A stretch of 64,000 nucleotides of DNA from Spirochaetota bacterium (GCA_016932015.1 JAFGDQ010000037.1:19918-83917); one strand, 5' to 3'. Counted from the first letter of the stretch, positions 1 through 64,000 are shown. Translations and numbers: made by a program. The notes: generated by a model from the sequence alone, not told the origin.

Positions 1-17
1 GCTGATTTTTCAAATCA

Positions 18-1007
18 TTAATTTACAATAAGGCGTTTTTCTTTCTGCAGCTGACCCCTGACAATATTTTCTATTTCAAGTGCTACTTCCAGGCTTCTGA
101 TATCGGAATCATTTGTAATTGATGAAGTATAGCCCTTGCTTATACTGTTATAAAAATATTCATGTTCGTGTTTTAAAGGGTTTTCCTTATGAATAAACAA
201 TTCCTCGACAAATGATTCCTGACTGTATTTAATTTCCTCTTTAGTTAAAAGATAAGCCTGGGACGCCTGTCTGTGAATATGTATATCCTGGGTAGCATAA
301 TCAAGAAATATATATGATTTTTCCTGACTAATGGATAAAGTCCTTATCTTTCTCTGGGTAATTCTTGAAGCGGTCACAGTAGCAGTACAGCCGTTTTCGA
401 ACTGAATAATTGCTGTTGCGTAATCCTCAAAATCAGTAAAAACTGATCCTCCTGTAGCCTGAACCGACGCTACCGGAGAATCAACCATATTAACAACAAT
501 GTCAATATCATGAATCATTAAATCAAGCACTACGCCGACATCCTTTATTCTGCCGACAAAAGGGGAAAGTCTGCGTGATTCAATAATGATAGGACTTGTT
601 ACAATTTTATGTAATTCCTGAACAGCTCCGTTAAATCTTTCAACATGCCCGACCTGGAATATAAGGCTTTTCTTCTTGGCTTTAGCAGCTAATTTCCTGG
701 CCTGTTCGATTTTCTCAGTCGCAGGCTTTTCAACAAGAACATGAAGATTATAATCCATCGCAAGTGATGCGTATTTATAATGAAGATAAGTCGGGACCGC
801 AATAACAACTGCGTCTATATTCTTAAAAAAATCTTCAACACTTTCAAAACACTTGATTTCAAATTTATCTGCTATTTCCTTTGCTTTCTCAAAATCAATA
901 TCATAAACCCCGGCAAGTACAATTTTATTCTTTAAAGTACTGGCAACACTTACATGATACTGGCCCATATGACCTATACCAAGAACTCCCACCCTAATTC
1001 TTTTCAT
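18..1007 (-). CDS. Gfo/Idh/MocA family NAD(P)-dependent oxidoreductase
   Basis: 329 aa; N-terminal Rossmann motif VGVLGIGHMGQYH; length and architecture typical of the family. Confidence 0.8.
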   Translation of the reverse strand: MKRIRVGVLGIGHMGQYHVSVASTLKNKIVLAGVYDIDFEKAKEIADKFEIKCFESVEDFFKNIDAVVIAVPTYLHYKYASLAMDYNLHVLVEKPATEKIEQARKLAAKAKKKSLIFQVGHVERFNGAVQELHKIVTSPIIIESRRLSPFVGRIKDVGVVLDLMIHDIDIVVNMVDSPVASVQATGGSVFTDFEDYATAIIQFENGCTATVTASRITQRKIRTLSISQEKSYIFLDYATQDIHIHRQASQAYLLTKEEIKYSQESFVEELFIHKENPLKHEHEYFYNSISKGYTSSITNDSDIRSLEVALEIENIVRGQLQKEKRLIVN

Positions 1008-1186
1008 TTTATTTTTCTCCGTTTTTCTTTTTCAGAAAAAAACCATTCAAAACCAGTTCCAATAATTCCAATCCAGCGACTGAAAATACAATTCAGTTTA
1101 TCAAAAAATTAATGATATTAATCTGTAATATAAAAATGTGTAAACCCTGTAATTCAGAAATCAACAAAAAAACTGTATAAGCATTA

Positions 1187-2278
1187 TTAAAAAATTAAAT
1201 TGCCGAGAACATCTTTTAATAAATCAATATCCACATTCTGGTTATAGACCGGATTATTCAGTCCTTTTAACAGAACAAAATTTATTTTACCGGCTGTATT
1301 TTTTTTATCATATTTCATGTGTTCTAAAATATCATTAGTTTTAACTTTGTATTTATTATATATTAAATCGTATTTTGAAATAAGATCGGCGACACGCCGT
1401 TTTTCCTGTTCCGTAAGCCATCCGATTCTTTCAGATATTTCACTTTCAACTAATAGTCCGATAGCAACAGCCTCTCCATGTGAAATAGTCTTGTATTCCA
1501 GCAATGATTCTATTGCATGCCCAACTGTATGGCCGAAATTTAAAATGGCCCTCAGGCCCCCTTCCTTTTCATCTTTTTCAACAACTTTAGCCTTAAATAA
1601 TGCGGATAAATATACAATAGCCTCAACGTTATCCGATTCTCTTAAGGATTTCAAGTTATTTTCCTCAAGAATAGTTAAAAGCTTTTCTTCACCGATAATG
1701 GCATGCTTAAGGACTTCCGTTATTCCGTTCTTAAATTCATTTTCAGGAAGAGTCTGAATAAAATCGGTATCGGAAAGCACCATTTCAGGCTGATAGAAAG
1801 ACCCCACTATGTTTTTCCCAGCTGAAATATTAACGGCAACCTTGCCGCCGATGCTGGAATCGACCATTGCTAACAAGGTAGTTGGGACATGTATCAGAGA
1901 AATTCCACGCATATATACAGAAGCAATAAATCCGGCAAAATCACCTGTAACGCCTCCACCTATTCCAACAATTGCGGAATTTCTGGAATATCCTCCTGAA
2001 AGCAGGTCATTTAAAAATTTTTCAGCATATTTATAATTTTTATTTTCTTCACCGTCTTTCATTGGAAAAAAATCACAATTATTATAGCTGCGGAATATTC
2101 CTTTTATGCGGCTGTCATACAGTTCCAAAATTCGAGAACTCACTATTACAGCAACTCTGTCTTTTTTTGATAATAAGTCGTGAAATTGATTCTCCGCAAA
2201 TACTATAGAACGGCCTGTTGATATACGATAGGAGCTGCCGCCTGTATTAAGATTAACTTCTTTCATTGATCTATCCAT
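1187..2278 (-). CDS. aroB: 3-dehydroquinate synthase
   Basis: 363 aa; GGGVTGDFAGF NAD-binding motif and metal-binding region (HAIE...H) typical of AroB. Confidence 0.85.
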   Translation of the reverse strand: MDRSMKEVNLNTGGSSYRISTGRSIVFAENQFHDLLSKKDRVAVIVSSRILELYDSRIKGIFRSYNNCDFFPMKDGEENKNYKYAEKFLNDLLSGGYSRNSAIVGIGGGVTGDFAGFIASVYMRGISLIHVPTTLLAMVDSSIGGKVAVNISAGKNIVGSFYQPEMVLSDTDFIQTLPENEFKNGITEVLKHAIIGEEKLLTILEENNLKSLRESDNVEAIVYLSALFKAKVVEKDEKEGGLRAILNFGHTVGHAIESLLEYKTISHGEAVAIGLLVESEISERIGWLTEQEKRRVADLISKYDLIYNKYKVKTNDILEHMKYDKKNTAGKINFVLLKGLNNPVYNQNVDIDLLKDVLGNLIF

Positions 2279-2709
2279 CTTTTCCCGAGATAAATCTTTT
2301 TCCCGATACCTTGCATTAGCTGTACAATTTCTTCTTTAATTGGAGGAATAATCCTAATTTCATCCAGTTCATTCACAGTAAAAAATTTATAACTATAAAG
2401 TCGTTTTTCGTTTCCTAACTTATAATCTCCGGATTTGTAATCACAAAAAAAGCATATATTTAATATATGCTTTCCCAGATCAGGGGCAATTGAATCACTT
2501 ATTAAAGCTACTTCATTTACCTTAACACTTATACCCAACTCTTCTTTTAATTCTCTTGATAGTGCTTCTTTCAGTGCCTCTCCCTCTTTGACACCTCCCC
2601 CCGGCAGCAGCCAGTAAATATTATCATCTTTTTTATGAGCAATAAGCAGGATATTACTGTCTTCAATTATTATTGCAGCTACTCTTATCCTTATATTTTC
2701 ATAACTCAT
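2263..2709 (-). CDS. NUDIX hydrolase
   Basis: 148 aa; Nudix box GGGVKEGEALKEALSRELKEELGI (GX5EX7REUXEEXGU). Confidence 0.8.
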   Translation of the reverse strand: MSYENIRIRVAAIIIEDSNILLIAHKKDDNIYWLLPGGGVKEGEALKEALSRELKEELGISVKVNEVALISDSIAPDLGKHILNICFFCDYKSGDYKLGNEKRLYSYKFFTVNELDEIRIIPPIKEEIVQLMQGIGKKIYLGKRWIDQ

Positions 2710-2713
2710 TTTA

Positions 2714-3469
2714 CTATAGTGTTAAATCTCCTTTCCAGATATCCTGCAGTATTTTTTTTGCAGCATCCATTTCTGCTTTTCTTTTACTGGAACCTGTCCC
2801 CTGTGATATTTCTTCTCCTTTAATAACCAGCTTAACTGTAAACTGTTTATTATGATCAGGGCCGCTTTCATCAATTACTTCATAAACCGGCCTTTCTTTG
2901 AACTTCCCCTGAACATATTCCTGTAAAGCTGTTTTCGGATCTCTTAGATAGGATAACTTATCGATTCTTTCAATGTGGCTCTTAAGCAGAGATAGAATAT
3001 ATCTCTTACTTTCTTTTAAACCGGAATCAAGGTAAATAGCACCGATGACTGCTTCAAAGGTATTGGCAAGAATTGAAGCTCTCTCTCTTCCTCCGCATCT
3101 CTCTTCTCCTTTACCCATAAGGAGAAAGCTTCCCAGGTTAATCTCAGCAGCTACTTTCGCAAGTGTTGTCTCCGAAACAACCGCTGATTTAATTTTTGCG
3201 AGATTTCCTTCAGGATAATCTTCATAACGCTTAAAGAGGTATTCATTGATTACAACAGCAAGAACCGAATCTCCCAGGAACTCAAGTCTTTCATTATCCC
3301 GCAGTCCGGATCTGTATTCATTGACAAAAGAACGATGCGTAAGTGCCCGGTTAAGCAGACTTTTATCTTTAAATTTTAATTTCAGATTCTTTTGTAATCT
3401 GTTTAGCTGTCTGTACCTTTTTTGTTTACTATTATTCCCTTTGCTTTTTTCGTTTTTATCGGATTCCAT
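2714..3469 (-). CDS. rnc: ribonuclease III
   Basis: 251 aa; RNase III signature ERLEFLGDSVL, C-terminal dsRBD. Confidence 0.9.
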   Translation of the reverse strand: MESDKNEKSKGNNSKQKRYRQLNRLQKNLKLKFKDKSLLNRALTHRSFVNEYRSGLRDNERLEFLGDSVLAVVINEYLFKRYEDYPEGNLAKIKSAVVSETTLAKVAAEINLGSFLLMGKGEERCGGRERASILANTFEAVIGAIYLDSGLKESKRYILSLLKSHIERIDKLSYLRDPKTALQEYVQGKFKERPVYEVIDESGPDHNKQFTVKLVIKGEEISQGTGSSKRKAEMDAAKKILQDIWKGDLTL

Positions 3470-3510
3470 TAGGCATACTTTTTAATCAGGGAACCATAGG
3501 ATAGCATTAC

Positions 3511-3747
3511 TTACAGCTGCTTCGATTCGATGTATTTAATGATATCAGAAACATTTACTATCTTTTCAGCATCTTCATCCGGTATTTCAATACCGAATTC
3601 TTCTTCCAGAGCCATTACAAGCTCAACAGTATCAAGTGAATCTGCACCCAAATCATCAATGAATGAAGCTTCCATTGTAACTTCAGATTCATCAACACCA
3701 AGCTGATCAACAATAATCTGTTTTATTTTATCAAAATCAACTGCCAT
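3511..3747 (-). CDS. acpP: acyl carrier protein
   Basis: 78 aa; phosphopantetheine attachment motif DLGADSLD. Confidence 0.9.
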
Positions 3748-3858
3748 TTTATTCGCGGTCCTCCTTATAATTTCAATGTAACTAATGGTATTATTTTATA
3801 AAAAAATGAAATATTGTAAATATTTCAAAAAATTTATCCAGAAAGTTTAAAAAAAATA

Positions 3859-4056
3859 TTATTTATTTTCTTTTATTTTGACTTTAGGTTCCACTACAAG
3901 ATTGCCTTTATAGTGACCACATTCACTGCAGACTCTATGAGGAAGAACATATGCACCGCATCTTGGACATGGTCTTAAATTTGGAACACCAATAGCATCA
4001 TGTGATCTTCTCATTCTGGATTTTGATTTCGATTTTCTTCTTTTTGGTAATGCCAC
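3859..4056 (-). CDS. rpmF: 50S ribosomal protein L32 (zinc-ribbon form)
   Basis: 65 aa; [11 protein letters not shown] start; CPRC...CSEC zinc ribbon. Confidence 0.9.
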
Positions 4057-4308
4057 GGTTCAACTCCCTATATTTTATCCATTACTATAATTATTAAAAT
4101 TCCCTGTAACTGTAATCAAACCTGTCTACTTCCACTTTAACAAAAATGTATTTCTGCCCCTCATCTCTGCTTATGTCAAGATTTTTTTAATAATAAGAAG
4201 AGTAAAGGATACTCAGATTTTTTATTAACCTTTTTGTGATTTGGATATTTTTTCTCAATATTCGGAAGAAACAGATTATCTGCTTATCAGTATCAGGTAT
4301 TTAATTTA

Positions 4309-4992
4309 CTAAGAATTATTAAAGCCAAGCAACAATAATCTTTTTTTTGCTTTTACAGCAAACATTGATACGGGAAAATCGGATATCACTTTATTGAAAT
4401 ATTCTTTAGCTTTAAAGACATCTCCCTGTAAATGATAGATCCGTCCCAGATCATAATATATTTCATCAGCAATTACACTGTCATTATATTCTGTTTCAAG
4501 TTTTTTATAAATTTTTAAAGCTCCGTCTATGTCATTTAATTTTTCTGATACTATTCCTGCCCTGTGTAATGCCAAAGGCGCAAAAAATGAAGACGGGGAA
4601 TTCTCTACAAACTTAAGGAGATACTCCTTGCCTTCATTATGTTTATCGGCATTAAAATATAATCCCGCGACAATATAGTAACCGTTTTCGTTTACATAGC
4701 CCCACATAGAAGATTCAATTATTTTATTCAGTTCATCTAATGTCCTGTTGAGATCCCTTACTTTTTCACCTGTCTCTGAATAATAATCATCAAGAATTTT
4801 TTCAAATTGAATTAATTCTCTGTTCTCTCTGCTATGATAATATACAATGCCGGAAATTATTAATACAGCAAGTATAACAAATATGATAGAAGAATATATC
4901 AAAGGACGTTTTTTATTTCTAACGAGATCCTTAACTCTCATTAAAAATCTTTCAATGACATTTCTTTCTATTTCTATTTTTCTTGTATTCAT
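4309..4992 (-). CDS. single-pass membrane protein with tetratricopeptide-like repeats
   Basis: 227 aa; one N-terminal TM helix (IIFVILAVLIISGIVYY) followed by helical TPR-like repeats. Confidence 0.55.
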   Translation of the reverse strand: MNTRKIEIERNVIERFLMRVKDLVRNKKRPLIYSSIIFVILAVLIISGIVYYHSRENRELIQFEKILDDYYSETGEKVRDLNRTLDELNKIIESSMWGYVNENGYYIVAGLYFNADKHNEGKEYLLKFVENSPSSFFAPLALHRAGIVSEKLNDIDGALKIYKKLETEYNDSVIADEIYYDLGRIYHLQGDVFKAKEYFNKVISDFPVSMFAVKAKKRLLLLGFNNS

Positions 4993-5003
4993 GATATAGC
5001 CTG

Positions 5004-6674
5004 TTATTCTCCCAATTTTATCTGGATAAAATCTCCAAGAGTAACCTTTTTCGAGCTTGTTTCATTTAACAGTTTATTCAGTTCTTCCTTCTCAAGTGCA
5101 GCATCATATTTTTTCATGCTTAACGAAAGTCGTTTACGTTCAATGTCAATTCCAAGTACTTCGACATTAACTTCATCACCCTCTTTAAAGTGATCTGCAA
5201 TATTTTCGATTCTTTTATGTGATACTTCTGAAATATGCACAAGCCCTTCAATATCATCATCAATCTTTACAAACAAACCGAATGGAACAATACCTGATAC
5301 AGTTCCGCTAACTCTGCTTCCTGCCGGAAATTTCTCATTAATCAGTTCCCATGGAGATTTCTGCAGCTGCTTCATCCCGCAGGCAATTTTCATTTCATCT
5401 TTTTTTATTTCAAGAATCCTGTACTCAACAGATTCACCTGTTTTGTAATTCACTGTCGGATCTTTGAGTTTATCATCCCATGTAATGTCTGAAATATGTA
5501 TTAATCCGTCAATCCCGTCTTCAAGTTCCACAAACATTCCAAAATTTACAATCTTTTTTATTTCACTCTTATGAATTGCACCAACCTTGAAACGCTCATC
5601 AATAGAATCCCATGGATTCGGGAAAAGTGCTTTGTAGCTAAGAGGGATCTTCTTTTCATCTTTCTTTATATCAATTATTTTGGCCTCAATTTTCTGACCT
5701 TTCTCAAAAAGATCTTTTGGATTTATATTTTTCTTGGTCCAGGATAATTCTCCTAAATCAATAAACCCGTCAATACCTTCCTCAACCTGGACGAACACAC
5801 CGAAATTGGCAATTGTCACAACCTCTCCGGAAATAACATCACCTGCTTTGTATCTTTCCTCTATTGAAGCCCATGGATCATCAGTCAGTTGTTTCAGACC
5901 AAGAGAAATTTTTTCCTCTTCCCTGTCAATATTCAGTATTAAAAATTCTTTTTCTTCATTTAATTCTATGAGTTTTTTAGGTTTGAATATTTTATTCCAG
6001 GACATATCATTTTTATGAAGTAATGCCTCTATTCCTTCAATTTCAATAAAGGCTCCGAATTCCACAAATTTCTTAACCTTACCGGTTATTTTATCTCCTG
6101 TCTTATATTTTGACAAAAAATTATCCCAGAGTTTAACTTTTTCTTCTTCGATAAAATCTTTTCTTGATAAAAGAATATTGTGTCTTTTTTCATCAATGTT
6201 TAAAATTTTAAACCAGAACGGAGCTTTGGAATTTGCGTTCTTTTTCATTCTCAGGTCAGCAGCATGAGAGAATGGCAGAAAGCCGTCAATCTCTTCACAA
6301 TTAATGACAAAACCATTATTATTGGAGTCGCCTATAGCGCCCTGTATACGATCAATACCGTCTCTATATATGGTCAGGAAATTCTCCCATTTTTTTTCCT
6401 TTTCAGCTGCAGTTTTTGAAAAAACATACATTCCGTCAATTAACCTTTTGTTCACAAGCAGGACATCAATTATGTCTCCAATTTGAGGTTTTTCGGAAAA
6501 TTCATTTAAGTTAACTCTTCCGTCGGTTTTAATGCCGACATTCACATAAGCAAAGTCATTATCAATGGTAACTACTTCACCGCTAAGTATCCTGTCCTTT
6601 TCAACTATATCAATCGGCAGGTCAGCAACCTGTTTCATATCAATACTTTCTTCGTATTTTTCGCTAATTTCCAT
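5004..6674 (-). CDS. rpsA: 30S ribosomal protein S1
   Basis: 556 aa; six repeated S1 RNA-binding domains; conserved cmk-rpsA adjacency. Confidence 0.9.
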   Translation of the reverse strand: MEISEKYEESIDMKQVADLPIDIVEKDRILSGEVVTIDNDFAYVNVGIKTDGRVNLNEFSEKPQIGDIIDVLLVNKRLIDGMYVFSKTAAEKEKKWENFLTIYRDGIDRIQGAIGDSNNNGFVINCEEIDGFLPFSHAADLRMKKNANSKAPFWFKILNIDEKRHNILLSRKDFIEEEKVKLWDNFLSKYKTGDKITGKVKKFVEFGAFIEIEGIEALLHKNDMSWNKIFKPKKLIELNEEKEFLILNIDREEEKISLGLKQLTDDPWASIEERYKAGDVISGEVVTIANFGVFVQVEEGIDGFIDLGELSWTKKNINPKDLFEKGQKIEAKIIDIKKDEKKIPLSYKALFPNPWDSIDERFKVGAIHKSEIKKIVNFGMFVELEDGIDGLIHISDITWDDKLKDPTVNYKTGESVEYRILEIKKDEMKIACGMKQLQKSPWELINEKFPAGSRVSGTVSGIVPFGLFVKIDDDIEGLVHISEVSHKRIENIADHFKEGDEVNVEVLGIDIERKRLSLSMKKYDAALEKEELNKLLNETSSKKVTLGDFIQIKLGE

Positions 6675-6769
6675 AATAATAACCCTGTTTTAATAACAAA
6701 TATTTAAATATCGTTAAATATTCAAGCCTGCAGTTTATGCTTAAAAATTTTACCATAAAGCAGTAATTC

Positions 6770-7453
6770 TTACATAGAATAATCCTTAATTATTGAACAG
6801 ACTTTTCTTATAACGTCCTCTTTTTTCATTTCCGAAGTATCAATATAAATTGCATCTTCTCTTCTTTCCAGCTTACCAAAAGGTCTGGACATATCCTGTG
6901 TATCACGTAGGGCAATCTGTTTCTTGATATCTTTTATGTCAACATTTTTTCCAGTTTCTTTATATTCTTCAAATCTTCTTACAGCCCTGACATCAACTGA
7001 AGCATCAAGATATATCTTGATATTCGCATCAGGAAATACAACAGAACCAATATCCCTTCCATCCATAATTACCGAATACATTTCTGACCATTTTCGTAAA
7101 ATACTATTAACAAGCTCCCGTACACTGATATCATCAGAAACTATCCCTATATTTTTTGCAATAACTTCTGTACGAATATCATTGGAAATATCCCGTTCAT
7201 TAAGAAAAGTTGAACAGGTTCCATCTTCATTAAATACCTGATCAAAAAATACATCTTTTAAATAATCAGATAAGTTATGTTTTGCGGGTATTTCATCATG
7301 TTTTTCAAGTAAATACCATGTAATTGCTCTGTAAACTGCACCGGAATCGATATATTTTAGTTTCAATTGTTTAGCTACTTCTTTTGAAATACTGCTTTTC
7401 CCTGAACCGGCCGGGCCATCTACTGCTATAATAATTTTTCTATTCTCTGTCAA
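6770..7453 (-). CDS. cmk: cytidylate kinase
   Basis: 227 aa; P-loop IIAVDGPAGSGKSS. Confidence 0.9.
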   Translation of the reverse strand: MTENRKIIIAVDGPAGSGKSSISKEVAKQLKLKYIDSGAVYRAITWYLLEKHDEIPAKHNLSDYLKDVFFDQVFNEDGTCSTFLNERDISNDIRTEVIAKNIGIVSDDISVRELVNSILRKWSEMYSVIMDGRDIGSVVFPDANIKIYLDASVDVRAVRRFEEYKETGKNVDIKDIKKQIALRDTQDMSRPFGKLERREDAIYIDTSEMKKEDVIRKVCSIIKDYSM

Positions 7454-8357
7454 TTGTCTGTTTATATTCCCTGATTTTTTTAAAAAATGATCTTATTTCA
7501 GCATGGATATTATTTTCGGAATTCAATATATCTTTTAAAGATCGCAATTTATCGATTATTAAGTCAATTGATTTTAAAATATTAGTTTTATTTAAAACCG
7601 AAATATCAGCCCATATATCAGGAGAACCGGCTGCGATCCTTGTAACATCCCTAAAACCCTGCCCAATGAATAAATCTGATTTTTCCCCGATAATTTTATT
7701 AATGGTTTCCTGCCTGCTTGTCTCAAAAAAATTCTCTACAATCAGACATGACAATAAATGCGGCAAATGACTCGTAAGAGAAATTATTAAGTCATGAAGA
7801 CCGGCAGGACAAATAATAGTTCTCGCATTCAGGACTTTCCAGAATTTGATTACTTTATCAATGTCCTGCTTACGATTAAATTTATTAGGAGTTATAATAA
7901 CAGAGGCATTTTTAAAAAGGCCTTCCCTGCTGTTGCCATATCCATCCTTTTCCGAACCTGCCATCGGATGACATCCAATAAACTGCCGGGCTGATTTATT
8001 TTTCTCAACTTCAATTATTATTTCTTCTTTAACACTGCCAACATCAATCATTAATGTTCCGTCTCTTAATCCGGAATTATTAAGCAGATTATTTATTAAA
8101 CTGACTGAAGCAATAACAGGCAGACAAACAATAATTAAATCAACGATACTTAAATCAGGATTTTTAACATCTCCAATGAAATCTGCAATTCCTTCATCAA
8201 CAGCACTTTTAAGGGATTCAGGATTTCTGCTGTATACATGAAGCTCTATATCTTTAGAATAATTTCTTAAATCCCTGCAAATTGATCCTCCCAGCAACCC
8301 GGCACCAAATACGGCAATTTTACTAAACTCTAATTTCTCTAATTTATCAGAACTCAA
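7440..8357 (-). CDS. tyrA: prephenate dehydrogenase
   Basis: 305 aa; N-terminal NAD-binding AVFGAGLLGG; family fold. Confidence 0.8.
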   Translation of the reverse strand: MSSDKLEKLEFSKIAVFGAGLLGGSICRDLRNYSKDIELHVYSRNPESLKSAVDEGIADFIGDVKNPDLSIVDLIIVCLPVIASVSLINNLLNNSGLRDGTLMIDVGSVKEEIIIEVEKNKSARQFIGCHPMAGSEKDGYGNSREGLFKNASVIITPNKFNRKQDIDKVIKFWKVLNARTIICPAGLHDLIISLTSHLPHLLSCLIVENFFETSRQETINKIIGEKSDLFIGQGFRDVTRIAAGSPDIWADISVLNKTNILKSIDLIIDKLRSLKDILNSENNIHAEIRSFFKKIREYKQTIDRE

Positions 8358-8362
8358 TTTTA

Positions 8363-9430
8363 TCAGCCTTCAGAACGGGAAATCGGCAGCAGAACAGGGT
8401 ATGAACCCAGTATCTTTAGAAACAGAACATTCTTTTTTAAAATATCCAGAACCTCTATTACATTTTTCTCACTGCTGTGCCCTGTAAAATCAACAAAAAA
8501 ATTATAGGCCCACATCTCCTTCTTGTTCGGACGTGATTCTATTTTAGACAAATTTATTCCGGCATTCCTGAACGGCTCAAGAATATCATATAACGCTCCG
8601 GGTGAATCTTTTATCCCGAAAACAATGGAAGTTTTATCATTGCCTGTAGGTGGATTTTCTTTATGCCCTATAATAAAAAATCTTGTATAATTATTCTTAT
8701 AATCGTCAATATTACGGGCGAGCAAATTCAGCTCATATCTGTCTGCTGCCTTTTCAGATGCAATAGCAGCCGACAAACTTTCCGCTGCTGCATTCTCAGC
8801 AGCAAGAATTGTTGATGCAGTCTGAACTATCCGGGCATCAGGTAAATTTGTCCTCAACCAGTTTTTACATTGAGCAAGCGGTTGAGGATGGGAATAGACT
8901 TTTTTTATTCTGCTTAAATCATTCTCTCCGGACAACAGACAATTCATTATCCTTAAAAATTTTTCTGATTGTATTTTCAGTCCTGTATTCATGAGTTCAT
9001 CAAGTGTGTAACTTACCGACCCTTCAGTACTGTTTTCAACCGGGACAACTCCGAATGAGACAGATCCTGACTCAACCTCGTCAAAAACAGAGGCAATTGT
9101 ATTCTGGGGAACAGCTTCTACAGAGCTGCCGAAAATTTCCAGAATAGCCTGATATGAAAAAGTCCCTTCCGGCCCAAGATATGCAATTTTTGCCGGCTGA
9201 ACAAGTTTTCTCGAACAGGATATCATCTCGGTAAAAATATCCTTGATTACCCTGTTTGAAAGCGGTCCGTTATTTAATGATGTAATATGGTTATATGTAT
9301 CGGTTTGATCAGCCGGAGAATATATTTCCTGAATCTGGCTGCTTTTCTTCAGCTCTTCAATATACAGTGATGATCTTTCATTTAATAAATTTATTATCCT
9401 GCTGTCTAATTCAGCAATCTCCTTATTCAT
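8363..9430 (-). CDS. pheA: bifunctional chorismate mutase / prephenate dehydratase
   Basis: 355 aa; N-terminal chorismate-mutase helices, PDT domain, C-terminal ACT domain. Confidence 0.85.
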   Translation of the reverse strand: MNKEIAELDSRIINLLNERSSLYIEELKKSSQIQEIYSPADQTDTYNHITSLNNGPLSNRVIKDIFTEMISCSRKLVQPAKIAYLGPEGTFSYQAILEIFGSSVEAVPQNTIASVFDEVESGSVSFGVVPVENSTEGSVSYTLDELMNTGLKIQSEKFLRIMNCLLSGENDLSRIKKVYSHPQPLAQCKNWLRTNLPDARIVQTASTILAAENAAAESLSAAIASEKAADRYELNLLARNIDDYKNNYTRFFIIGHKENPPTGNDKTSIVFGIKDSPGALYDILEPFRNAGINLSKIESRPNKKEMWAYNFFVDFTGHSSEKNVIEVLDILKKNVLFLKILGSYPVLLPISRSEG

Positions 9431-9464
9431 TGATGATTCCTGTAATATCTTTAAAAGTTTATTC

Positions 9465-10130
9465 CTAATCCTCGAAATAAAGCTCCTCTATTTCAGATAA
9501 AGTAGGCAAATCTGTCAGTGTTTTTAAACCGAAATGTTTTAAAAATTCATCTGTTGTTCCGTAAAGAAGCGGCCTTCCCGGGAGCTCTTTTCTTCCAACC
9601 GGTTTTACAAGGTTTCTCTTCATCAGTTTTGCAAGCATCATCCTTGATGAGACACCTCTAAGTTTCTCTATTTCAGCAAGTATAACAGGCTGTTTATAAG
9701 CAATTATTGAAAGCGTCTCAAGCATACCTCTGGTAAGTCCCTCTTTCTTTTCAAAAAACAGTGCCCGCCTTATATCTTCAGCAAAAACTTCGCGGGTAAT
9801 GAACTGATACCCTTCAGAAAATTCCTTAAGTATTATACCACCGGCTCTTTCCTCATATTCATCTATTATAGAATCAAGAATGATCTTTGCATCTTCAGTT
9901 TCCATCTGAAAATTTTTTGAAAAAAATGAAATAGGAACAGGATCATTGGAAAGAAAAAGAAGAGCTTCAAATAATCCATAATAATATGAATCATCCTTAT
10001 CTATTTCTTCCTGTATCAATTCTTCATTATCAGTATTATCCGAAGGAAGATCGTTTTTCGCATTACTATTATTCTTTTCTTCCACCGCTGTATTATCAGC
10101 ATCAATTTCATTCATATGATTATTACTCAT
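9465..10130 (-). CDS. scpB: segregation and condensation protein B
   Basis: 221 aa; ScpB winged-helix pattern; follows scpA. Confidence 0.8.
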   Translation of the reverse strand: MSNNHMNEIDADNTAVEEKNNSNAKNDLPSDNTDNEELIQEEIDKDDSYYYGLFEALLFLSNDPVPISFFSKNFQMETEDAKIILDSIIDEYEERAGGIILKEFSEGYQFITREVFAEDIRRALFFEKKEGLTRGMLETLSIIAYKQPVILAEIEKLRGVSSRMMLAKLMKRNLVKPVGRKELPGRPLLYGTTDEFLKHFGLKTLTDLPTLSEIEELYFED

Positions 10131-10226
10131 AATATTGATATTCTATTCAAATATGATCTTTGAAATGCGGTTTGAACCGTTAAAAAACTGGTAATTTTAA
10201 TAAATATAATAAAAAAGCGAAGTATT

Positions 10227-10961
10227 TTAATTACGCAGAATTCTGATATCACCGAAAACTCTATGCTGCATTATTTTAAGCTGCCCGTGTTTAGCCATTT
10301 CCAGAATAGCCATAAATGTGACAATCAATAATGCACGGCTGGGTCTCTCAGGAAAAAGATCAACAAAACGAATATGATCTTTATCTTTCAAAATATCGGC
10401 AATGTAGGTAATCCTGTCACCTACAAGAATTTCGTCAAATACAATTTCTTCCTGTTCTACCTGCACTTTGTCGGTTAATATTTTGGTAAAAGCATCAAGA
10501 AGGTCGAAAAGAGTAATTCCTATATAATCTTCATCTATGACTTCCTGTTCAGGATTTTGTCTGTAAAAAGTATCAGCCTGATTATCATAATAGTCTTTTA
10601 ATTTTTGTGATGTCAGCTGTATTTTTTTGTATTCGATCAATCTTTCAACAAGATCAGGAGGCAAAGGAGGAATGAAATATTCATCCTCAAGCTCCTCTCC
10701 CGGAATAAGAGCTTTTGACTTATAATAAAGCAAATCAGAAGCCATAACAATAAATTCAGAGGCTATCTTGACATTCATCTTCTCCATCAATTTCAGATAT
10801 AATATATACTGTTCAGTTATCTGTGAAATATAAATTTCAGTAACATCAATTTTTGCTCTCTTAATCAGATCCCACAAAAGATCAAGCGGCCCCTCGAAAT
10901 TATCGATGGTCAGAACATAATTATTTTCCTTATTATTATCATTATTGGATAATGAATCCAT
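10227..10961 (-). CDS. scpA: segregation and condensation protein A
   Basis: 244 aa; ScpA family, kleisin-like. Confidence 0.8.
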   Translation of the reverse strand: MDSLSNNDNNKENNYVLTIDNFEGPLDLLWDLIKRAKIDVTEIYISQITEQYILYLKLMEKMNVKIASEFIVMASDLLYYKSKALIPGEELEDEYFIPPLPPDLVERLIEYKKIQLTSQKLKDYYDNQADTFYRQNPEQEVIDEDYIGITLFDLLDAFTKILTDKVQVEQEEIVFDEILVGDRITYIADILKDKDHIRFVDLFPERPSRALLIVTFMAILEMAKHGQLKIMQHRVFGDIRILRN

Positions 10962-11057
10962 TTTTGCCGCATCCTGATTAATTATTTCTTTTTAAATAAG
11001 ATTAAATTTTTTTCTAAATATCGGTATTTAATATTTAATTGAATAGAAATGCTAAGG

Positions 11058-11093
11058 TTAACAAAACCATATCCCTGCCAAAGGCAGGGATAT
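11058..11093 (-). terminator. rho-independent terminator after cheY
   Basis: perfect 11-bp inverted repeat atatccctgcc/ggcagggatat (11069-11093), followed on the minus strand by GGTTTTGTT. Confidence 0.6.
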
Positions 11094-11157
11094 TAAAAAC
11101 TATCATTATAATGTATTGTAACGATAAATAATTCCGGTTATTCTTGAAAGAAAAATC

Positions 11158-11517
11158 CTATGAAAGAGCTTTTTCAGCTGCTTTTTGCAATCTTTCCGGT
11201 GGGAATGGTTTTACAACAAAATCTTTAACTCCGATTTTAATTGCTTTTGTTAATAAATTTTCCTGACCAAGTGCTGTAACCATAATAATTTTTGCAGATG
11301 GATCTATCTGTAATATCTCCTCTGCCGCTTCAATACCGTCTTTCTCCCTCATTGTAATATCCATTGTAACAAGATCCGGCTTAAGCTTTTTATAATTTTC
11401 TACTGCAATATTTCCATTTTCAGCTTCACCGACAATTTCATGTCCCTTCGGTACAAGAGCATCTTTGACTAGTGTTCTCATGAATTTCGCATCATCTACT
11501 ATTAAAATCCTGGCCAT
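11158..11517 (-). CDS. cheY: chemotaxis response regulator CheY
   Basis: 119 aa; receiver domain with DD...D...K pattern. Confidence 0.85.
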   Translation of the reverse strand: MARILIVDDAKFMRTLVKDALVPKGHEIVGEAENGNIAVENYKKLKPDLVTMDITMREKDGIEAAEEILQIDPSAKIIMVTALGQENLLTKAIKIGVKDFVVKPFPPERLQKAAEKALS

Positions 11518-11663
11518 TTTTTTTCTCCATTAAATTGATAAAGATTAAATAGTGACTAAACCTATTTTATAAGTTTTTTTACAAGTAATCAACAAAAATT
11601 TATACTTTTTAATTTAAAGTGTATAAAAATAAAAAAATGTACATAAATTAGTCCGTCTATCAA

Positions 11664-12734
11664 TTATAACTTACTGATAATTGAATTAGCAATATCATAT
11701 AAGGAAACTACTTCATTAATTGCTCCATTCTGAATAGCTACTCTGTTCATTCCAAAAACAACTGAAGTTTCTTCGTCTTGTGCAAAAGTATATCCTCCAA
11801 GATCTTTAACCTTCTTGATACCCTTTGCTCCATCCTGCCCCATTCCGGTCATTATTACACAAACTGAATCTTTGCCGTAATTATCCGCAACAGAATCAAA
11901 CATTACATCAATAGACGGAATATGGCCTGACACTTTATCTCCTCGCACCAATCGGATGACTTTTTCTCCGTTCTCTTCAGCAATTTTTATATGTGCATCC
12001 CCGGGAGCCAGATAACCGCATCCTGGATAAATCTTGTCCCCGTCCTCAGCCTCCTTTACATTCAGCCCTGAATTATTATTAAGCCTCTCTGCAAAGGCTT
12101 TGGTAAATCCTGCAGGCATATGCTGGACTATGAATACCGGTGCAGGAAAAGCGGCAGGTATTTTTTTGAATATACTCACTAACGCAGAAGGCCCCCCGGT
12201 TGAAGTACCGATAGCAACTGCCTTATCGCTCGTCTCCTGAATTACTTCCAACTGCCCTTTTTCCTCTACAAGTTCAGGTTCTTTTTTTAATACAGTCTCA
12301 GGTTCTTCTTTTTTTATCGGTATTTTCAGTTCTGCATGATGAACCTGCTTAACTTTTTCAATTAATACACCAGACAGTTCTTTCAATGTTATTGGAAGAT
12401 TTGTGGCCGGTTTAGGAATAAAATCAACAGCCCCGTATTCAAGTGCCTTAAATGTTTCTTCAGCTCCATGCTGAGTTAAAACACTTATCATTATTACAGG
12501 CTTCGGATTTTTTTCTATAATCCTTTTTAAAGATTCTAGGCCGTCCATTACCGGCATTTCAATATCCATTGTAATAACATCAGGATTTAACAAATCGTTT
12601 TTATAGATAGCTGTCTTGCCATTATTTGCTGTACCCACAACTTCGATATCTGGATCGCTTGACAGAATATCGGTAATAACCTTTCTCACCAGAGAGGAAT
12701 CTTCTACTACAAGTACTTTTATCTTTTTTTCCAT
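11664..12734 (-). CDS. cheB: chemotaxis protein-glutamate methylesterase CheB (REC + methylesterase)
   Basis: 356 aa; N-terminal receiver domain; C-terminal GTSTGGP and catalytic His/Asp region. Confidence 0.9.
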   Translation of the reverse strand: MEKKIKVLVVEDSSLVRKVITDILSSDPDIEVVGTANNGKTAIYKNDLLNPDVITMDIEMPVMDGLESLKRIIEKNPKPVIMISVLTQHGAEETFKALEYGAVDFIPKPATNLPITLKELSGVLIEKVKQVHHAELKIPIKKEEPETVLKKEPELVEEKGQLEVIQETSDKAVAIGTSTGGPSALVSIFKKIPAAFPAPVFIVQHMPAGFTKAFAERLNNNSGLNVKEAEDGDKIYPGCGYLAPGDAHIKIAEENGEKVIRLVRGDKVSGHIPSIDVMFDSVADNYGKDSVCVIMTGMGQDGAKGIKKVKDLGGYTFAQDEETSVVFGMNRVAIQNGAINEVVSLYDIANSIISKL

Positions 12735-12798
12735 TTTAACTCTAATGTATTTAATATTATTTTAATATAATTTTATTAACACACATCATACAACAGAA

Positions 12799-15700
12799 TC
12801 AGGAATTCTTCAACATATTTATCATTCTCTTCAAAGATTCTGTTTCTGATAAGATTATCAAATTTCCAATAACTTTATCATCCTGATGGAAGAAATAAGT
12901 ATTCATGGACATTGCATAATCACCGGTAATATTATTCTGTAATAATACGGAATCAACTGTGGACTGTATATAATCATGAATAACAGTTGGGACATCAGGC
13001 CTGATTGATAAATTTATTTTCTCAGATAATGCATTAATCATTGAAGAACCTATTATGTTTGTCAGCTCTTTCAAAGCTGATTCACCATCCTGATCAAGTG
13101 TCTTGGTTTTTCCTGTAGACATTCCGTACAATAAATCAATCAGTTCAAAGCCGGATTCTTCGGTAAAACTGAAAAGGACAGCACCGTTAATATCTCCGGT
13201 TACAGGCATAAAAACACCAAGATAAACCGTATCAATGTCACCTATTGATTTTGCAATATTTTTTATTGGTACAATTTCTACCTCTGGAATTGAAAGTGAA
13301 ACGCCTTTATCAAGAATCCTGGAAAGAGACTCAGCCGCATTTGCCGCTCCGATATTTGCAATTACGTCAATTTTTTCCATGTCTTTTTTTTCTATCTCAA
13401 GTGACTTAATAATAACGTCATCACTATCGACATTTACATTGGACATAATATTGTCCTCAAGTTCCTGTCTGAACCCGTTTAAAGTTTCTTTAACTTTATC
13501 CTCAATATCATCATCTTTGACAAAGTTTTTTTCTTCAGCTGACTGATCACTTATAACAGTAGTCGATTCAGCCATCTTTTTATCACTATCATTAACTTCA
13601 TCTTTGTAAGACTGAATAATATCGTCTTTTGTATCACTTGTTATATCTTCAGGCTGATCCGGTATTTTCTCTATGGTCTCCGGTTCTTCAACAACATCCT
13701 CTTTATTAAATATAATATCTTCTGTAATATCCTTTTCCTCATGCTCTGAAGAGATATCAATTCCAAACTCTGTGTCCTCATCTATAGTAAGACTTTCCGA
13801 TGATATGTCTGTGACTGGAGTCGGTTTAGGTTTTACTGGTTCAGACTTGATTTTTCCCGATTCCTCCTGTTCATCAAACAGAATCACAGGCTCTGGTTCC
13901 ACTTCAGAGACTTCTTTTTCAATTTCCACGACCCTTTCATCAATTCTTTTAATGTCGAGGTCTCCTGATTTCCTGTATCTGAGCATTTTTTCTTCGTCAG
14001 AAATAACTTTATTAATCATGGATGCAATATCAAGAATCAGACAGATACTGCCGTCACCGAGTATTGATGCACCGGAGAGACCGTCAATATTAGTATAATT
14101 CTCTTCAAGCGACTTAATTACTATTTCCTGTTTTCCTTCAAGGCTATCAACAATAACGCCTATTTTTCTGTTTCCATATCCGACAACTACCACAGGAGTC
14201 TTCATCTCTTCGGTAAGAGAACTGTTTATTCCGATAAATTCGTTTAGCCTTAACAGGGATAATATTTCACCTCTTAAATTAATTACCTCCCTGCCTTCAA
14301 TAGTGGTAATGTCTGATTGTATTATCTTTATTGTTTCTATAACATCAGGCAGCGGAATCGAATACATTTCCTCCCGTACTTTGACCATAATTGCCGGTAT
14401 AATTGCCAGAGTCAGCGGGAATGCCAGAATAAAATTTGTACCCATTCCCGGTTCCGTCTCTATGCGGACACTGCCGTTTAATTCGTTCACAGTCTCTTTT
14501 ACAACATTCATGCCAACACCGCGGCCGGATATATCTGTTACAATATCCGCTGTTGAAAATCCTGGATGAAAAATAAACTCGCAGATGTCATCATTGCTCA
14601 TATTATCTAACATCTCAGGACCCACAAGATTTTTCTTCAAAGCAATCTTGCGAATTTTTTCAATATCAAGGCCTTTACCGTCATCCCCGACTTCTACAAA
14701 AATCTGATTACCTCCCTGATAAGCATTAATACTTACAACAGCCTCTTCAGGCTTGCCAAGCCTTCTTCTTTCCTCAGGCTTCTCGACACCATGATCAATT
14801 GAATTTCTCAGGAGATGCAGCAGTGGTTCTCCAATTACATCAATGACCTTTTTATCAAGCTCAGTATCCTCTCCTTTTATTACAAATTTAATATTCTTCT
14901 TAAATTCCTTTGCAAGATCTCTTACAGGCCTGTTGAACCTTGAAAGCACCTGTCCAATAGGAACCATTCTTGTCTGCATTATCCGGCTTTGTAAATCTTT
15001 AGCGATTCTGGACATCTGATCCATTCTGTTCTTGAATTCGCCTATAATTGACTTGTCCGTATTTGTTTTTTTAAGATCATCAAAAAGACTGAAGAATCCG
15101 GAATTTGCGATAACAAGCTCCCCGACCGTGTTTAAGAGCAGATCAAGTTTATCAACAGATACTTTTACTATTTTCAGACTTACAGCTTTTTTATCTTCCT
15201 TTCTTCTGCCGAAAGCTATCTCTTCATGATCTTCATCATATAAAGCAGAAGTCTTATCAACTGTAATATTCTCCGGAGACTGAGAAGTTATTTCTGCTTC
15301 AGAAGGATTTTCTTCCTCCTTTTCCTGGAAAAGAACTTCTTTATCATGAAATTTCATAGCTGTTTTATTGTTCTTTTTCGATAGAGATACTTTCCTAATC
15401 TCAACCCGATTAATCTGATCAATAACACATACTTCTTTTATTTTTTCAACCGGTTGGTCAGTAAAAAATGTTATTTTGAATGAACTGTCCTTCCAGTCAT
15501 CAGAAATATTATCAACTTCAGGTTCACTTTTTATTACTTCAACAAATTGATCCAGGCTGTTCATTATTAACTGAATTTTTATCCATTTCATCTGAGCATC
15601 TGGATCTATTTCTATGTATAATTCATAACAGGGCTTTTCAATTTTGAGCCCTCCTGTCAGAGTTTTAATTTCATTTTGAGTATATTGAATTTTAGAATTT

Positions 15701-16143
15701 TCTTTCTTTTTTTCTTTTAAACCTGATTCTTTCGCCGGTTCAACGGCATTGGAATTATCTGCAATGTTTTTTATTTTTCTGATCGTCACTGATAAATCCT
15801 GTGTAGGCTCTTCTCCTGAAGCAACAGAATTAATTATTGAATTTATTAAATCAAAGCACTCAAAGAGTACCTCGATTATTTCCGGTGTCATCTTCATTGT
15901 TTCATCCCGGACACCCTGTAGAAGATTCTCCATATGATGAGCAAGATCGCTAAGATCATTTAAGCCTACAAAAGCAGCAGAACTCTTAAGGGAATGAGCT
16001 GTTCTGAAAATACTGTTTATTGTTTCTGTGTGAATCTGGTCCGGATTTTTTTCAAGTTCCAGAAGACTCTGGTTCAATTCCTGCAGTTGTTCATCTGCTT
16101 CTTCAAGAAAAATGTCCTGATATTCCCCAATAGTAAAAGCCAT
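12799..16143 (-). CDS. cheA: chemotaxis histidine kinase CheA with C-terminal CheC/CheX-like phosphatase domain
   Basis: 1114 aa; P1 HPt (FRTAHSLKSSAAFVG), P2, P3, HATPase (NSIDHGVE..GRGVGM), P5 CheW-like domain; about 150-aa acidic linker; C-terminal about 220 aa carrying CheC-family motifs (ANIGAANAAESLSRIL and ELTNIIGSSMINALSE). Confidence 0.9.
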   Translation of the reverse strand: MAFTIGEYQDIFLEEADEQLQELNQSLLELEKNPDQIHTETINSIFRTAHSLKSSAAFVGLNDLSDLAHHMENLLQGVRDETMKMTPEIIEVLFECFDLINSIINSVASGEEPTQDLSVTIRKIKNIADNSNAVEPAKESGLKEKKKENSKIQYTQNEIKTLTGGLKIEKPCYELYIEIDPDAQMKWIKIQLIMNSLDQFVEVIKSEPEVDNISDDWKDSSFKITFFTDQPVEKIKEVCVIDQINRVEIRKVSLSKKNNKTAMKFHDKEVLFQEKEEENPSEAEITSQSPENITVDKTSALYDEDHEEIAFGRRKEDKKAVSLKIVKVSVDKLDLLLNTVGELVIANSGFFSLFDDLKKTNTDKSIIGEFKNRMDQMSRIAKDLQSRIMQTRMVPIGQVLSRFNRPVRDLAKEFKKNIKFVIKGEDTELDKKVIDVIGEPLLHLLRNSIDHGVEKPEERRRLGKPEEAVVSINAYQGGNQIFVEVGDDGKGLDIEKIRKIALKKNLVGPEMLDNMSNDDICEFIFHPGFSTADIVTDISGRGVGMNVVKETVNELNGSVRIETEPGMGTNFILAFPLTLAIIPAIMVKVREEMYSIPLPDVIETIKIIQSDITTIEGREVINLRGEILSLLRLNEFIGINSSLTEEMKTPVVVVGYGNRKIGVIVDSLEGKQEIVIKSLEENYTNIDGLSGASILGDGSICLILDIASMINKVISDEEKMLRYRKSGDLDIKRIDERVVEIEKEVSEVEPEPVILFDEQEESGKIKSEPVKPKPTPVTDISSESLTIDEDTEFGIDISSEHEEKDITEDIIFNKEDVVEEPETIEKIPDQPEDITSDTKDDIIQSYKDEVNDSDKKMAESTTVISDQSAEEKNFVKDDDIEDKVKETLNGFRQELEDNIMSNVNVDSDDVIIKSLEIEKKDMEKIDVIANIGAANAAESLSRILDKGVSLSIPEVEIVPIKNIAKSIGDIDTVYLGVFMPVTGDINGAVLFSFTEESGFELIDLLYGMSTGKTKTLDQDGESALKELTNIIGSSMINALSEKINLSIRPDVPTVIHDYIQSTVDSVLLQNNITGDYAMSMNTYFFHQDDKVIGNLIILSETESLKRMINMLKNS

Positions 16144-16183
16144 ATAATTCTCCAGTCCTGTTAAATTAAATTATCCTTTTTCC

Positions 16184-16705
16184 TTATTCAGTTTTTTCAG
16201 GAAACAACATATTATCCAACTTCAGGATAATCATCAATCTGTTCCTTAACCTGCCTACACCATGAATAAATTCCGCTGAAACACCTTCAATCAATTCAGA
16301 CGGAGAACTAATATTATCTTTGGGAATTCTGATGACCTGAAAAACTCTATCAACCAGTAATCCAATAAGTTTGCTTCCCACGCCAACAACAATTATTCTT
16401 GTTTCTTCCGTAAATTTATTCTCAGAATAACCGAATCTCTTTCTAACATTGACAACCGGAATAACTTTACCCCTAAGATTAATTACACCCATTATAAAAT
16501 CCGGTGTATTAGGAAGCCTGCTAATATCTACAACTCGTAATATTTCATGAATTTGAAGAATATCGATCCCGTATTCCACCTCATTAGACAATGAAAAACT
16601 TACAATCTGTTCGATATCATCCTCTGAAACAAGTTCATCATCCTGTTCAATACTGTCTTCATCAAGCGTTGAAACTGTACGTTCAACGATTTCGTTTTTA
16701 TTCAT
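16184..16705 (-). CDS. cheW: chemotaxis coupling protein CheW
   Basis: 173 aa; CheW domain (GIDILQIHEI...GVINLRGKVIPVVN). Confidence 0.9.
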   Translation of the reverse strand: MNKNEIVERTVSTLDEDSIEQDDELVSEDDIEQIVSFSLSNEVEYGIDILQIHEILRVVDISRLPNTPDFIMGVINLRGKVIPVVNVRKRFGYSENKFTEETRIIVVGVGSKLIGLLVDRVFQVIRIPKDNISSPSELIEGVSAEFIHGVGRLRNRLMIILKLDNMLFPEKTE

Positions 16706-16977
16706 AAATATTTAAACTCCGTTGTTATTTATATTTACAAAATTGGACGTTTTCGAATATAATTTTTAAACCAGCTTATTAATAAATATATAATATTTTA
16801 TCAAAAAAATCGGATTCTACTTGAAATTCATTATTATCACTATTAGTAAAATAGTCCCTAATTATATTTTCGTCATATTTATTAAATGTGTATAAAATTT
16901 TATAATATCGAGTTAACTTTTTCAAGTTTTTTTAGAATATTTGCAAAAATAAACTTATTAAATAATAATAGAAACTC

Positions 16978-17553
16978 ATGCCTCAAAATATTAACATTAA
17001 AAAAATTCCGACAATGGAGCAATGCTATCAAATTATATCAGACAGTAAAATGCTTCCAAATATAGTCAAACACTCAGAACAGGTAATGAATGTAGCGTTA
17101 ATCATCTTCAATAATTTAAAACCGGGCATTAACCTGAATAAAAATCTGATTCTCTCCGGATCCTTACTGCATGACATTAAAAAAACAGAATCATTAACTT
17201 CCAGAGAGCCTCATGACATAATTGGAGCTGAATTCGTTAAAAATCTTGGATATATTGAACTGGCAGAAATTATTGAAGAACATGTAATTTTAAAAAATTT
17301 TATTCCTGAAGGCCCTCTCCTTGAAAAAGAAATCGTATTTTACGCTGATAAACGTGTTATGCATGATGAAATTGTCAGTGTTGAAAAAAGAATTGATGAT
17401 ATCCTCATCAGATATGGAAAAACAAAAAGAAGAAGAATCGAAATATTAAAAAACAAAAAAATAATACTGGAAGTTGAAAAGAAGGTTATTTTTAATTTAA
17501 AAAATGATATCGGGGAAATATTAAAAAACAATCATACAGCTTCCTTTAATTAA
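16978..17553 (+). CDS. HD-domain phosphohydrolase (YqeK-like)
   Basis: 191 aa; H...HD motif (HSEQV...LLHDIKK) and FYADK region. Confidence 0.6.
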   Translation: MPQNINIKKIPTMEQCYQIISDSKMLPNIVKHSEQVMNVALIIFNNLKPGINLNKNLILSGSLLHDIKKTESLTSREPHDIIGAEFVKNLGYIELAEIIEEHVILKNFIPEGPLLEKEIVFYADKRVMHDEIVSVEKRIDDILIRYGKTKRRRIEILKNKKIILEVEKKVIFNLKNDIGEILKNNHTASFN

Positions 17554-17556
17554 AAA

Positions 17557-17883
17557 TCAGAATTTCTTACGCTCCTTATTATGTCCAAGTCTGTTCATTA
17601 TATATACAGCAATATAAGCACCAATAATCCCGGCAATTATATTAACTCCTGTATCATATACAAGAAAACTGAGTACTTTAATCGTAATATCAAGAAAAAG
17701 TTTATCCAGAATAAATCCACCGATTAATGCCCCTACTATTCCAACAGCAAATCCGCCGGTATATCCGCCAAAAAGTTCCCTTCTTTTCATAAAGTAGAAA
17801 ATCCATGATACAAATGCGCCAATAGCCAGATATATGGCAATTGCTAGAAGTTTCATTAAAAAACCCATTAAATCTTCAGACAT
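17557..17883 (-). CDS. small membrane protein, GlsB/YeaQ/YmgE-like
   Basis: 108 aa; three hydrophobic segments with Gly-rich GALIGGFILD motif. Confidence 0.5.
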   Translation of the reverse strand: MSEDLMGFLMKLLAIAIYLAIGAFVSWIFYFMKRRELFGGYTGGFAVGIVGALIGGFILDKLFLDITIKVLSFLVYDTGVNIIAGIIGAYIAVYIMNRLGHNKERKKF

Positions 17884-18130
17884 AAATACCTCTGCACGCG
17901 GATTAAATAATCTATTACGTTATTTGTTGTTTAATTCGTATATCTGTCAATTATTTATTGCTTTTAAAAACCGAAGCTGCATAAAAGTAATTTAAGATAT
18001 AAATTTTGAAAAATCAAATAACACTCAATATTTATAATGATTTTCATTTAACTTTAAAAAAATAAAACTCTTGAAGTAATATAAAATTATATTTTTATTT
18101 AGATTACTATTTTATTACCAATGTAAAATT

Positions 18131-20182
18131 ATGCCTATAGAAGATAATACAAAAAATTTTAAACCAAATGAAAAGGATCCGGAATTGCTGATTTCCCATT
18201 TGAAATCTGTTATTCTTGAAAAAGATCCTGATGCAGATATCGATACAATTGATAAAGCCTATAAATTCGCATATGACTCTCACAAAAACCAACTCAGACT
18301 TTCCGGAGAGCCCTACATAACACATCCTCTGCAGGTTGCTATAATACTGGCTAATCTGAATCTCGATATAACAACAATTACAGCAGCCCTATTGCATGAT
18401 GTTATTGAAGATACTAAAACAAATTTTGATATTATTAAAAATAAATTTTCGGAAGAGACTGCTGTATTAGTCGACGGCGTTACAAAAATTTCTTCATTAA
18501 AGAAAAAAACAAAATACGATGAAGCGCATAATCTTCGGAAAATGCTGCTCGCAACAATCAATGATATCAGAGTAATATTAATAAAACTCGCGGATAAACT
18601 CCATAATATGAGGACTATAAGATATCAGAATCCTGACAAACAGAAACAAATAGCCGGGGAAGTCCTTGACATTTACGCTCCACTTGCCAACAGGCTGGGT
18701 ATATCACAAATTGCATCGGAAATATCCGACATTGCATTTGAAATTATTTATCCGGAAGAATATTCAGAAATAGTAACCAAAATTACCCATAACAGAGATG
18801 AAATTGAAAAATATATCATCAATATCCAGGAAATACTTAATAAGAGATTTAAGGAACTCGGCATTAAAGCTGAAATAACCGGGAGGGCAAAACATTATTA
18901 CTCAATTTTCCAGAAAATGGAAAAGCAGAATAAATCACTGAAAGATATTTTTGATATACGCGCTGTCAGAATTATAACCGATGAACTGAAAGACTGTTAC
19001 GGTATTCTTGGCGTAATTCACACCCTCTGGTCTCCAATCAGCTCAAGATTCAAAGACTATATTGCTGTTCCGAAATCAAATATGTATCAATCTATTCATA
19101 CAACTGTAATCGGTCCGCAGGGGCACCCCCTTGAGATTCAAATAAGGACCAGAGAAATGCATATTACTGCTGAAATAGGAATTGCGGCACACTGGTTATA
19201 CAAAGAAAATCCAAAAACAAAGTCGAGGGAATATAAAGAAATAACGCTTTTAAAAAATATTCAAAAACGCCAGTTCGTCAATGACAGGCCCAAAGATTTT
19301 CTAAAAGAATTGAAGATGGATCTTTATACTGATGAAATATTTACTTTCACTCCAAGAGGGAAAATTATCAAACTGGCAAAAGGTGCTACACCCGTGGATT
19401 TCGCTTACGCAATACATACTGAAATCGGACATCATTGCATCGGCGCAAAAGTTAATAATAAAATTGTTCCCCTGAAATCAGAACTTAACAGCGGTGATAT
19501 AGTTGAAATCAGGACAGGTAACAAAGAGCATCCGTCAGAATCCTGGCTTAAATTTGTTAAGAGTTCAAATGCAAGATACAAGATAAGAAACTGGTTAAGA
19601 AAAAATAAGGATTCAAATCCAAATATTGAAAAAGACCAGAAAGAGCAAAAAACTATTGAGGTGTCAATTCCGAATAATGAATTATTTAAAATTAAGGATT
19701 ATTCAGGAAGGAATAAACAGAATCTTTTTATTGACGGCACATCAAATATCTTAATAAAACTCTCTCAATGCTGTCAACCGATTCCGGGTGACGAGGTAGT
19801 AGGTTTCATTACCAGAGGACGCGGACTGACTGTTCATAAAAAGACATGTCCATCATTATTGCGTCTTAAAGCTGAAAAGGAAAGATTCATTAATATCGTA
19901 TGGAAGGGATCCATCGATACTTTCCCGGTAAAAATAGCGGTACATGCCATTGATAGAAAAAATTTATTAAAAGATATTGCGGAAAAAATTTCAGCGGCAA
20001 AGACTAACATTATAAGAATGGAAGCGGACGCAAAAGAAAAAGATAATGTTATTTTCAAATTTATTCTTGAAGTTACAAGCACAGACCATTTAAGTGAACT
20101 TATGAAATTACTCAAAAACATTAAAAATATAACCAAAGTATATAAAATCAATGAGAAAGTACAGTTAAAACATAAAGAATAA
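18131..20182 (+). CDS. relA: bifunctional (p)ppGpp synthetase/hydrolase RelA/SpoT
   Basis: 683 aa; HD hydrolase (HPLQVA..LHDVIEDT), synthetase domain, TGS and C-terminal ACT. Confidence 0.9.
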   Translation: MPIEDNTKNFKPNEKDPELLISHLKSVILEKDPDADIDTIDKAYKFAYDSHKNQLRLSGEPYITHPLQVAIILANLNLDITTITAALLHDVIEDTKTNFDIIKNKFSEETAVLVDGVTKISSLKKKTKYDEAHNLRKMLLATINDIRVILIKLADKLHNMRTIRYQNPDKQKQIAGEVLDIYAPLANRLGISQIASEISDIAFEIIYPEEYSEIVTKITHNRDEIEKYIINIQEILNKRFKELGIKAEITGRAKHYYSIFQKMEKQNKSLKDIFDIRAVRIITDELKDCYGILGVIHTLWSPISSRFKDYIAVPKSNMYQSIHTTVIGPQGHPLEIQIRTREMHITAEIGIAAHWLYKENPKTKSREYKEITLLKNIQKRQFVNDRPKDFLKELKMDLYTDEIFTFTPRGKIIKLAKGATPVDFAYAIHTEIGHHCIGAKVNNKIVPLKSELNSGDIVEIRTGNKEHPSESWLKFVKSSNARYKIRNWLRKNKDSNPNIEKDQKEQKTIEVSIPNNELFKIKDYSGRNKQNLFIDGTSNILIKLSQCCQPIPGDEVVGFITRGRGLTVHKKTCPSLLRLKAEKERFINIVWKGSIDTFPVKIAVHAIDRKNLLKDIAEKISAAKTNIIRMEADAKEKDNVIFKFILEVTSTDHLSELMKLLKNIKNITKVYKINEKVQLKHKE

Positions 20183-20228
20183 GATTCAACAACTGAAAAA
20201 CAAAATTAATAAAATGTAAATAATAGAA

Positions 20229-20819
20229 ATGCAGACCATCCTTGCCTCATCATCACCACGCAGAAAAATTATATTACAAAATTATTTTGATAATTTACTA
20301 ATTGTAATTCCCTCCATTGATGAGATTGCACGAACTGATGAAGTGCCTGTAAAATTCTGCGAAAGAATCTCGAAAGAAAAAGCCAGATCAGTTTCAAAAG
20401 AAATAAACGGATCTGATTCAGTATTAATTATTTCATGTGACACGATCGTAACTATTGAAAATAATATCATTGGTAAACCTATTAATCTTAATGATGCAAT
20501 AAATAAAATCAACATGCTCAGCGGTAAAATGCATTCTGTTTTCAGCAGCATTACACTGCTTCATCAGGAAAGTGGTGAAAAAAAATATCTTACCCGAACA
20601 GAAACAAGTAATGTTAATTTCAAACAATTATCCGGCAATGATATAGTAAATTATCTTAATAAGATAAACTATATGGATAAAGCCGGAGCTTATGCGATTC
20701 AGGAACACGGGGATTTAATAATCAACTCTATTCAAGGCTCGATGACAAATATAATCGGTTTTCCGTTAAGATTATTCTTCAGAATGCTATCAGAAATGAA
20801 TTTACTTTACAAATTATAA
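20229..20819 (+). CDS. maf: Maf-like nucleoside triphosphate pyrophosphatase
   Basis: 196 aa; ILASSSPRRKIIL N-terminus typical of Maf. Confidence 0.85.
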   Translation: MQTILASSSPRRKIILQNYFDNLLIVIPSIDEIARTDEVPVKFCERISKEKARSVSKEINGSDSVLIISCDTIVTIENNIIGKPINLNDAINKINMLSGKMHSVFSSITLLHQESGEKKYLTRTETSNVNFKQLSGNDIVNYLNKINYMDKAGAYAIQEHGDLIINSIQGSMTNIIGFPLRLFFRMLSEMNLLYKL

Positions 20820-20867
20820 ATTCACATTTAAAATAATTCCATTCAATAATACAACAGGATGATATAA

Positions 20868-21410
20868 ATGAAACAGCGGAAAAAATATGTAATTGATAAA
20901 AAATTTCAGATTAAAACGACAGCATTTATTCTTGGTATAAGCTCAATCGTTGTAATCATTCTATTAAGCGCATTAAGCATATATATTACCGGTAATAATT
21001 TAAAATTAAATAACATTATAATAATTCAGGATAACGTTGTTGAAACACTGCTTACTCTTTCCCAGAACAACCAGAACGAAAGCGTAAAATTATCTATAAA
21101 TACTGCAGCAAAAAATCATCAAAACAACATTAGATCCATAAAAAATATTATAAATCTTAATACAACATTTGTAGCCATTATATTAATTATTGCTGTAATT
21201 CAGTATATAATACTATATTTTGTAATATTAAGAAAAACTCATAAAATTTCAGGCCCGGCATACGTGATATCCGGATACTTAAAAGAAATACTTAACGGCA
21301 GATATCCGGAGACAAGACCTCTCCGGAAAGGAGATGAATTAACTGAACTGCACGATATAACGGTTAAGCTTATAGATACAATGAAGGATAAAAAGATTAT
21401 ATTAAAATAG
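20868..21410 (+). CDS. membrane protein: TM - periplasmic segment - TM - HAMP-like domain, no output domain
   Basis: 180 aa; two TM helices; C-terminal PAYVISGYLKEILNG...RKGDELTELHDITVKLIDTM matches the HAMP consensus. Confidence 0.5.
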   Translation: MKQRKKYVIDKKFQIKTTAFILGISSIVVIILLSALSIYITGNNLKLNNIIIIQDNVVETLLTLSQNNQNESVKLSINTAAKNHQNNIRSIKNIINLNTTFVAIILIIAVIQYIILYFVILRKTHKISGPAYVISGYLKEILNGRYPETRPLRKGDELTELHDITVKLIDTMKDKKIILK

Positions 21411-21546
21411 TAACAATTCTTTTCATGGTAGGCATCAGCATAATACTTAAAATATAAAACTGGGTGAAACAAATATTGAAAACCGGACTTTTCATTATTA
21501 TTATCAGAATCCAAGAGATACAATCTGTTAAAGATAATAAATTCCT

Positions 21547-22440
21547 ATGACGATAGAAAAAAAAACAGCAAGAGTTACTATAATGAATAAAAATAAAAAA
21601 TTCGTATTAATATTAAATATCTTTTTATTATATTGTTTTTTTATAACTCCGGCTTTTTCCATTTCTACTGCAGTTAAAGCTGAAATGGATTATAAATTAC
21701 TATTGAAACAATTAAGATTTTCCACAATCGCTATTGAAAATTTTGCAAATGCAGAGCAGAAGAAAAAATTTGATGAAATTAAAACGCTTTTCAGAGATGC
21801 CTCAGCAGAACATTATGGTCAGAGATATGAAATTGCCTTTAATAAATTTAATAAAGTTAAAGAAGACCTTTTACCTTTACTTGACGAGCTAACTCTTATT
21901 TACTTAAAAAGATCAAGAGATATACTTGATTCAACAGCAAAACAGGCATTTGACATTATAATCAAATATTCAAATGACACTCCCTTTGCCAAAAATTTTA
22001 AATATCCTTTTGATCCAATTGAGAATAGAAAGGGTTATGATGAGAAGGAATACCATTTTTATTATGACAGAAGCAAAATTGAAAATTTTCTGAATAATGG
22101 CTATCAAAACCTGGCACAGGCAAATATTTTATATAATAATGCAGATTTTATCTACTTAAAAAGTCAGAAGAAAAAAAACCGGGAAGATCTCAATTCGATT
22201 TTGAAGCAATATACAGAAATAATTAAAGTCTGCAGGCTGGCTAAAATGTACGGCATTGAAATTTATAAAATCTTCAATGATGATAAAACCAGTGAAATTT
22301 TAATCAAGCACAGAATCTCTGTAAAAAATATCAAACCGGTTTTTGATGACAGAATACCCGACGACTATAAGCCGGATGCAGCAGACAACGAACTGACAAT
22401 TTTAGACGATGAAAAGAACCTGCACCTACAGAAGGAATAA
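21547..22440 (+). CDS. secreted hypothetical protein
   Basis: 297 aa; N-terminal signal peptide (alternative start at MNKNKK); helical, no recognisable family. Confidence 0.45.
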   Translation: MTIEKKTARVTIMNKNKKFVLILNIFLLYCFFITPAFSISTAVKAEMDYKLLLKQLRFSTIAIENFANAEQKKKFDEIKTLFRDASAEHYGQRYEIAFNKFNKVKEDLLPLLDELTLIYLKRSRDILDSTAKQAFDIIIKYSNDTPFAKNFKYPFDPIENRKGYDEKEYHFYYDRSKIENFLNNGYQNLAQANILYNNADFIYLKSQKKKNREDLNSILKQYTEIIKVCRLAKMYGIEIYKIFNDDKTSEILIKHRISVKNIKPVFDDRIPDDYKPDAADNELTILDDEKNLHLQKE

Positions 22441-22446
22441 TTTAAC

Positions 22447-22917
22447 CTAATCCTTCTGCTTTTTTTCTTTCTTTTCTTTTTTCTCGCTTTTAGCTTTTAA
22501 ATCAACAGTATCTTTTGCCTTTCTTGCTGCTTTTTTCTCGACTAATTCAATCATAGCCATTTCAGCAGCATCACCCGGACGTCTGCCTAAAAGAAAAATT
22601 CTGGTGTATCCGCCTTTTCTTGAAGAAAATCTTGGTGCTATCTCATCGAAAAGCTTCTTAACCGCATCTTCATCTTTAACAACTTTCAACACTATTCGCT
22701 TGTTGTGAAGTTTTTTACCAGAATCAGTATCTTTAAGCTCTGTATTCTTGATAGCTCTGGTAATAAGCTTTTCAGAAATCTTTTTCAGTTCTTTTGCTTT
22801 CTGTTTAGTGGTTACAATGCTTTCTTTTAAATAAAAAGAAGCAAGCATATTGGAGAACATTGCATCTCTATGAGATGGAGTTCTACCTAATTGTTTAACA
22901 TTATTCCGATGTCTCAT
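22447..22917 (-). CDS. rplQ: 50S ribosomal protein L17 (with K/E-rich C-terminal tail)
   Basis: 156 aa; MRHRNNVKQLGRTPSHR; synteny after rpoA. Confidence 0.9.
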   Translation of the reverse strand: MRHRNNVKQLGRTPSHRDAMFSNMLASFYLKESIVTTKQKAKELKKISEKLITRAIKNTELKDTDSGKKLHNKRIVLKVVKDEDAVKKLFDEIAPRFSSRKGGYTRIFLLGRRPGDAAEMAMIELVEKKAARKAKDTVDLKAKSEKKEKKEKKQKD

Positions 22918-22999
22918 TGATCAATCCTTTATGTAATTCACATTAAATATATCTTCATAAATTTGAATACAGCCAACAATCTAAGCAAACCGGGGAATT

Positions 23000-23965
23000 T
23001 TATTCTTTCAGTCCAAGACTTAAATGCAGAGAATCCAGTTTTAGTTTAATTTCTTTCATAATCTGATCGCTATAGTGCTTGGATTTTCTGAACTCATCTT
23101 CAGTCTTTCTTACCAGTTCCTCTAGTAATGATATATCAAGACTTTTGATTGTGTTGTATGCTCTTACTGAGAGCTCAAGCTCATCAATCGATTTCGCAAG
23201 AGTATTTTTAATTCTTTCAACATTCTCGTCTATTACTTCAGCTTCTTCTTCAAGTTCTTCTTCAAAGTTAATAAAAATAGTCAGATGATCCTTGATAATT
23301 TTTGCAGCCTGTGCTACAGCATCCTCAGGAGCTACTGATCCGTCTGTCCAGACTTCAAGAATTAATTTGTCATAGTCCGTCCTTTGTCCTACTCTTGTAT
23401 TCTCAACAATTACATTGACTTTTTTTACCGGCGTAAAATCAGCATCAATAGCTATAACACCAACTGTTTCAGAACTGCCTTTACTTAATTCGGCAGGGAC
23501 ATATCCCCTCCCGCGCTCTACCTGAACTTCCATATCTATAGAACCTTTTTCATTTAAAGTAGCAACATGTATTTCAGGATTCATAACTTCAACATCTGAA
23601 TCTACTTTAAAATCTTCACCGGTTAATTCTCCGGGGCCCTGTTTTACAATATGCAGTACTTTAGGAATTTCGCCTTCATATCTAAATCTGATTTTTTTAA
23701 GATTAAGAATAAGCCTTGTTACATCTTCATAAACACCATCCAGCAAGGCGAACTCATGCGTTATACCTTCAACTTTTATTGCAGTAATACTGCTTCCACT
23801 GACAGATGATAATAATACCCTTCTTAATGAATTTCCGATGGTAAGGCCATAACCCTTTTCAAAAGGTTCTGCGATAAACCGGCCGTAATCTTTCTGGACC
23901 TCATCGTGTTCAAATACAATTTTATTTGGTCTTTTAAAACCTTTTAATAGGCTTTTAGGAGCCAT
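23000..23965 (-). CDS. rpoA: DNA-directed RNA polymerase subunit alpha
   Basis: 321 aa; N-terminal dimerisation domain and C-terminal alpha-CTD; synteny. Confidence 0.92.
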   Translation of the reverse strand: MAPKSLLKGFKRPNKIVFEHDEVQKDYGRFIAEPFEKGYGLTIGNSLRRVLLSSVSGSSITAIKVEGITHEFALLDGVYEDVTRLILNLKKIRFRYEGEIPKVLHIVKQGPGELTGEDFKVDSDVEVMNPEIHVATLNEKGSIDMEVQVERGRGYVPAELSKGSSETVGVIAIDADFTPVKKVNVIVENTRVGQRTDYDKLILEVWTDGSVAPEDAVAQAAKIIKDHLTIFINFEEELEEEAEVIDENVERIKNTLAKSIDELELSVRAYNTIKSLDISLLEELVRKTEDEFRKSKHYSDQIMKEIKLKLDSLHLSLGLKE

Positions 23966-24051
23966 TCAAACCTCCATGAATACGTAAATAAACGTAACTA
24001 ATAAATATAAAAAATATTTTTTGAAAAGGGGAAATTATTATAAACCTAATA

Positions 24052-24684
24052 TTATTTAGAGTAAAGCTCAATAACCAGTCTTTCATTATAATTTTCAGTA
24101 ATATCCTGACGTGCAGGCAGTCTCAAAACCTTTCCCTTTGCATTGTCAAATTCGACTTCTACCCATTCCGGAGCTGAATTAGTGGCTTTTGATAATTTTA
24201 TTGAATCTTTTATCATTAAATTTTCTTTGAATTTAGGTTTAACTTCAACCTCCGTTCCTTCAGTTACAATAAAAGAACATACATCCACTATTCGACCGTT
24301 TACCAGTATTTGTCTGTGATTAACAAGCTGTCTGGCCTGCATCCTTGAAGATGCAAATCCCATCCTGTAAACTACATTATCAAGTCTTCTTTCGAGTAAG
24401 ACGAGCATATTCTCACCTGTTACGCCACGCATTCTTGTAGACTTTTCAAAGACCCTTCTGAACTGGCTTTCAAGCAGTCCGTAACTTCTCTTAATTTTTT
24501 GTTTTTCCCTGAGCTGGATAGCATATTCAGAGAATTTAGATCTTCTGTTTTTCTTAGGTAATCCTGGTGGATATTTTTTCTTTTTAACTGCGCATTTATC
24601 TGTAAGACATCTCTGCCCTTTGAGCATCAAAGGCATACCTTCGCGTCTGCATAATTTACATGATGGTCCTGTATATTTTGCCAT
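24052..24684 (-). CDS. rpsD: 30S ribosomal protein S4
   Basis: 210 aa; MAKYTGPSCKLCRREG. Confidence 0.92.
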   Translation of the reverse strand: MAKYTGPSCKLCRREGMPLMLKGQRCLTDKCAVKKKKYPPGLPKKNRRSKFSEYAIQLREKQKIKRSYGLLESQFRRVFEKSTRMRGVTGENMLVLLERRLDNVVYRMGFASSRMQARQLVNHRQILVNGRIVDVCSFIVTEGTEVEVKPKFKENLMIKDSIKLSKATNSAPEWVEVEFDNAKGKVLRLPARQDITENYNERLVIELYSK

Positions 24685-24704
24685 AATTCCTCTTTCTGAA
24701 TAAA

Positions 24705-25094
24705 TTATACCCTTCTTCTTTTTGGCGGCCTGCAGCCGTTATGCGGAATAGGTGTTATATCTTTAATTTTTGTTATATTCAATCCGGCCTGTGCTAATGA
24801 CCTTATAGCAGCCTCTCTTCCTATGCCAGGTCCCTTTACAAATACTTCTATCATTCTAAGACCTGCACTATCAATAGCTTTCTGAGCAGCTTCATTTGAA
24901 GCTATCTGCGCAGCATAAGGAGTAGATTTTCTGGAGCCTTTAAATCCCTGTCCTCCGGCTGATGCCCATGAAATGACATTGCCTTCCATATCAGTTAAAG
25001 TAATTATTGTATTATTATATGTAGCCTGTATAAATGCTTTTCCAACAGGCACATTTTTTTTCTCTTTTCTTTTTTTTGATTTCTTCTGTTTCAA
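24705..25094 (-). CDS. rpsK: 30S ribosomal protein S11
   Basis: 129 aa; conserved S11 core. Confidence 0.92.
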
Positions 25095-25109
25095 TTGATG
25101 ACCTCTGAT

Positions 25110-25472
25110 TTAACTCTTTCTTCCTGATCTTCTACGCGATTTACAGGTTTTTGCGTTATTTTTGGTATTCTGACCTCTTAATGGAAGCCCCATTCTATGT
25201 CTTCGCCCTCTATAGCAACCGATATCCATTAGTCGTTTAATATTAAATGCAACTTCAGTTCTCAGATCCCCTTCGACCTTGGTTGTCTGATCAATCGTTT
25301 TTCTAATTGTATTTATTTCATCATCTGTTAAATCTTTAACTCTTTTGTCAGGATCTATACCACTTGCTTCAATAATTTTATTAGCAGTAGTAAGTCCGAT
25401 TCCATAAATATAAGTTAACGCAATCTGAATTCTTTTGTTTGCAGGAAGGTCAACTCCTGATATCCTTGCCAT
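25110..25472 (-). CDS. rpsM: 30S ribosomal protein S13
   Basis: 120 aa; [10 protein letters not shown]. Confidence 0.92.
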
Positions 25473-25509
25473 ATATTTACCTTTTTTTATATAATATATT
25501 AATAATATC

Positions 25510-25641
25510 TTATTTTTTTACTTTTCTTTTTTTCTGTCTTTGCTTATGCCGCGCATTCTTGCATATAACACGGATTACTCCGTGTCTTTTTATAACTTTA
25601 CAATCACTGCATATTTTTTTTACACTTACTCTAACTTTCAT
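25510..25641 (-). CDS. rpmJ: 50S ribosomal protein L36 (zinc form)
   Basis: not in ORF track (<60 aa); hand-translated [43 protein letters not shown]; coordinates counted manually, plus or minus 1. Confidence 0.85.
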
Positions 25642-25699
25642 TTGTTCCTCTTACGAATATGAACAGGACATAAAAAATGTTTTTGAAAAATGCCCGATT

Positions 25700-25921
25700 C
25701 TACTTTGATCTATAAGTAATTCTCCCTCTTGTTAAATCATAAGGAGATAATTCTACAGTCACTTTGTCACCCGGAAGAATTCTTATATAATGCATTCTCA
25801 TCTTACCGGAAATGTGAGCAAGTACAATAGCATCATTGGTATCCAATTTAACTCTGAACATTGCGTTGGGCAACGGCTCAACCACAACTCCTTCAACTTC
25901 TATTGGTTCTTCTTTTGCCAT
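25700..25921 (-). CDS. infA: translation initiation factor IF-1
   Basis: 73 aa; S1-like fold; synteny. Confidence 0.92.
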
Positions 25922-25993
25922 ATTTTTAATATAAAATTGCCTTTAATCTAACATATCAAATACAAACCGTAATATTGATATAAAAATTAAAAA

Positions 25994-26758
25994 CTAATTA
26001 AACGTTTTACCTCGTGTTAAAATCTTTGCACTACCGTCTAAAATCGCTACAGTATGCTCAAAATGAGCCGAATTCATTTTATCCTTTGTTACTACTGTCC
26101 ATCCATCGCTTAATACATCTACATCATAAGTGCCTATATTTATCATAGGCTCAATTGCAAAAACCATACCATTTTTTATTCTCGGGCCTTTACCTTTTTC
26201 TCCAAAATTAGGTATTGAAGGTTCTTCATGCAGATTGGCACCAATTCCGTGCCCTACAAACTCCCTTACCGGTGAAAATCCGTATTTTGTTACATGCTGC
26301 TCTACTGCATTGGAAATATCGGATATCCTGTTTCCTACTTTGCTGTTATCAATTCCTTTGTAAAGAGACTCTCTTGTTACCTCTATCAGCTTTTGTGTCT
26401 CTTTATCAATTGCTCCAATGCTGAAAGTTCTGGCTGAATCACCATAAAATCCTTTATAGTGAACCCCCATATCAATACCGATTATATCACCATTCGCTAA
26501 TTTAATGTTTTTATCAGGTATCCCATGAACAACAACTTCATTTTTTGAAGCACATATTGCTCCGGGAAATCCCCGATACCCAAGAAATGCCGGTTTAGCA
26601 TTATACTCAGCAATCTTCTCCTGAGCAAAAGCATCTAATTCATAAGTAGAAATGCCAACTTTAATTATTCTCTCAATATCGTCAAGTACTCTTGCAGTAA
26701 TTAAACAGGCTTCTTCAATAATACTAATTTCATCAATACTGTATGTATAAATTCCCAA
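25994..26758 (-). CDS. map: methionine aminopeptidase
   Basis: 254 aa; metal-binding D..D..H..E..E residues. Confidence 0.9.
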   Translation of the reverse strand: MGIYTYSIDEISIIEEACLITARVLDDIERIIKVGISTYELDAFAQEKIAEYNAKPAFLGYRGFPGAICASKNEVVVHGIPDKNIKLANGDIIGIDMGVHYKGFYGDSARTFSIGAIDKETQKLIEVTRESLYKGIDNSKVGNRISDISNAVEQHVTKYGFSPVREFVGHGIGANLHEEPSIPNFGEKGKGPRIKNGMVFAIEPMINIGTYDVDVLSDGWTVVTKDKMNSAHFEHTVAILDGSAKILTRGKTFN

Positions 26759-26799
26759 AAAAAAATCCTTTATTCAAAAATATTATATTATAGCGGGAA

Positions 26800-28146
26800 T
26801 CAGGAATATCTTCCTTTTATCCGGCCCTTTTTAGAAAAGCCGTCATAATGTCTCATCATCAACTGCGATTCAATCTGCTTTACCGTATCAAGCGCAACAC
26901 CAACTATGATAAGAAGTGATGTACCGCCAAATAAATACGCCATTTCCGGAGAAATTTCTTCCGGCCATATTCTCATTATAAAGTCCGGTACAATAGCAAT
27001 AACTGCAAGGAATATTGAACCCGAAAGTGTAACTCTATTTAATATTCGCATAATAAAGTCAGAAGTTTTTTGACCAGGCCTGATTCCGGGAATAAAACCG
27101 CCGTATTTCTTAAGATTTTCAGCTATATCAACAGGATTAAACTGAATCGCAGTGTAAAAATAACAAAAGAAAATAATCAGTAATCCGTAAAATATCATGT
27201 ACGAAATCTGCCCCGGCGAAAGCCAGAACTGAATCTTATTAAATATTGCATACTTATTAACACCCAGCATATTACCAAACTGAGAGGGAAGTAAAACAAT
27301 TGATGAAGCAAAAATGATCGGAATAACACCCGCTGCATTTACTCTAAGAGGTATTGCCTGTGATTTCATCTGTACCATTCGACGGCCGACAACTCTTTTA
27401 CCGTATTGTACAGGTATTTTCCGGACTCCAAGCGTTAGTAAAATACTCGCAGCAGTTACACCAAAAAATAATACAAGCAGAATTATAAGTAAAATCGGAT
27501 TTCCGCGATCGATTATTCGATTTGCTGTTTCCACAACTGCTGCAGGAACCCTTACAACAATACCGGCAAAAATAATTAATGAAATTCCATTCCCAATTCC
27601 TTTCTCTGTAATTAGTTCTCCTAACCACATTAAAATCAGAGTACCTGTTGTAATTGCAGCTACAGCTATAATAACAAACATAATACCGGAATCTTTAGGT
27701 ACAACTGCTCCTTTTGAAGATGACATTGATCTCATCCAGAAGGTCAGACCTAAGGACTGTAATGCACAAATTATAACCGTCCCATATCTTGTATACTGAT
27801 TTATTTTTTTACGACCTTCCGCTCCTTCTTTTGCCAGTCTTTCAAGAGCCGGAATGACAACGTTTAACAATTGCATAATAATTGAAGCCGTAATATACGG
27901 CATAATTCCTAGTGCAAAAATAGTAAATCGTTTCAAAGCACCACCTGCAAACAGGTCGAATAAATTCAGGATACCTCCGCTTCCACTTTTGGCCATCTGT
28001 TCAAAATAACCCTTTAAGGCTTCAACATTTATGCCGGGAATCGGGATATGACAACCAATCCTGTAAATTATCAGAATAATTAGTGTAAATAGTATCCTGT
28101 TGCGAAGCTCCGGAACCTTAAAAATATTTACTATTGCATTAGCCAT
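26800..28146 (-). CDS. secY: preprotein translocase subunit SecY
   Basis: 448 aa; ten TM helices; synteny. Confidence 0.92.
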   Translation of the reverse strand: MANAIVNIFKVPELRNRILFTLIILIIYRIGCHIPIPGINVEALKGYFEQMAKSGSGGILNLFDLFAGGALKRFTIFALGIMPYITASIIMQLLNVVIPALERLAKEGAEGRKKINQYTRYGTVIICALQSLGLTFWMRSMSSSKGAVVPKDSGIMFVIIAVAAITTGTLILMWLGELITEKGIGNGISLIIFAGIVVRVPAAVVETANRIIDRGNPILLIILLVLFFGVTAASILLTLGVRKIPVQYGKRVVGRRMVQMKSQAIPLRVNAAGVIPIIFASSIVLLPSQFGNMLGVNKYAIFNKIQFWLSPGQISYMIFYGLLIIFFCYFYTAIQFNPVDIAENLKKYGGFIPGIRPGQKTSDFIMRILNRVTLSGSIFLAVIAIVPDFIMRIWPEEISPEMAYLFGGTSLLIIVGVALDTVKQIESQLMMRHYDGFSKKGRIKGRYS

Positions 28147-28158
28147 AATATTAGTATC

Positions 28159-28644
28159 TTATGCCTTTTCTGGATTGTCTGAATTCATTTGAGACTTATT
28201 TATAGATTCTCTAATAATTACTTTACCGCCGGCTGATTCAATACCCTTTACAGCTGTTGCCGAAAAAGCATCAGCTGTAATCGTAACCGGTTTTGATAAT
28301 TCTCCTTTGCCGAGAACCTTGACCAATTTATCTGCTTTTTGAATAACTTTATTTTCTACAAGTACTTCCGGTGTTACTTCACTTACACCTATATTTATCA
28401 AATTCGAGAGATTTATTATCTGAAAACTTTTTTTGAAGTTATTATTAAAACCTCTTTTGGGAATTCTTCTTTGTAAAGGCATTTGTCCGCCTTCAAACCA
28501 GACTCTCTTTTTCGCCCCGGACCTGGAAAGCTGTCCCTTTTGTCCTCTGCAGCTTGTTTTACCATGTCCGCTGCTTGGTCCCCTGCCTACTCTTTTCCTG
28601 CTTTTGCTGGATTCAGGCCTGTTAAGTGAATAGTTCTCTTCCAT
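28159..28644 (-). CDS. rplO: 50S ribosomal protein L15
   Basis: 161 aa. Confidence 0.9.
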   Translation of the reverse strand: MEENYSLNRPESSKSRKRVGRGPSSGHGKTSCRGQKGQLSRSGAKKRVWFEGGQMPLQRRIPKRGFNNNFKKSFQIINLSNLINIGVSEVTPEVLVENKVIQKADKLVKVLGKGELSKPVTITADAFSATAVKGIESAGGKVIIRESINKSQMNSDNPEKA

Positions 28645-28665
28645 TTATATATACCCGGCGTTATA

Positions 28666-28854
28666 TTATTTGCTTAATTCCTTGACTTCAACTAAATGCT
28701 TAACTTTATCGATCATACCTTTGATAACTGCAGAATCTTCATGTGTCCGCTCAGCATTTAGTCTTCTGAGTCCAAGAGCCTTTAAAGTTGCTCTTTGCTT
28801 TGGTTTTGTACCAATATTGCTTTTGATCTGCTTAATAACAATCTGCTTAGACAT
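28666..28854 (-). CDS. rpmD: 50S ribosomal protein L30
   Basis: 62 aa. Confidence 0.88.
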
Positions 28855-29383
28855 TGTTTTCTTTCTCGGAATCCATTAATTTATTTAAAGGTATTTCTCT
28901 TAAATCTGCGACTTCTTTTAAACTTCTAAGTTGCAATAATCCGTCAAATGTTGCCTTTGCTATATTTAACGGATTTCGGGAACCCTGAGACTTAGTCAAT
29001 ATATCAGATATTCCTGCTTTTTCAACAACTGCCCTGACTGATGCCCCGGCGATAATTCCGGTTCCGGGAGAAGCAGGTTTAAGTAAGACTTTAGCAGATT
29101 TAAATCTTCCAATTACTTCATGAGGAATTGTATTTTTATTCAAATTAATTTTAAAAATTCTTCTTTTGGCATTTTCAACACTTTTTCGAATCGCATCAGG
29201 AACTTCATTAGCTTTACCAAAGTCTAATCCAATATTGCCTTTCTCATCACCAACAACTGCAAGCGCATTGAAAGAGAAGCGGCGTCCACCTTTAACAACT
29301 TTTGCAACACGATTAATAACAATAACCTTTTCAGTTAATTCTAACTCTTCTTTATTTTTAATTGGATGTCTTTGTATTTTCAT
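28847..29383 (-). CDS. rpsE: 30S ribosomal protein S5
   Basis: 178 aa. Confidence 0.92.
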
Positions 29384-29391
29384 TTAGTCCT

Positions 29392-29757
29392 CTAAAATTC
29401 CAGTCCATTTTCTCTTGCTGAATCAGCTAATGCTTTTATCTTTCCATGATAAAGATAACCGTTTCTGTCAAAAACGACCTTTTTTATTCCTTTTTCGATA
29501 GCACGCTCAGCAAGCATTTTTCCTAATGCTTTAGCCGCCTCAATATTACATTTGCTTTTCATAGACGGAAATGATTTTTCCTGAGTTGATGCTGCCAGGA
29601 CTGTGTGGTCTTTGGTATCATCAATTATCTGACAGTAAAAATTTTTATTACTTCTGTAGATACACAGCCTTAATCTTTCGTCAGTTGATTTGACTTTTTG
29701 TTTGATTCTGATACGTCTTCTGTCAAATCTCTTCTTTTTTAATGAAAGTCTATCCAT
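29392..29757 (-). CDS. rplR: 50S ribosomal protein L18
   Basis: 121 aa. Confidence 0.9.
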   Translation of the reverse strand: MDRLSLKKKRFDRRRIRIKQKVKSTDERLRLCIYRSNKNFYCQIIDDTKDHTVLAASTQEKSFPSMKSKCNIEAAKALGKMLAERAIEKGIKKVVFDRNGYLYHGKIKALADSARENGLEF

Positions 29758-30302
29758 TATGCTTTACCTGCTTTACCTGCTTTTCTCTTTATATATTCGT
29801 CTTTATATCTGATGCCCTTTCCTTTATAAGGTTCCGGCGGGCGGAGTTTCCTAATATTAGCTGCTACCTGACCGACCTGTTGTTTGTTGACACCAAAGAC
29901 TTCAAGCTTCGTTGGTTCAAGAACTTTAACTTCTATTCCTTCAGGCGGTTGAAATGTGATGCTATGTGAATATCCAACAAAAATTTCAACATTTTTATTC
30001 TGCTGTGCTGCTCTATATCCAACGCCAACTATTTCGAGTTCTTTTTTAAATCCCTTTGAAACGCCTTCCACTATATTGCTTATCAAGCTCCTGAATAAAC
30101 CATGATAAGCTGACAATTTTTTATCAGTCTCGTCGCCAGTTTTAAGTACGGTTAGCACTTTATCTTCTATCTTACAATCAATACCATCAAGTAGAGAGAT
30201 GCTTTCTGCTCCAAGGCCGCCTTTTACATGCAACTCTCGGTTACTAAGCTGAATCTCTACACCTTCAGGTATTTCAATAATTTTTTTTCCTATTCGTGAC
30301 AT
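29757..30302 (-). CDS. rplF: 50S ribosomal protein L6
   Basis: 181 aa. Confidence 0.92.
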   Translation of the reverse strand: MSRIGKKIIEIPEGVEIQLSNRELHVKGGLGAESISLLDGIDCKIEDKVLTVLKTGDETDKKLSAYHGLFRSLISNIVEGVSKGFKKELEIVGVGYRAAQQNKNVEIFVGYSHSITFQPPEGIEVKVLEPTKLEVFGVNKQQVGQVAANIRKLRPPEPYKGKGIRYKDEYIKRKAGKAGKA

Positions 30303-30316
30303 CTCTTTATCTCGCC

Positions 30317-30718
30317 TTAAGAAATCTTACAGAGTACTTCACCGCCAACATTTAACTTTTTAGCAGCTTTATTTGTTACAACTCCTTTAGAAGTTGAAAG
30401 AATCCATATTCCAATATTATTCAAAATGGGTTTTAAATCTCCGGCATTTGTGTAAACGCGTCTTCCAGGCTTACTTACCCTTTCAAGAGAAAGTATAACA
30501 GGCTGTTTGTCTGGACCGTATTTTAAATATATTCTCAATATTTTCTGTTTTTTATCATCAAGAATTTTAAAATTCTTAATAAAGCCTTCATTCTTTAGAA
30601 TTCTGGCTATGGAAATTTTTAATTTTGAAGAAGGAGTGTCAACTCGTAAGTGACCGGCCTTCAATGCATTACGGATTCTTGTTAAAAGATCCGCTATTGG
30701 GTCGGATAATAAACTCAT
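30317..30718 (-). CDS. rpsH: 30S ribosomal protein S8
   Basis: 133 aa. Confidence 0.92.
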   Translation of the reverse strand: MSLLSDPIADLLTRIRNALKAGHLRVDTPSSKLKISIARILKNEGFIKNFKILDDKKQKILRIYLKYGPDKQPVILSLERVSKPGRRVYTNAGDLKPILNNIGIWILSTSKGVVTNKAAKKLNVGGEVLCKIS

Positions 30719-30736
30719 AATACCACCTTTACTCTT

Positions 30737-30922
30737 TTACCAGGATGATTTAATAACGCCGGGAATTTTCCCATCAGATGCGAGATTTCTGAAACAAATC
30801 CTGCAGATATCAAATCTTCTCAGATATCCTCTAGGCCTTCCACAAATTAAGCATCTGTTATATTGCCTGACGTTGAATTTTGCTTTTCGTTTTTGCTTTG
30901 CAATAATACTTTTCTTTGCCAA
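30737..30922 (-). CDS. rpsN: 30S ribosomal protein S14 type Z (zinc-binding, 61 aa)
   Basis: C-terminal 61 aa of track ORF 30737..30979; (L)[26 protein letters not shown] matches 61-aa type-Z S14; TTG start inferred 4 nt after rplE stop; ATG at 30959-30961 is an overlapping alternative. Confidence 0.85.
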
Positions 30923-30926
30923 AACT

Positions 30927-31475
30927 TTACCCCTGTTGTCTAAACGGCATACCAAATTCATCAAGAAGGGCTTTTGCATCTTCCCTCTTCCTGCTGTTGG
31001 TAACTATCGTAATATTAATTCCGTGTATTTTTTCGACATTGTCAAAGTCGATTTCAGGGAACACTATCTGTTCCATTACTGAAAAATTATAATTCCCAAA
31101 ATTGTCAAAAGATTTAGGAGATAAACCTCTGAAGTCTCTCACCCTTGGCAAAGTTATATTTATTAACCTGTCAAGAAACTCGTACATCCGGTCTCCTCTT
31201 AGAGTTACCCTGCATCCAACTTCATAGCCTTCTCTAATCTTAAAGTTGGAGATAGGTTTCTTTGCAAGTGTTTTTACTGATTTCTGCCCTGTAACCAGAG
31301 TCAGTTCATCCAGTGCTGCATTTAATGCATTTGAATTTGAATGCGCATCTCCAATCCCTACGTTTAAAACAATCTTTTCCAGTTTCGGAACCTGCATAAT
31401 TGACTTGCAATTTAATTTATCTTTAAGATTCTTCTTAACTTGTGTATTATATAATTCTCTTAATCTGGCTGCCAT
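30927..31475 (-). CDS. rplE: 50S ribosomal protein L5
   Basis: 182 aa. Confidence 0.92.
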
Positions 31476-31487
31476 AGTTTATCACCA

Positions 31488-31805
31488 CTAATCGAAACTT
31501 TTCCCGCATTTTCTGCAAACACGTATAGAACTGTCATTTTTATCCTGCATACCTATTCGCACACCTATTTTGCATTTGTCGCAAAAATACTGAACATTTG
31601 AGATATGTATTGGATATTCCAGACTTATTACTCCACCTTTTGGATATTCCTGGGACGGTCTGACAAATTTTTTCTTTTTGTTGACACCTTCAACCACAAT
31701 TTTCCCTTTTTTTCTGTCAACAAAAAGTACTTTTCCGGATTGTCCCTGGTTGGCTCCTGAAATAACGACAACTGTATCATCCTTCTTTAATCTTGTTTTA
31801 ATCAT
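31488..31805 (-). CDS. rplX: 50S ribosomal protein L24 (with C-terminal CxxC..CxxC segment)
   Basis: 105 aa; KOW domain N-terminus; C-terminal CDKC...CRKC. Confidence 0.9.
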   Translation of the reverse strand: MIKTRLKKDDTVVVISGANQGQSGKVLFVDRKKGKIVVEGVNKKKKFVRPSQEYPKGGVISLEYPIHISNVQYFCDKCKIGVRIGMQDKNDSSIRVCRKCGKSFD

Positions 31806-31902
31806 TATTTAATTTACCTGTTTTTATAACTTCAAACAATAAATACCAAATTTAAAAATATAATTTTAAAAAATTACTAACCGCCTGCTGTTCTGCAACT
31901 GA

Positions 31903-32295
31903 TCAGAGTACTTCAGGAGCAAGTGCTACTATTTTTAAAAAATTACGTTTCCTTAATTCACGTGCGACAGGACCAAAAATTCTGGATCCTCTCGGCTCAC
32001 CTTTTGCGTCGATAATTGCAACAGCATTATCATCAAATTTAATATAGGAGCCGTCCTCTCTTCTAACAGGCTTTTTTGTTCTTACGATTACAGCTTTTAA
32101 AACTGCTTTTGTATGTACTTTTTTACCTGTACTGTCTTTTAAGCCATAAGACGGTTGAGAATCTTTAACAGCAACAACAATAATATCCCCGACGGTCGCA
32201 TACCTTCTTTTAGTACCGCCCAGTATTTTAATACACTGCACCTTCTTTACACCGCTGTTATCAGCAACATCGAGCATTGTTTCTACTTGAATCAT
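31903..32295 (-). CDS. rplN: 50S ribosomal protein L14
   Basis: 130 aa. Confidence 0.92.
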
Positions 32296-32305
32296 GATAA
32301 AAATC

Positions 32306-32554
32306 CTATTTTGCTTTTTCGACTATTTCAACCAATCTATATCTTTTTTCTTTAGATAATGGCCTGGTTTCTTCAATCTTAACTATATCGCCAACGGAGC
32401 ACTCATTTTTCTCATCGTGACTTTTTACCCGTTTGGTTCTTTTAACCGACTTTTTATATAAGGGATGCATCATCAGACCTTCGAATTCAACAACAATTGT
32501 TTTGTCCATTTTTGTACTGACGACTTTGCCTATATCTTGTTTTCTATTATTCAT
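32306..32554 (-). CDS. rpsQ: 30S ribosomal protein S17
   Basis: 82 aa. Confidence 0.9.
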
Positions 32555-32591
32555 AAATATATTACCCTGTTTTTACAATAAAAACTATCTC

Positions 32592-32801
32592 TTATTTACC
32601 TTTCGGTGTTCTTACTCCAAGCTCATATTCTCTTTTCAAAGTTAATATCCGAGCAATATGTTTTTTCAGACTCTTAACTTTTTTCGGATTTTCGAGAGTA
32701 CTGGTAACCCGCTTAAATCTTTCCAATCTCAAAGTTTCCTTTGATTCTTTTAAACTTTTATCCAGTTCCTCTATATTAAGTTCTTCAAGCTTTCCCTTCA
32801 T
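32592..32801 (-). CDS. rpmC: 50S ribosomal protein L29
   Basis: 69 aa. Confidence 0.85.
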   Translation of the reverse strand: MKGKLEELNIEELDKSLKESKETLRLERFKRVTSTLENPKKVKSLKKHIARILTLKREYELGVRTPKGK

Positions 32802-32874
32802 TATTTATTCCTCGACTACACTCTTAAACACATATTATTTTAAATTATAAAATTTGAGTAATTTTCCTTATAAG

Positions 32875-33285
32875 TTATTCTGAAATAGAAATTATTTTCG
32901 TTTGAACAGAAAGTTTAAAAGCAGCCAACCTTAATGCTGCACGGGATAGACTTTCTTCAACTCCGGCTAATTCAAACAATACCTCGCCTGGTTTTACTCT
33001 TGCTACCCATCCTTCCGGATTGCCTTTACCTTTACCCATTCTTGTTTCTGCAGGTTTTTTGGTTACAGGGTAATCAGGAAATACTCTAATCCAGACCTTA
33101 CCGCCCCTTTTTATCTTTCTGGATATTGCGATACGGGCAGCTTCAATTTGTCTGTTCGAAATAACTCCGCATTCTGAAGCTTTAAGTGCATATTCACCAA
33201 ATATAATTTTTGACCCTCTAAATGCCTTACCTTTCATTCTGCCGCGCTGCAGTTTCCTGTGTTTGGTCCTTTTTGGCATTAACAT
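32875..33285 (-). CDS. rplP: 50S ribosomal protein L16
   Basis: 136 aa. Confidence 0.92.
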
Positions 33286-33295
33286 ACGAGTTCTA

Positions 33296-33976
33296 CTATC
33301 TCCTCTTTCTTTTTACAGTATATTTATCTTCTTCAGTAGCTTCTCTTCCTGAAAGGACATCTCCATTATAAACCCACACTTTTACACCGATTAAACCGAA
33401 AGTGGTTAAAGCTTCAGCAAATCCGTAATCAATATCCGCTCTTAAAGTATGAAGCGGAATCCTGCCTTCCTTATATGATTCCGTTCGGGACATTTCAGCA
33501 CCATTCAGTCTTCCGGATACAGTTACTTTTATTCCAAGAGCTCCGCTTCTGACAGCACCGGTTATCGCCTGCTTAACTGCGCGCCTGAATGGAAATCTTG
33601 CTTTTAATTGATTAGCAACCTGCTCCGCAATAAGAGTGGCATTCTGTTCAACCTTTTTTTCTTCATTTATATTTATATATACTTTCTTTGAAGCCATTTT
33701 CTGAAGATCAGCTTTCATAACTTCAATATCAGCACCTTTCCTGCCTATTAAAATTCCCGGTCTCGCAGCATATATATTTATGTTAACCCTGTCAGGGAAT
33801 CTTTCAACTACTACCTTCGAAATACCGGCTGCTTTATATTTACCTTCAATAAAATTTCTGATTTTTAAATCTTCATGAAGATTCTTGGCATAGGTTTTTT
33901 TGTCTTCATACCAAATTGAATCCCAGCTTTTTATTATGCCCAGTCTGAAACTTACAGGATTTACCTTTTGACCCAT
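33296..33976 (-). CDS. rpsC: 30S ribosomal protein S3
   Basis: 226 aa; KH domain. Confidence 0.92.
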
Positions 33977-33999
33977 ATTAGCTTTCCGTATTATTTATT

Positions 34000-34332
34000 T
34001 TAATTAGATAATATAACCATTATATGGCTTGTACGTTTTCTTATTCTTGATGCTCTTCCTCTTGCTCTGGCTCTGAATCTTTTCAGAGTGGGACCTTCAT
34101 CAATACATATCATTTTAATATAGAGATCATCTTCCAGTATATCAGGATTCTGATATTTAGCATTAGCCCCGGCAGAATGCAATGCCTTTAAGATCAGCCC
34201 GGATGCCTTTTTGGGGATTGCTTTTAAAGCATCTATTGCTTCAGGATACGAATATCCTCTTATTTCATCAGCAACAAGTCTTGCTTTATAAGCTGATATC
34301 CTGTTATATTTAGAAATTGCTTTTGCTTCCAC
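34000..34332 (-). CDS. rplV: 50S ribosomal protein L22
   Basis: 110 aa. Confidence 0.9.
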   Translation of the reverse strand: MEAKAISKYNRISAYKARLVADEIRGYSYPEAIDALKAIPKKASGLILKALHSAGANAKYQNPDILEDDLYIKMICIDEGPTLKRFRARARGRASRIRKRTSHIMVILSN

Positions 34333-34336
34333 TTAA

Positions 34337-34624
34337 TTACCTCTTTTTCTTAGCAACTTTATCGTCTTTACTTGTATGACCTCTATAGGTCCGTGTTGGC
34401 GCAAATTCCCCGAGTTTGTGTCCTACCATATTTTCAGTAACATATACCGGAATGAAATTTTTACCGTTATGTACCATTAAAGTATGTCCTATCATTTCAG
34501 GAAAAATCGTTGAACGTCTGGACCATGTCTTTATCGCTTTTTTGGTATTGGTAGAATTCATTTCTTCTACACGCCTGAACAACTTAATATCAATATAAGG
34601 GCCTTTCTTAATCGATCTGGACAT
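34337..34624 (-). CDS. rpsS: 30S ribosomal protein S19
   Basis: 95 aa. Confidence 0.92.
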
Positions 34625-34627
34625 GCT

Positions 34628-35452
34628 TTATTTCCTTCTATTTAAGATCATATTATTACTATATTTATTTTTCTTTCTGGTTTTATATCCTTTTGTAGGT
34701 ACTCCGGTTGGAGAAACAGGATGTCTACCGCCTGATGTCTTACCTTCACCGCCACCCAATGGGTGATCAACCGGATTCATGACAACTCCTCTTACTTTCG
34801 GCCTGTTATTCATCCATCTGCTTCTGCCGGCTTTACCGAGAATAACCTGATTTTTATCTTTATTGCCTACTTCACCGATAGTAGCATAATTTTCTTTGTG
34901 AATCTTTCTTATTTCGCCTGATGGAAGCTTAACAAATACATATTTTCCTTCTTTGGCAGTAATCTGAGCTGTTACTCCGGCAGATCTGACAAGCTGACCG
35001 CCTTTCCCTCTGTGAAGTTCAATATTGTAGATATTAGTTCCCTGAGGAATGTTCTTCATAGGCATCGCATTGCCTACTTTAATTTCTGCATTCTCTGATG
35101 ATATTATTATATCACCGACTTTAAGTGAAAAAGGTGCAATTACATATCTTTTTTCACCATCTTTGTATGTTATTAAAGCTATATTAGAAGTTCTGTTCGG
35201 ATCGTATTCTATAGTAGTAACTTTACCTTCAATATCGTACTTGTCACGTTTAAAATCAATGATTCTATATTTTTGTTTATGACCGCCGCCGCGTCTTCTG
35301 ACAGAAATCTGACCTTTATATCCTCTTCCGGCCGACTCCTTTTGTCCTACACATAATTTTTTATATGGTTTATCTGTAGTAATCTCTTCAAAGGTGAGAG
35401 TGGTTTTATACCTTTGTGTTGATGTTACAGGTCTGAATTTTTTAATAGCCAT
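34628..35452 (-). CDS. rplB: 50S ribosomal protein L2
   Basis: 274 aa. Confidence 0.93.
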
Positions 35453-35485
35453 GAATTTTTTCCTTATCTTGCCATTCTACCTGAA

Positions 35486-35776
35486 TTATTGATTTTCAAA
35501 AAGTTCGATCTTTTCGTTCTGATTCAATGTCACAATTGCTTTTTTCCAGGAAGTAGTATATCCGTAATGATATCTGACTCTCTTCCTTCTTCCCCTGACT
35601 TTCATTATGTTTATTTTAACAGGAGTAACATTAAAAATATCTTTTACAGCTTTTGAAATAATATGTTTATTAGCGTACATCGGTACTCTAAAAACATATT
35701 TATTCACCTGTGACATCTCGGTAGATTTTTCTGATAAAACAGGTCTTACTAATATATCATTGTAGTTGTAACTCAT
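35486..35776 (-). CDS. rplW: 50S ribosomal protein L23
   Basis: 96 aa. Confidence 0.9.
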   Translation of the reverse strand: MSYNYNDILVRPVLSEKSTEMSQVNKYVFRVPMYANKHIISKAVKDIFNVTPVKINIMKVRGRRKRVRYHYGYTTSWKKAIVTLNQNEKIELFENQ

Positions 35777-35778
35777 TG

Positions 35779-36408
35779 TTATTTCTTGCCTTCAGCGTAT
35801 TTTGAATTCAAATATTGAACTGCACTCTCAGTAATTAAAATACTCTTTGAATAAAAGATGTCTCTTCCGGAAAGTCTTTTAGTATTTAAATATTTGAACC
35901 ACGGAATATTTCTAATTGCCCGCTTCAACTGAATACTTTCATTATCAGTTAAGAGAACTCCTTTTTCAATATTCAACGCACTACCAATTTTTGCGGCATC
36001 CCTGGTTTTTCCACTTTCAACACTAAAATCTTCAACGATTTTTATAGAGCCTTCCTGTAACTTTAAAGAAAAAAGAGAACGCATTGCTTCTTTTCTAATC
36101 TTCTTAGGTAAAGTAATAGTATAATCTCTAGGTTCCGGCCCGAAGACAGTACCGCCTCCTCTCCATTGAGGCGCTCTAATACTTCCCTGCCTGGCTCTAC
36201 CCGTTCCTTTCTGCCTCCAGGGTTTAGTACCCCCGCCGCTTATAAAAGAACGTTCTTTTGTCGCATGAGTACCCTGTCTCATATTCGCATTTGCCGCTTT
36301 AACAAGTTCATAAATAAGAACATCATTAATTTCAGCTTTAAAAACGGAGTCAGCAAGCTCAATTTCACCGACAACCTTTCCATCTATTGAATATTTATCT
36401 AAAACCAT
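35779..36408 (-). CDS. rplD: 50S ribosomal protein L4
   Basis: 209 aa. Confidence 0.92.
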   Translation of the reverse strand: MVLDKYSIDGKVVGEIELADSVFKAEINDVLIYELVKAANANMRQGTHATKERSFISGGGTKPWRQKGTGRARQGSIRAPQWRGGGTVFGPEPRDYTITLPKKIRKEAMRSLFSLKLQEGSIKIVEDFSVESGKTRDAAKIGSALNIEKGVLLTDNESIQLKRAIRNIPWFKYLNTKRLSGRDIFYSKSILITESAVQYLNSKYAEGKK

Positions 36409-36414
36409 TTGGAA

Positions 36415-37041
36415 CTAGCCTTTAGCCTTTTCTTTTACTACAATAATTGAATTCTTTCGACCCGGTACTGCTCCGGATATCAAGACAATATTTTCATCGT
36501 GAAAAACTTTGACAATCTTCAAATTTTTAACAGTAGTTGTTTTATTACCGTCACGCCCCGGCATTTTTTGCCCCTTCCAGACTTCACCAGGATATGCACA
36601 TGCCCCGATTGATCCCGGAGCACGGTGAAAGGTTGACCCGTGAGTTTTCTTACCACCCTTAAAACCATACCTCTTAACAACACCGGCAAACCCTTTACCT
36701 TTAGAAACGCCGGTTACGTCTACCGTATCATTATCTGCGAAAATATCGCATGAAATAACACTGCCTTCAGCCAATGAATCGTCAAAAACCTCTATCTCAC
36801 GAAATATTTTTTTAGGATCTATTCCGCGTTTTTTTAAATCCTCTGCTATTGACTTATTCAATCTCTGAGCCTTCTGCTCCATATAACCAATCTTCAATGA
36901 CTGATATCCGTCTTTCTCATCGGTTTTTTTCTGTATAACCACACAGGGACCTAATTCACAAATTGTAACCGGCACAACCTTGCCGTCTTCATTAAAGTAC
37001 TCAGTCATTCCGATTTTCTTTCCAATCAGAGCCTTTCGCAT
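36415..37041 (-). CDS. rplC: 50S ribosomal protein L3
   Basis: track ORF 36415..37050 begins at a TTG; the ATG three codons in (MRKALIGKKIGMT) matches canonical L3 N-termini, so start placed at 37041. Confidence 0.88.
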   Translation of the reverse strand: MRKALIGKKIGMTEYFNEDGKVVPVTICELGPCVVIQKKTDEKDGYQSLKIGYMEQKAQRLNKSIAEDLKKRGIDPKKIFREIEVFDDSLAEGSVISCDIFADNDTVDVTGVSKGKGFAGVVKRYGFKGGKKTHGSTFHRAPGSIGACAYPGEVWKGQKMPGRDGNKTTTVKNLKIVKVFHDENIVLISGAVPGRKNSIIVVKEKAKG

Positions 37042-37338
37042 TGCTCTCAACCCTATTATTTAAAGTATAATTTTCCGCTACTGTTAAAAATACAGCATTA
37101 TATATCCATCAACCGGAAAAGTCGGTAAAAAACACTTTACCGCCTGACAATTTCATATTGAGAATACAATTCTGCAATATTAACTAATTTACTAAATGAA
37201 AAGCCTCTCGATTTAGAGGGTAACCTCTTTATCTGGCCTATATCCGATAATTCGATGAATGGAGTTTCACCTTCTCCGGACATTAACGAATAGCTTAGCC
37301 AATTTAACAATCAATGGCTGCTTTGTGTGATAAACTGC

Positions 37339-37656
37339 TTAGGATTTTATATCAACTGAAACACCGGCTGGAAGTTCAAGCTTCATAAGCGCCTCAACTG
37401 TATCCGAATTCGGATTTACAATATCAATCAGACGCTTATGAGTCCTTATTTCAAACTGCTCACGTGAAGTTTTATTCACATGCGGTGATCGTAACACACA
37501 AAACTTTTCAATCTTAGTTGGCAGGGGGATCGGGCCGGCAACATTGGCGCCGCTTCTTTTAGTTGTCATTACAATTTTAACAGCTGACTGATCCAGCAAT
37601 CTTGCATCAAACGATCTCAGCTTTACTCTAATTTTCTGCTCGCCAATCTTTGCCAC
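37339..37656 (-). CDS. rpsJ: 30S ribosomal protein S10
   Basis: 105 aa. Confidence 0.92.
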
Positions 37657-37772
37657 TTCTTTTTTCCCTCTTAATGTCTTAATTTAATATTTTTTGCCAA
37701 CTATCCAACAAATAGTTCGACAAAGCTAATCTATAGACTTATAAAGTCAAACTTTTTTTTAATTTACAATAA

Positions 37773-38975
37773 TTATTCTATAACTTTCGCAACAACACCT
37801 GCTCCAACTGTTCTTCCACCTTCTCTGATAGCAAAACGCAGTGTTTCTTCCATGGCAACTTCGGTAATCAATGTTACTATCATCTTGATATTATCGCCAG
37901 GCATTACCATTTCTACACCTTCAGGAAGACTAATTGTACCTGTAACGTCAGTTGTTCTGAAATAGAACTGAGGTCTGTAATTACTGAAGAAAGGAGTATG
38001 CCTTCCGCCTTCTTCTTTTGACAGAACGTAAACTTCTGCTTCAAATTTTGTATGCGGTGTAATTGAACCCGGCTTAGCAAGAACCTGTCCTCTTTCAACT
38101 TCCTCTTTACCAATACCGCGCAGCAGACATCCTACGTTATCTCCAGCCATACCTTCATCAAGAATCTTTCTGAACATCTCAACACCGGTACAAACTGTTT
38201 TTCTTGTTTCGCCAAAACCTACGATTTCAATCTCATCACCTGTTTTAACAATTCCTCTTTCAATTCTTCCAGTTACAACTGTACCGCGGCCTGTAATAGA
38301 AAAAACATCCTCTATAGGCATCAGGAATGGTTTATCTGTAGCACGAACCGGCTCAGGAATATAATCATCAAGAGCTTGGGCAAGTTCTACAATCTTTTCC
38401 GTCCACTCATTTTCCTCTGTAGCTTCCATAGCTTTAAGAGCTGATCCCGGAATGATCGGAATTTCATCACCGGGGAATTCATATTTATTCAGTAACTCTC
38501 TGACTTCCATTTCAACAAGCTCTACCATCTCATCTCTTTCAGATGGATCAAGCATGTCAACTTTATTTAAAAACACGATAATATTCGGAACGTTAACCTG
38601 CTTTGCAAGAAGAACGTGCTCTTTTGTCTGAGGCATGGGTCCGTCAGTTGCAGCAACAACAAGTATAGCAGCATCCATCTGAGCTGCACCGGTAATCATA
38701 TTCTTGATATAGTCAGCATGACCAGGACAGTCTACATGAGCATAATGTCTGTTTGGTGTTTCATATTCCTGATGAGATGTAGCAATAGTTATACCCCTTT
38801 GCCTTTCTTCCGGAGCATTGTCAATCTGATCAAAATCTACTGCTTTACCAGTCCCGTATTTTCTGTTTAAACATTTTGTTATTGCTGATGTCAGCGTTGT
38901 TTTACCATGGTCGATATGCCCAATTGTACCCACATTAACATGAGGTTTGGTTCGTTGAAATTTTTCCTTAGCCAT
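37773..38975 (-). CDS. tuf: elongation factor Tu
   Basis: 400 aa; [18 protein letters not shown] GTPase motifs. Confidence 0.95.
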
Positions 38976-39276
38976 TTTTTTCTCCTTATATTTTCCTAAA
39001 ATATCTTCAAGTAATATAACATCATAATGTTACAATATATTAACAAATAATATCATCTAAATTTCGGACTAGATTAGCCGAAGGACCGAACGATGTTATC
39101 TACGAAATTATCTAATAAATTTGTATTAAATCTATTAGATAATAATACAGCAGAGCGTAAAATTAAGTAACAATTGTCGTATTTCTGTCAACTAAAATAA
39201 TCCAAATATATATTTTTTCTTATTTGTTTTCAATATTATAATATTATAAATAAATCTTTTACAGATATGAATATTA

Positions 39277-41361
39277 TCATGAAATACCCATCATTTTACC
39301 AATAATATTATTTGTAATATTAACCGGTACCTGATCGTAATGACTGAACTGAAGAGTATTTGAAGCACGGCCCTGGCTCAGAGAGCGCAGGCTGGTAGTA
39401 TATCCAAACATTTCAGACAGCGGTGCAGTTGCCTCAATTACTTTAAGCTGCTTCAAAACATCAATTTTTTCAATTTTTCCCCTTCGCATATTGAGATCGT
39501 TTATAATATCTCCTGTATACTCGTCAGGTGTAACAATTTCAAGTTTCATAATTGGTTCAAGTAAAACAGATTCACCTTTACGTACGCCTTCCCTGACAGC
39601 TATATTTGCTGCAATCCTGTATGCCGTATCAACAGAGTCAGCCTCATTATATGATCCGCCGATCAGTTTTATTTTCAAATCAACCATTTCATAACCGGCC
39701 AGGACACCTGCCATTAATGCGCTATTTACACCTTCCTCAATAAAAGGGATAAAGTCATCAGGAATCTCATTATTCTTTAAAGCGTTTTCAAAAAATGATC
39801 CAGAACCGGGTTTTAAAGGAGTCAATTCAAGAATAACATGTCCAAACTGTTCCTGCCCGGCCAGTTGTTTTTCATATTTATGCTCAGATACAACACTTTT
39901 TGTCAATGTTTCCTTGTAAGTAACCTGTGGTTTCCCTACATTAGCCTGCACATTGAATTCTTTAATTAATCTGTCTACGATTATTTCAAGATGCAGCTCG
40001 CCCATACCAGATATCAATGTCTGCCCTGTATCTGGATCTTTTCTTACATGAAAAGTCGGATCCTCTTCTTCAAGACGGGTAAGTGCCGCATTAAATTTCT
40101 CCTGATCAGCTTTTGTCTTCGGTTCAAAACTTTTTGAGATAACAGGCACAGGAAATATCATTTTTTCAAGTAAGATCGGTTCATTGACCGAAGTAAATGT
40201 ATCACCTGTAGTTGCGGACTTTAATCCGACAAAAGCTATAATATCCCCCGTATGCACCTCCGTAACATCTTCCCTGTCATTTGCATGCATGCGTAATATT
40301 CGACCTATCCTTTCTTTTTTATTTTTACTTACATTGAAAATCTGATCGCCTTTTTTGGCCTGGCCTGAATATACTCTTGCGTAAACAAGACTTCCTACAT
40401 ACTGATCTGATCTTATTTTAAAAATATAACAGCAAAAAGGTTCTTTATCGTCTGCTTCACGATATAATAATTCCTCATGATTATCCGGATTATGCCCCTG
40501 AACCGGTTTTACGTCTTTAGGAGAAGGAAGAAAATCAACTATTGCTTCAAGAACTGGCTGCACTCCTTTATTTTTTAATGCAGTGCCGCAAAAAACCGGA
40601 AAAACTTCAGTATTTATAGTTGATTTTCTAACAGCTTCTTTTATTTCATCGGAGGTAATATCCTCACCTTCCAGATATTTTTCCATTATATTATCATTGA
40701 ATTCTGCGAGAACTTCAATCATATGCTGCCTGGCTTCTTCTGCCCCGGATTTCAATTCCTCAGGAATTCCCGATTTCTCTTCTTTTTCCCCATGTTCACC
40801 TTTCCAGGAAAGAGACTTCATTTCAATAAGATCTATTACTCCGAAAAATTTGTCCTCTGCTCCGACAGGAATCTGCAAAGGAAGTGGCAGGGCAAAAAGT
40901 TTCGATTTTATCATCTCAATCGTCCGATTGTAATCAGCACCGATTCTGTCCATCTTATTAACAAAACAAATTCTGGGAATATGATAATTATCTGCCTGTC
41001 TCCAGACCGTTTCAGACTGAGGTTCCACTCCGGCAACAGAATCAAACACGGCGATTGCTGAATCAAGGACTCTAAGGCTTCTTTCAACCTCAACTGTAAA
41101 ATCGACATGACCCGGAGTATCAATAATATTGATCCGGGTATTTTTCCAGAAACATGTAGTCGCAGCAGCTGTTATTGTTATACCGCGTTCTTTTTCCTGA
41201 GACATCCAGTCCATTTCGGCTGTACCCTCATGAACCTCTCCGATTTTATATGTTTTACCCGTATAAAACAGAATGCGTTCAGTGAGTGTTGTTTTGCCGG
41301 CATCTATGTGAGCCATAATACCGATATTTCTGGTTCTGGCTAAAGGTAATTCTCGTCCCAT
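39277..41361 (-). CDS. fusA: elongation factor G
   Basis: 694 aa; [18 protein letters not shown] motifs; five-domain EF-G. Confidence 0.95.
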
Positions 41362-41587
41362 TATTCTAACTTTATTTAAAATTTAATCCATGAAACAATT
41401 CTATTTATGATAGACACAAAAGTAATGACCTTAAATATATTAAATACCAGGGAAATTCCCTGGTATTTAATATAATATCAAATTCACATGCATGTGAATA
41501 CTTAACTCAATAGAGAAACTCCACAGAATAGTGGAATTACAGTTAAGTGAAGATTATACTAACAATGTTACAGTTAATGTATAGATA

Positions 41588-42058
41588 TTACCATTTAAAA
41601 TGAGCAAAGGCCTTATTTGCATCCGCCATTTTATGAGTATCTTCTTTTTTCTTTATTGATGTGCCCGTGTTATTATAAGCATCCATCAATTCTCCTGCAA
41701 GGCGCTGATACATTGTCTTTTCAGGTCTGGTTCTGGAGTTGTTGATCAGCCATCTTATTCCCAATGCCTGACGTCTTTCAGGTCTGATATCAACAGGAAT
41801 CTGATAAGTTGCACCGCCGACACGACGTGATCTGACTTCCAGGAGCGGCTTAACATTTTCCAGAGCTTTCGTAAATACTTCAAGTGCGCCTTTATTGGTT
41901 TTTTCCTGCAGGATGTCCATTGCTTTATAAAAAATGGACTCACTAACTCCTTTTTTTCCGTCATACATCATACAGTTAACGAATTTTGCAATAAGTTCAC
42001 TGTGGTATTTAGGATCGGGGATTACTGATCTTTTTTCAGCTTGTCTCCTTCGCGACAT
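41588..42058 (-). CDS. rpsG: 30S ribosomal protein S7
   Basis: 156 aa. Confidence 0.92.
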
Positions 42059-42115
42059 TTGTAACTCCTATAATATTATATGCTATATGTATTATTATCG
42101 TAATAATTCAACAAG

Positions 42116-42490
42116 TTAAGCTTTAGGCTTTTTGGCTCCGTATTTGGATCTTCCTCTTTTGCGGTCATCTACTCCAAGTGTATCCAATGCACCACGTACA
42201 ATATGATACCTTACACCGGGAAGATCTTTTACTCTTCCGCCTCTTACAAGTACAGCAGAGTGTTCCTGAAGATTGTGTCCAACTCCCGGAATATAAGCTG
42301 TGACCTCAATACCATTAGTAAGCCTTACCCTTGCAACCTTTCTTAAAGCTGAGTTAGGCTTTTTAGGAGTAACAGTCATAACCCTTGTGCATACTCCGCG
42401 CTTTTGCGGTGAACTATCAAGTGCAGGTGATTTAGATTTTTTCTTCTTTGAGCTTCTTCCCTGTCTTACTAACTGATTAATTGTAGGCAT
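42116..42490 (-). CDS. rpsL: 30S ribosomal protein S12
   Basis: 124 aa; [12 protein letters not shown]. Confidence 0.93.
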
Positions 42491-42647
42491 TTTTAATCCT
42501 TCTTTTTATTTAATCTATTTTCCAATATTTACTGAAATCGTATTTTCTTACAAAGTATAAATTCAAAACATTTTAACGCCGTTTTTGTCAATAAAAAATA
42601 CTGATTATAACGCGAAATGATTCAATAAAGTATTAATATGCTCTTTT

Positions 42648-45600
42648 TTAAGCCTCTGTCTCCGCTTCCGACTCCATATCAATCTTAACTTCCTCTTCTA
42701 TTTCCGGTTCAATTTCCGGAGATGAGCTTCCATCAAGGTCTCCGGGTACTTCACGATATACAGATACAGCTTTATATTCCCTTACACCAGTACCGGCAGG
42801 AATAAGATGTCCAATAATAACATTCTCTTTTAATCCTCTCAGATTATCGACTTTCCCTTTAATTGCTGCATCAGTTAATACCTTTGTTGTTTCCTGGAAT
42901 GATGCCGCAGAGATAAATGAATCGGTATTAAGAGCTGATTTTGTAATACCCATAAGTACAGGAACAGCTGTAGCCGGTTTTCCACCTTCCTGAATAACCC
43001 TTTCATTTTCTTTAATGAAGTCAAATTTATCAATTATCTGTTCAATAATAAAACTTGTATCTCCGGGATCTGTAAGCCTTACCTTTCTAAGCATCTGTCT
43101 TACTATTACTTCAATGTGCTTGTCATTTATTCCTACACCCTGTAAACGATAAACCTCCTGAATTTCATTTACAAGGAACTTCTGCAGTTCTCTCGGGCCT
43201 TTGATTATCAGAATATCATGGGGATCAACAGGACCATCGTCAATCTTTTCACCTCTATTGATCCAGTCTCCATCCTGTACTCTAAGAAATTTTGAAGCGG
43301 CAATCGAATATTCCTTCTGTACTCCGTTTTCGCCCTTAATAACGACTTTTCTCTTATTTTTGACAGTATCACCAATAACGACTTCTCCGTCAAGCTCAGA
43401 AAGAGTTGCAGCATCCTTGGGAATTCTTGCCTCAAACAGTTCAGCAACTCTAGGCAAACCGCCTGTAATATCCTTTGTTTTACCTGCAGCCCTTGGTATT
43501 TTCGCAATAACCGTACCGGCTTTAACATTATCATCCTCATTGATTATAAGATGTGCTCCGCCCGGCAATAAATATGTAATCGGCTCTTCCGAACTTGGTG
43601 TATAAATTTCAACTCTTGGCTGAAGTTTTTCAGCTTTATATTCGGTAATAATCCTCTGAGCGACCGTTGTCTGTGGATCGATTTCTTCCCTCAATGTTTT
43701 GTGCAATTCCAGGTCAACAAATTTAACCTTTCCGGTTACCTCTGTAATAATCGGTTCCAGCCATGGGTCAAACGTAGCAAGTACAGTATTCCTTTCGTAG
43801 ATTTTATCGGGTTTAACTGAAATCTCCGTACCTACATTAATTGGAATTGAATGAAGATCGCCTAATATAAATAATTTCTTTTTGTCAATTTTAACAACAC
43901 CTGATTTTGTTACTTCGGTTTTTCCGTCTTTTGGATCGTTAAGTACAGCAGCACCGGTATATATTTTATCTCCGTCATTAACAAGTACTTCAGCATTCGT
44001 CTTGATATTAAACTCATTGATAACTCGCTGAACAATTAAATATCCTCTTCTTACAGTAATAACCTTTTTATCATCTGTTTTTACAGTCCTTGAGGTCAAC
44101 TCTTTCAGATAAACCGGATAAGCGAGTTTTATTTCATTTTCTTCAACCGAGCTTGAAGCAATGCCGCCTATGTGAAATGTTCTCATTGTCAGCTGAGTTC
44201 CAGGCTGACCGATTGACTGAGCGGCTATAATCCCTACAGCCTCTCCTATATCAACAGCTTGCGCATTTGCCAGGTTTCTGCCATAACATTTTGCACAAAC
44301 TCCGTGTTCTGCTTCACATGTTAATACTGATCTGATTTCAATTGTATCTATATTTAATTCATCTATAAGATCTGCAGCTTCTTCATCAATTATATCGTCA
44401 GCCTTATATATAATTTCTCCCGTAACAGGATGTATCAGGTCATAAAGAAGAGTTCTTCCCAGAACCCTTTCTCCCAGGGTTTCAATTGATTCATCCCCCT
44501 CTTTTATTGGCTGAATATCAATTCCAACTGTTGTCCCGCAGTCTTCCATTGTAATTACGACATCCTGCGCAATATCAACAAGCCTTCTTGTAAGGTAACC
44601 GGCGTCCGCTGTCTTTAATGCAGTATCCGCCAATCCTTTTCTCGCACCATTGGTTGAGATAAAATATTCCAGAACATTCAGGCCTTCTTTAAAGTTGGAA
44701 CGAATCGGAACATCAATAATTTCACCGCTCGGTTTTGCCATCAGTCCTCGCATACCGGCAAGCTGTCTGATCTGCTGCTTACTTCCTCTTGCACCGGAGA
44801 AAGCCATCATATTTATATTGTTAAACCCGTCCTGCTCCTGAGATAATCTTTCAAAAGTTATATCTGATACTTTTTCATTCGCAGTAGTCCAGACGTTAAC
44901 AACTCTGTTATATCTTTCCTCATCGGTAATGAATCCGCTTCTGTATTCATTTTCTATCTGCTCAACTTTTTTATCTGCTTCACCTATCAGGGCCTCTTTT
45001 TCTTCAGGAATAGTAATGTCGGATATTGAAATTGTCGAACCGAAATAAGTGGCATATTTATAGCCGGTTTCCTTGATTCTATCAAGTGTCTCGACCGTAA
45101 CAGAATGTCCGAATTTCCTGAAAATATTCGATATCAGATGAGATAAATCTTTATCAGTTACGGTACTGTTGATATAAGGATATCCTTCAGGCAGTATCTT
45201 ATTAAAAATCAGACGTCCCGGAGTAGTTTCAAGAAATTCTTCATCAATCAGGTACTTAATCCTTGTCCTTAGTTTTATCTGCCCGTAATCAACAGCTTTA
45301 AGTACATCCGCTTCGTTATCAAAATATTTAAGTTCAACGCCTACTTCAGGAGTAAACTCCGAAGTCAGATAACAAATTCCAAGAACAATATCCTGTGAAG
45401 GAATAGTAACAGGCTGACCATTAGCAGGAGAAAGCAGGTTATTCGAAGCAAGCATCAAAATCCAGCATTCCAGCTGAGCTCTTGGTGACAATGGAACGTG
45501 TACAGCCATCTGGTCACCGTCAAAGTCGGCATTATAAGCATGACAGACGAGAGGATGAAGTCTTATAGCCTTTCCTTCAACAAGTTTAGGTTCAAATGCC

Positions 45601-46871
45601 TGTATACCTAACCTGTGAAGTGTCGGTGCTCTGTTAAGCAGAACAGGATGCCCGGTAATTACAGTTTCAAGAACTTCCCATACTTCAGGCCGCTCATTCT
45701 CAACCATTTTTTTTGCTGATTTAATATTCTGTACATAATCTTTATCAACAAGCTTCTTCATGATAAACGGTTTAAAAAGCTCAAGAGCCATTTTCTTGGG
45801 TAAACCGCACTGATGAAGCTTCAGTTCAGGCCCGATAACAATAACAGATCTTCCTGAATAGTCTACCCTTTTGCCGAGTAGATTCTGTCTGAAACGTCCC
45901 TGTTTTCCTTTAAGCATATCGCTTAGTGATTTTAGCGGTCTGTTTCCTTTACCCTTTACAGCTTTCTTCCTTCTGCTGTTGTCGAATAATGCGTCAACAG
46001 ATTCCTGAAGCATTCTCTTTTCACTGCGTACAATAATATCCGGAGCTCTTAAAGACATCAGTCTCTTGAGTCGATTATTTCTGTTAATAACACGTCTATA
46101 AAGATCATTCAAATCGGAAGTTGCAAAACGTCTTCCGTCAAGCTGAACCATAGGTCTTAGTTCCGGCGGGATGACAGGAACTGTATCAAGTATCATCCAT
46201 TCCGGCCTGTTGCCTGAATCTCTTAAAGCTTCAATTATTTCAAGTCTCTTAATCTGCTTTTTATCGACTTTGGATTCTTTATCAAGTATTTCCGCTCTCA
46301 GATTTTTAGCTTCTTCATTAAGGTCAATTTTAATAAGCATTTCCTTAATAGCTGCGGCGCCGAGATCTGCTATAAATGTATCGCCTTCCTGCTCATAATA
46401 ATAGTTATAGGCATCTTCATCAATCAGATCGCCTTCTTTAAGGTCAGTATTCCCCGGTTCAATAACAACGTATTTTTCATAATAAAGAACAGACTTCAGC
46501 TCATTTACGCTCATATTTAAAAGCAGGCCCATTCTTGATGGAACAGATCTGTAATACCATATATGAGCAACCGGAAAAGCAAGCTCAATATGACCGCCGC
46601 GTTCTCTTCTTACCTTGTAATGAGTAACTTCAACACCGCATCGGTCACAGACAACGCCTTTATATCTTATTGATTTAAACTTACCGCAATAGCACTCCCA
46701 CTCTTTGGTAGTGCCGAATATTTTTTCACAGAACAGCCCGTCTCTTTCCGGCTTTAATGTTCTGTAGTTTATTGTTTCGGGCTTTTTTACTTCACCAAAT
46801 GACCATTCCCTGATCATATCAGGAGAAGCTAATTTGATTTGTATTGAATCAAAATCATTAAAATCCCTCAT
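42648..46871 (-). CDS. rpoC: DNA-directed RNA polymerase subunit beta'
   Basis: 1407 aa; NADFDGD catalytic motif; zinc-binding Cys clusters. Confidence 0.95.
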
Positions 46872-46945
46872 TATTTTTCCTTTGCCTTAATTATAAAATT
46901 TTATAATATTTTCCAGAATCAGGCTGCAAACAGCGAACACTGTAC

Positions 46946-49900
46946 CTATATATTATTTAAAGTATCCAACTTGATTTTTCTTTTTGCCCTGTCAAAACCT
47001 TCACTCCACTCAGACAGACTGATCTCATGGCTGTCACTGCCGTAAATCCTTACATCCAGAGCCAGACCTCTCAGTTCCTGAACAAGAACGTTGAATGATT
47101 CCGGAATACCTGGAGTCGTGGAATTCATACCTTTGACAATTGCTTCATATACCCTTGCTCTTCCCAGCATATCATCCGATTTAACTGTTAACAGCTCCTG
47201 CAAAGTATATGCAGCTCCATATGCTTCAAGCGCCCATACTTCCATCTCTCCAAGTCGCTGGCCGCCGAACTGGGCTTTTCCTCCAAGCGGCTGCTGAGTA
47301 ACCAGTGAATACGGTCCGGTAGATCTTGCATGAATTTTATCGTCAACCATATGAGCCAGTTTAAGCATATATACATATCCAACCATTACCTTTTCTTCAA
47401 AAGGATGGCCGGTTCTGCCGTCATAAAGAACGGTTTTTGAATCCGGAGGAAGATTAGCTTTTTCTTTGTATTCTTTAATTTCCTCTTCAGTAACACCGTC
47501 AAAAATCGGAGTTTCCACCAGAATATCAAGCTCTTTAGCAGCCCACCCCAGTTCAGCTTCAAGCAGCTGGCCAAGATTCATTCGGGAAGGAACAGAAAGC
47601 GGATTCAAAACTATATCAACAGGCCTGCCGTCAGGCATATACGGCATATCATTTTCAGGTACTATCGTGGAAATAACACCTTTATTCCCGTGACGTCCGG
47701 CCATTTTATCTCCAACAGATATTTTTCTTTTGGAGGCAATGTATACTTTAACTAGTTCTTCCACGCCGGGAGCGAGTTCATCCCCGTCTTCCCTTGAAAA
47801 TCTTTTCACATCAATTATAATACCTTCAATACCGTTCGGAACTCTCAGAGAGGTATCACGAACCTCTCTTGCTTTTTCTCCAAAAATTGAATGCAGAAGT
47901 TTATACTCAGGAGTCAGGTCCTCTTCTCCCTTTGGAGTAACCTTGCCAACAAGAATATCATCCGGCATCACATATGCACCGATTCTGACAATTCCGTCAG
48001 AGTCAAGATCCCTGAATGCCTTTTCGCTTAAATTCGGGATATCCTTGCTAATTACTTCCCTTCCGAGTTTTGTTTCCCTCGCTTCAATTTCGAACTGTTC
48101 TATATGAACTGAAGTGTAAATATCTTCTTTTACAAGTCTTTCTGAAATAACAATTGCATCTTCATAATTATATCCCATCCATGGCATAAAAGCAACGAGA
48201 ATATTCTTTCCAAGCGCAAGCCGGCCGTTGTCTACAGCAGGACCGTCGGCAATAAGCTCGCCTGCTTTTATTTTCTGACCAAGAACCACAACCGGCCTTT
48301 GATTGAAACAGGTTCCCTGATTGGTCCGTTTAAATTTTAAAAGGTCATATGTATCAATATCATCTTTTCCGACTTTTATCTGAACCTGCTTTGCGTCAAC
48401 ATAGCAGACCTCTCCGGCTCTTTTAGCTATGACAACTACTCCCGAATCATACGCAGCAGCTTTCTCAATACCGGTACCGATCAAAGGAGCTTCCTCAACA
48501 AGCAGCGGCACTGCCTGACGCTGCATATTTGATCCCATCAAGGCCCTGTTGGCATCATCATGCTCAAGGAACGGAATAAGGCTTGTTGAAATAGAAAAGA
48601 TCTGTGACGGAGAAACGTCCATATAACCGATTTCCTGAGGTTTCTTGTAAGGGAAGTTACCCCTGTTACGGCAAGCAACCAGATTCCTCAAGAATTTACC
48701 GTCTTCATCAATAATTGCATTTGCCTGTGCGATAAAATGTTTATCTTCTTCATCGGCAGTTAAATATTCAATTTTATCAATAACTCTGCCGTTTTCAACG
48801 CGGTTATATGGAGTTTCCATAAACCCATATTCATTTATACGGGAATAAGCACTCATGGAAACAATAAGACCAATATTAGGACCTTCAGGAGTTTCAATAG
48901 GACACATTCTTCCATAATGAGAAGGGTGAACGTCCCTTACTTCAAAACCTGCTCTTTCTCTTGAAAGCCCGCCAGGGCCCAATGCATTAAGTCTTCTTTT
49001 ATGAGTCAGTTCAGCCAGCGGATTAGTCTGGTCCATAAACTGGGACAACTGGCTTGAACCGAAAAATTCATTTATAACAGCTGTAATAGGCTTTATGCTG
49101 ATCAAAGCCTGCGGAGTAGCGACATCAAGATCCTGAATGGTCATCCTTTCTTTAATAACTCTTTCAGTTCTTTGAAATCCGATTTTAATCTGATTCATTA
49201 TGAGTTCGCCTACAGATCTGATGCGTCTGTTACCGAGATGGTCAATATCATCAAGATAAAAGCCTTCAGCTTCTGCAATCAGGTTAATCATATACTTAAT
49301 TGAATAGATAATATCTTCTATTCTTAAAGTGGAATTAGTGATTTCCTCATTATTGAATCCGAATTTTTTGTTAATTTTATATCTTCCGACAGAGCCAAGG
49401 TTGTAAGTTCGCTCATTAAAAAATAATCTGTCCAGCTCTGACCTGGCATTATCAATATTGGAAGGCTCCCCGGGCCTCATAAGAGAATGAAGCTTAACAA
49501 TTGCTTCTTCAGAATCAGCACAGCCGTCTTTCTCCAGAGATGTAATCAGGTAAGTATTATCCTTATTACCGGGAAAATTAATTATTTCAAGTTCTTTTAT
49601 ATCTTCTTCTTTCAACCTGTCCAGAATATCTATTGTTATTCTGTCACCGACTTCAAGAATTACTTCACCATCCGATTTACTGAAAACATCTTTTATTACT
49701 CTTTTGCCGATTATATTTTTATAGCTTTCTTCATCCTTCAGTTTTACTTTTTCAGATTCATAAAATAAATTCAGAACTTCTTCGCTTGTATTATAGCCAA
49801 GAGCCTTTACAAGAAGAGTTATGGGAAATTTCTTTTTCCTGTCAATCCTGGCTACAATAAGGCCTTTTGTATCCATTTCAAACTCAAGCCATGAGCCTTT

Positions 49901-50398
49901 ATCCGGAATAACTCTTACACTGTAAGCTCTTTCTTTTTCATCGTAGAAGAAAAAAATACCAGGTGATCTGTGAAGCTGATTTACCACTACCCTTTCAGTA
50001 CCATTAATAATAAAGGTACCTCTTGCAGTCATCAGGGGCATATCACCCATATAAACAGTCTGCTCCCTGACTTCCATACTATCCTTTTTAATTAGCCTGA
50101 TAGCTGCTTTCAGAGGCGCAGCAAAACTGGCGTCTCGTTCCTTACATTCCACTTCACTGTACTTCGGCGTTCCGATTTCATAATCAACGAATTCAAGAAC
50201 AACATCTTCGTGAGGACTTTCTATAGGAAAGATTTCAGTAAAAACTGACTGCAGACCCTGTATTTTTCTTTTATTCGGGGGGACATCAGCTTGAAGAAAC
50301 CAATCGTACGATTGTAATTGAACTTCTATCAGATTAGGAAGATTAATTCTGGTTTTAATTTTCCCGAAATTTACTTCCTTCATTTTCTTCTTTTGCAT
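46946..50398 (-). CDS. rpoB: DNA-directed RNA polymerase subunit beta
   Basis: 1150 aa; conserved beta-subunit regions. Confidence 0.95.
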
Positions 50399-50442
50399 AT
50401 ATCCCTTCTAAAATTAATATTCTCTCTAATTTGTAAAGTCAT

Positions 50443-50477
50443 AGTATTGCAATATTAAAAATTAATACTGCAATACT
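50443..50477 (-). promoter_or_regulatory. candidate rplL-rpoB intercistronic attenuator/processing hairpin
   Basis: 14-bp imperfect inverted repeat agtattgcaatatt/aatactgcaatact in the 137-bp rplL-rpoB spacer; an attenuator and RNase III site at this position is established in E. coli. Confidence 0.3.
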
Positions 50478-50535
50478 AATCCATAACTAAAGTAAAAAAA
50501 AAGCTTTGCTTCCTGAAATCGGTCTTTGAACTGAA

Positions 50536-50922
50536 CTATTTAAGTTCAACTGTTGCACCAGCCTCTTCCAACTGAGCCTTAATTTTTTCTGCTTCTTCTT
50601 TTGAAGCTTTTTCTTTAACTGCTTTTCCGCCAGCTTCAACAAGATCTTTTGCTTCTTTAAGACCGAGTCCGGTTATTGCTCTGACTTCTTTAATAACATT
50701 TATCTTTTTGTCGCCGTGGCTTACAAGAATAACGTCAAATTCAGTTTTCTCATCTTCCTGGCTTTCAGCGCCGCCACCTGCACCAGGGGCTGCTGCAATT
50801 GCAACAGGGGCTGCTGCAGATACACCGAATTTTTCTTCCATTGCCTTAACCAGGTCAGATGCCTCAATCAAAGTAAGAGCTCCTATGCCCTCAAGCAGTT
50901 CATCTACTGTAAGTTTTGCCAT
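50536..50922 (-). CDS. rplL: 50S ribosomal protein L7/L12
   Basis: track ORF runs to 51003, but the L7/L12 N-terminus [12 protein letters not shown] starts at the ATG at 50920-50922, preceded by an AGGAG RBS; 128 aa; Ala/Gly hinge. Confidence 0.9.
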
Positions 50923-51124
50923 TTTTATCTCCTTAAAATAATAGTGTTTTTTTACATAGTGGAATTTTCTTTCAAAAACTCTATATACTACAAATACCAG
51001 CATATATAAGCCGTACTACTCCGGTTTATAATGCTGATATTAAATCACTATATGCCCTTTTAAATTCAAATTATTCTTTCATTACCCGAAAGAAATCCGG
51101 CTGTTAAAATAAAGCCGGATTTAA

Positions 51125-51643
51125 TTATTGTGCGTTCTTCTCAGCAACCGCTTTAATCCCTCTAGCCAAAGAGGATATAACCTGATTTGAAACCATTGCT
51201 ATGCCTGTTGCAGGCGCATTAAGCAGCGACATGATCTGCGCAATAAGAACTTCTTTGGAAGGTATATCTGCAATCTTGTTTATCTGCTCTTCATTATAAA
51301 CAACATTTGACATTATACCAAGAGAAAAACTGAATTTTTCCTCTTCCTTCTTAAAATCTTTTAGAATTTTTGCTATTTCGCCAAGGTCTTCCGTTGAGAA
51401 TACAACGCCTATAGGCCCTTTCAAAAATTTGTCAACTTCAATATAACCGGCGTCTTTCAGCGCTTTTTTGAATAACCTGTTCTTTACAACCTTGTAATCA
51501 GCTCCTTTTTCACGAAGCTTGCTTCTTAAGGTATCAAGAGTACTGACTTTAATTCCGGAATAATTAGTAAAAATAAGATTATTTTTTACACTTAATTTCT
51601 GAACTAATTCCTGAACTTTATCTATTTTCTGTTGTTTAAGCAT
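51125..51643 (-). CDS. rplJ: 50S ribosomal protein L10
   Basis: 172 aa. Confidence 0.9.
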   Translation of the reverse strand: MLKQQKIDKVQELVQKLSVKNNLIFTNYSGIKVSTLDTLRSKLREKGADYKVVKNRLFKKALKDAGYIEVDKFLKGPIGVVFSTEDLGEIAKILKDFKKEEEKFSFSLGIMSNVVYNEEQINKIADIPSKEVLIAQIMSLLNAPATGIAMVSNQVISSLARGIKAVAEKNAQ

Positions 51644-52326
51644 TATCTATCTATTCCTTTATGATTTATTTTAATCCCGGGACCCATTGTTGATGAGACA
51701 AAAAGGGATTTTATATAATTTCCCTTTGCGTCCGAAGGTTTATCTTTAACCAGCTGACTATAGAAAGACTTTATATTTTCAATTATCTTGTCGTCGTCAA
51801 AAGAAGCTTTACCTATACCCATATGAACAACGCCGCCTTTATCGGCTTTGTATTCTACTCTTCCACCTTTCAAGGCCTTAACAATACCTTTTAAATCCTC
51901 AGTAACAGTTCCGGCTTTAGGCTTTGGCATCAGGCCTTTTTTACCGAGAATAGGGCCGAGCTTTCCGACTTCTTTCATCATTGCGGGTGTGGCCACTACA
52001 GCCTGGAAATCCAACCAGCCTTCTTTTATTTTCTCGATAACATCTTCAGCTCCCACATAATCCGCACCGGCCTCTTTTGCTTCATTTTGCTTATCACCCT
52101 TACATATAACGAGCACCTTGACATCCTTTCCCGTTCCAAAAGGCAATGTTACAGATCCTCTTATATTCTGATAGCTTTTATGAATAATTTTAACCGCAAC
52201 TTCGATACTTTCATCAAATTTCACATATTTTACTTCTTTCAGCAGTTTCACTGCATCATTAAGTTCATAGGAAATATCACGGTTAACTTTATTCTTTGCG
52301 TTAATTATATTTTTTCCGTGTTTCAT
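51643..52326 (-). CDS. rplA: 50S ribosomal protein L1
   Basis: 227 aa. Confidence 0.92.
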   Translation of the reverse strand: MKHGKNIINAKNKVNRDISYELNDAVKLLKEVKYVKFDESIEVAVKIIHKSYQNIRGSVTLPFGTGKDVKVLVICKGDKQNEAKEAGADYVGAEDVIEKIKEGWLDFQAVVATPAMMKEVGKLGPILGKKGLMPKPKAGTVTEDLKGIVKALKGGRVEYKADKGGVVHMGIGKASFDDDKIIENIKSFYSQLVKDKPSDAKGNYIKSLFVSSTMGPGIKINHKGIDR

Positions 52327-52489
52327 CTCAAGACTCCTCTAATTGGTCCGCATTTATCAATATTAAAATTACTATAACTGGCTCATGGCAGATAAATTGA
52401 TTATTCAGCAATCTGAAATTCACATCATCGCCGGAGGTTTTAAATTATGATAATTTATTTACTAACTTAATTGTCATCAAACAAAAAAA

Positions 52490-52924
52490 TTAATCAATTA
52501 CATCCACACCCATTGACCTTGCAGTACCGGCAATAATTTTTACAGCAGCATCAATATCATTTGCGTTTATGTCCGGCATTTTTACGTTAGCTATTTCTTC
52601 TAACTGAGATCTTTTTATCTCCCCTACTTTAACCCTGTTAGGTTCGCTTGAACCTTTATCAAGTTTGAGCGTTTTTTTAATCAAAACAGAGGCAGGTGGT
52701 GTTTTTATAATAAATGAATAAGACCTGTCTTCATATACAGAAATCACAACAGGCAATATAAGTCCCTGATTTTCCTTTGTTTTTTCATTAAAAGCCTTGC
52801 AAAACTCCATTATATTCAAACCATGCTGCCCCAGTGCAGGACCAACAGGTGGAGCAGGATTCGCTTCTCCGCCCGGAATCTGTAACTTGATTTGAGTTAC
52901 AACTTCCTTTTTTTTCTTTGCCAT
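52490..52924 (-). CDS. rplK: 50S ribosomal protein L11
   Basis: 144 aa; PPVGPALG motif. Confidence 0.92.
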
Positions 52925-53038
52925 ATAAAATCACCCTTCTTAAATATAATATATGCCTGTTTGCGATTTGTCATTCCGGCATTAAACCACTGACAACAAC
53001 CGCATAAATACCACAGCATTTACCACTTGATGCATATT

Positions 53039-53581
53039 TTAAATTTTTCCGACCTGGAGATAATCAAGTTCAACCGGTGTGCCGCGTCCGAAAATCTCAA
53101 CTTTAACCCGGACTCTACCCTTCTCAGGATAAACTTCTTCAATAACCCCGTTAAAATTATTAAACGGGCCATCAATAACTTTTACATGCTCACCTACAGA
53201 GAAATCAATTTCCGCAGATACACGCTCTTTACTTTTCTCATGGCTTTCAAGATCAAAAAGAGCATTCACTTCGCTTTTTGTAAGCGGTTTAGGCTTTTTA
53301 TTACCATAAGCGCCGACAAAATTTGTCACGCCAGGTACGCCCTTTACAAATGACCACGTTTCATCGCAAAATTCCATTTCAATAACTATGTAACCCGGAA
53401 AAAATTTCTTTATTTTAACTTTCTTTTTCCCGTCCTTGATTTCAGGAACTTCAACAGTAGGAATTTTAACCTGAAATATCTTGTCTGCCAGACCTGCATT
53501 TTCTATCGTTTTTTCCAGAGCCTGCTTTACTTTATTCTCATGCCCGGAATACGTATGTACTACATACCATTCTTTTGCCAT
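53039..53581 (-). CDS. nusG: transcription termination/antitermination factor NusG
   Basis: 180 aa; NGN domain plus C-terminal KOW. Confidence 0.9.
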   Translation of the reverse strand: MAKEWYVVHTYSGHENKVKQALEKTIENAGLADKIFQVKIPTVEVPEIKDGKKKVKIKKFFPGYIVIEMEFCDETWSFVKGVPGVTNFVGAYGNKKPKPLTKSEVNALFDLESHEKSKERVSAEIDFSVGEHVKVIDGPFNNFNGVIEEVYPEKGRVRVKVEIFGRGTPVELDYLQVGKI

Positions 53582-53582
53582 C

Positions 53583-53777
53583 TTAATACATCACAGCTTT
53601 CATTAATGTTGTCAGAGAGGTATCAACAACCCAAAGAAACACAGATACCACTACGACAGCAACAATTACAACAATTGTATTGCTGGTTATCTCATCTCTT
53701 TCCGGCCAGGTTACTTTTTTTAGCTCGTCACGTGCTTCCTTTATAAAAGTAACAACCTGATTTATAGGCTTAATCAT
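53583..53777 (-). CDS. secE: preprotein translocase subunit SecE
   Basis: 64 aa; single C-terminal TM helix; synteny before nusG. Confidence 0.85.
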   Translation of the reverse strand: MIKPINQVVTFIKEARDELKKVTWPERDEITSNTIVVIVAVVVVSVFLWVVDTSLTTLMKAVMY

Positions 53778-53816
53778 AAGTCCAGTATCCCCTGCGTATA
53801 GGAAATTATAAAAATA

Positions 53817-53969
53817 CTATGCTTTCGTTTCCTTATGCTCAGTATATTTATTACAAAATTTACAGTATTTATTCACGCTGAATTTTCCAGAGTGAAGTTT
53901 TTTGTTCTTTGTTGTAGAATAATTTTTTCTTTTACAGTCGCCGCATTGCAATAAAATAATGTCTCTCAT
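53817..53969 (-). CDS. rpmG: 50S ribosomal protein L33 (zinc-ribbon form)
   Basis: not in ORF track; hand-translated MRDIILLQCGDCKRKNYSTTKNKKLHSGKFSVNKYCKFCNKYTEHKETKA (50 aa); YSTTKNK core of L33 and CxxC..CxxC. Confidence 0.8.
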   Translation of the reverse strand: MRDIILLQCGDCKRKNYSTTKNKKLHSGKFSVNKYCKFCNKYTEHKETKA

Positions 53970-54009
53970 TAGTAAGACCTTTCACAAATATTTATTTGAT
54001 TTTATGATT

Positions 54010-54049
54010 TAAAATGAAACAAAATAAGAGCAAATTATAATTTGCTCTT
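54010..54049 (-). terminator. rho-independent terminator between tRNA-Thr and rpmG
   Basis: hairpin aagagcaaat/atttgctctt (54026-54049), followed on the minus strand by a U-rich tract (cttattttgtttcatttt). Confidence 0.5.
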
Positions 54050-54144
54050 TCCCAGTCAAGCAATTAATAAAAAAAGTAGTTAATTACTGTTTTTTTATTG
54101 TTGTGGATTAATTTTTGCAAAGTGTTTGACGGTAGAGCTTTCAA

Positions 54145-54217
54145 AGCCCACGACCAGGATCGAACTGGTGACCTTTTGCTTACCATGCAAATGCTCTACC
54201 GACTGAGCTACGTGGGC
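54145..54217 (-). tRNA. tRNA-Thr (anticodon GGU)
   Basis: 73-nt cloverleaf parsed by hand: acceptor GCCCACG/CGTGGGC, D arm GCTC-AGTCGGTA-GAGC, anticodon arm TTTGC-ATGGTAA-GCAAA, T arm ACCAG-TTCGATC-CTGGT; CCA not encoded. Confidence 0.85.
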
Positions 54218-54320
54218 AATCCTGGTATTTTATTCCATCGTCTTTATATTTAGGAAAGTAAAAATATGTCAAGAATGTTTTTCCATTTTTATTCAGAAAT
54301 ACAAAGAAAAAAGTACAGGT

Positions 54321-55226
54321 TTATTCCTGATTCTCAATAACAAATGAAGATATGTCCTTATCCCGCAGCAGACTCTTAATTTTGCTTGCCTGCCCTTTTG
54401 TTCCGATTTTATTTACCCTGACCTTATACAGATCATTTTCGCTGAAAACTGTAACAGGATTATCAACAATTTCTTCAATCTTTTTCTGTAATCTTTCTGC
54501 ATTTCTTCTTGAATAAAAAGCTCCTGCCTGTATTGAATAAGCATCCCCGGCATAAGAAGAAGTGCTATTCTCATCTTCGCTATAAAAATCTTCCTCTTTC
54601 TCATCATATGCAACAGCTACAACAGAATTTTTCCCATTTAAATCTGCAGCTTTATTATCAGTTAAGCCGCCTTTTCCGAGTATGGAAATACCTACTTTAG
54701 CTTCTCCAGAAGCCAGTATTCCCAGTTTCCTGGCTGCCGCATATGATAAATCAATTATTCTGCCGTCTCTATACGGCCCCCGGTCATTTACAGTTACATT
54801 GACATAATTTCCATTTTCAAGATTCTTTACAACAAGCTGGGTACCGAAAGGTAATTTTTTATGTGCTGCTGTTAATCTGTTCATATCAAATTTCTCTCCG
54901 GAAGCAGTTTTTCTCCCGTGAAATTCCCTGCCGTACCAGGATGCGTATCCGGTTTGATAATAAGCATTGCTTTCATTACAGGAATTATTTCTGTCCTCTT
55001 TTGTTGAAGATGCAGCATCATATGTAAACTCAGAATCATTTTCAAATTCATCGTATGAATATTTTTCTGAATTTTTGTCATTTTGAGGCATTTCATTAAT
55101 ATTACGGCTGCCCTGATCCGGATTATTATTTTTCACAAAAGCTTTATTGGGTGCGCATGCGGTTATTAGCGCAAAGATCAGCAAAATTCCAGCAAGAATC
55201 GCCATTCCGCGTATTAATTTTATCAT
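54321..55226 (-). CDS. rlpA: septal ring lytic transglycosylase RlpA-like lipoprotein (DPBB + SPOR domains)
   Basis: 301 aa; lipoprotein signal ...LITAC; double-psi beta-barrel YQTGYASWYG..GRKTASGE; C-terminal SPOR domain. Confidence 0.85.
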   Translation of the reverse strand: MIKLIRGMAILAGILLIFALITACAPNKAFVKNNNPDQGSRNINEMPQNDKNSEKYSYDEFENDSEFTYDAASSTKEDRNNSCNESNAYYQTGYASWYGREFHGRKTASGEKFDMNRLTAAHKKLPFGTQLVVKNLENGNYVNVTVNDRGPYRDGRIIDLSYAAARKLGILASGEAKVGISILGKGGLTDNKAADLNGKNSVVAVAYDEKEEDFYSEDENSTSSYAGDAYSIQAGAFYSRRNAERLQKKIEEIVDNPVTVFSENDLYKVRVNKIGTKGQASKIKSLLRDKDISSFVIENQE

Positions 55227-55696
55227 TTTCTTACCTCCACTATTTCAATCTATTTCTTATATCGGAATTGAAATCAATTGCCTTAACTTAAAACCTTATT
55301 ATATTATTTAAATTCACATGTAAAATTGGTCCTTGTAATTTTTTCTCCCGATATTGTCCGGGAAGAATTTACTGTCTGGCATTAAATTTCATTTTTATTT
55401 ATTTATTTTATTTCGGTGAATTGTCTTAAAAATTTTTCAGGATTCTTTTCATCGAAACAAATTCGGCATATTCTTTTACTTAATTTCCCAATATTTTATA
55501 AATTGCTTGCAGCAATCCCGTAAAAGTCTTGATATTTTTCCGGTCATAATAGAAAAATCCTATTATTCTTTATGAGACATAATATTATCTGATTTAATAT
55601 TTCGAATGCTGCAGTGAATAAATCCGGTTTTTTTACAGATTTATGAATTATTGAACATTATTATTACAATCATATAAATATCTGAAGGTTCTGTTA

Positions 55697-56731
55697 ATGA
55701 GTATTGTTTCAAATAAACCCACTATCACGCGTAAAGAAATGGAAGGAGTGCTTGACTGCCTGATAAACGGTGAACTTATAAGCGGCTATTCTGTAAAAAA
55801 TTTTGAAAATGCAATTTCCGCACTTTTAAAGACAAGATTTTCACTCTCTACGAATTCATCAACTTCCGCCTACCATTTGGTATTCAAAGCACTGGAGATA
55901 GGGAATTCTGATGAAGTAATTGTGCCTTCTTTTTTTGATATTGCTCCTTTAAGCGCAATAACTCTCGCGGGAGCTTCTGCAATACTAACTGACATAGAAG
56001 AAAACTCTTTTGCTCCTTCTCCTGATCAGATAAAAGCAAAAATTACTGACAGGACCAAGGCGATTGTTATAGGCCACAATTTCGGATTTCCAGTGGATAT
56101 TACCGGCCTGGCAGAAATAAATATACCAATAATTGAAGATTTATCTCATATTATTGGCGGAGAAATCCGTGAAGAATCTTTATCGAATGTTATTAATGTT
56201 GTATCTTTTGCTCCGGGATCACTAATTACAACAGGAAACGGGGGAGTAATTTCAACCGGCAACTCACGTTTGTATTCAACAATGAAAGATTACAGGGATA
56301 ATCGCTCAAACAACCTTAACATTGGTTATGATTATTGTTTAACAGATTTTCAGGCTGCTATGGGAATTCATCAGTTAAACAGATTACAGGCTTTTATTAA
56401 AAGAAGAAAAGACATTGCAAAGCTTTATTATGATTCAATGAAATTCTCGAATCACAAACTTTTTTATCATTTTAGTGAAGAATTTCTTTATCAGTCTTTT
56501 CCGGTAATTTTTGACTCACCCCTCGATAAAGTTGAAAGCTACTGGAAAAAAGCCAAAATTGAGATATCGAGGCCTGTTTCAATACCGCTTCACAAATATT
56601 TAAACCTGAAGCCGATGGATTATCCAAACAGTGAGCGCTTATCAAACAAATTGTTCTCTTTACCTATTTATCCCGGATTAACCAAAAAGGAAATAGAAAA
56701 GATATCAAAAGCTGTTGCTAAATTTCTTTAA
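55697..56731 (+). CDS. DegT/DnrJ/EryC1/StrS-family aminotransferase-fold protein lacking the PLP lysine
   Basis: 344 aa; family-like N-terminus; the segment VSFAPGSLITTGNGG aligns to the canonical FSFHATKPITTGEGG with Lys->Ser and Glu->Asn. Confidence 0.6.
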   Translation: MSIVSNKPTITRKEMEGVLDCLINGELISGYSVKNFENAISALLKTRFSLSTNSSTSAYHLVFKALEIGNSDEVIVPSFFDIAPLSAITLAGASAILTDIEENSFAPSPDQIKAKITDRTKAIVIGHNFGFPVDITGLAEINIPIIEDLSHIIGGEIREESLSNVINVVSFAPGSLITTGNGGVISTGNSRLYSTMKDYRDNRSNNLNIGYDYCLTDFQAAMGIHQLNRLQAFIKRRKDIAKLYYDSMKFSNHKLFYHFSEEFLYQSFPVIFDSPLDKVESYWKKAKIEISRPVSIPLHKYLNLKPMDYPNSERLSNKLFSLPIYPGLTKKEIEKISKAVAKFL

Positions 56732-56744
56732 TATAAGGACAAAA

Positions 56745-56778
56745 AAGCTTCAAATTTATTCTTTTGAGGCTTTTTTTT
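56745..56778 (+). terminator. rho-independent terminator after the DegT-like gene
   Basis: 10-bp stem AAGCUUCAAA/UUUGAGGCUU with one G-U pair, 7-nt loop, then eight U residues. Confidence 0.7.
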
Positions 56779-56796
56779 CTTCTATAGTGTAGGAAC

Positions 56797-57723
56797 TTAC
56801 ATTAAAATATTATTTTCCAGAATCCCGATAATGTCATCTCTGCTGCCTGCTCTCATTAACTGCGCTCTCAGAATTTTACTATTCCTTAATCCGCGTGTAT
56901 ATTTAGCCGCATGCTTTCTGAATAAAATAATACCGCTTTCGCCGTAAAAATCCAGCATCAGATCAAGATGCTTTTTTATCTGATCTGTAAGTTCGTTTTC
57001 ATCAGGGACACGACCGGAAAAAATCCACGGATTGCCTATTGCTCCTCTTCCGATCATTACAGCATCACATCCTGAGATTTTCAGGCGCATCATAGCTTCA
57101 GAATATGAATTGATATCCCCATTACCTATTACCGGAACTTTACTGATGGATTTAATTTCCCTGATAATGTCCCAGTCAGTCTCTCCCCTGAAAGCCTGGG
57201 ACCTTGTTCTGCCATGAACAGAAATAAGGGATATACCGGCTTCCTGCAGTACATTAACAACCTCAATATAGTTTAATGTATCAGCATCAATTCCTATTCT
57301 GATCTTCGCAGTAACAGGCACTGAAACGCTCGTCACTATTTTGTTTGTTATTTCAGCAATCAAATCCGGTTTGCTTAATAAAGCCGCGCCAGAGCCGCTG
57401 CCGAAAACCCTTCTGACTGAGCAGCCCATATTTATGTCAATGAAATCCGGCTTCCATTCCTGAACAATTACCGCGGCTTCACGCATTACTTCAACGTCAT
57501 TTCCAAATACCTGAATACCAATAGGCCTTTCTTCTTCACAAAACCTTAGTAAATCTGTTGTTTTTGTATTTCTTCTTATTATGCCGTCAGCACTGATCAG
57601 TTCAGAAATTACTGCGCCCGAGCCGTGTCTTCTTGCGATTCTCCTGTATGGAGAGTCTGAATAACCGGCCATAGGTGCCAGGATAAGATTGCTTTTTATA
57701 GTAAAATCACCAATTTTTATCAT
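56797..57723 (-). CDS. dus: tRNA-dihydrouridine synthase
   Basis: 308 aa; TIM-barrel FMN enzyme motifs LAPMAGYSD..IDINMGC. Confidence 0.88.
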   Translation of the reverse strand: MIKIGDFTIKSNLILAPMAGYSDSPYRRIARRHGSGAVISELISADGIIRRNTKTTDLLRFCEEERPIGIQVFGNDVEVMREAAVIVQEWKPDFIDINMGCSVRRVFGSGSGAALLSKPDLIAEITNKIVTSVSVPVTAKIRIGIDADTLNYIEVVNVLQEAGISLISVHGRTRSQAFRGETDWDIIREIKSISKVPVIGNGDINSYSEAMMRLKISGCDAVMIGRGAIGNPWIFSGRVPDENELTDQIKKHLDLMLDFYGESGIILFRKHAAKYTRGLRNSKILRAQLMRAGSRDDIIGILENNILM

Positions 57724-57821
57724 TATTGAAAAATCAAAATATCCTGAAAAATATAATTACAGCTGAATCAAAACGATGCAGAAACTCCGAAGCTTAAAAT
57801 GTGTGAAAAATATGATTCGCC

Positions 57822-58730
57822 TTATTTATCTGATGTAAGATACGGATTCCCCTGCCCTTTTGTCGAGTTTCCATTGCCGGAACCTCCTCCGGAACCGGCA
57901 GTTGAACTGTTACTTGCATCTGTAGAATCAAAATAGCTGAAAGAATAATAGAAAATCAACTTAAAATGTGAATGGAAATAATATGCAGCACTAATATTTG
58001 TTCCGAAGATATTGTAATCATCTGAATCTCTGCCTGCAGATACTCCGGCCATTAAAAAATACAGTCCACCCGGCGCATAAATACAACCCGCACGAAAAAT
58101 ATTTTTAATGTAATCACTTCCTGTGGAGTCAAAATAAAGTGTTGAATATGTATATGTAAGATCAAAACCTGTGGAATCATTAAAATAATAATCTATCCCG
58201 AAATCCAAATCCTGCGCGGTTGATTCAATTTCATTCGAATCAATTTGATAATTAAAATCTTCATAAGAATAAGCGCCCGATATTATTGCGGAAGCAATTT
58301 CAAGTTCAATATTTACGTAATATATATTTCTTGATAAATTATTGCCACTCAGTTCTTTTAAATCCTCCGCCCTGCTGTATTCGCCCGAAAGCATAAAATA
58401 CTTATAAATATAAATTCTAAGGGATGCTCCGGCCTCACTGAATGATCTGTAATCGTATTCACCGTTTCCATCTGTAATCTGATAATTAAAATACTGATTA
58501 AAATAAGAGGCAATACCCAGATAATCCATTTTATACAGAGCTTTAATTCCTGTTACGTTGTAAGCGTAGGATTCGGACATTCCTGTTGAATATACACCTT
58601 TGGTTTCCAGATTCAAGTCAACATGGAAATTATTGTTTATTCCACGGGCAACTAAACCCGTTTTACTGCCAATAAAAACAGCTAAAAACAGGATAAATAC
58701 AGAAATACGGAATTTCATTTTAACGTCCAA
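57822..58730 (-). CDS. secreted Tyr/Asn-rich beta-strand protein (putative outer-membrane beta-barrel)
   Basis: 302 aa; signal peptide; alternating aromatic/hydrophilic strands; Gly/Ser/Asn-rich C-terminus; no terminal aromatic residue. Confidence 0.45.
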   Translation of the reverse strand: MDVKMKFRISVFILFLAVFIGSKTGLVARGINNNFHVDLNLETKGVYSTGMSESYAYNVTGIKALYKMDYLGIASYFNQYFNYQITDGNGEYDYRSFSEAGASLRIYIYKYFMLSGEYSRAEDLKELSGNNLSRNIYYVNIELEIASAIISGAYSYEDFNYQIDSNEIESTAQDLDFGIDYYFNDSTGFDLTYTYSTLYFDSTGSDYIKNIFRAGCIYAPGGLYFLMAGVSAGRDSDDYNIFGTNISAAYYFHSHFKLIFYYSFSYFDSTDASNSSTAGSGGGSGNGNSTKGQGNPYLTSDK

Positions 58731-58854
58731 ACTTAAAATATTTCCCCGGGAAATATAAACAATAAGCTGCTTTTACATGAACTGTTCTGAAAAATGTTAA
58801 CATAGCATGAAAAACCTGCACTGCATGTACCAGCTTTGTTATAAGTATAATAAT

Positions 58855-58884
58855 AAATAACAAGAGGATTTCCTCTTGTTATTT
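58855..58884. terminator. perfect 14-bp hairpin, likely bidirectional terminator
   Basis: aaataacaagagga / tcctcttgttattt with AT-rich flanks; about 130 bp downstream of the K/E-rich gene stop on the minus strand. Confidence 0.5.
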
Positions 58885-59012
58885 ATAGAATACAGCATAA
58901 AATATTTCGAAATACTTTAAAAGCATTTTATATAATTCTGTAAGCGGAAAATATTTCTTAATAAAAATACTGCATCCGTTACACAGCATTTAATAAATGC
59001 TTTTCCTGATTT

Positions 59013-59330
59013 TTATTTCTGATTTGATGTTTTGACCTTATTACGTCTCTGATTCCTGATCTTCTCTTTCAAGTCTTTTTTTACCTGCTTCTTATTTTTT
59101 ATCCGTTCCCGATTCCGGTCCTTATTTTCCTGGTCGTTATTATTCTGATTCATTTCCTGCTCTTTCAGTTTTATCCGATCCTTCTGCTGTTCCTTTTCCT
59201 GAATCTGCTTTTTATTCTGTATTTTCTCCTGTTCTTTAACCTTTTTCTGTTCCTGAATTTTATCCTGTGCTGATAAGGTTACTGCAGTTCCCAGTAATAG
59301 TATACTGGCAAATGCTATAATTTTTTTCAT
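59013..59330 (-). CDS. small secreted Lys/Gln/Glu-rich low-complexity protein
   Basis: 105 aa from the internal ATG at 59330 (GGAGG RBS; MKKIIAFASILLLGTAVTLSA signal peptide); the track ORF extension to 59501 lacks a signal peptide and would overlap the sigma gene. Confidence 0.55.
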   Translation of the reverse strand: MKKIIAFASILLLGTAVTLSAQDKIQEQKKVKEQEKIQNKKQIQEKEQQKDRIKLKEQEMNQNNNDQENKDRNRERIKNKKQVKKDLKEKIRNQRRNKVKTSNQK

Positions 59331-59414
59331 TGACGGCCTCCAGTTTATTAATAAATATTTTGCTTCCCGCAACATCTTGTAATACAATTCAGAATAAAAT
59401 AGCGGACATTTTTT

Positions 59415-59972
59415 ATGACAGAAAACCGGATTATTAGAGAAATTTATAATCTCTACCATAAAGAATTGTTTATTTATATCTACAGATTCATCAGAGCACA
59501 AGAGACATCTGAAGACATACTGCAGGATACTTTTTACAATCTTATTAAATATTCAGAAAACCACAATATAGATAAAAGCAGGGCCAGAGCATTCCTGTAC
59601 AGGACAGCTCATAATCTATGCATAAACTACAAAAAGAGACAAACCAGCATCAGCTTTTCCGCTCTTGATGAAACCAGCAATATTTCCGCGTCAGACAATA
59701 TACTTGATAATTTACAGTCCAGGGAACTGGAAAAAAAAATATATGAATTATTAAATGAAACTGATCCGGTCTCAAGATCTATTTTCATTATGAAGAAGGA
59801 GTTGGATATGACAATTGATGAAATAGCAGACAACACGGGAAAATCACATCGGACTGTACGGAGAAAATTGCAAAAGACATTGACTTATCTTTATGAAAAT
59901 TTAAGAAAAAACGGGATCATTTTATTATTAATCATCCTGAAATTGTCATTTCTGGACAAGTTAATTGTATAA
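59415..59972 (+). CDS. ECF-type sigma-70 family RNA polymerase sigma factor
   Basis: 185 aa; region 2 (SEDILQDTFYNLIKY, FLYRTAHNLCINY) and region 4.2 HTH (MTIDEIADNTGKSHRTVRRKLQKT); unusual hydrophobic C-terminal 18 aa. Confidence 0.8.
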   Translation: MTENRIIREIYNLYHKELFIYIYRFIRAQETSEDILQDTFYNLIKYSENHNIDKSRARAFLYRTAHNLCINYKKRQTSISFSALDETSNISASDNILDNLQSRELEKKIYELLNETDPVSRSIFIMKKELDMTIDEIADNTGKSHRTVRRKLQKTLTYLYENLRKNGIILLLIILKLSFLDKLIV

Positions 59973-59991
59973 TAATCAGATTGAGAAAATT

Positions 59992-61107
59992 ATGATAAAA
60001 CCCTGTAAACATCCGGATAAAAATAAGCTTATCGAATATATTCTTAATTCCCGGAATAACTATACATCATATATAAGTGATCATTTAAAAGAATGTGAAG
60101 AGTGCAAAAAACTTTTTGCTTCATTAAAAAATATTCTTATAAAATCTGAAAATTCAGGCCTTGCTCCTTCAAATCATACAGCTGACAGAATTTTCAATCA
60201 TTTGAATAAGCAGCAGAACATTAAAGAAAAATCCCGGATAAATTCTTTCAGACAAATGATACTAAAGCCTGCAACAGCATCATTAGTCGTATTATGCGTG
60301 ACAGGTATATTCTTTGTATATAATTATTTTAAAATACTTCCTGGCACTGAAAAAATATCCCTTTCATTATTGCAGAACAACGGAACTATATTTCATGAGA
60401 ATAAAATAATAAAGGAAAGGACTTTTGCTGTTAACAGCGGCTCAATAACCACAAATAACAATTCATCCGCAACTTTAAGCCTGAATTATTTCTTTAACAT
60501 CAGAATTGTGGAAAATACTGAATTATTTATTCAATCTGCTGCGCAATCAAGGACTAAAGATGGAAGTGTATATGAACTTAATTTTGAATTGAAGACAGGC
60601 AATATTTTTGCAGAGTGGAAAGACCATAAAATCCGGAAAAATATTACAGTTAAAACAAAACACGCAGATTTTCAGCCGATTGGGACCGGATTCATCCTTT
60701 CCAGAAAAAATAATCTTACCAGACTTGCAGTTATTGAAGGCAGTGTCAGAATATCAATCAAAAAATCAGGTGATACATATATTATTAAATCAGGTGAAGG
60801 ATATATCATCAGTAATACATCACATAAAATCCGTATAAATACTGAAAATGAAGTCAGAAATTTTAATACTCTCTTTAATAAAAAAGATTCCTCTTTGAAG
60901 AACGCTGAAAAATCAGGGGCTAAAGCGCAACAGTACCATAAGAAAAAAAATAATTCTGAAACCAATAAAGAGAAAAATGAAAAGGCAATAAAGAATAAGG
61001 CTATTGATGAAATGAAAAACGAAAAAAAATCAATGCAAAGAGAAAACAGAAAAAAAAGAAAAGAAATGCTTAAGAATATCCGATCCAGTAAAAACTCCAA
61101 AAGTTAA
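59992..61107 (+). CDS. anti-sigma factor (ZAS-like N-terminus, TM helix, FecR-like periplasmic domain, K/E-rich tail)
   Basis: the track ORF starts at a TTG (59965); the ATG at 59992 has a GAGAAAA RBS; HLKECEECKK zinc motif; TM ASLVVLCVTGIFFVY; FecR-like LAVIEGSVRI; about 80-aa lysine-rich C-terminus. Confidence 0.65.
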   Translation: MIKPCKHPDKNKLIEYILNSRNNYTSYISDHLKECEECKKLFASLKNILIKSENSGLAPSNHTADRIFNHLNKQQNIKEKSRINSFRQMILKPATASLVVLCVTGIFFVYNYFKILPGTEKISLSLLQNNGTIFHENKIIKERTFAVNSGSITTNNNSSATLSLNYFFNIRIVENTELFIQSAAQSRTKDGSVYELNFELKTGNIFAEWKDHKIRKNITVKTKHADFQPIGTGFILSRKNNLTRLAVIEGSVRISIKKSGDTYIIKSGEGYIISNTSHKIRINTENEVRNFNTLFNKKDSSLKNAEKSGAKAQQYHKKKNNSETNKEKNEKAIKNKAIDEMKNEKKSMQRENRKKRKEMLKNIRSSKNSKS

Positions 61108-61235
61108 TTCCAGAAAACAGTCAGGAAATCCAATAATTTATAAAATATTTAACTCATTTTGATTGATTTTTAACAGATGATACTGATAAACTGAACCAGT
61201 TACTCAATAACAATATCAACAATACCGGGTATCTA

Positions 61236-62585
61236 ATGAAACACTTTGATCTTTTAATCATAGGCGGTGTTGCAGCAGGTATGAGCGCAGCATCACAGGC
61301 ACGCAGGTATAATGAAAATATCTCAATCGGAGTTTTTGAGAAAAGTGATTTTATTTCATATGGTGCATGCGGAATGCCGTATCTCATCAGCAATCTTATT
61401 ACTGATTATAAAAAACTTCTGGCTGTTGATAAAAACAAATACATCAATGAACGCAATATACAGATATTTACTAACTCTGAAGTTACAGAAGTAAATTTTA
61501 AAGAAAAAAATGTTTCGGTAAAACATGCCGATTCACTGGAGAAATATTCCTATGACAAGCTTGTTATAGCAACCGGAGCAAAGGCAGTAATTCCGCCTAT
61601 AAAAGGGATGGACAGTGAAAAGGTATACACACTTCGCAATCTTGACGACGGCCTGGAAATAAAAAAATATCTCGAGCTTGTAAAGCCTGAAAAAGGAGTT
61701 ATTATCGGAGGAGGTGCTATAGGCCTTGAAATGGCTGAGTCTTTAAGGGCCTTAGATATTGAAACGATAATCCTTGAAAAAATGGACATAATTGCTGCTG
61801 CGTTTTCCGAAGAAGTCAGAAAAACAATTACTGATGAATTAATCAGAAACAATGTATCCATAATTACAGGAGCCGACATCCAGGAAATAGCTGAAAAAGA
61901 AAATGGCATGCAGATTCAATATAACGGACATATCATAGATACTGATTTTATCATTGCGTCAATCGGAGTAAGGCCTAATACAGATTTTCTTAAAAATACA
62001 GGATTAAATATGACCGGCCGCGGCGCGATTATTATAAATGAAAAATCAGAAACCAATATTGAGAATGTTTATGCGGCAGGCGATTGCTGTACTGTCAGGA
62101 ATCTGATCACAAAAGATGATGTTTACATGCCCCTCGGAACAACCTCAAATAAACAGGGGAGAGTTGCGGGCCTGCAGGCAGCAGGTATTAACTCTGAAAG
62201 ATTCAAAGGAGTTGTCGGAACACAATTTGTAAAAGTATTTGATCTTGAAATAGCAAAGACGGGATTATCAGAGAAAGAAGCAGCCGAACATGGAATTAAT
62301 ACAGATTCAGCAGAAGTTTACCGGAGATCCAAAGCCGGTTATTACCCTAATGCAGAAAAAATTTTTATAAAAATAATAATTAATAAAGATGACCGCACAA
62401 TTATAGGCGGAGAAGCTGCGGGGAAAGACGGTGCTGCACAGAGAGTAAATATTTTAGCTGCAGCAATCACTGCAGGAATGAATATAGAGGATTTTGCTTA
62501 TATGGACCTTGGCTATGCTCCCCCGTTTTCTCCTGTTTGGGATTCTCTGCTTGCCGGGGCACAGAAGCTTTTAATAAGAAACTAA
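61236..62585 (+). CDS. FAD-dependent pyridine nucleotide-disulfide oxidoreductase (CoA-disulfide reductase / NADH oxidase family)
   Basis: 449 aa; FAD GxGxxG (IIGGVAAGMSAA); single redox Cys in SYGACGMPY; second NAD(P) GGGAIGLE. Confidence 0.8.
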   Translation: MKHFDLLIIGGVAAGMSAASQARRYNENISIGVFEKSDFISYGACGMPYLISNLITDYKKLLAVDKNKYINERNIQIFTNSEVTEVNFKEKNVSVKHADSLEKYSYDKLVIATGAKAVIPPIKGMDSEKVYTLRNLDDGLEIKKYLELVKPEKGVIIGGGAIGLEMAESLRALDIETIILEKMDIIAAAFSEEVRKTITDELIRNNVSIITGADIQEIAEKENGMQIQYNGHIIDTDFIIASIGVRPNTDFLKNTGLNMTGRGAIIINEKSETNIENVYAAGDCCTVRNLITKDDVYMPLGTTSNKQGRVAGLQAAGINSERFKGVVGTQFVKVFDLEIAKTGLSEKEAAEHGINTDSAEVYRRSKAGYYPNAEKIFIKIIINKDDRTIIGGEAAGKDGAAQRVNILAAAITAGMNIEDFAYMDLGYAPPFSPVWDSLLAGAQKLLIRN

Positions 62586-62871
62586 ACCAGGCTTAATTTA
62601 AAAAAGTTCCCCGGAGAAACACTTCCAGCTATATTTTTTAAAAAAATCATTGAAAAATATACTGCAACTATTCTATTGCTAAAAAATATATATTAACAAT
62701 ATAATATTTTCAATTACATATCATATTGTTATATCTTAATTTAATTCTTCAACTGAATAAAATATGCTATTTAACAATTAATTACATCTTTATTTTTTAA
62801 TAGATGTACTCCCACCAGGGCTTTAATAATACCAACAACACAATATATTAATTATATTTTCCGGAGAGAAT

Positions 62872-64000
62872 ATGCTGGCAAAAGTAAAATCACTTGATGT
62901 ACACGGAATTGAAGCTCATTTAGTCGATATTGAAGCTGATATAGTAAAAGGACTTCCGAATTTTACTATCGTAGGATTACCGGATTCGACGATCAGGGAA
63001 TCGAGAGAGAGAATAAGGTCCGCAATTGAAAATTCGGGAATGGAATTCCCTCCGAATAATTTTGTTGTCAATCTTGCTCCTGCCGGATTCAAAAAACAGG
63101 GCTCCAATTTTGACCTTCCGGTTGCTCTTGCAATTTTGATGGTTACCGGCCAGGTAGATATTGAAACTGAATCAGTTGCTATTGTAGGTGAGCTGTCACT
63201 TGATGGAAAAGTACGCCCCATAAAAGGTACAATTTCAATGGCTATTTCTCTTTACAGTTCGGAAATAAAAAAGCTTATAGTGCCTTATGAAAACCGATTT
63301 GAAGCCTCTGCTATTGAAGAAATTGATGTATATCCTGTTAAGGATCTTAATGAAGCTCTTTCGGCATGTAAAAACGGGATTGCACCGTTTAACGAAAAAA
63401 AAGAACAGGAACATTTATATGACTTCAAATATGATTTCAGAGACGTAAAAGGCCAGGAAACGGCAAAAAGAGCAATAGAAATTGCAGCTGCAGGCAACCA
63501 CAATATTTTAATGTACGGGCCGCCCGGTTCCGGGAAGACAATGCTTGCTAAAAGAATTCCTTCTATTCTTCCGCCTCTGAACAAAGATCAGTCCATAGCA
63601 ACTACAATGATACATTCAGTGGGCGGAACACTCAGATATGAAGAAGGATTGCTGAAAAGTCCGCCGTTCAGATCACCGCATCACACAACTTCTGATGCCG
63701 CGCTTGTCGGAGGCGGAAGAATTCCCTCAGTAGGAGAAATATCCCTTGCTCATAACGGTATTCTTTTTCTGGATGAATTCGTAGAATTTAAAAACGATGT
63801 CTTACAGGCGCTGAGACAGCCGCTTGAAGACTGCGAAATAACCGTTGCAAGAGCCAGCGGCAGCTATAAATTTCCGGCAGATTTTATGCTTGTAGCTTCG
63901 AGTAATCCGTGTCAATGCGGATACTTCTTAGACCCGGAAATCCCCTGCAAATGCTCTCTTTCAAAAGTTAAAAGCTATTTTCAGAAAATTGCCGGCCCGA
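62872..64000 (+). CDS. comM: Mg-chelatase-like AAA+ ATPase ComM/YifB (3' end beyond window)
   Basis: hand-read: MLAKVKSLDVHGIEAHLVDIEADI...; Lon-like N-terminal domain, Walker A GPPGSGKTMLA; runs off the window end. Confidence 0.8.
   Translation, partial: MLAKVKSLDVHGIEAHLVDIEADIVKGLPNFTIVGLPDSTIRESRERIRSAIENSGMEFPPNNFVVNLAPAGFKKQGSNFDLPVALAILMVTGQVDIETESVAIVGELSLDGKVRPIKGTISMAISLYSSEIKKLIVPYENRFEASAIEEIDVYPVKDLNEALSACKNGIAPFNEKKEQEHLYDFKYDFRDVKGQETAKRAIEIAAAGNHNILMYGPPGSGKTMLAKRIPSILPPLNKDQSIATTMIHSVGGTLRYEEGLLKSPPFRSPHHTTSDAALVGGGRIPSVGEISLAHNGILFLDEFVEFKNDVLQALRQPLEDCEITVARASGSYKFPADFMLVASSNPCQCGYFLDPEIPCKCSLSKVKSYFQKIAGP

Follow-up and report, generated by a model that had tools for sequence, protein, structure and literature searches.

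A conserved clade of lysine-less DegT-fold proteins in Leptospira and related Spirochaetota with a probable function other than transamination

Background

What does a protein with the fold of a nucleotide-sugar aminotransferase do once the lysine that forms the Schiff base is gone? The question is raised by a gene in a 64,000-nucleotide stretch of a Spirochaetota bacterium genome (GCA_016932015.1 JAFGDQ010000037.1:19918-83917; hereafter the window), whose product was predicted from the DNA alone to be a DegT/ArnB-like fold-type-I homolog with a serine in place of the catalytic lysine. The active sites of fold-type-I enzymes are built from two subunits, and in the canonical members an Asn from the partner subunit contacts the PLP phosphate (PMC8040287). 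Lysine-less members of this superfamily, namely ColD, E1 and Ser4, are already known, so the kind is not new. Here we analyze the gene, its cofactor site, its relatives and their genomic neighborhoods, and weigh the explanations that they allow.

Results and discussion

An intact, constrained gene for a protein of the sugar aminotransferase fold

The open reading frame at 55697-56731 (+) runs without interruption from an ATG to a TAA stop codon and encodes a full-length protein of 344 aa, the same sequence as NCBI MBN2039546.1, which derives from a Spirochaetes bacterium metagenome-assembled genome (MAG). A Shine-Dalgarno-like GAAGG lies 9-13 nt 5' of the ATG, and as the N-terminus M-x-I-V-S-x-KPTITRKE is kept across 37 aligned relatives, we take this start to be correct. 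The 470-bp, AT-rich intergenic region upstream (55227..55696) is common to this gene and a divergent rlpA gene and contains promoter-like sites, such as that at 55632-55661 (+). Downstream, a hairpin followed by a run of T (56741-56776, +), resembling an intrinsic terminator, separates the stop codon from the convergent dusB gene. Among 82 related loci, Nei-Gojobori dN/dS was 0.015-0.135 in the 39 closest pairs of genes whose divergence could be measured; the lysine-less gene is therefore functional and under strong purifying selection.

The product matches the PF01041 profile (DegT/DnrJ/EryC1/StrS) over positions 2-359 of 360 (E=1.2e-60; 206 bits against a cut-off of 19.8). The AlphaFold2 model, for which 37 aligned family sequences served as input, is of high confidence (mean pLDDT 87.9, pTM 0.88), and Foldseek searches with it recovered ArnB, GDP-perosamine synthase, WbpE and DesV, among others, with E-values of ~1e-28, TM-scores of 0.85-0.89 (the range holding for ArnB and perosamine synthase) and identities of 22-28%. 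Hence, the predicted structure is the two-domain, aspartate-aminotransferase-like fold of the nucleotide-sugar aminotransferases, which bears out the family assignment of the original prediction. Conversely, the protein falls far below every NCBIfam equivalog cut-off, with PseC at 159 bits against 423.5, ArnB at 142 against 631 and LegC at 130 against 420; across the PseC, ArnB, LegC, WecE, DesI and RfbH models its scores stay under 40% of any cut-off.

The position of the Schiff-base lysine

Translation of 56204-56245 gives SFAPGSLITTGNGG, which corresponds to residues 170-183, and canonical PseC-like genes read FSFHPVKIITTGEGG at the same PLP-lysine loop, close to the form given in the original prediction. 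Mapping of residues to solved sugar aminotransferases, made by sequence alignment at 25-28% identity, places Ser175 (codon 56219..56221, +) at the Schiff-base lysine of the S-x4-K motif that characterizes PF01041. HMMER alignments set it opposite the Ala of the K186A mutant of GDP-perosamine synthase (3DR4, 'sffgnAiittgegg') and opposite the Schiff-base Lys of HCAN_0200 (7N63, 'sfypgKnlgalgdgg'), and put the Lys of 7B0D in a 1-residue gap adjoining it. Asn181 aligns with the Glu/Asp of the G(E/D)GG motif, so that GEGG has become GNGG. Both replacements, of Lys by Ser and of the adjacent Glu by Asn, had been claimed beforehand and are thus borne out, as is the retention of the flanking motifs: EDLSH spans residues 147-151 (56135..56149, +), with Asp148 as the kept counterpart of the pyridine-N Asp, His151 also kept and Ser150 specific to the clade; SFAPGS opens the SFAPGSLITTGNGG segment; and the TTGNGG loop forms residues 178-183 (56228..56245, +), where Thr178, Thr179 and Gly182 do not vary within the family and Asn181 stands for the usual Glu/Gln.

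A search of 5.8 billion proteins recovered 297 homologs, the best 120 of which are 338-368 aa long, share 49-100% identity with the target and come from Spirochaetota/Leptospirales MAGs. TTGNGG is nearly invariant in these 120, while position 175 is occupied by S, C, G, M, D, I and others, with a Lys in a single protein (P0057). Since Lys is absent from 119/120 of these closest homologs, its loss in the target is no sequencing accident. In a sister clade of 106 sequences described below, the position is D, H, N, S or Q, with His in 33/106 and Gln in the L. interrogans protein. Thus, the position evolves freely and is unconstrained across the family.

One way to reconcile such a loss with ordinary sugar aminotransferase activity would be an internal aldimine formed by a lysine elsewhere in the chain, the finding that would have overturned the original prediction. 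Four lysines, K13, K34, K285 and K318, are indeed conserved within the target subfamily, yet none of them is kept as Lys in the sister clade, which has Glu at position 13 and, in 69/106 sequences, Arg at position 318. A scan of all alignment columns found none with Lys at 85% or more in both lysine-less clades, and with no lysine shared by the two we reject a migrated lysine. The degraded phosphate cup described below and the best equivalog score of 159 bits against a cut-off of 423 also speak against such an enzyme, and we regard it as very improbable. The most striking basic site specific to the lysine-less clades is position 12, near the N-terminal arm, which is Arg in 100% of the target family and K/R in 99% of the sister clade, against K/R in 24% of lysine-containing relatives; Arg is unable to form a Schiff base, and the role of Arg12 would therefore be electrostatic.

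An old clade with members in cultured Leptospira

Once the library is clustered at 50% identity, one full-length representative stands for the whole family, beyond which the scores fall from 421 to 225 bits. The next ~140 representatives comprise 113 with the Lys ('SFYATK') and 28 without it. In a neighbor-joining tree, which is rough and unbootstrapped, 24/28 of the lysine-less representatives join the target family in one clade, and the other 4/28, with Arg at the position in three and Gln in one, lie among lysine-containing branches. A profile search with the lysine-less outgroup uncovered the sister clade, whose members are 356-412 aa long, carry the motifs CGLSxxxxITTGNGAM and DYxLxDYQAALG, and are found in cultured Leptospira, including pathogens. 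One cluster at 90% identity unites 117 sequences from L. interrogans, L. borgpetersenii, L. weilii, L. santarosai, L. kirschneri, L. kmetyi and L. mayottensis, and a separate cluster covers saprophytes, L. meyeri and L. levettii among them. The copy in cultured Leptospira is orthologous or closely paralogous to the 344-aa protein, and the full-length homologs number more than 200 in total. Thus, the lysine loss, which the original prediction had noted for one gene, is no one-off; it characterizes a large and old clade, to which a core gene of cultured Leptospira belongs.

Databases name the lysine-less proteins, those of L. interrogans, L. borgpetersenii and other pathogens included, 'DegT/DnrJ/EryC1/StrS aminotransferase' or 'pyridoxal phosphate-dependent aminotransferase', a mode of action that the sequence evidence contradicts. 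Our literature search found no paper on a lysine-less DegT protein in Leptospira; LIC10053, beside rlpA/MPL36, is given only as hypothetical, and no mention of LIC10055 was found. Likewise, it returned no description of a full-length lysine-less clade without the His, with partial phosphate-cup loss and housekeeping contexts, in Leptospira and related Spirochaetota. An old and tightly constrained clade encoded among housekeeping genes marks a conserved function in leptospires, and because cultured Leptospira carry a copy and L. biflexa is genetically tractable, that function is directly testable.

Remodeling of the cofactor site

We audited the cofactor-site columns of the target family against the 113 lysine-containing relatives. 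Several ring-side positions are retained: position 148 is Asp in the latter and in 98% of the target family, and the pyridine-N acid (Asp148 of IEDLSH in the target) is D/E in 100% of both lysine-less clades; position 151 is Gln/His in the relatives and His in 93% of the family; position 170 is Ser in the relatives and in 94% of the family; position 56 is Thr/Ser in the relatives and Thr in 87% of the family; and the aromatic residue at position 79 is kept in the target subfamily. Elsewhere the site has changed. The phosphate-cup Gly of the 'SGT' motif at position 55 (Ser55 in the target; codon 55859..55861, +), present in 98% of lysine-containing proteins, is L, S or P in the family. The trans-subunit Asn at position 212 (Asp212 in the target; codon 56330..56332, +), present in 80% of them, is Asp in 89% and Glu in 10% of the family, so that the position is acidic in 99-100% of both lysine-less clades against 0% of the lysine-containing relatives. 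Positions 172-175 pass from Y-A-T-K to x-P-x-x, position 150 from Ala to Ser (100%), position 181 from Glu/Gln to Asn (96%) and position 267 from Arg (94%) to Ser (87%).

The contacts to the aldimine in Pcryo_0638, PglE and DesI have been compared by the Holden laboratory, and the strictly conserved ones are only Thr60, Asp156, Ser180, Lys185 and Asn239 (PMC8040287). By motif spacing these five correspond to Thr56, Asp148, Ser170, Ser175 and Asp212 of the target, three of which are kept and two changed. As to the phosphate cup (the Gly-Thr/Ser pair, the Ser of S-x4-K and the trans Asn), Thr56 and Ser170 are kept, and Gly55 and Asn212 are lost. An acidic residue in place of the amide that contacts the phosphate, and a side chain in place of Gly at the helix N-terminus, argue against canonical PLP or PMP binding, as far as residue identities can tell. 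The Leptospira clade has gone further, with Gly in place of Ser170 and Thr56 kept in only about half of its members, and the lysine-less outgroup representatives follow the same trends, with Asp at position 212 in 64% and Gly55 in only 18%. Loss of the lysine and degradation of the phosphate cup therefore go together.

Several residues mark the lysine-less proteins as a clade: Tyr59 (0% in lysine-containing proteins), Ser/Thr150, Asn181, Asp/Glu212, Cys21 and K/R at 314 and 318. The residues of the cleft that are invariant or newly fixed are Asp148, Ser150, His151, Ser170, the TTGNGG loop, Tyr59, Arg12 and Arg314. With clade-marking residues fixed in this manner, the cleft has been remodeled and then fixed rather than simply relaxed.

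Two observations weigh against a complete loss of cofactor binding. The retained ring-side contacts, Asp148, His151, aromatic 79, Ser170 and Thr56, leave room for PMP, PLP or unphosphorylated pyridoxamine bound non-covalently. In addition, K-to-A mutants of genuine enzymes still bind PLP-sugar aldimines, as in 3DR4 and 4OCA.

Genomic neighborhoods

Ahead of the gene the window carries, on the minus strand, rpoC-rpoB-rplL-rplJ-rplA-rplK-nusG-secE, followed by a tRNA-Thr gene (54145-54217) and, again on the minus strand, a gene for an RlpA-family lipoprotein with DPBB and SPOR domains (54321..55226, -). This divergent neighbor is MPL36-like, scoring 154 bits with TIGR00413 (cut-off 82) and 174 bits, below the cut-off, with the MPL36 model. 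After the 470-bp spacer, the target gene and the terminator comes dusB, coding for a tRNA dihydrouridine synthase (56797..57723, -; TIGR00737, 316 bits against a cut-off of 293).

Of the 82 related loci, 59 have rlpA as their divergent upstream neighbor and 63 have it within two ORFs, with a median spacer of 205 bp; the pairing holds despite differing genes farther upstream, which are nusG/secE in some loci and pheA/tyrA in others. On the 3' side, 52/82 loci have a co-directional PTPS gene of the QueD equivalog family (101-103 bits with TIGR03367, cut-off 89) at a median gap of 18 bp, usually followed on the opposite strand by a response regulator and a PAS/GAF histidine kinase. The sublineage of the window (L004-L007) has dusB where most relatives have queD, and a tblastn search found no PTPS/queD gene anywhere in the window. 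Hence, the earlier description of a single gene with its own terminator holds for the window, whereas in most relatives the gene stands 18 bp (median) 5' of queD and divergent with rlpA.

The contexts of the other lysine-less genes vary. In the sister clade, the L. weilii gene lies 3' of an NAD-dependent epimerase/SDR gene, and those of the saprophytes lie between genes for a class-I/II aminotransferase and an unknown protein of 354-390 aa; a conserved gene adjoining the Leptospira ortholog (cluster c1) gave no Pfam, NCBIfam or PDB match. More distant lysine-less members occur after tsaE-tsaB-miaA, beside holA, or after an opp transporter. None of the lysine-less genes that we examined sits in a polysaccharide or antibiotic-sugar cluster. 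As the original prediction had stated, the target is not part of a sugar-biosynthesis cluster, the window having no such gene near it; the same was seen in the related loci. Co-location with a sugar pathway, which is typical of the family without strictly defining it, is thus replaced here by rlpA, tRNA-Thr, secE/nusG and dusB, and in the relatives by queD and the two-component system. We found no second DegT paralog in the window and no adjacent DegT paralog in any of about 140 related loci.

We considered two further features that might have pointed to a function. A preQ1 riboswitch would have linked the lysine-less gene to queD, and we sought riboswitches and leader RNAs with Rfam in the window and ten related loci. 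Only tRNA genes were recovered, with no Rfam element in 55227..55696, and this candidate was set aside. Nucleic-acid binding finds no support in the charge of the proteins, as the median pI of the two lysine-less clades (6.8 and 6.5) is lower than that of the lysine-containing relatives (8.8).

Comparison with characterized members and nearest relatives

Among the PF01041 nucleotide-sugar aminotransferases, the nearest models are PseC (TIGR03588), ArnB (NF008658) and LegC (TIGR04181), and the nearest structures 7B0D, ArnB (1MDO/4OCA) and GDP-perosamine synthase (3BN1/3DR4). With these the 344-aa protein shares the full profile, the fold, the pyridine-N Asp, the Ser of S-x4-K, the Thr of SGT, TTGxGG and the C-terminal PxH and PxYPxL motifs. 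However, it is only 22-28% identical to them and about 20-35 residues shorter, its Schiff-base Lys, cup Gly, trans Asn and the Glu of GEGG are all changed, and it is encoded in a housekeeping context, not in an O-antigen, capsule or antibiotic-sugar cluster.

Within the same superfamily, ColD (GDP-4-keto-6-deoxymannose 3-dehydratase) and E1/RfbH (CDP-6-deoxy-L-threo-D-glycero-4-hexulose 3-dehydrase) are PMP-dependent and naturally lack the Schiff-base Lys. Both are detectable homologs of the target (RfbH with E=2e-29, ColD with E about 1e-6). In ColD and E1 the Lys position is taken by a conserved catalytic His, and the phosphate site is intact; the 344-aa protein, in contrast, combines an unconstrained Ser175 with a degraded phosphate site. 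The third precedent, Ser4, is the lysine-less 'short transaminase' subunit of the SerTA heterotetramer of Serratia sp. ATCC 39006, cut at both ends and encoded in tandem with the active Ser5 in a secondary-metabolite cluster (PMC11726168). It resembles the target in being sugar-aminotransferase-like and devoid of the catalytic Lys, while being still functional and retained (PMC11726168). The 344-aa protein, however, is full-length, lacks an adjacent paralog and resides in a housekeeping context.

The nearest lysine-containing relatives, recovered in the representative search, form an uncharacterized DegT subfamily of ~350 aa with the motifs IPHSxP, PSYVC and SFYATK. They share 30-38% identity, similar length, TTGxGG, ED and the C-terminal motifs with the 344-aa protein, but unlike it keep the Lys (100%), Gly55 (98%), Asn212 (80%) and Arg267 (94%). 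Some of them carry WecA-like or other domains fused at the N-terminus, as would suit a role in glycan biosynthesis.

Functional considerations

On this evidence the function of the 344-aa protein is almost certainly something other than transamination, and we posit, with a probability of roughly 60%, that this protein is a neofunctionalized pseudo-aminotransferase that binds a ligand or catalyzes a reaction in a cofactor-less manner, without an internal aldimine. The target is a cytoplasmic, presumably dimeric, DegT-fold protein from an old lysine-less clade of Leptospira and related Spirochaetota; no internal aldimine could form in it, and it would not act as a transaminase. With Gly changed to Leu/Ser and Leu59 to Tyr, the phosphate pocket is probably filled, and it would also be acidified, such that the protein most likely does not bind PLP or PMP canonically. 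Instead, the conserved, remodeled inter-subunit cleft may bind a different small ligand, which the acidic constellation of Asp148, Asp212' and Asp217 suggests to carry no charge or a positive one rather than a phosphate; the protein would then serve a housekeeping process, either in binding or regulation without a cofactor or as a non-PLP catalyst. Of the options offered by the original prediction, a pseudoenzyme or PLP-independent binder is thus favored by the free Lys position, the lost Gly and the acidic replacement of Asn, whereas an enzyme using another residue is disfavored in its simple form, as a lysine supplied from elsewhere was sought by sequence alignment and not found, no Lys being invariant across the two lysine-less clades. 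If the cofactor-independent reading is true, the fold-type-I PLP scaffold has been reused for PLP-free chemistry or sensing, and the clade would offer a clean case of repurposing after dismantling of the cofactor site.

The main rival, which we hold to be unlikely yet deserving of serious attention, is a neofunctionalized enzyme that uses PMP or PLP non-covalently on the model of ColD/E1, for a dehydration, an isomerization or a half-transamination. The retention of D148, H151, aromatic 79, S170 and T56 in the target subfamily, the strong conservation of the cleft with its low dN/dS, and the detectable homology to ColD, E1 and RfbH all suit such an enzyme. Against it weigh the freely varying Ser where ColD/E1 have a conserved His, the loss of the phosphate-cup Gly together with an acidic residue for the phosphate-binding Asn, the absence of Ser170 as well from the sister clade, and the lack of genes of a dehydratase-type sugar pathway nearby. 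A dead partner subunit, which would heterodimerize with a canonical DegT aminotransferase from another locus to complete or regulate its active site as Ser4 does for Ser5 in SerTA, appears improbable. Here the precedent of a lysine-less sugar-aminotransferase-like subunit required for the activity of its partner (PMC11726168) and the two-subunit nature of fold-type-I active sites (PMC8040287) are offset by the want of an adjacent DegT paralog both in the window and across some 140 related loci, by the full length of the 344-aa protein as against a Ser4 without both termini (PMC11726168), and by the Asp that stands for the trans-acting Asn212 it would donate. At the far end of the scale lies a pseudogene in decay, or an artifact of sequencing or annotation, for which just the missing catalytic residue speaks, in the face of 344 intact codons, more than 200 full-length homologs, dN/dS values of 0.02-0.13 and a confidently predicted fold; it is the least credible of the alternatives, and both it and the aminotransferase with a relocated lysine are effectively excluded.

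Returning to the cofactor-independent protein, we tentatively propose, as a more specific and rather doubtful version, that the lysine-less clade, with the core gene of pathogenic Leptospira (more than 90% conserved) among its members, uses an acidic cleft lined by Asp148, Asp212', Asn181, Tyr59, Arg12 and Arg314 for a new housekeeping function, perhaps in nucleoside or tRNA-modification metabolism. The adjacency of the lysine-less genes to tRNA-modification genes is a weak lead, with neither a riboswitch nor basic charge in support.

The one line of support for a tie to tRNA modification is that queD, miaA/tsaB/tsaE and dusB recur as neighbors in different sublineages. As to the nature of the cleft, its high conservation is no less compatible with an enzyme than with a passive binder. 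Finally, the part of the AlphaFold2 model with the lowest confidence is the N-terminal 30 residues (pLDDT 60-68), which hold the invariant PTITR, and this weak prediction would fit packing of the segment on the partner subunit.

Genomic neighborhoods of the lysine-less DegT-like genes

Genes for tRNA modification recur as neighbors of the lysine-less DegT-like genes. In the family of the window protein and its closest spirochaete homologs these are queD and dusB. At positions 3944-7056 (plus strand) of the related locus L152, the gene for the distant lysine-less protein P0191 ('SFEPDEIITTGIGS') follows tsaE, tsaB and miaA, from which it is separated by a gap of 22 bp. The same contig also carries genes for flagellin and a V-type ATPase. 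In the window, a tRNA-Thr (GGT) gene lies at 54145-54217 on the minus strand, between secE and rlpA, and an Rfam scan recovered a tRNA gene at the equivalent relative position in 7 of 10 related loci. The very AT-rich spacer between the divergent rlpA and DegT-like genes (55227-55696) measures 470 bp and matched none of the Rfam families searched; across 63 related loci the median spacer is 205 bp, less than half this length.

In saprophytic Leptospira-type contigs, the lysine-less DegT-like gene is adjoined by one for a conserved protein of 354-390 aa (cluster c1), as at 8204-9268 on the plus strand of locus L092. This protein is found at L092 and 12 other loci, co-directional with the DegT-like gene in 10 and on the opposite strand in 3, and searches of Pfam, NCBIfam and the PDB returned no match to it.

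The lysine position and lysine-containing relatives

One family member, P0057 (SFSPTKIITTGNGG), has a lysine at the canonical position, with the remainder of the protein typical of the lysine-less family; this residue may represent a reversion or a chance occurrence at an unconstrained site. In a search of representatives, the closest lysine-containing relatives (P0125-P0269) formed a large uncharacterized DegT subfamily of about 350 aa, typified by the motifs IPHSxP, PSYVC, SFYATK and Y-R-Y, none of whose 10 tested members reached an NCBIfam equivalog cut-off. Within this subfamily, P0134 carries a fused WecA-like domain, and several other members bear additional unidentified sequence, some of it as N-terminal extensions about 160 aa long.

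Other genes of the window

An ORF of 302 aa (57822-58730, minus strand), whose hydrophobic N-terminus resembles a signal peptide, contains many repeats of β-strand character that are rich in Tyr, Ser and Asp, and ends in a Gly/Ser/Asn-rich tail. It has no match in Pfam or NCBIfam. The product may be an outer-membrane protein specific to this lineage. At 59415-61107 on the plus strand, genes for an ECF-type sigma factor (Sigma70_r2/r4_2) and a FecR-domain protein (380 aa, its tail rich in Lys) overlap by 8 bp, and constitute a putative sigma/anti-sigma pair. The 1114-aa CheA (12799-16143, minus strand) combines Hpt, P2, dimerization, HATPase and CheW-like domains with a C-terminal CheX/CheC-like phosphatase domain, thereby fusing kinase and phosphatase in a single chain. 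A plus-strand block at 16978-22440, coding for an HD-domain protein, RelA/SpoT, Maf and two unknown proteins, interrupts the otherwise minus-strand window, and both GC and AT skew jump at the same place.
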